Counted from the stretch's first letter, positions 1 through 30,994 are shown. The stretch: DNA of 30,994 nt from Cyanophora paradoxa CCMP329 (GCA_004431415.1 QPMI01000505.1:1-30994), one strand, 5' to 3'. Translations and numbers: made by a program. The notes: generated by a model from the sequence alone, not told the origin.

Positions 1-194
1 TACGCGTACGAGCAAGATCGCGGCCGCTCAAGCGCAACAAGCTCGAGCGCCCAGCGCTAGCGCTAGCGTGGGCAGCGCAGACGCCTCCGCGGCGCCCCCG
101 ACCGGTCCCGAGACCTGCGCGCGCGGCCGCCGACTGCACGCCATGGGCAGCTCGTCAAATTGATATTTACATATTAATGTCAAATTAACGGGCG

Positions 195-3100
195 TCACTC
201 TTCCCTGCCGGCGCCGGAGGCAGCCCCCGGGCCGGAAGCGGCGCTGGCGCGGAGCGCGGGGCCGGGGGCGGGGATGCCGTGGGCGGGGGGCGCCTCCGGG
301 GGCGGCGGGAGGCGGGCGAGGAGGAGGGCGAGGCCGCCCTCGAGGCGGTCCAGCCGCCCCGCCACCTCCCGCCAGCCCGCCCCGGCCCGGCCCCGGCCCC
401 GGCCCCGCTTATGCCCAGCGCCTTCGAATTCCCCTCCGCCCCCTCGAGCTCCCCGAGGTCCGACGCCGACTGCCCCGCCCCGGACCCGGGCCCGCCCCCG
501 CCAGTGCCGGGGGCACCGGTGCCTCCGCGCGGCGGCGGGCCGGGCGGGCGCGGCGGCGGTGCGGGGGCCCGTGCGTTGGCGGCTCCGGGGGCGGGATGGC
601 GAGGCGGGGCGGGGCGAAGCGCTCGCGGGCCCACTCGGAGCCTGCGATGAGGAGGAGGGCGGGGGCGAGGAGGAGCGTGGGGAGGCCGAGGGCGACGGGG
701 CCGCGGGCGCGGGCGGGGAGGAGGGGGAGGAGCGGGGCGAGGGCGAGCGGGGCGAGGTTGAAGGGGGGCAGGAGGCGCATGTCCGGCTCCTGCGTGCTGT
801 ACCGCAGCGTCCGCACCGCGCAGCTCAGCAGGAACTCCCCCGTCGCCTGCGTACGCGTACCCCCCGCGGCCGCCCTCAGCCCACAGCCCCGGGGCGGGGA
901 CGGGGCGGAGGCGGGGCGGAGCGCGCGTTCTTGATGACGGTGGCGTAGGTGCGGGAGAAGACGGCGATGAGGATGCGCTGCCGGGAAGCCATGATCCGCG
1001 GGCCGGGCCGAAGCCTAAGCGGGGGCCCGGGGCTCGGGGCGGCGCACGAGGAGGACGATGACGACGAGGACGAGGTACACCGTCAGCAGCACCGGGCCTG
1101 CCTCGACCGCGCGCGCCTTGCTCAGCCACGGGCCACGGCCAAGGGTTCGGGGGGCCCGGGGCCGGGGCGGGGGGGACCGAGGGAGGGGTGGAGGTCGGCG
1201 ACGGTGTCGTACTCGCGCGAGCCGACCGCCGACCGCAGCAGCGTGAACCTGCCCGCCCCGTCCGCCCCGCCCCGCACAGCCTTAGCCAGGGCCGCGTGGA
1301 GCGCGAAGGGTGGGGGCGGGCGGGCGGACGCGATGGAGGGGAGGTCGGCGGGGGGCTCGGAGGTCTGGAGGGCGAGGAGGGCGTGGGAGAAGCCGGCGAG
1401 GACGAGGGAGAGGACGGCGAGGAACCAGGCGGCCTCCGCCAGCATCTGCTGCACGCACACCAGCAGCACCCCGACCCACGGCACCCCCGCCAGCCCGTTC
1501 AGCAGCCGCAGCTGCCCGCAAGTCAGATTAGAGCTCTCTAAGTTTCCAGAGGGCGGGGCGGGGCGGGCGGGGCGGGGCGGGGCGGGGCGGGGCGGGCCCA
1601 GACGAGGGGCGCGGTGCAGGCGAGGAGGTCGAAGGCGACGGACGAGAGGGCGGCGTCCCCGCGCAGCAGCCCCGCCAGCCGCAGCCCGAACGCCGCCCCC
1701 AGCATCTGCCCCGCGCGGGGCGAGGATCGGCCCCGGTGCGAAAATCGCGCACGTGCAGGGGGGGCCGGGGCGGGCGGGAGCCGCACGGCGCTGAACGCAA
1801 AGTCGACTGCGGCGGGAGGAATCAGCTGCAGCCGCGGTGGCTGCAGGCTCGCGGTTGGCTACGGCCGCGGGCGGGGGCGGGTGCGCACTCCAGGCGAAGA
1901 GGCTGGAGAAGTAGGAGCGGCGGCCGCCGAGGCGGGCCTTGCGGAGCTGGTCGAGGAGGTAGGCCCCCGCCCACGCGATCAGCGCCATCTCCGCCACGTG
2001 CACCGACGCCCGCCGCGACCCCACCGCTGCGCCAGGCCGCGGCCGCCCCGTCGGCCCGTGATGAAGCTCGGATCTAGAACTTAAGCCTTCAGGCCCGGGG
2101 CTGCAAGGCTTATAAACTATTCTTCGGGGGCGTTGCACCGAGGGAGAAGAGGCAGAGGAAGAGGAAGGAGAGGGCGAGGTCCGCGAGGTACTGGTACCGC
2201 GGCACCCGGAACGACCCCACCGCCGACTGCCCCCGCGGGGGTCCGACGGTCATCGGGAGAGCGCCGCGCAGGGGCCGACATCTAGATGGCAGGGGGTGCC
2301 GGGCCTGGCGCGCCTGGAAGGTCGGCTTCCCCCCGCGGGGCCGGTAGCGGGCCGCGCAGACGTCCGGTAGCTCCTCGCAGGCCCTGCAGCTCACGACCTG
2401 CCGCCACGGAAACGGTCAGCTGCAGCTACAGCTAGATCTTCTGGAGTTGAGAGCTTTCTGTGGAGCGTGCACGTGCCTTGTCGAGTTCGAGGAGGGAGGC
2501 AGCTGCAGAGCGGTAGCCCGAGCACTCGTGCTCCGGCGCCTCCGCCACCAGCGGCGGCAGCAGCAGGTTCCCCCGCCTGCGCCCCGCCCCGGCCAGGCCC
2601 GGCCGCCCCCGCTCAGCGCGAGCGCGATATCGATCGAGCAGGCCTATGCCGAGTCTTCCCGGCCGGGCCCCGCGAAAATGACGCGAAAGCACCAAATCTG
2701 CAAAATACGTTTGAGCCCCGGCGGCAAAAAGCGAAGAGAGAACGGGCCTCTTCGAGGCAGTCGGTGACGCGCGGGTCGCTGACGAAGACGCGGGCGCGGC
2801 TGGAGACCGCCAGCTCCAGCGCGCTCTCCCGACCTGCGAGCTAGGATTGAGCTCAGAAATCTATCTGAGGCACCGCGAAAAAGCGCGTACGAGGCGCGGC
2901 GGCGCGCTCGCCGGGCGCCGTGAAGCGGTGCGTCAGGACCGACACGAGGCGCTCCTGCCGCCCGAACTCCGACAGCACATATTTCGCGAGGACTGCCCCG
3001 GGCCGGATTCGGACTCAGCGCTAGCTGGTCGGGCGCGCAGTCTCTCGCACCTTCGCAGTACTTTGCCCGGGAGGTGAGAAGATCGGACTCGGCCAAACGC

Positions 3101-3525
3101 TCCGTCGCCGTGGCGGCCTCCGAGAGGCGCGTGGCGGCGAGGATGCACAGGTACACGCTGGAGCCGCCAAGGCGCTCGAGGATGTAGCGGACAGTGCGGG
3201 CTGGAATGAAGATGCGCTTGTCCTCCGGCAGGGCCTCCAACACGGCGCCTTGCGCGATTTCGAGCACGAAATCCAGTCCCTCCGCCAGATCGCCGGGAGC
3301 GCTTGCCGGCGAGATCGAGCGGCCGCGAAAGGACGCCAGTGACGCGAAGCTTAAGGATCCGGAGGCTTTGGACTCCGGTCGGCGGCGCGGGGAAGACGCG
3401 CTCCTCTCCGGCTCGGTCGTGCGCGCGCGGCGAAAAGCGACAGAGCGGAGAAGAGGCGAGCGCTCCGAGGCAGCCGGCGCCGGCGACGCGATTCGCGAGA
3501 TTTCCGCGCTTGAGCTCATGATCAT
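195..3525 (-). CDS. Yvc1/TRPY1-like TRP cation channel, multi-exon; both ends approximate
   Basis: Manual splicing gives motifs in Yvc1/TRPY order: LLTSRAKYCE|VLAKYVL, SALELAVSSRARVFVSDPRVTDCLEE|IW|RG, FRVPRYQYLADLALSFLFL (pre-S1/S1), AFDLLACTAPLVW|LRLL (S4), WFLAVLSLVLAGFSHALLAL (S5), VYLVLVVIVLL..ILIAVFSRTYATVIKN|ATGEFLLSCAVRTLRYSTQEPDMRLLPPFNL (S6 and post-S6), then a coiled-coil-like RLDRLEGGLALLLARL before TGA at 197-195. Family assignment is from recalled motifs, not a search. Confidence 0.8.
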
Positions 3526-3950
3526 CGCGACGTAGGTCGAGTCGTCGCCTACCGCACGCGCGCGCCTCCCGCTGGAAGGTGCGAAACTTTTTGATCGGTG
3601 CGAAATCGCCTGCCGGGGTACGGCGCGAAAATTTGATCGGCCAAGGTTTGGCCTGCAAGGCACTGCCGGCCGGAGGGTATAAATCCAGCTGCGGTATTTG
3701 CAGCTGCACACACCTTCGGTGCGAGTTTTGCGCTCCCTGATCATGAGGCTCTGGTTCGCGAGTTGAATTTGAACCCGGCAGATTTCGCGAGGTGCGATTT
3801 CGCGGCCGGGGCTTTCGCATCGTCGGCTTCGAATTCCAGTCAAGATCCCCGCGAGGCTCTCGCGGCGAAAAGCAATCGATTCAAATTTTTCTTCGAGTCT
3901 AGCATCGACATCGACATCACTGCAGCTGTCATCAGCAGCACTCTCTCGAT

Positions 3951-4268
3951 TTACGAGATGTCTCCTCCTCCTTCGACCCGCTTCGAATTCGGCTCACCAG
4001 TTCGCTCGGCAAGCACGTGCACCACCACATCGGCGTCAGCGACGTCGCTGCGCTCCGGATCCCATGCGTATGGCCAGGAGGAGTACCTGGCGATGGCAGC
4101 GCGAAGGAGGGCGAGCGCGCGCACGCGGCCACCCTTCGAGGCCGCCTCTCGCACCCGGCGGTCCGCCCCCGCGAGGTCGTGGTCCGGGGCGGACATTGAC
4201 TGCGCGCTTTCTTTCGTTATCGCCCTTCTTGTCGTCGCTACAGTCGCGGCCGGCATCTCTGCCCTCAT
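3951..4268 (-). CDS. Possible short hypothetical protein
   Basis: Intronless ORF between the TRP gene and the WDR82 3' end with plausible coding character (RALALLRAAIARYSSWPYAWDPE). No recognisable domain. Confidence 0.2.
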   Translation of the reverse strand: MRAEMPAATVATTRRAITKESAQSMSAPDHDLAGADRRVREAASKGGRVRALALLRAAIARYSSWPYAWDPERSDVADADVVVHVLAERTGEPNSKRVEGGGDIS

Positions 4269-4691
4269 CGGGCAAGCCTAGTTCTAGGCTAGGCTTCGAT
4301 TTTCGCAGTCGTGATCAGCCTTCAGCTTGCAATTGCAATTGAGCTCACCGACGCGAGCTCGAGCTCTAGATCTTCGAAAATTTCTCCCCACATATGCATG
4401 CGTTTGTAGTTCACCGGTTACCGGTACCGATCGATATCGCGAAACCGGATCCTCATGATCACAAAAGATTCGCTCGAACTATAGCTAGCAGCTATACAGC
4501 CGTCGATACGTGTGTGCAGTTCCCCAATATAGGCTAGCCGTAGCCTGCACATAGCCTAGTAGCTCGGAGCACCGATCTCCTAATTAACCGTCCGACCCTG
4601 CCTACAACATGCGATGCACGCCGCCCCCGTGCATTGCAGTCTCGGGTGGTCACTGTCTGCATTTGTTCTTTCGCGGGGCGGGGGGCAAAGG

Positions 4692-6314
4692 TCAGGCGGA
4701 GAGGTCGGTGCTGAGCCAGAAGACGAGGTTGGTGCAGGCGGAGGCGACGACCATCTTCTTGGGGTTCCACTGGACGCAGCCGACGGGGCCGGCGTGCCCC
4801 CGCCACGTCGCCACCAGCGAGCCCGTCGCCGTGCTCCACACCAGCACCGTCCCGTCCTCCGAGCCTGCCCCGCCCCGCCCTCAACGCGTGCCGGCGGGGC
4901 GGGGCGGGGCGGGCCAGGGCGGGCGGGGCGGGCGCACCGGCGAGGATGAACTGGGAGTCGGGGCTGAAGGAGGACTCGAGGACGGAGGCCATGTCGTTCG
5001 TCACCCCGCGGAACGTCCGCACCTGCCGGCGCCGCTCGGCGTGGCGCGGAGGGGCCGTGGCCCGGCGAGGGGAGGGGAGGGCGCGGGGCGGCGCACGAGC
5101 TTGCCCTCGAAGGCGTCGAGGAGGTAGAGCGTGCCCTCCGTCGTCCCCAGCAGCACGAACTTGCCGTCCGGGCTGAACTTCATCGTCGTCCTGCCCCCGC
5201 CCCGCTCGCTCGCCCCGGGCGCCCCAAGCGCCGGGCCGGGCGGGGCGGGGGCGGCGCACCACTCGACCTGCTTGTCGTTGACGTAGAAGGTCTCAAACGG
5301 ACCCTTGTCGAAGGATCGCAGATCGTACAGCTTCACCTGCGCACCCGCCCCGCCCGCTCGCCGCCGCGCGGGACCGGGCGCGCTGCGGGGCGGGCGGGCG
5401 GGCGGGCGGGCAGGCCTGGTTGGGCTGCATCGCGGCGGCGAAGATGAGCCCCTGCGGATCGTACGAGACGGCAGGCCGGCCCCGGATCCGCAGCACGCCC
5501 TGCGCCCCCGCCTCAGGCGCACGGCGCGGGCCGGGCAGGGCGCGGGCCCGGGCTGGGCGCGGGGGCGGGGCGCGGGGGCGGGGCGGGAGCGGGAGCGGAC
5601 GCGCCTGGCAGACGTTGGTGCGGAGGTCCCAGAGGCGGACTGTGTCGTCTACGGAGCCCGATATGAACGTGTCGTTCACCGGCGACATCGCCAGCGACAC
5701 CACCCTGCGCCCGCCCCGCCCCTCGGCCCGCGCCCTGCAGCGGCGCGCGGCGCGCGCGGCCCGGCCCGGCCCGCACCGGTCCCGGTGGCCCTTGAAGTAG
5801 CGCAGGTACCGGTTGTCGTAGAGCGAGAGGTACCGCAGCGACTCTGCGCGCCGGCGCGGCTCTCGGCGGGCGTCCGCCGAGGGGAGACCCCGGCGCAGGG
5901 CGCACCGTCCCAGCCGTTCTTCGACGCGCAGATGACAGCGCTCGGGGCGTGCGTGAACCGCGTCAGCTCCACGCCGTACTTCTTGCTGAAGAGGACCTTC
6001 TGCTGCCTGCGGGCAGGATGGGAGCGGTCGGGCGACGCGGGACGAGGGCGCTGGATGCGGGGATTCAGCACGCACGTTCCAGAGTTCATGTTGTACAGGT
6101 GCAGCGACTCGTCGTCGCTGGCGGTGATGAGGAACTCGCCGTTCGAAGAGAAGTCGATCGAGTTGATGCGGGCGGTCTGCGTGGCGGGCGGCCGATGAGA
6201 TGCGCCGGGAGGGCGAAAGGTAAAGCGCCGCCAGCTGCGCACGTTGTCCTTGAAGACCTTCGCCATCTGCATGGAGCTGACGACGCCTTCAGTGATCGCC
6301 GCCGAGCGCGCCAT
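4692..6314 (-). CDS. WDR82: WD40-repeat protein WDR82/Swd2 (COMPASS / PNUTS-PP1 subunit), 10 exons
   Basis: Nine introns (6177-6242, 6007-6075, 5844-5905, 5705-5776, 5500-5604, 5337-5415, 5191-5259, 5023-5096, 4865-4937) splice to an intact frame. It contains the WDR82 hallmarks INSIDFSSNGEFLITASDDESL, SKKYGV, LRYLSLYDNRYLRYFKGH, KLYDLRSFDKGPF, MKFSPDGK and FSPDSQFILAGSEDG, and ends ASACTNLVFWL. Stop TGA at 4694-4692. Confidence 0.96.
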
Positions 6315-6541
6315 GGCTCCTCCGGCGCGACGGGGCCTAGCTAAGCTCGGGCGTGTCGCGAAGCTCGCCGCTGCTACGCGATGACACGAGATTCGCGCGG
6401 CGGCAAAAGACGCCTAGTCCGCGAAGCGGGATGTCCCGCTCCCTTGCCTGCACCGATTCCGAGTTGATTCGACCCCGTTTACTGCTGTTGAAGCGAGTTT
6501 TAAGAGAAGCGAGCCTGGATTCGCGTATCCCCCTGACCACC
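6315..6541. promoter_or_regulatory. Putative bidirectional promoter shared by WDR82 and the glycosylase gene
   Basis: Only 227 bp separate the two divergent ATGs (6314 on -, 6542 on +). Inferred from geometry alone. Confidence 0.55.
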
Positions 6542-7965
6542 ATGAAGCGCGCCGCGAGCGCGATGACGGGAACGGCGGCTCGAGCTCGAAGCTCGAAGCG
6601 CTCGCCGAGTCCAGAAGCAACTACCAGCTCGCCCTCGAGCTCCCGCCGACGCACGCGGAGATCGCTTGCCGCCGAGCTCGACGCCGCCGCCGCCGAACTC
6701 GACGCGGTTCCGGCCGTGTCGTTCGCAGCCCCGGTGGTGCCGCCGTTACTCGGCGACTGGCGCGACGAAGCGCTCGCGCACCTGAGCGCGTCCTCGCCGA
6801 AGATGCGTGACCTGGTGCGCATGCGCTCGCGGCCGATCAGCGCGACGCGTACGTGCATTTCGCGCTCACGCTCGTTGTTGGCCAGATCGAGCGCGTCGGA
6901 CCACCGCCCCCGTCGTTCCGCGGCGACGACGCGACCGACACGTTCTCCGCTCTCTCCAAGGCAAGCGCACGCGACCGCTTGCTCTCATTTTGCTTACGCT
7001 GGCTCCAGAGCATCATATTCCAGCAGCTCGCGGGTGCGGCGACGCCCGGCGAGCAGCAGCGCTAGCGATAGAGGCCGGCAACGCGCCGACGCTTGCGCAG
7101 GGAGCGCGGCGAAGGCGATCGAGGCGCGGTACCTGTCGCTCTTCGGCACCGACGGCAGGCACCCCTCTCCCGCCGCCGTCGCCGCCGGTCCGCCCCTGCC
7201 GGCCTTCCCGCCAGCGCGCGCCGCGGCCGCGCAGTGGGCCGGTCGCTGACGGGGAGGCGCAGCGGAGGCGGGGCTGCTGCTCTCGGCGGGGCTCTCGAAG
7301 CAGAAGGCCGGGTACCTGCAGGGCCTGGCGCGGGCGTGCGCGGCGGGGGAGCTGCCGCTGGAGCTGGCGGCGTTCGGGGGCCTGGAGGACGGGGCCGTGG
7401 CGGGGCGGCTGAGGCGCGTCAAGGGGGTCGGGCCGTGGACGGCGGACATGTTCCTGCTCTTCACCCTCGAGCGCCGCGACGTCCTCCCCGTCGGCGACCT
7501 CGGTCCGGCCCCTCCGCCCCTCGCCGCCGCCGCGTCAGCTGGGCATAGCGCGCAACCTCCACCGCCGCGCCTGACTGGCCGGCCGGTCGCGGCGCAGGCG
7601 TGCGGAAGGGGGTGCAGGAGGTGCGCGCGGGGCGGGGCGAGATCGAGAGCGGGGATGGCGTGAGGGCCGCGGGGGCTGTCTGAGCGGGGCGGCGCGCGGG
7701 GGGCGCGGGGGCGAGGGCAGGTCTTCGGGCTTCGGGAGCTGCCGAAGGCGGGGGAGATGGAGCGCCTGACGGAGGCCTGGCGCCCCTGGAGGTCCATCGG
7801 CAGCTGGCGCGCCCCGGCCCGGCCCCGCCCCGCCCGCCCCGCCGCCCCGCCCCTCCGCCCCGCCCCGCCCCTGACGTCGGCGCGCCCCGCTGCCGCGCCC
7901 CCCGCCCCGCCCCGCCCCGCCCCGCCAGGTACATGTGGCGCGCCAAGGGCACCGTCACACTGTGA
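6542..7965 (+). CDS. MAG1: DNA-3-methyladenine glycosylase II, AlkA/Mag1 family (HhH-GPD), 8 exons
   Basis: Seven introns (6815-6885, 6961-7008, 7034-7100, 7188-7262, 7503-7597, 7621-7720, 7807-7928) give FSALSKSIIFQQLAGSAAKAI, AGLSKQKAGYL, the HhH motif LRRVKGVGPWTADM, the catalytic DVLPVGDLGVRKG and WRPWRSIGSWYMWR. Stop TGA at 7963-7965. Confidence 0.93.
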
Positions 7966-8359
7966 TCATGATGTCTTGCACGCGCCGATCGATGCGAACG
8001 GCCCCGCGGCCGTATGCGCTCTTGTAAGCCGCCGCCGCCACCTTCCGAGCGCGCGAAACGTGCGCGCGCACGCTGTCCAGCCTGCTGTCGACGCCCCATG
8101 GCACAACAAGGGGAAATATTAATTATCTGAGCGTGGGACAGCATTTCTAACGATATATACACATCTACATTTCAATCGCTCCAAATCTGGTATAAGCACT
8201 GCGGCATCAGCATCGCATCGGACACGGATCGATTTAGCATCAAGTATGGTCTGAAAAGCGGCTTCGCAGAGTCTCAGAGTCTCATGAATACTAGGGAGAA
8301 ACACTGCAATATATATAATAGGACGCTTGAAAAAATCAGCGTTGTGTAGTCGACTGTGA

Positions 8360-9460
8360 CTAAGTTTGCTTAAGCTTTACTAAAGCGAAGTTTGGAAACA
8401 AGAGCTGGCAGCGAATCCAGTCCAAATACTTCCAGGTGGCAGCCTTGAGAAGCTGCTGGACGTCCACGGGTACGGGCTGGGGAGAAGCCGGGGGGGGGGG
8501 GGGGGGGGGGGCGGGGGCGCTCATGATCACGACTAGTACTGGGAGCTGGTGGGCCGCTGGCGGGGGCGGGGCCGGGCGGGAAGCCTGCGCCGTGCTGGCC
8601 ACGGGCGTGCTCGCCCATGGGGGGTACGGCTGTCCGGGCGCACCGCGCCGTAGCCGGCGCCCTCCGTCGGCTCCCTGCCGGCCGCCTGCGGCGCGCCCGG
8701 GGGCGGGCCGAAGGGCGCTGGGGGGATCCAGGGGGCAGGCCCCCCAGGGCCCGGCAGCGGGCGGGGGGCCTCGAGGGCGTGGCTCCTGCGGCCCCAGGCG
8801 TCGGCCTCGGCGGGGGGCCACTGGCCGCCGGCGGATGCGGGGGCCTGGAGGGAGATCATGGAGGGGGGCGGCAGGGGCGGCCCGTGCGCCGCCTCCCGCT
8901 CGATCCCGAGGCGCTGCTGCGCGTACCCGTACCCGTACCCGTGCCCCGCCTGCGCCTGCGCGCCGTACGCGTACGCCGCGTGCGCGTGCGCGTGGCGCTC
9001 GTCCTGGGGCTGGGGCCCCGGCGCCTGCGCCGCCGCGTGCGCGCCGTACGCGTGGTGCACCGCCGGCTGCAGCCGCTGCAGGGGCTGCCCGTTCGCCCCC
9101 GTTCCTGCGCGTGGGCCCCCGCAGAGCGCTCGCCCTGCTTCTGCTTCTGCTTCTGCTGCTGCTGCTGCGGCCGCCGCTGCGGGGGAGGGCGCTGCTGCGG
9201 CTTGCGGCGGCTCGCGGGAGCCGGCCGCTCCTCGTCGCCGCTGCCGCCGTCGTCGTCGCTGGAGGGCGGCGTCAGTGGGGCGCCGGGGGCGGCGGCGGGG
9301 CGGGGCGGGCCCGTCGAGCGCGGCGAGGGAGGGGAGGCCGCCCTGCCCCTCGGGCCCGTCCATGCCGCCGAGCAGCGCCGACGACTGCGCGATGTGCCGC
9401 CGCGCGTTCGCCAGCAGCTCCGGCGCGTCTGCACCCGCCCCGTCACCCCCCGCCCCGGCA
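8360..9460 (-). CDS. Low-complexity Ala/Gly/Pro/Gln/His-rich coding-like segment; either the 3' part of the RWP-RK gene or a separate gene
   Basis: Long open frames with protein-like text (ELLANARRHIAQSSALLGG; HAHAHAAYAYGAQAQAGHGYGYGYAQQ; PVDVQQLLKAATWKYLDWIR). They are broken by apparent frameshifts and a 22-G run at 8490-8511. Exon structure unresolved. Confidence 0.35.
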
Positions 9461-9708
9461 CGCGAGCGCAAGCCCCTGGAAATGGAAGGGGAGAGGGAAT
9501 GGAGCACCCGCGACCCTGAAAATGGAAGGAAAAAAGGAAACGGAAGGCGGGGGGCGCCGGGGCGGTGGTGCAGAATTCTGCAGAGGAGGCCAGGAATGGC
9601 GGGCAAAGGCCTAGGCCTAGGGGGCTGTGGAACGTGTACCGGCGTCTTTGCCGCTGTTGGGGGGTTGGGTTGGCAATGCATGGGGTTGGGGCGGGCCGGG
9701 GGAGCAAG

Positions 9709-11328
9709 CTAGTCCCCGAAAACGAATCGGGCGGCGCCACCTCTGCCCCCGCGGAACCCCCCGCGGGAGGGGTCCGCGAGGACAGAGGTGAGCGCCTCCT
9801 GCAGCGCCTCCAGCACCCCCCGCAGCTCATCGGACTGCCGCGCCCGCCCGCCCCGTAAGTGTTGCCTGCGGCGCCGGCCGGGGCCGGATCCCGGAGCGGC
9901 GGGGCGGGGCGGCGTGGGGAGGCGCACGAGGCGGGCGAGGCCGGCGGCGACGTGGCCGCCGGGGCGCTGGCCGGCCTGCGCCGCCTGCACGCGCTCCAGC
10001 GCGAGCTGCGCCGCCGACTCCCACCGCTTCAGCCCCGCGATCTTGCGCTGCGGCCTGCGCGCGCGCCCCGCCCCGGCCGGCCCGCGTCGCCTCTAGCCCG
10101 GTTGCGCAGGTGGCGGGGCGAGAGGGCGGGGGCGGACCAGCGGGGAGGCCGAGGGCGCGGCAGGCGGACTTGAGGGTGGAGACGGAGACGGAGAGGGCCT
10201 GCGCCGCCTCCACGATCGGCAGCGCGAAGAGCTGCGTCCGCTCGATCGAGCCCGGCCAGCGTCCGCGCTTCCCCTCCCCCGCCCCGGACTCGCTCAGGAA
10301 GGAGAGCAGCTGCGCCGAGAGCGTGTTCTCCCGCGACGCCGGCACCAGCGCCCTCCGCTGCCGCCCGCTCGGCCCGCCGCGCGCGGCGAGGCGGGGCGGG
10401 CGGGCGGGGCGGCCCACCGGCGCGTGCGGCTGGCCCCCGCCGCCCGGCTCGCGGTCGTCGAGGCGGGGCCGCTTGGGCCGGCCTGCTCCTCGAAGCCCGG
10501 ACGGCGGTCTCCGGAGGCTGCTCCCGAGCCCGGGGCGGCGTAGTAGGAGCCGGCGGCGTCCCGCGCGTGGCTGTAGTGCGAGACCAAGGCGCCGCCGCCG
10601 GCCGACGTGGCGGCGGGGATGGTGTACGCCGAGTGGGCCCCGCCGCCCGCCCCCTGCCACGCGGGGGCCACCCGTACCCCGTTCCGCCCGCCCGCCGCCC
10701 ACGGCCCGCCGTGCGGCGCCGCGGGGCCGCCGTGAGGGCCATAGGGGGCCCCGTAGCCTGCGGTGGAGCCGTGGCCTGCGGTGGCGCCCTGGGGCCCGTC
10801 GGGGCCCTCGGGCGGCCGCGGCGCGAACGGGTCTCGCCACTGCGAGCCGCTCCCGCCGTGCCCCTCTCCGGGCCCTTGCCCGCCAAAGCCGGTGGGGCCC
10901 CAGGGCGCGCCGCCCGAGCCCGAGGGGGCCGCGCTGGGGTGAAGGAACATGGAATGGGCGGAGACGTTGCCGTACGAGGGCCCGCCGGCAGTGGCGCCCT
11001 GCCCGCTGTTGCCGCCGCTGCCGCCGCCGGCAGCGCTACCACCGTATGCCGGCTGGGTGCCGTTTGGCGGGCCCCCGTACGCGCTTGCCGCGCCGCTGGC
11101 AAAACCGGAAGGCCCCGAGGCGTGGGGCTCCACTGCTCCGCTCGATGCGCCGGCGCCCAAACCGCCCGAGCCTGTTCGCCCAGAATCGATTCCTCTCTCG
11201 CGTCGAGCGGCGAGTGCGTCGAAAAGAAAAGGCGCACGGTCGGAGCCTCGTGGTTCCGAGGTCCCGGGGCCCGACGTGCTCGGATAGCCGCCCCAGCCAT
11301 AGCTGGGGAGCATCGCCGACATCCGCAT
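9709..11328 (-). CDS. RWP-RK domain transcription factor (NIN/RKD/MID superfamily); ends uncertain, two apparent 1-bp frameshifts
   Basis: RTQLFALPIVEAAQALSVSVSTLKSACRALGLP(R)W|PQRKIAGLKR spans intron 10055-10137 and is followed by a helical segment SDELRGVLEALQEALTSVLADP. The N-terminus is Gly/Pro/Ala-rich with an NLS-like KRPRL. Continuity needs one extra base in each of the G runs at ~10142-10145 and ~10475-10477. Confidence 0.8.
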
Positions 11329-12424
11329 CTGAAATGGAGCCGGCTGGCTGGTGGATGCCTCAGAGCCAGCGTCCCGCTCGTCTTTGTACCTAGGCCTATC
11401 ACCGTGGCCCCACGCGTCTTCGTATCCTGCGCACGCACTCAGCGACACCAAGACACGTTGAGGAGCAGATGCTCATTCGATCAGCAGCGCGCCGGTCGGA
11501 GACAGCTGTCTCGGATACTCGCCGGATCCGGACGCACCTGCAGAGCTCATCGGAACGAAGTCACCGAGTTCTGGAGGAGCTCCGGTCGATCATTATCGAG
11601 AACTGAGCTCGAGCACGCTCGCCTCCACTCGGCCGGCGCGCCTGCGGGTCCGACAGTCCCGAGACTGGACCCAAGTCCCAACCCGCTGCTCCGCCAGAAT
11701 ATGCCGTACCCCAGAATCGAATTTCGTTTTTACGCTTTTTATCAAGTGTTGTTGTAATTTGTTGCTTTTAGCTTCGTCTGGGTACAAATTTTGTGCTGGG
11801 GCTGCGACCGCGAGAGAGCGCTAGCTATACTGTTCAGTAGCTAGATCTAGATCCGATGATCTAGCCTAGTAGAATCTACTAGGCTATATCTAGAGGCTGG
11901 GCCGCGATGTCCCTGGCGGCAGTAGCAGCGCCGCGGCGGCTATCATAGTATATATATAGCTAGCCGCGGATGCATGTGTGCATTGTGCATATATTTGCAA
12001 GCGCACATATATCATGATATGCGATTTGCATGATTTCAAGTTAAATGACGCCGGCGCACGCGCGCGCGCGCGCAGCCGGCGCCGGCGCCCGGTCGCGGCC
12101 GCGGTGCCCGCAGCTGCATGCAGCTAGAGCGCTATTTAAATTTTTATAGCAAAAAATTGATCATGATATTCCAAGTTTTAGCTTGTCGTAGACTCGTAAC
12201 GACGTACGTACGCGTAGTCTCGATCTCGCAGATCGTATATCTCGAAACTTGCCAAGTTGGGGCGAAAGTACTTGTAAAAAAACTAAATTTCAATAGGGGT
12301 TAACGTTAACGTTGTACATGCATGTGCCAGTGGTGTAAGGTAAAATTCATGATCAGGTTAACGTAAGTACTAACGTACGTGCCTCTCCGGATCCCGATGA
12401 TGGACCGGATCCTAGGTTTAACTG

Positions 12425-12743
12425 CCGTAGAACACAATATTAAGGTCTGTACAGACTGTACTTTATTATGTCGTCCCGAAATTATGTCGCCTCGGACCGA
12501 GTCGATCGGACGTACGGGACAAAACGACATAATTTGCATATTGGGGACGTCATAATTCGGGCTCGCTCAGCCACCCCATCCAGTACCCCCCAATTTTACC
12601 GCCCCACACAAGCCTGAAAATTTCATGCCGACCGGACATGCAGAAGTTCGGGGACGTCATATTTCGCATATGCATAGAGAAGGCTCGGGTTTTAAAACGA
12701 CATAAATTTGCATGACATATATAATATTAATTGTGCTCTACGG
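12425..12743. mobile_element. MITE-like non-autonomous element, Tc1/mariner-pogo (Tc2-like CCGTA ends), degenerate
   Basis: Left end CCGTAGAACACAAT and right end ATTGTGCTCTACGG form a 13/14 inverted match. TA follows the right end and TG precedes the left. Internal ATTATGTCGT motifs (12466, 12481) are mirrored by ACGACATAA/GACGTCATA motifs (~12524, 12546, 12653, 12697). No ORF. Confidence 0.6.
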
Positions 12744-13265
12744 TACTATATATAAAATAGTCTGGTGACTCTGGTCTGGTATACGTGCTGATCATGCATG
12801 AGTAACAGTAAGTATGCAGGTTGAGCTCTGCATCCGCAATCCTATCCTAGTATATATATACATACATATCATTATTTACTACATTTCATCAACAATTCGT
12901 AGTATTCGTAGTATACGTATTTCGAATTCGGCTTCGAATTCGTAGTATTTCGTACCGAATCGTACGCGTCTGCCGGCGCGCTTATGATTCACATCCAAGT
13001 TCCAACACTAGTACTGCCACTAGTACTGGCCCTACTGGGCCCTGGCGCCGGCTGGCGGATGAAAAGCGGTGCCCATTAGCCAGATCAGCAACTAATCCGC
13101 GCCCGGAGGCCCGACTCGCGGCCCCGGACTCCCGGAGTCGCGGGCCGTCGCGGGCCTCGCGGCCCGACTCCCGAGCCGTTCGAGCCTTCGAGGTTCTGGA
13201 ATTATTAAGAACGTCAATTTCCGAATTTCGTCCTCAAACTTTTACTAGTCTTTTAGGCTCAAACT

Positions 13266-13295
13266 TAGAGCCTTCTCATCGCTTCGGCGACCGCC
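13266..13295 (+). repeat. Left inverted repeat of the unit
   Basis: TAGAGCCTTCTCAT (13266-13279) is the exact reverse complement of 18102-18115, and the match extends imperfectly to ~29 bp. Confidence 0.8.
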
Positions 13296-13930
13296 AGGCC
13301 CTGGTACCGAGTACTCCGGGGCAATCGCTAGCGCGAACCGTCGGACGACGGACGCGGCGCCGGCGATCGCTTAAAAAAGGCCCCGGCCCGATCCGAGCCC
13401 ATGGCCGGCGGGCATAGTGAACATAGTGCCAAAATGTCGCCCCGAAATCACGGTTTTTAGAAGGATCGGAAGAAAGCGCGCCCAAGCAGGACCGAGGGGC
13501 GGTTCCGGCACGTACCTACTGACTCAGAGCTGCTTGCGCTGGGCCCGCCGGCCGACGCCATGAGACCCGGTTGAGAGCTCGAATCCCTGCGCGCCGCCTT
13601 ACAGCGGCCGAGGATGGGCGAAGGCTGCAGAATTCGATGATGTGCACCTCGGACAAGCGAAAGCGCGTAGCTAGCGCGCCGCCGGCGCCGCGGGTGAGCC
13701 GATGAAGCCAGCGATGTGTACTCCTCGCGTGCGCGGGCGCGGCGACGTCGCCTGCCGGGCGGGCGTGGCGCCGCGGGCTGAGCACGGCGCGCGCACGGCA
13801 GTGCACATGCGCATCGGGCGGTGTTGACGTTCGCGCGCTGCAGCTGCATGCATGGCGCCGGCCGGGCGCGCGGAAGTTGGTTTTTTTTGCTATTCGTCCC
13901 CCTGCGCTTCTCCCCCCCTTCATTCCCCCG

Positions 13931-13954
13931 AAGTTAGCCACCGGTGGCTAACTT
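13931..13954. other. Perfect 24-bp palindrome AAGTTAGCCACCGGTGGCTAACTT (also at 18936, 23943, 28943)
   Basis: Equals its own reverse complement. It lies ~90 bp downstream of the orphan gene stop and is unchanged in all four copies. Confidence 0.9.
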
Positions 13955-14044
13955 GCGATCGAAGGGTACAGGGATCACCCTCCTGAAATTGATCTCTTAC
14001 AAAACCAACGCTGTCGTAGAACCCTACACTATCTGCAAGCGGAA

Positions 14045-17000
14045 TCAGGCAATCTGCAGTCCTACGAAAGCCTTGCACCGCTGCAGGAGCCCTTTTGCCT
14101 GCTCTTCGTTCGCGAAGATGTCAGGATGCCCGCGCGGGGCGCGCGGAACCACTCTGTGGAGGCGGCCACAAATGGTGCGCATGCTGTGGGATCGCGCAGG
14201 TGGTGGCCACTGCACACCACCCGGCCCAGCGCGGGAAAACAGGACCTCCAGGACGCGGTCGACCCGGCACTTCGCTTTGAAAGTAGACCCAGCGGTCGTG
14301 CGCGCGTTCATCTGGTATGCTGGATCAGAGAGCTCGACGATCGCATGCACCACCCTGCAACCAGTGTCATGATCGGCACGCTGCGCAACGACACCGTTAC
14401 AGATAGAAAAAGGAAAGGAAAGGAAGAGAAAGTAAGAAAGAGAAGGGGGAAGAAAGACAGAATGAAAGAAAAGAAAGGAAAGGACGCACGGCCAGTGGTC
14501 CCACTCCAGGTTCTTGAAGCTCTTCAGGATGTGCATGATCGCCTCCGGCGTAACGTTCACGTCGTCGAGCCGTCGGACTTCGCATGCGACGGTGCATGCA
14601 CCTAGGCCTTGCCGGGCCGTGCACGCCAGGTCTCCGTCGTTGGGTGGGAGTCGGGCAAGAACCTCCACGTATGCGCGCACTGCAGGGCTCGAGGCTCTCG
14701 CCCCGCGCACCGCAGTTGCGATTTCCGCAACGCTGTCGCGCACTGAACGATAGCCGTTCTCCTCCCGCGTCATTGCGGGAAACATGTGCAGCTTCGCCTT
14801 CAGGGTGGTGCTCATCTGGTTAAGGAAGCGGTTCTCGGTGTTCGCGACTCTGCGACGAGAAATCAGAAAAGACCGCTGACAGAGGACATGACGGGCGGGG
14901 GTACACATACCGTCTGTAGAGCAAGGAGAGGAGGGGTATTGGAATGGGGCGCTCGGCTGTTCCCATCCACACGGCCTTGTTCCGTCGCGTGTACGGTGGG
15001 CGGACGTACAGCTCGACCTCTTGCTCCACCTCCTCCATAATCCCCTGCGCATTTGGCTGCGAATTGCGTGAGCCGCCGCGACGACGATGGCGCCAGGAAC
15101 GTGCTCACCTCCTGTACTTTGTCGACCCTCACCTTGAACGCGGTCGCCCCAGTTCGTCCACCTCCGGATACTCCTCTCCGGAGCTGTGGGATCGGTCCCC
15201 GCGGTTCAAGAGGCGGTGATTGGGGACGTCCGACTTTGCACCGATCTGCTCCAGCGCCGCTGTGACTTGCTTCAGCGCTGGCATGCTGTTGTGTGATACA
15301 CGGCCTGTCCCGTACTTCTCCTGCGTCGAAGTTCAGTTCATGTACGTACCCCCCCACGCTCCCTTACCCCCGGGCGCACCACTATCTCGGGCTTGGAGCG
15401 TATCCTTGTGAAGGCCTCGTTCTCCGGGTCCTCGCGATAGACAGCCGCCGGATTCGCGAGCGCCTCGTGGCACGCCTGCCAAGAGACCGAAAGGCAGGCA
15501 CGGTTCGGTTGTGGGTTAATCGCTAGGGGTATCGAAGATTCTGTACCTTCAGCGGCCTCGGTGCTGGGTGGGGGCTGCTCCGGGGTCCTCCCCGGCATCC
15601 CGCCTTGCCTCCCACTGAGCTCGGGCCCTCCTTGCATCTCCGTGTTCATCCTCGTCGATTGCCAGTGCGAGATCGACGAGGCCTTGAAGATGAGCTGGTT
15701 GATGGTTGTTGCCCACCGTCGGAATCGAGCGATGCGGACAAGGCTTGAGAAGAAGATGCCAATGGAGATGCTGCTCGCTGGCCCGGCAAGCAGGCGCAGG
15801 ACCTCCATCCCACTCGTGCGGATGCGCTGCAAAGCCTTTTCGTCGATTGGTCTGCCGGCGCCGCTGTTGACGTTCTTGTTTCCTGTTCCCGACTGGCACT
15901 TCTCCACCAGCCTCTTGACTTCTTCGAACTCCGAGAGACCCGCCCGCGCCTTTCTCTTACGCCCCTTCTCTCTTGGCATCTCTTGCGCCAACATGTCCTC
16001 CACAGCCGCTGCCGTAAGCTCGATACATGCATGCAACCTGTGACAGGAAGATCAGATCAGAAACGATGGCGTACCCCCCCCCCCCCCCGCCCCCCCCGCG
16101 CACCAAAGTTGGAGTGACTCGCCTTCGCTTGTCTGCTGTTGCGCTGACTGAAGTAAGCGGATCAGACTTCGGAGCTGCTCCTTTGCTTCTTCTGTTGTGC
16201 CTAGATTTAAAGCTTGCTGGCTGAGCCCGAGAGTTGCCTGCATGCGTGGCAGATTGACTTGGGCCTGACCATTCTTAACCTGAGCGTGAAGTTGAGCTCG
16301 ACGAAGTACAAGATTTAGATGAAGAATGTCACCTCCAGGAATGCATCAGCAAGAGACTGAGCTCGAGCTGGCTCGCGCTCCATATCTGCCTCTGCAGGTC
16401 GCCAGGCAAGAAGTTGTGTGAGCACCGCTGCAGCTGACCGGATATCGCCATCGACAGGAGCTGCAATGCAGTTAGACCACAACGAAGCGCCACTTAGCAG
16501 TCATTCAAATGCAACTCACAGTAGAAATCAAGCGACTCGCCGCCTGACTGACCAAAGAAGTACAGCTCGATCCATTGGGAGAGGTACAGCTTCGATTGTA
16601 CAGCATACGAGCGGCTATCTGCACGAGGCGCTGCGGGTTCCTGGAACTCCAGAGCCAAGATTACCTGCACACAAAGACACAATCAGCAGATGCAGCAAGC
16701 AGCAAGCATGTCAAACTTGCCAGGTCTATTTCACGCAATCTCCTCTCACGGGCGTAGATCTTGTTCTTGTAGAACCACTTGGCTCGCTCCTTTAGCCAAT
16801 CGTGATGCTTGTCTCGCATTTCCTTGTCCACTTCGAATTGCCCGTGCTCGCCTACAGAACCAAGGCCAAGAAATGCGCACTGCATCGGCATTCAGTACAT
16901 TCACACGATGGAAGAACAATAGAAGCTCACATCAATGTCAATGAGTTCCTCGTAATGCGAAGAACTCTTTGTCTCGTCACCGTTGCCGTCGTTTACATTG

Positions 17001-17935
17001 CGTGCAGCCTCTTGCTGGCGTGTCGACTCGAGCGCCACCTAAGATCATATTCAGAACAGAATCGCAAGATAAGTTGCAGTAAGAACTGCACCGAGCTCAA
17101 GAATTGCTTCAGAGCATTGAGCTCGTCCAGGGTCCGGTCCCGGGCCGGTTCGCCGCGAAACCGCACTCGGCAAGACCTAGCCTGAGCTTGAGCCGCCTGT
17201 GCTGTTATCTACACGAGCATGAGCTGACATCATAGGTACTCTGACAAATCCGTGCACCAGATCGAGCCAATCAACACAACTTTGAAATATGTCGCCTCGC
17301 TGTTCTCCATTCGTTTCCACGAACAAGTCCCGCAGCGCTTGCAAGGCTTGAGGTGGGGGCAAGTTGATGAGAACGCCCTCTACGTAGTGCAGCATGGGGT
17401 CCAAAGCTGCACAACATATGAGAGATGCAGCAGTTAGGCCTCCGGGCTCGTGCACCAACATCGTGGCGGCGGTGTACACTGGGTCCGGGGCCGGGGGAGG
17501 GGCAGGGCCGGGGGAGGGGCAGGGCCGGGGGAGGGGCAGGGCCGGGGAGGGGCGGGGTCGGGGGAGATGGAGGGCGGGGCCCGGGGATGGGCGGGGTCGG
17601 GGGAGGGGCGGGGCCGGGGGAGGGGCGGGTCGGGGGAGATGGAGGGGCGGGGCCCGGGGATGGGCGGGGTCGGGGGAGGGGCGGGGCCGGGGGGAGGGGC
17701 GGGCAGTACCCCTCTCCCCGCGTCGCACCGGCCCCGCCGCGCCGGTCAGCGTGGGGACAAGCTCAAGGCTGGAGCGAGCGCCGCCGCTTGCCGTGCTGCC
17801 CCGAGGCCGCCCCCGAGGCCACCACCCGCCGTGCGGCCCGCCAGAAGGGGATTGGGAGATGAGCTGGAGGTCCACTCCATCTCTTCCTCCCCAAAGAGAG
17901 TGCTCCTGGGGTCGACATGCTGCGGAGTCGGGCAT
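14045..17935 (-). CDS. Multi-exon (~13-15 exons) hypothetical protein of roughly 1000 aa, copy 1; start uncertain
   Basis: Short introns, e.g. 17209-17257, 17039-17091, 16880-16930 and 16665-16720 (GC-AG), join the ORF fragments in frame: ...SCVDWLDL|ITAQAAQAQARSCRVRF...LKQFLSS|VALESTRQQ...ELIDID|CAFLGLG...RLREIDL|VILALEFQ...; NLS-like EKGRKRKAR; ...NLEWDHWP|VPIMTLVAG...; ends KAFVGLQIA. Remaining frameshifts fall in homopolymers and differ between copies. Confidence 0.7.
17487..17703 (+). repeat. G-rich minisatellite (GGGGGAGGGGCRGGGYC-type; also ~22496-22713 and ~27497-27721)
   Basis: Tandem G-run units of ~17 bp with higher-order duplication. It reads as a Pro-rich tract on the gene strand and has G-quadruplex potential. 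Confidence 0.85.
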
Positions 17936-18086
17936 AAGACACCGAAAAGCAGCGATCGCTTGGCCAATGAGAAGGCGGTGGACGTCAAGCCCGCGGCGAC
18001 CGTTAGAACTGAGAACCCAGAAGCGATCGCCGGCCCAGCAGCTCTTTGTTAGAGGTCGGACTCGCTGGGTATGGCGCCGAACACAA

Positions 18087-18115
18087 AGCGATCGCCGAGC
18101 AATGAGAAGGCTCTA
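18087..18115 (-). repeat. Right (subterminal) inverted repeat of the unit
   Basis: AGCGATCGCCGAGCAATGAGAAGGCTCTA lies 151 bp inside the unit end. A partial direct copy is at 17951-17976. Confidence 0.8.
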
Positions 18116-18266
18116 TGCGCGGGGCAGATCTAGCGATCCAATTGAATAGGGAATCTCTATGCGAGCAAGCTCGCAGCGCTACGGGAGGCGGGCACGCACT
18201 GCAGGCGTTGGCGTTGGCTGGTGCGACGAACTTGAAGCAGCTCCTGTGCAAGCGATCGCCGGTCAG

Positions 18267-21200
18267 AGAGCCTTCTCATCGCTTCGGCGACCGCCAGGCC
18301 CTGGTACCGAGTACTCCGGGGCAATCGCTAGCGCGAACCGTCGGACGACGGACGCGGCGCCGGCGATCGCTTAAAAAAGGCCCCGGCCCGATCCGAGCCC
18401 ATGGCCGGCGGGCATAGTGAACATAGTGCCAAAATGTCGCCCCGAAATCACGGTTTTTAGAAGGATCGGAAGAAAGCGCGCCCAAGCAGGACCGAGGGGC
18501 GGTTCCGGCACGTACCTACTGACTCAGAGCTGCTTGCGCTGGGCCCGCCGGCCGACGCCATGAGACCCGGTTGAGAGCTCGAATCCCTGCGCGCCGCCTT
18601 ACAGCGGCCGAGGATGGGGCGAAGGCTGCAGAATTCGATGATGTGCACCTCGGACAAGCGAAAGCGCGTAGCTAGCGCGCCGCCGGCGCCGCGGGTGAGC
18701 CGATGAAGCCAGCGATGTGTACTCCTCGCGTGCGCGGGCGCGGCGACGTCGCCTGCCGGGCGGGCGTGGCGCCGCGGGGCTGAGCACGGCGCGCGCACGG
18801 CAGTGCACATGCGCATCGGGCGGTGTTGACGTTCGCGCGCTGCAGCTGCATGCATGGCGCCGGCCGGGCGCGCGGAAGTTGGTTTTTTTTGCTATTCGTC
18901 CCCCCTGCGCTTCTCCCCCCCCTTCATTCCCCCCGAAGTTAGCCACCGGTGGCTAACTTGCGATCGAAGGGTACAGGGATCACCCTCCTGAAATTGATCT
19001 CTTACAAAACCAACGCTGTCGTAGAACCCTACACTATCTGCAAGCGGAATCAGGCAATCTGCAGTCCTACGAAAGCCTTGCACCGCTGCAGGAGCCCTTT
19101 TGCCTGCTCTTCGTTCGCGAAGATGTCAGGATGCCCCGCGCGGGCGCGCGGAACCACTCTGTGGAGGCGGCCACAAATGGTGCGCATGCTGTGGGATCGC
19201 GCAGGTGGTGGCCACTACACACCACCCGGCCCAGCGCGGGGAAAACAGGACCTCCAGGACGCGGTCGACCCGGCACTTCGCTTTGAAAGTAGACCCAGCG
19301 GTCGTGCGCGCGTTCATCTGGTATGCTGGATCAGAGAGCTCGACGATCGCATGCACCACCCCTGCAACCAGTGTCATGATCGGCACGCTGCGCAACGACA
19401 CCGTTACAGATAGAAAAAGGAAAGGAAAGGAAGAGAAAGTAAGAAAGAGAAGGGGGAAGAAAGACAGAATGAAAGAAAAGAAAGGAAAGGACGCACGGCC
19501 AGTGGTCCCACTCCAGGTTCTTGAAGCTCTTCAGGATGTGCATGATCGCCTCCGGCGTAACGTTCACGTCGTCGAGCCGTCGGACTTCGCATGCGACGGT
19601 GCATGCACCTAGGCCTTGCCGGGCCGTGCACGCCAGGTCTCCGTCGTTGGGTGGGAGTCGGGCAAGAACCTCCACGTATGCGCGCACTGCAGGGCTCGAG
19701 GCTCTCGCCCCGCGCACCGCAGTTGCGATTTCCGCAACGCTGTCGCGCACTGAACGATAGCCGTTCTCCTCCCGCGTCATTGCGGGAAACATGTGCAGCT
19801 TCGCCTTCAGGGTGGTGCTCATCTGGTTAAGGAAGCGGTTCTCGGTGTTCGCGACTCTGCGACGAGAAATCAGAAAAGACCGCTGACAGAGGACATGACG
19901 GGCGGGGTACACATACCGTCTGTAGAGCAAGGAGAGGAGGGGTATTGGAATGGGGCGCTCGGCTGTTCCCATCCACACGGCCTTGTTCCGTCGCGTGTAC
20001 GGTGGGCGGACGTACAGCTCGACCTCTTGCTCCACCTCCTCCATAATCCCCTGCGCATTTGGCTGCGAATTGCGTGAGCCGCCGCGACGACGATGGCGCC
20101 AGGAACGTGCTCACCTCCTGTACTTTGTCGACCCTCACCTTGAACGCGGTCGCCCCAGTTCGTCCACCTCCGGATACTCCTCTCCGGAGCTGTGGGATCG
20201 GTCCCCGCGGTTCAAGAGGCGGTGATTGGGGACGTCCGACTTTGCACCGATCTGCTCCAGCGCCGCTGTGACTTGCTTCAGCGCTGGCATGCTGTTGTGT
20301 GATACACGGCCTGTCCCGTACTTCTCCTGCGTCGAAGTTCAGTTCATGTACGTACCCCCCCCACGCTCCCTTACCCCCCGGGCGCACCACTATCTCGGGC
20401 TTGGAGCGTATCCTTGTGAAGGCCTCGTTCTCCGGGTCCTCGCGATAGACAGCCGCCGGATTCGCGAGCGCCTCGTGGCACGCCTGCCAAGAGACCGAAA
20501 GGCAGGCACGGTTCGGTTGTGGGTTAATCGCTAGGGGGTATCGAAGATTCTGTACCTTCAGCGGCCTCGGTGCTGGTGGGGGGCTGCTCCGGGGTCCTCC
20601 CGGCATCCCGCCTTGCCTCCCACTGAGCTCGGGCCCTCCTTGCATCTCCGTGTTCATCCTCGTCGATTGCCAGTGCGAGATCGACGAGGCCCTTGAAGAT
20701 GAGCTGGTTGATGGTTGTTGCCCACCGTCGGAATCGAGCGATGCGGACAAGGCTTGAGAAGAAGATGCCAATGGAGATGCTGCTCGCTGGCCCGGCAAGC
20801 AGGCGCAGGACCTCCATCCCACTCGTGCGGATGCGCTGCAAAGCCTTTTCGTCGATTGGTCTGCCGGCGCCGCTGTTGACGTTCTTGTTTCCTGTTCCCG
20901 ACTGGCACTTCTCCACCAGCCTCTTGACTTCTTCGAACTCCGAGAGACCCGCCCGCGCCTTTCTCTTACGCCCCTTCTCTCTTGGCATCTCTTGCGCCAA
21001 CATGTCCTCCACAGCCGCTGCCGTAAGCTCGATACATGCATGCAACCTGTGACAGGAAGATCAGATCAGAAACGATGGCGTACCCCCCCCCCCCCCCCGC
21101 CGCCCCCGCGCACCAAAGTTGGAGTGACTCGCCTTCGCTTGTCTGCTGTTGCGCTGACTGAAGTAAGCGGATCAGACTTCGGAGCTGCTCCTTTGCTTCT

Positions 21201-23275
21201 TCTGTTGTGCCTAGATTTAAAGCTTGCTGGCTGAGCCCGAGAGTTGCCTGCATGCGTGGCAGATTGACTTGGGCCTGACCATTCTTAACCTGAGCGTGAA
21301 GTTGAGCTCGACGAAGTACAAGATTTAGATGAAGAATGTCACCTCCAGGAATGCATCAGCAAGAGACTGAGCTCGAGCTGGCTCGCGCTCCATATCTGCC
21401 TCTGCAGGTCGCCAGGCAAGAAGTTGTGTGAGCACCGCTGCAGCTGACCGGATATCGCCATCGACAGGAGCTGCAATGCAGTTAGACCACAACGAAGCGC
21501 CACTTAGCAGTCATTCAAATGCAACTCACAGTAGAAATCAAGCGACTCGCCGCCTGACTGACCAAAGAAGTACAGCTCGATCCATTGGGAGAGGTACAGC
21601 TTCGATTGTACAGCATACGAGCGGCTATCTGCACGAGGCGCTGCGGGTTCCTGGAACTCCAGAGCCAAGATTACCTGCACACAAAGACACAATCAGCAGA
21701 TGCAGCAAGCAGCAAGCATGTCAAACTTGCCAGGTCTATTTCACGCAATCTCCTCTCACGGGCGTAGATCTTGTTCTTGTAGAACCACTTGGCTCGCTCC
21801 TTTAGCCAATCGTGATGCTTGTCTCGCATTTCCTTGTCCACTTCGAATTGCCCGTGCTCGCCTACAGAACCAAGGCCAAGAAATGCGCACTGCATCGGCA
21901 TTCAGTACATTCACACGATGGAAGAACAATAGAAGCTCACATCAATGTCAATGAGTTCCTCGTAATGCGAAGAACTCTTTGTCTCGTCACCGTTGCCGTC
22001 GTTTACATTGCGTGCAGCCTCTTGCTGGCGTGTCGACTCGAGCGCCACCTAAGATCATATTCAGAACAGAATCGCAAGATAAGTTGCAGTAAGAACTGCA
22101 CCGAGCTCAAGAATTGCTTCAGAGCATTGAGCTCGTCCAGGGTCCGGTCCCGGGCCGGTTCGCCGCGAAACCGCACTCGGCAAGACCTAGCCTGAGCTTG
22201 AGCCGCCTGTGCTGTTATCTACACGAGCATGAGCTGACATCATAGGTACTCTGACAAATCCGTGCACCAGATCGAGCCAATCAACACAACTTTGAAATAT
22301 GTCGCCTCGCTGTTCTCCATTCGTTTCCACGAACAAGTCCCGCAGCGCTTGCAAGGCTTGAGGTGGGGGCAAGTTGATGAGAACGCCCTCTACGTAGTGC
22401 AGCATGGGTCCAAAGCTGCACAACATATGAGAGATGCAGCAGTTAGGCCTCCGGGCTCGTGCACCAACATCGTGGCGGCGGTGTACACTGGGTCCGGGGC
22501 CGGGGGAGGGGCAGGGCCGGGGGAGGGCAGGGCCGGGGGAGGGGCAGGGCCGGGGGAGGGCGGGGTCGGGGGGAGATGGAGGGCGGGGCCCGGGGATGGG
22601 CGGGGTCGGGGGAGGGGCGGGGCCGGGGGAGGGGCGGGGTCGGGGGAGATGGAGGGGCGGGGCCCGGGGGATGGGCGGGGTCGGGGGAGGGCGGGGCCGG
22701 GGGAGGGGCGGGCAGTACCCCTCTCCCCGCGTCGCACCGGCCCCCGCCGCGCCGGTCAGCGTGGGGACAAGCTCAAGGCTGGAGCGAGCGCCGCCGCTTG
22801 CCGTGCTGCCCCGAGGCCGCCCCCGAGGCCACCACCCGCCGTGCGGCCCGCCAGAAGGGGATTGGGAGATGAGCTGGAGGTCCACTCCATCTCTTCCTCC
22901 CCAAAGAGAGTGCTCCTGGGGTCGACATGCTGCGGAGTCGGGCATAAGACACCGAAAAGCAGCGATCGCTTGGCCAATGAGAAGGCGGTGGACGTCAAGC
23001 CCGCGGCGACCGTTAGAACTGAGAACCCAGAAGCGATCGCCGGCCCAGCAGCTCTTTGTTAGAGGTCGGACTCGCTGGGTATGGCGCCGAACACAAAGCG
23101 ATCGCCGAGCAATGAGAAGGCTCTATGCGCGGGCAGATCTAGCGATCCAATTGAATAGGGAATCTCTATGCGAGCAAGCTCGCAGCGCTACGGGAGGCGG
23201 GCACGCACTGCAGGCGTTGGCGTTGGCTGGTGCGACGAACTTGAAGCAGCTCCTGTGCAAGCGATCGCCGGTCAG
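18267..23275 (-). mobile_element. Unit 2 of the 5-kb array
   Basis: Near-identical to unit 1. Confidence 0.5.
19050..22945 (-). CDS. Same hypothetical multi-exon gene, copy 2
   Basis: Exon and intron sequences essentially identical to copy 1. Confidence 0.7.
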
Positions 23276-26200
23276 AGAGCCTTCTCATCGCTTCGGCGAC
23301 CGCCAGGCCCTGGTACCGAGTACTCCGGGGCAATCGCTAGCGCGAACCGTCGGACGACGGACGCGGCGCCGGCGATCGCTTAAAAAAGGCCCCGGCCCGA
23401 TCCGAGCCCATGGCCGGCGGGCATAGTGAACATAGTGCCAAAATGTCGCCCCGAAATCACGGTTTTTAGAAGGATCGGAAGAAAGCGCGCCCAAGCAGGA
23501 CCGAGGGGCGGTTCCGGCACGTACCTACTGACTCAGAGCTGCTTGCGCTGGGCCCGCCGGCCGACGCCATGAGACCCGGTTGAGAGCTCGAATCCCTGCG
23601 CGCCGCCTTACAGCGGCCGAGGATGGGGCGAAGGCTGCAGAATTCGATGATGTGCACCTCGGACAAGCGAAAGCGCGTAGCTAGCGCGCCGCCGGCGCCG
23701 CGGGTGAGCCGATGAAGCCAGCGATGTGTACTCCTCGCGTGCGCGGGCGCGGCGACGTCGCCTGCCGGGCGGGCGTGGCGCCGCGGGGCTGAGCACGGCG
23801 CGCGCACGGCAGTGCACATGCGCATCGGGCGGTGTTGACGTTCGCGCGCTGCAGCTGCATGCATGGCGCCGGCCGGGCGCGCGGAAGTTGGTTTTTTTTG
23901 CTATTCGTCCCCCCTGCGCTTCTCCCCCCCTTCATTCCCCCGAAGTTAGCCACCGGTGGCTAACTTGCGATCGAAGGGTACAGGGATCACCCTCCTGAAA
24001 TTGATCTCTTACAAAACCAACGCTGTCGTAGAACCCTACACTATCTGCAAGCGGAATCAGGCAATCTGCAGTCCTACGAAAGCCTTGCACCGCTGCAGGA
24101 GCCCTTTTGCCTGCTCTTCGTTCGCGAAGATGTCAGGATGCCCGCGCGGGGCGCGCGAACCACTCTGTGGAGGCGGCCACAAATGGTGCGCATGCTGTGG
24201 GATCGCGCAGGTGGTGGCCACTACACACCACCCGGCCCAGCGCGGGGAAAACAGGACCTCCAGGACGCGGTCGACCCGGCACTTCGCTTTGAAAGTAGAC
24301 CCAGCGGTCGTGCGCGCGTTCATCTGGTATGCTGGATCAGAGAGCTCGACGATCGCATGCACCACCCCTGCAACCAGTGTCATGATCGGCACGCTGCGCA
24401 ACGACACCGTTACAGATAGAAAAAGGAAAGGAAAGGAAGAGAAAGTAAGAAAGAGAAGGGGGAAGAAAGACAGAATGAAAGAAAAGAAAGGAAAGGACGC
24501 ACGGCCAGTGGTCCCACTCCAGGTTCTTGAAGCTCTTCAGGATGTGCATGATCGCCTCCGGCGTAACGTTCACGTCGTCGAGCCGTCGGACTTCGCATGC
24601 GACGGTGCATGCACCTAGGCCTTGCCGGGCCGTGCACGCCAGGTCTCCGTCGTTGGGTGGGAGTCGGGCAAGAACCTCCACGTATGCGCGCACTGCAGGG
24701 CTCGAGGCTCTCGCCCCGCGCACCGCAGTTGCGATTTCCGCAACGCTGTCGCGCACTGAACGATAGCCGTTCTCCTCCCGCGTCATTGCGGGAAACATGT
24801 GCAGCTTCGCCTTCAGGGTGGTGCTCATCTGGTTAAGGAAGCGGTTCTCGGTGTTCGCGACTCTGCGACGAGAAATCAGAAAAGACCGCTGACAGAGGAC
24901 ATGACGGGCGGGGTACACATACCGTCTGTAGAGCAAGGAGAGGAGGGGTATTGGAATGGGGCGCTCGGCTGTTCCCATCCACACGGCCTTGTTCCGTCGC
25001 GTGTACGGTGGGCGGACGTACAGCTCGACCTCTTGCTCCACCTCCTCCATAATCCCCTGCGCATTTGGCTGCGAATTGCGTGAGCCGCCGCGACGACGAT
25101 GGCGCCAGGAACGTGCTCACCTCCTGTACTTTGTCGACCCTCACCTTGAACGCGGTCGCCCCCAGTTCGTCCACCTCCGGATACTCCTCTCCGGAGCTGT
25201 GGGATCGGTCCCCGCGGTTCAAGAGGCGGTGATTGGGGACGTCCGACTTTGCACCGATCTGCTCCAGCGCCGCTGTGACTTGCTTCAGCGCTGGCATGCT
25301 GTTGTGTGATACACGGCCTGTCCCGTACTTCTCCTGCGTCGAAGTTCAGTTCATGTACGTACCCCCCCCACGCTCCCTTACCCCCCGGGCGCACCACTAT
25401 CTCGGGCTTGGAGCGTATCCTTGTGAAGGCCTCGTTCTCCGGGTCCTCGCGATAGACAGCCGCCGGATTCGCGAGCGCCTCGTGGCACGCCTGCCAAGAG
25501 ACCGAAAGGCAGGCACGGTTCGGTTGTGGGTTAATCGCTAGGGGTATCGAAGATTCTGTACCTTCAGCGGCCTCGGTGCTGGGTGGGGGCTGCTCCGGGT
25601 CCTCCCGGCATCCCGCCTTGCCTCCCACTGAGCTCGGGCCCTCCTTGCATCTCCGTGTTCATCCTCGTCGATTGCCAGTGCGAGATCGACGAGGCCCTTG
25701 AAGATGAGCTGGTTGATGGTTGTTGCCCACCGTCGGAATCGAGCGATGCGGACAAGGCTTGAGAAGAAGATGCCAATGGAGATGCTGCTCGCTGGCCCGG
25801 CAAGCAGGCGCAGGACCTCCATCCCACTCGTGCGGATGCGCTGCAAAGCCTTTTCGTCGATTGGTCTGCCGGCGCCGCTGTTGACGTTCTTGTTTCCTGT
25901 TCCCGACTGGCACTTCTCCACCAGCCTCTTGACTTCTTCGAACTCCGAGAGACCCGCCCGCGCCTTTCTCTTACGCCCCTTCTCTCTTGGCATCTCTTGC
26001 GCCAACATGTCCTCCACAGCCGCTGCCGTAAGCTCGATACATGCATGCAACCTGTGACAGGAAGATCAGATCAGAAACGATGGCGTACCCCCCCCCCCCC
26101 CGCGGCCCCCCGCGCACCAAAGTTGGAGTGACTCGCCTTCGCTTGTCTGCTGTTGCGCTGACTGAAGTAAGCGGATCAGACTTCGGAGCTGCTCCTTTGC

Positions 26201-28283
26201 TTCTTCTGTTGTGCCTAGATTTAAAGCTTGCTGGCTGAGCCCGAGAGTTGCCTGCATGCGTGGCAGATTGACTTGGGCCTGACCATTCTTAACCTGAGCG
26301 TGAAGTTGAGCTCGACGAAGTACAAGATTAGATGAAGAATGTCACCTCCAGGAATGCATCAGCAAGAGACTGAGCTCGAGCTGGCTCGCGCTCCATATCT
26401 GCCTCTGCAGGTCGCCAGGCAAGAAGTTGTGTGAGCACCGCTGCAGCTGACCGGATATCGCCATCGACAGGAGCTGCAATGCAGTTAGACCACAACGAAG
26501 CGCCACTTAGCAGTCATTCAAATGCAACTCACAGTAGAAATCAAGCGACTCGCCGCCTGACTGACCAAAGAAGTACAGCTCGATCCATTGGAGAGGTACA
26601 GCTTCGATTGTACAGCATACGAGCGGCTATCTGCACGAGGCGCTGCGGGTTCCTGGAACTCCAGAGCCAAGATTACCTGCACACAAAGACACAATCAGCA
26701 GATGCAGCAAGCAGCAAGCATGTCAAACTTGCCAGGTCTATTTCACGCAATCTCCTCTCACGGGCGTAGATCTTGTTCTTGTAGAACCACTTGGCTCGCT
26801 CCTTTAGCCAATCGTGATGCTTGTCTCGCATTTCCTTGTCCACTTCGAATTGCCCGTGCTCGCCTACAGAACCAAGGCCAAGAAATGCGCACTGCATCGG
26901 CATTCAGTACATTCACACGATGGAAGAACAATAGAAGCTCACATCAATGTCAATGAGTTCCTCGTAATGCGAAGAACTCTTTGTCTCGTCACCGTTGCCG
27001 TCGTTTACATTGCGTGCAGCCTCTTGCTGGCGTGTCGACTCGAGCGCCACCTAAGATCATATTCAGAACAGAATCGCAAGATAAGTTGCAGTAAGAACTG
27101 CACCGAGCTCAAGAATTGCTTCAGAGCATTGAGCTCGTCCAGGGTCCGGTCCCGGGCCGGTTCGCCGCGAAACCGCACTCGGCAAGACCTAGCCTGAGCT
27201 TGAGCCGCCTGTGCTGTTATCTACACGAGCATGAGCTGACATCATAGGTACTCTGACAAATCCGTGCACCAGATCGAGCCAATCAACACAACTTTGAAAT
27301 ATGTCGCCTCGCTGTTCTCCATTCGTTTCCACGAACAAGTCCCGCAGCGCTTGCAAGGCTTGAGGTGGGGGCAAGTTGATGAGAACGCCCTCTACGTAGT
27401 GCAGCATGGGGTCCAAAGCTGCACAACATATGAGAGATGCAGCAGTTAGGCCTCCGGGCTCGTGCACCAACATCGTGGCGCGGTGTACACTGGGTCGGGG
27501 CCGGGGGGAGGGCAGGGCCGGGGGAGGGCAGGGCCGGGGGAGGGCAGGGCCGGGGGGAGGGGCGGGGTCGGGGGAGATGGAGGGGCGGGGCCCGGGGGAT
27601 GGGCGGGGTCGGGGGGAGGGGCGGGGCCGGGGGGAGGGGCGGGGTCGGGGGGAGATGGAGGGGCGGGGCCCGGGGGATGGGCGGGGTCGGGGGGAGGGGC
27701 GGGGCCGGGGGGAGGGGCGGGCAGTACCCCTCTCCCCCGCGTCGCACCGGCCCCCGCCGCGCCGGTCAGCGTGGGGACAAGCTCAAGGCTGGAGCGAGCG
27801 CCGCCGCTTGCCGTGCTGCCCCCGAGGCCGCCCCCGAGGCCACCACCCGCCGTGCGGCCCGCCAGAAGGGATTGGGAGATGAGCTGGAGGTCCACTCCAT
27901 CTCTTCCTCCCCAAAGAGAGTGCTCCTGGGTCGACATGCTGCGGAGTCGGGCATAAGACACCGAAAAGCAGCGATCGCTTGGCCAATGAGAAGGCGGTGG
28001 ACGTCAAGCCGCGGCGACCGTTAGAACTGAGAACCCAGAAGCGATCGCCGGCCCAGCAGCTCTTTGTTAGAGGTCGGACTCGCTGGGTATGGCGCCGAAC
28101 ACAAAGCGATCGCCGAGCAATGAGAAGGCTCTATGCGCGGGGCAGATCTAGCGATCCAATTGAATAGGGAATCTCTATGCGAGCAAGCTCGCAGCGCTAC
28201 GGGAGGCGGGCACGCACTGCAGGCGTTGGCGTTGGCTGGTGCGACGAACTTGAAGCAGCTCCTGTGCAAGCGATCGCCGTCAG
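23276..28283 (-). mobile_element. Unit 3 of the 5-kb array
   Basis: Near-identical to unit 1. Confidence 0.5.
24057..27954 (-). CDS. Same hypothetical multi-exon gene, copy 3
   Basis: Exon and intron sequences essentially identical to copy 1. Confidence 0.7.
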
Positions 28284-30994
28284 AGAGCCTTCTCATCGCT
28301 TCGGCGACCGCCAGGCCCTGGTACCGAGTACTCCGGGGCAATCGCTAGCGCGAACCGTCGGACGACGGACGCGGCGCCGCGATCGCTTAAAAAAGGCCCC
28401 GCCCGATCCGAGCCCATGGCCGGCGGCATAGTGAACATAGTGCCAAAAGTCGCCCCGAAATCACGGTTTTTAGAAGGATCGGAAGAAAGCGCGCCCAAGC
28501 AGGACCGAGGGCGGTTCCGGCACGTACCTACTGACTCAGAGCTGCTTGCGCTGGCCCGCCGGCCGACGCCATGAGACCCGGTTGAGAGCTCGAATCCTGC
28601 GCGCCGCCTTACACGGCCGAGGATGGGGCGAAGGCTGCAGAATTCGATGATGTGCACCTCGGACAAGCGAAAAGCGCGTAGCTAGCGCGCCGCCGGCGCC
28701 GCGGGTGAGCCGATGAAGCCAGCGATGTGTACTCCTCGCGTGCGCGGGCGCGGCGACGTCGCCTGCCGGGCGGCGTGGCGCCGCGGGGCTGAGCACGGCG
28801 CGCGCACGGCAGTGCACATGCGCATCGGGCGGTGTTGACGTTCGCGCGCTGCAGCTGCATGCATGGCGCCGGCCGGGGCGCGCGGAAGTTGGTTTTTTTG
28901 CTATTCGTCCCCCCTGCGCTTCTCCCCCCCTTCATTCCCCCGAAGTTAGCCACCGGTGGCTAACTTGCGATCGAAGGGTACAGGGATCACCCTCCTGAAA
29001 TTGATCTCTTACAAAACAACGCTGTCGTAGAACCCTACACTATCTTGCAAGCGGAATCAGGCAATCTGCAGTCCTACGAAAGCCTTGCACCGCTGCAGGA
29101 GCCCTTTTGCCTGCTCTTCGTCGCGAAGATGTCAGGATGCCCCGCGCGGGGCGCGCGGAACCACTCTGTGGAGGCGGCCACAAATGGTGCGCATGCTGTG
29201 GATCGCGCAGGTGGTGGCCACTACACACCACCCGGCCCCAGCGCGGGGAAAACAGACCTCCAGGACGCGGTCGACCCGGCACTTCGCTTTGAAAGTAGAC
29301 CCAGCGGTCGTGCGCGCGTTCATCTGGTATGCTGGATCAGAGAGCTCGACGATCGCATGCACCACCCTGCAACCAGTGTCATGATCGGCACGCTGCGCAA
29401 CGACACCGTTACAGATAGAAAAGGAAAGGAAGGAAGAAAAGTAAGAAGAGAGGGGGAAAGACAGAATGAAAGAAAGAAAGGAAAGGACGCACGGCCAGTG
29501 GTCCACTCCAGGTTCTTGAAGCTCTTCAGATGTGCATGATCGCTCCGGCGTAACGTTCACGTCGTCGAGCCGTCGGACTTCGCATGCCGACGGTGCATGC
29601 ACTAGGCCTTGCCGGCCGTGCACGCCAGGTCTCCGTCGTTGGTGGGAGTCGGGCAAGAACCTCACGTATGCGCGCACTGCAGGGCTCGAGCTTCGCCCGC
29701 GCACCGCAGTTTGCGATTTCCGCAACGCTGTCGCGCACTGAACGATAGCCTTCTCCTCCCGCGTCATTGCGGAAACATGTGCAGCTTCGCCTTCAGGGTG
29801 GTGCTCATCTGGTTAAGGAAGCGGTTCTCGTGTTCGCGACTCTGCGACGAGATCAGAAAAGACCGCTGACAGAGGACATGACGGGCGGGGGTACACATAC
29901 CGTCTGTAGAGCAAGGAGAGGAGGGGTATTGGAATGGGGCGCTCGGCTGTTCCCATCCACACGGCCTTGTTCCGTCGCGTGTACGGTGGGCGGACGTACA
30001 GCACCTCTTGCTCCACCTCCTCCATAATCCCCTGCGCATTTGGCTGCGAATTGCGTGAGCCGCCGCGACGACGATGGGCCAGGAACGTGCTCACCTCCTG
30101 TACTTTGTCGACCTCACCTTGAACGCGGTCGCCCCCAGTTCGTCCACCTCCGGATACTCCTCTCCGGAGCTGTGGGATCGTCCCCGCGGTTCAAAGAGCG
30201 GTGATTGGGGACGTCCGACTTTGCACCGATCTGCTCCAGCGCCGCTGTGACTGCTTCAGCGCTGGCATGCTGTTGTGTGATACACGGCCTGTCCCGTACT
30301 TCTCCTGCGTCGAAGTTCAGTTCATGTACGTACCCCCCCCACGCTCCCTTACCCCCCGGGCGCACCACTATCTCGGGCTTGGAGCGTATCCTTGTGAAGG
30401 CCTCGTTCTCCGGGTCCTCGCGATAGACAGCCGCCGGATTCGCGAGCGCCTCGTGGCACGCCTGCCAAGAGACCGAAAGGCAGGCACGGTTCGGTTGTGG
30501 GTTAATCGCTAGGGGGTATCGAAGATTCTGTACCTTCAGCGGCCTCGGTGCTGGGTGGGGGCTGCTCCGGGGTCCTCCCCGGCATCCCGCCTTGCCTCCC
30601 ACTGAGCTCGGGCCCTCCTTGCATCTCCGTGTTCATCCTCGTCGATTGCCAGTGCGAGATCGACGAGGCCCTTGAAGATGAGCTGGTTGATGGTTGTTGC
30701 CCACCGTCGGAATCGAGCGATGCGGACAAGGCTTGAGAAGAAGATGCCAATGGAGATGCTGCTCGCTGGCCCGGCAAGCAGGCGCAGGACCTCCATCCCA
30801 CTCGTGCGGATGCGCTGCAAAGCCTTTTCGTCGATTGGTCTGCCGGCGCCGCTGTTGACGTTCTTGTTTCCTGTTCCCGACTGGCACTTCTCCACCAGCC
30901 TCTTGACTTCTTCGAACTCCGAGAGACCCGCCCGCGCCTTTCTCTTACGCCCCTTCTCTCTTGGCATCTCTTGCGCCAACATGTCCTCCACAGC
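28284..30994 (-). mobile_element. Unit 4 of the 5-kb array (truncated by the window, many indels)
   Basis: Matches roughly the first 2.7 kb of unit 1 with many single-base deletions. Confidence 0.45.
29057..30994 (-). CDS. Same hypothetical gene, copy 4 (3' half only in the window)
   Basis: Matches the 3' exons of copy 1. Many indels, probably consensus errors. Confidence 0.55.

Follow-up and report, generated by a model that had tools for sequence, protein, structure and literature searches.

A tandem array of 5-kb gene-bearing units in Cyanophora paradoxa: a possible chromosomal macrosatellite

The question raised by this locus is whether an array of near-identical 5-kb units, each carrying one gene, is a chromosomal repeat or the product of DNA that moves or replicates itself. 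A preliminary description of the sequence had proposed a new type of mobile element, a proposal that we treat as a hypothesis for the Cyanophora unit. Our preferred reading, a tentative one at slightly less than even confidence, is that the array is a macrosatellite whose units each carry a gene and which resides in a chromosome of the glaucophyte C. paradoxa; an origin as a selfish element or an episome is a serious rival.

The array and its flank

We compared the window (the whole stretch of 30,994 nucleotides analysed here) with itself by BLAST and aligned its repeated units using MAFFT. A 5.0-kb unit (∼5005 bp) is repeated head to tail on the plus strand from position 13267 to the window end at 30994, the 3.5 copies seen there being a minimum. 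The copies occupy positions 13267–18266, 18267–23275, 23276–28283 and 28284–30994, the fourth being stopped by the window end. Positions 13267–26020 matched 18267–30994 with 99.0% identity (12 mismatches and 113 gap openings), in agreement with the near-identical head-to-tail array described previously. Among the four units one true substitution was found (G14212 versus A19217, A24223 and A29223), the same one that had been noticed before; it is synonymous (Cys codon TGC to TGT), and the remaining mismatches were alignment artefacts beside indels. Indels accounted for 98 alignment columns, 81 of them in homopolymer context, and the indel error rate in the array region was ∼0.5%. Such homopolymer-type indels fit those typical of the C. 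paradoxa PacBio assembly, which was generated from RSII reads with Canu (v1.0) and Quiver (PMC6704402). The near identity of the units also upholds the earlier suggestion of recent amplification (or homogenisation).

The left edge is the one array edge within the window, and it is clean. Homology to the array begins at A13267, whereas T13266 is a flank base, and the internal junctions have G at the corresponding position. Placed in register with the unit end, the last 40 flank bases agree at 6 of 40 positions, and local alignment of flank and unit end scored no better than it did for shuffled sequences. The left flank ends in ...AAACTT, and a whole number of units would end in ...GCCGGTCAG; all three unit–unit joins are identical. 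A target site duplication of the TA or TWA type was considered and rejected, because T13266 was its sole support and the internal junctions have G.

The host flank at positions 1–11700 is very GC-rich C. paradoxa nuclear DNA (GC 0.72) and includes an ORF with an RWP-RK domain on the minus strand (9827–10840). Directly left of the array lies an AT-rich segment (11701–13266; GC 0.48) with no homology to the unit. The GC content of the unit is 0.61, and the difference in composition from the host that had been pointed out is thus real. That the unit is joined to 13 kb of unique, gene-bearing flank without homology to it counts in favor of a chromosomal macrosatellite.

An intron-bearing orphan gene and its family

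Each unit contains one minus-strand gene with GT-AG introns. On unit 2, the database model P0013 (478 aa) mapped to positions 19050–21003 in seven exons, of which exons 1–4 lie at 21003–20556, 20483–20388, 20326–20115 and 20062–19916, and exons 5–7 at 19855–19718, 19549–19496 and 19386–19053, followed by the stop codon TGA; exon ends are accurate to ∼2 nt where a codon is split. Its introns are 52–168 nt long with GT-AG ends. Relative to P0013, each full copy in the window has ∼4–6 frameshifts, located at differing places, and the partial fourth copy has more. A candidate upstream exon (21522–21632, minus strand) is homologous to residues 162–198 of P0033, an 821-aa relative with 25% identity, and more ORFs with coding-type composition (GC3 > GC2) were found up to ∼22070. 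Judged by this homology, the gene appears to have at least one exon upstream of the 478-aa model, which probably cuts the full reading frame short. Its codon-position GC values are 0.63/0.46/0.76, and the combination of high GC3 and many spliceosomal introns would suit a long-resident gene. The gene is real, given that P0013 and other models map with GT-AG introns, and given its codon GC bias, collinear paralogs and Logan matches.

Near-identical gene models were found on eight C. paradoxa contigs, and a subfamily with 57% identity was found on eight further contigs. Models of the array gene also stand in tandem on several other contigs (e.g. g15915-17 and g18120-28), and it is collinear with its paralogs, both at 57% and at 25% identity. 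In the models of tig00000403, two adjacent units share a private H192D change, which implies at least two distinct array segments. A distant family member, tig00000881_g5231 (two isoforms), is a single model with no close copies among the matches, as would be the case for an ordinary host gene. The preliminary description had reasoned that a single locus with no dispersed copies and a far boundary unrelated to the motif cluster would indicate ordinary tandem gene duplication; occurrence on many contigs was indeed observed, although this spread could reflect a few long arrays that were broken up in the assembly. Beyond C. paradoxa, three Logan fragments matched at 46–51%, and in the searches made the family, as recognized by sequence similarity, is confined to these fragments and C. 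paradoxa. A word search with P0033 matched nothing but itself, and one with the upstream ORF at 22190–23122 (minus strand) found no models.

We searched for known domains and relatives of the encoded protein. Pfam gave nothing for 10 unit ORFs, 8 models and ORFs, and P0033, and no integrase or recombinase family matched the ORFs and models at E values up to 1. No match was obtained in PHROGs, in PLSDB (mostly bacterial) or in phage collections, and a HMMER search of 1.84 billion proteins recovered the Cyanophora family alone, with no similarity to plasmid proteins. In PDB sequences, neither single-protein nor profile queries gave anything below E 1.6. The ESM Atlas was blank for P0033; its weak leads for P0013, DUF6698/DUF6532 (Basidiomycota), were set aside because few features were shared and Pfam gave no support. 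Neither protein-pattern searches of IMG/VR and JGI metagenomes nor one DNA scan with a unit end found relatives, and Rfam and tRNA scans of the window returned nothing. In the Cyanophora literature searched for GCGATCGC and for tandem or unclassified repeats, the unit is undescribed. AlphaFold2 models from two shallow alignments had low confidence (pLDDT 45.6 and 41.6) and consisted mainly of helices with one strand pair; in neither was there a hint of a core of the RNase H-like, HUH or recombinase type. The earlier claim of one large intron-containing protein without a recognizable transposase, RT, Rep/helicase or recombinase was accordingly confirmed in the Pfam and HMMER searches. The protein of the unit is lineage-restricted, with a predicted length of ∼800 aa, a probably helix-dominated fold and a probable nuclear location.

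Inverted repeats at the unit junctions

Every unit opens with a terminal inverted repeat arm, AGAGCCTTCTCAT (18267–18279, plus strand; also at 13267, 23276 and 28284), and the start of array homology coincides with the outer end of this arm. The inner arm, ATGAGAAGGCTCT (18102–18114, plus strand; also at 23112 and 28120), lies 152 bp before the unit end. A 14-bp inverted repeat at the array start, with its partner 151 bp inside the other unit end, had been reported: the start on an arm and the internal position of the partner both hold, but the distance is 152 bp and, because T13266 is flank-derived and internal junctions have G, the perfect repeated inverted repeat is 13 bp long, with an imperfect extension to ∼25 nt at 84%. 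In Markov shuffles, 13-bp perfect inverted repeats were not rare in 5-kb GC-rich sequence (mean 1.1). The chance of the array edge falling exactly on an arm end is ∼0.4% (∼20 arm ends/5005 positions).

Both arms sit inside a 420-bp cluster of two nested motifs (17952–18372, recurring at 22962–23381 and 27971–28388), which is organized as nested inverted repeats. It comprises five palindrome-like AAGCGATCGC(C/T) sites (17952, 18023, 18088, 18252 and 18363) and three AATGAGAAGGC sites (17967+, 18102+ and 18270–). The former occur five times per unit and zero times in the 13-kb flank, and the latter three times per unit. Counted as GCGATCGC, 16 sites were observed compared with 2.3 expected, far above chance, and every one is at a unit junction; none was found in the 13 kb of host flank, which argues against a general promoter motif here. 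The 152-bp stretch between the inner arm and the unit end has an element-type GCGATCGC site, and a second 13-bp inverted pair is formed by AAGCGATCGCCGG at 18250–18262 with 18360–18372. At the array start, the right part of the cluster alone is present (13267–13372). The inverted repeat arms belong to a larger nested motif cluster, for which a role as a regulatory region or as an origin is just as conceivable.

The unit has three further features. A G-rich minisatellite with 17- and 73-bp periods lies between the junction cluster and the 5΄ part of the gene (22495–22712), with slightly different lengths in the other copies (17486–17703 and 27492–27721). Each unit also has one perfect 24-bp palindrome (18936–18959), which lies 3΄ of the stop codon at a distance of ∼100 nt (copies at 13931, 18936, 23943 and 28943). 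Also 3΄ of the gene, the minus-strand translation of a GC-rich segment (18675–18785) is 81–96% identical to the last exon in models from the diverged subfamily (P0008); this segment is far better kept than the coding exons, which are 57% identical.

Origin of the array

According to the macrosatellite reading, a unit containing a minus-strand spliced gene, a G-rich minisatellite and the 420-bp nested inverted-repeat cluster of two short motifs would have been recently amplified, and unit identity may be kept by unequal sister-chromatid exchange and gene conversion. The cluster, with its AAGCGATCGCTT and AATGAGAAGGC sites, would be a putative binding region of a sequence-specific dimeric protein, possibly the product of the unit itself, and might serve as a promoter or an origin. 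Being rich in palindromes, it may also have been where DNA was broken and joined during formation of the array; a start at an inverted repeat arm would then be accounted for. The reading does not require the unit to move autonomously. It is favored by the near identity of the units, by the evidence for a real, spliced gene with high GC3 and collinear paralogs, by the absence of a transposase, RT, Rep/Hel or recombinase from the Pfam, PHROGs, PDB, HMMER and ESM Atlas searches, and by the distant member tig00000881_g5231, which resembles an ordinary host gene. Several observations nevertheless count against this reading: an edge exactly on an arm is not predicted by ordinary duplication; spread between loci needs a mechanism, since near-identical units occur on eight contigs and a second homogeneous subfamily on eight; GCGATCGC is missing from the host flank; and the unit GC is unlike that of the flank.

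The same observations bear on the possibility, which we consider real though clearly below even, that the unit is an as yet undescribed type of mobile DNA element whose ends are marked by the nested motif cluster. Head-to-tail copies would then arise either via an intermediate of the circular or rolling-circle type or when end-directed transposition is aberrant, and the enzyme would be the orphan protein of the unit or a trans factor reading the AAGCGATCGC and AATGAGAAGGC sites. Such an element would account for the array edge at an arm, for motifs confined to the junction, for a composition unlike the host and for two homogeneous subfamilies that are each on many contigs. Each terminus has a 13-bp motif with an inverted copy that is subterminal at the other end (AGAGCCTTCTCAT/18102–18114 and AAGCGATCGCCGG/18360–18372), a 110-bp non-coding segment is kept between subfamilies far better than the gene, and H192D of tig00000403 points to at least two distinct array segments. 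However, no mobilizing enzyme is recognizable, the low-confidence models (pLDDT 42–46) being mainly helical; the window shows one array edge and neither a target-site duplication nor a solo copy; the many contigs may represent a fragmented assembly of few long arrays; and no relatives were found in IMG/VR or JGI metagenomes. It is unlikely that the unit represents an undescribed class of 5-kb single-gene elements in Cyanophora, with clusters of AAGCGATCGC-type palindromes and the second motif at their bounds, arrays formed via a circular or rolling-circle form, and either a helix-rich protein that is unlike known transposases, Reps and recombinases or a trans factor that recognizes the motif clusters.

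Less probable again is that a small nuclear plasmid or episome resembling the yeast 2-micron or Dictyostelium Ddp2 plasmids was integrated as a concatemer: a 5.0-kb circle carrying a single gene for maintenance or replication, together with an origin rich in inverted repeats, would have recombined into the chromosome within the inverted-repeat cluster. When a multimeric circle integrates by a single crossover, the outcome is a head-to-tail array from one precise unit point, and the unit size, the single large lineage-specific gene and the cluster of inverted repeats and iteron-like motifs agree with this origin; natural eukaryotic nuclear plasmids are few and have probably been overlooked (PMC11962162). 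Similarity to plasmid proteins was nonetheless absent from the search of 1.84 billion proteins, PLSDB (mostly bacterial) gave no match, and both the spliceosomal introns, at least six in number, and the GC3 bias, which is like that of the host, are unusual in an episome. Least probable, and to be regarded with strong doubt, is an assembly artefact in which Canu over-extended a lower- or single-copy sequence or a free circle, or joined it chimerically to the flank. The use of Canu v1.0 on RSII reads, the ∼0.5% indel errors, of the kind found where polishing is poor, coverage is low or reads map to several places, and the end of the window inside the array would allow this. Yet the three unit joins are identical and the flank join is clean, tandem models of the same unit exist on several other contigs (g15915-17 and g18120-28), and the copies differ in minisatellite length and by one substitution.

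If the array is a macrosatellite only, it offers a tidy case of an orphan gene that was amplified recently in an alga of deep-branching descent, and it warns of frameshifts in the gene models of long-read repeats. Two characterized families of natural nuclear plasmids, and no more, are named in one paper (PMC11962162). A unit that moves or replicates itself would extend a very short list, as a eukaryotic mobile element or nuclear plasmid without a known enzyme, and would provide a protein and two defined DNA motifs whose pairing could be tested.

Helitron2/Helentron elements have terminal hairpins, encode a Rep (HUH) plus SF1 helicase protein in autonomous copies, and insert at TT or between TTTT and T, with no target duplication. 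Like them, the unit has an asymmetric layout in which the 5΄-terminal sequence is repeated inverted inside the 3΄ end (PMC5148889), and Helitrons are known to form tandem arrays and circular intermediates. The inverted repeat itself is there, but its inner arm stops 152 bp short of the unit end, the 3΄ end of the array being outside the window, compared with ∼20–40 bp from the 3΄ end in the Helitron2-like elements of Fusarium (FoHeli; PMC5148889). The Cyanophora motif cluster is also more complex than an ATIR plus hairpin, and neither Rep (HUH) nor SF1 helicase was found using Pfam or the HMMER search of 1.84 billion proteins. A canonical Helitron was rejected, as TC...CTRR ends and Rep/Hel are missing. 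With cut-and-paste TIR transposons that have subterminal repeats, the unit shares an inverted repeat (13 bp, perfect) at its visible end and short two-orientation motifs near the ends; in contrast to them, its second arm is not at the unit end but 152 bp inside, and neither a target-site duplication nor solo copies were seen. No DDE or other known transposase was found in Pfam, in PDB sequences or in the low-confidence, mainly helical AlphaFold2 models, and no Crypton-type tyrosine recombinase domain among families at E values up to 1 or in PDB sequences.

Dictyostelium Ddp2 exemplifies nuclear plasmids of ∼5–6 kb with few genes and with inverted repeats linked to replication or recombination. 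The unit resembles such plasmids (2-micron and Ddp) in its size, few lineage-specific genes and inverted repeats, but differs from them in being integrated as an array, with short inverted repeats (13–25 bp), spliceosomal introns and no homology; known plasmid Rep, FLP and partition proteins had no homologs in the 1.84-billion-protein, Pfam and PLSDB searches.

Coding macrosatellites include human D4Z4/DUX4, with 3.3-kb units, and RS447/USP17, with 4.7-kb units. They too consist of one-gene kilobase units that are arranged head to tail, kept near-identical by concerted evolution and located on chromosomes, sometimes at more than one locus, and the Cyanophora array likewise presents near-identical, head-to-tail, gene-bearing kilobase units in a chromosomal context. 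It differs from them in its intron-rich orphan gene, in the dense nested inverted repeats of its junction, in an array start on an inverted repeat arm, and in having two diverged subfamilies, both of which have been amplified.

Layout and homogeneity of the array

From position 13267 to the end of the window, we found head-to-tail repeats of a ~5005-bp unit, with copies starting at positions 13267, 18267, 23276 and 28284. The fourth copy is incomplete because the window ends within it. When substitutions adjoining indels were counted as alignment artefacts, a four-way alignment of the units contained a sole substitution, G14212 compared with A in the three other copies, which is synonymous (Cys, TGC/TGT). 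The preliminary description had reported nearly identical head-to-tail units and had noticed this one difference, and both statements were borne out. In the same alignment, 81 of 98 indel columns were in a homopolymer context. The C. paradoxa assembly was built with Canu v1.0 from PacBio RSII data and then corrected with Quiver and by Illumina majority (PMC6704402); the indels are therefore most plausibly long-read errors left over in a repeat that resists polishing, and not a sign of copy decay. It is firmly established that the array is genuine and chromosomal, and that its gene-bearing unit, which carries a striking motif cluster at its junction, was amplified or homogenised very recently. 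A GA-rich tract was shorter by ~30 bp in unit 4 (29423–29455, compared with 14411–14451, 19418–19458 and 24424–24464), and this unit also had more frame breaks than the others; this could reflect a true difference in length or a local drop in consensus quality close to the end of the contig.

Positions 1–13266 are unique DNA, with a GC content of 0.72 up to position 11700 and an AT-rich block of 1.5 kb (11701–13266, GC 0.48) directly left of the array. We found no similarity between this block and the unit; it is rich in short palindromes and direct repeats, for example ...GACGTCATAATT... and ...ACGACATAATTTGCAT.... In the GC-rich flank, a minus-strand ORF at 9827–10840 matched RWP-RK, a domain of a plant and algal transcription-factor family (Pfam, E 6e-8), and the remaining long ORFs had no Pfam match.

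Array boundary and junction motif cluster

Homology to the array begins at A13267. Because the internal junctions read ...GGTCAG/AGAGCC..., T13266 is assigned to the flank, and the perfect repeated inverted repeat (IR) is therefore 13 bp long: AGAGCCTTCTCAT opens each unit and ATGAGAAGGCTCT ends 152 bp before the unit end. The array had been described as starting exactly at a 14-bp IR; the start at an IR arm was confirmed, with its first base moved from 13266 to 13267 and the length corrected. The pairing continues imperfectly to ~25 nt. A perfect 13-bp IR would not be surprising on its own, since shuffled units of this composition contain 1.1 on average, and the chance of the array boundary landing exactly on the end of an arm is roughly 0.4%. 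No homology was found between the flank and the unit end, as 6 of 40 bases matched in register and the local score was no better than those of shuffles.

The IR sits within a 420-bp zone across each junction, which contains AAGCGATCGC(C/T) five times and AATGAGAAGGC three times; the sites occur in both orientations and are arranged as nested inverted repeats. The motif GCGATCGC appears at 16 sites in the window, compared with 2.3 expected, all 16 in junction zones and none in the 13-kb flank. In a second perfect 13-bp pair (18250–18262 with 18360–18372), one arm stops 4 nt short of the right end of the unit. Since the 152 bp between the arms of the first IR carry unit-type motifs, it is improbable that this stretch is host DNA amplified along with the unit. 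In the Cyanophora literature we found neither this unit nor GCGATCGC clusters described.

The unit gene and its relatives

A word search with one exon-sized ORF matched only C. paradoxa gene models (EukProt EP00741). The longest, P0013 (478 aa), occupies seven exons on the minus strand of every unit, with introns of 52–168 nt and GT-AG ends, and its codon-position GC (0.63/0.46/0.76) matches that of real coding sequence. Relative to P0013, full copies contain ~4–6 frameshifts at differing positions and the truncated fourth copy contains more, which is why database models of the gene are truncated in many different ways. Among models P0001–P0016, the varied truncated or chimeric versions of one and the same unit arise from homopolymer indels in the assembly, which calls for caution in counting the family. 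Database models were used for full-length comparisons, exons were searched singly and ORFs were mapped on the four-unit majority consensus. An ORF 520–630 bp upstream of the P0013 start codon aligned with residues 162–198 of P0033, a model of a distant relative, and several further upstream minus-strand ORFs displayed GC3>GC2; the true product is thus probably ~800 aa, in line with the large protein previously supposed.

Among 1.84 billion representative proteins, we obtained 11 matches: additional Cyanophora models, three Logan fragments (46–51% identity, contigs ≤3.3 kb), one spurious repeat protein, and P0022/P0033 (tig00000881_g5231; 799/821 aa), collinear at ~25% identity. The searches showed this distant member as one gene model, and the matches included no close copies of it. 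Near-identical models were located on tig00021096 (four), tig00020920 (three adjacent), tig00000403 (two), tig00000821, tig00021494, tig00021098, tig00000145 and tig00020807, and a 57%-identity subfamily on eight other contigs, again frequently as adjacent models; these contigs may represent independent loci or pieces of a small number of long arrays. Both tig00000403 models share a private H192D that is absent from all four window copies, so the array segments are of at least two kinds. Searches of IMG/VR, JGI metagenomes, PLSDB and phage records returned no relatives, and the family is multi-copy and glaucophyte-restricted.

The unit protein had no match in Pfam, PHROGs or PDB sequences, and ESM Atlas gave weak leads that lacked Pfam support. 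Two AlphaFold2 runs on shallow alignments (pLDDT 45.6 and 41.6) predicted mainly helices, with a strand pair in the second model. Conserved blocks include RLLAGP...F(S/T)SL, YVxPPYTxRN...RPIP...LYRR and VANTENR...LKAKLH.FPAM.REE. A C-terminal SPxWG...C...H.R.P..C motif, common to all family branches, may bind zinc, and a basic KGRKRKAR run near the P0013 N-terminus may point to nuclear localisation.

Each unit has the perfect 24-bp palindrome AAGTTAGCCACCGGTGGCTAACTT ~100 nt past the stop codon of the gene (13931–13954, 18936–18959, 23943–23966 and 28943–28966), and this palindrome may form a 3΄-end or terminator hairpin. Each unit also contains a G-rich minisatellite, placed between the gene and the junction cluster, with 17-nt and 73-nt periods and slightly variable length (218–230 bp; 17486–17703, 22495–22712 and 27492–27721), which would encode a proline-rich stretch if translated on the gene strand.

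Origin of the array

We tentatively favor, at somewhat below even confidence, a gene-bearing macrosatellite kept up by unequal exchange, in which the palindrome-rich cluster would act in regulation or as an origin, and would be the fragile point at which the array formed. The main rival, an unclassified mobile element, is a more doubtful reading that nevertheless draws on several observations: the exact coincidence of the array boundary with an IR arm, a layout of terminal and subterminal motifs that is doubly asymmetric, two homogeneous subfamilies each spread across multiple contigs, and a unit composition unlike that of the flank. It also draws on a 110-bp GC-rich segment 3΄ of the gene (minus strand, 18675–18785 and the equivalent place in other units), whose translation is 81–96% identical to the last exon of the 57%-subfamily models P0008 and P0024; conserved far above the coding sequence, it is non-coding or mis-modelled. 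An integrated concatemer of a nuclear plasmid is improbable, and an assembly artefact is more improbable still. Membership in Helitron2/Helentron elements, TIR transposons or tyrosine-recombinase elements fails on the enzyme. The inner IR lies 152 bp from the unit end, compared with ~20–40 bp in Fusarium Helitron2-like elements (PMC5148889).
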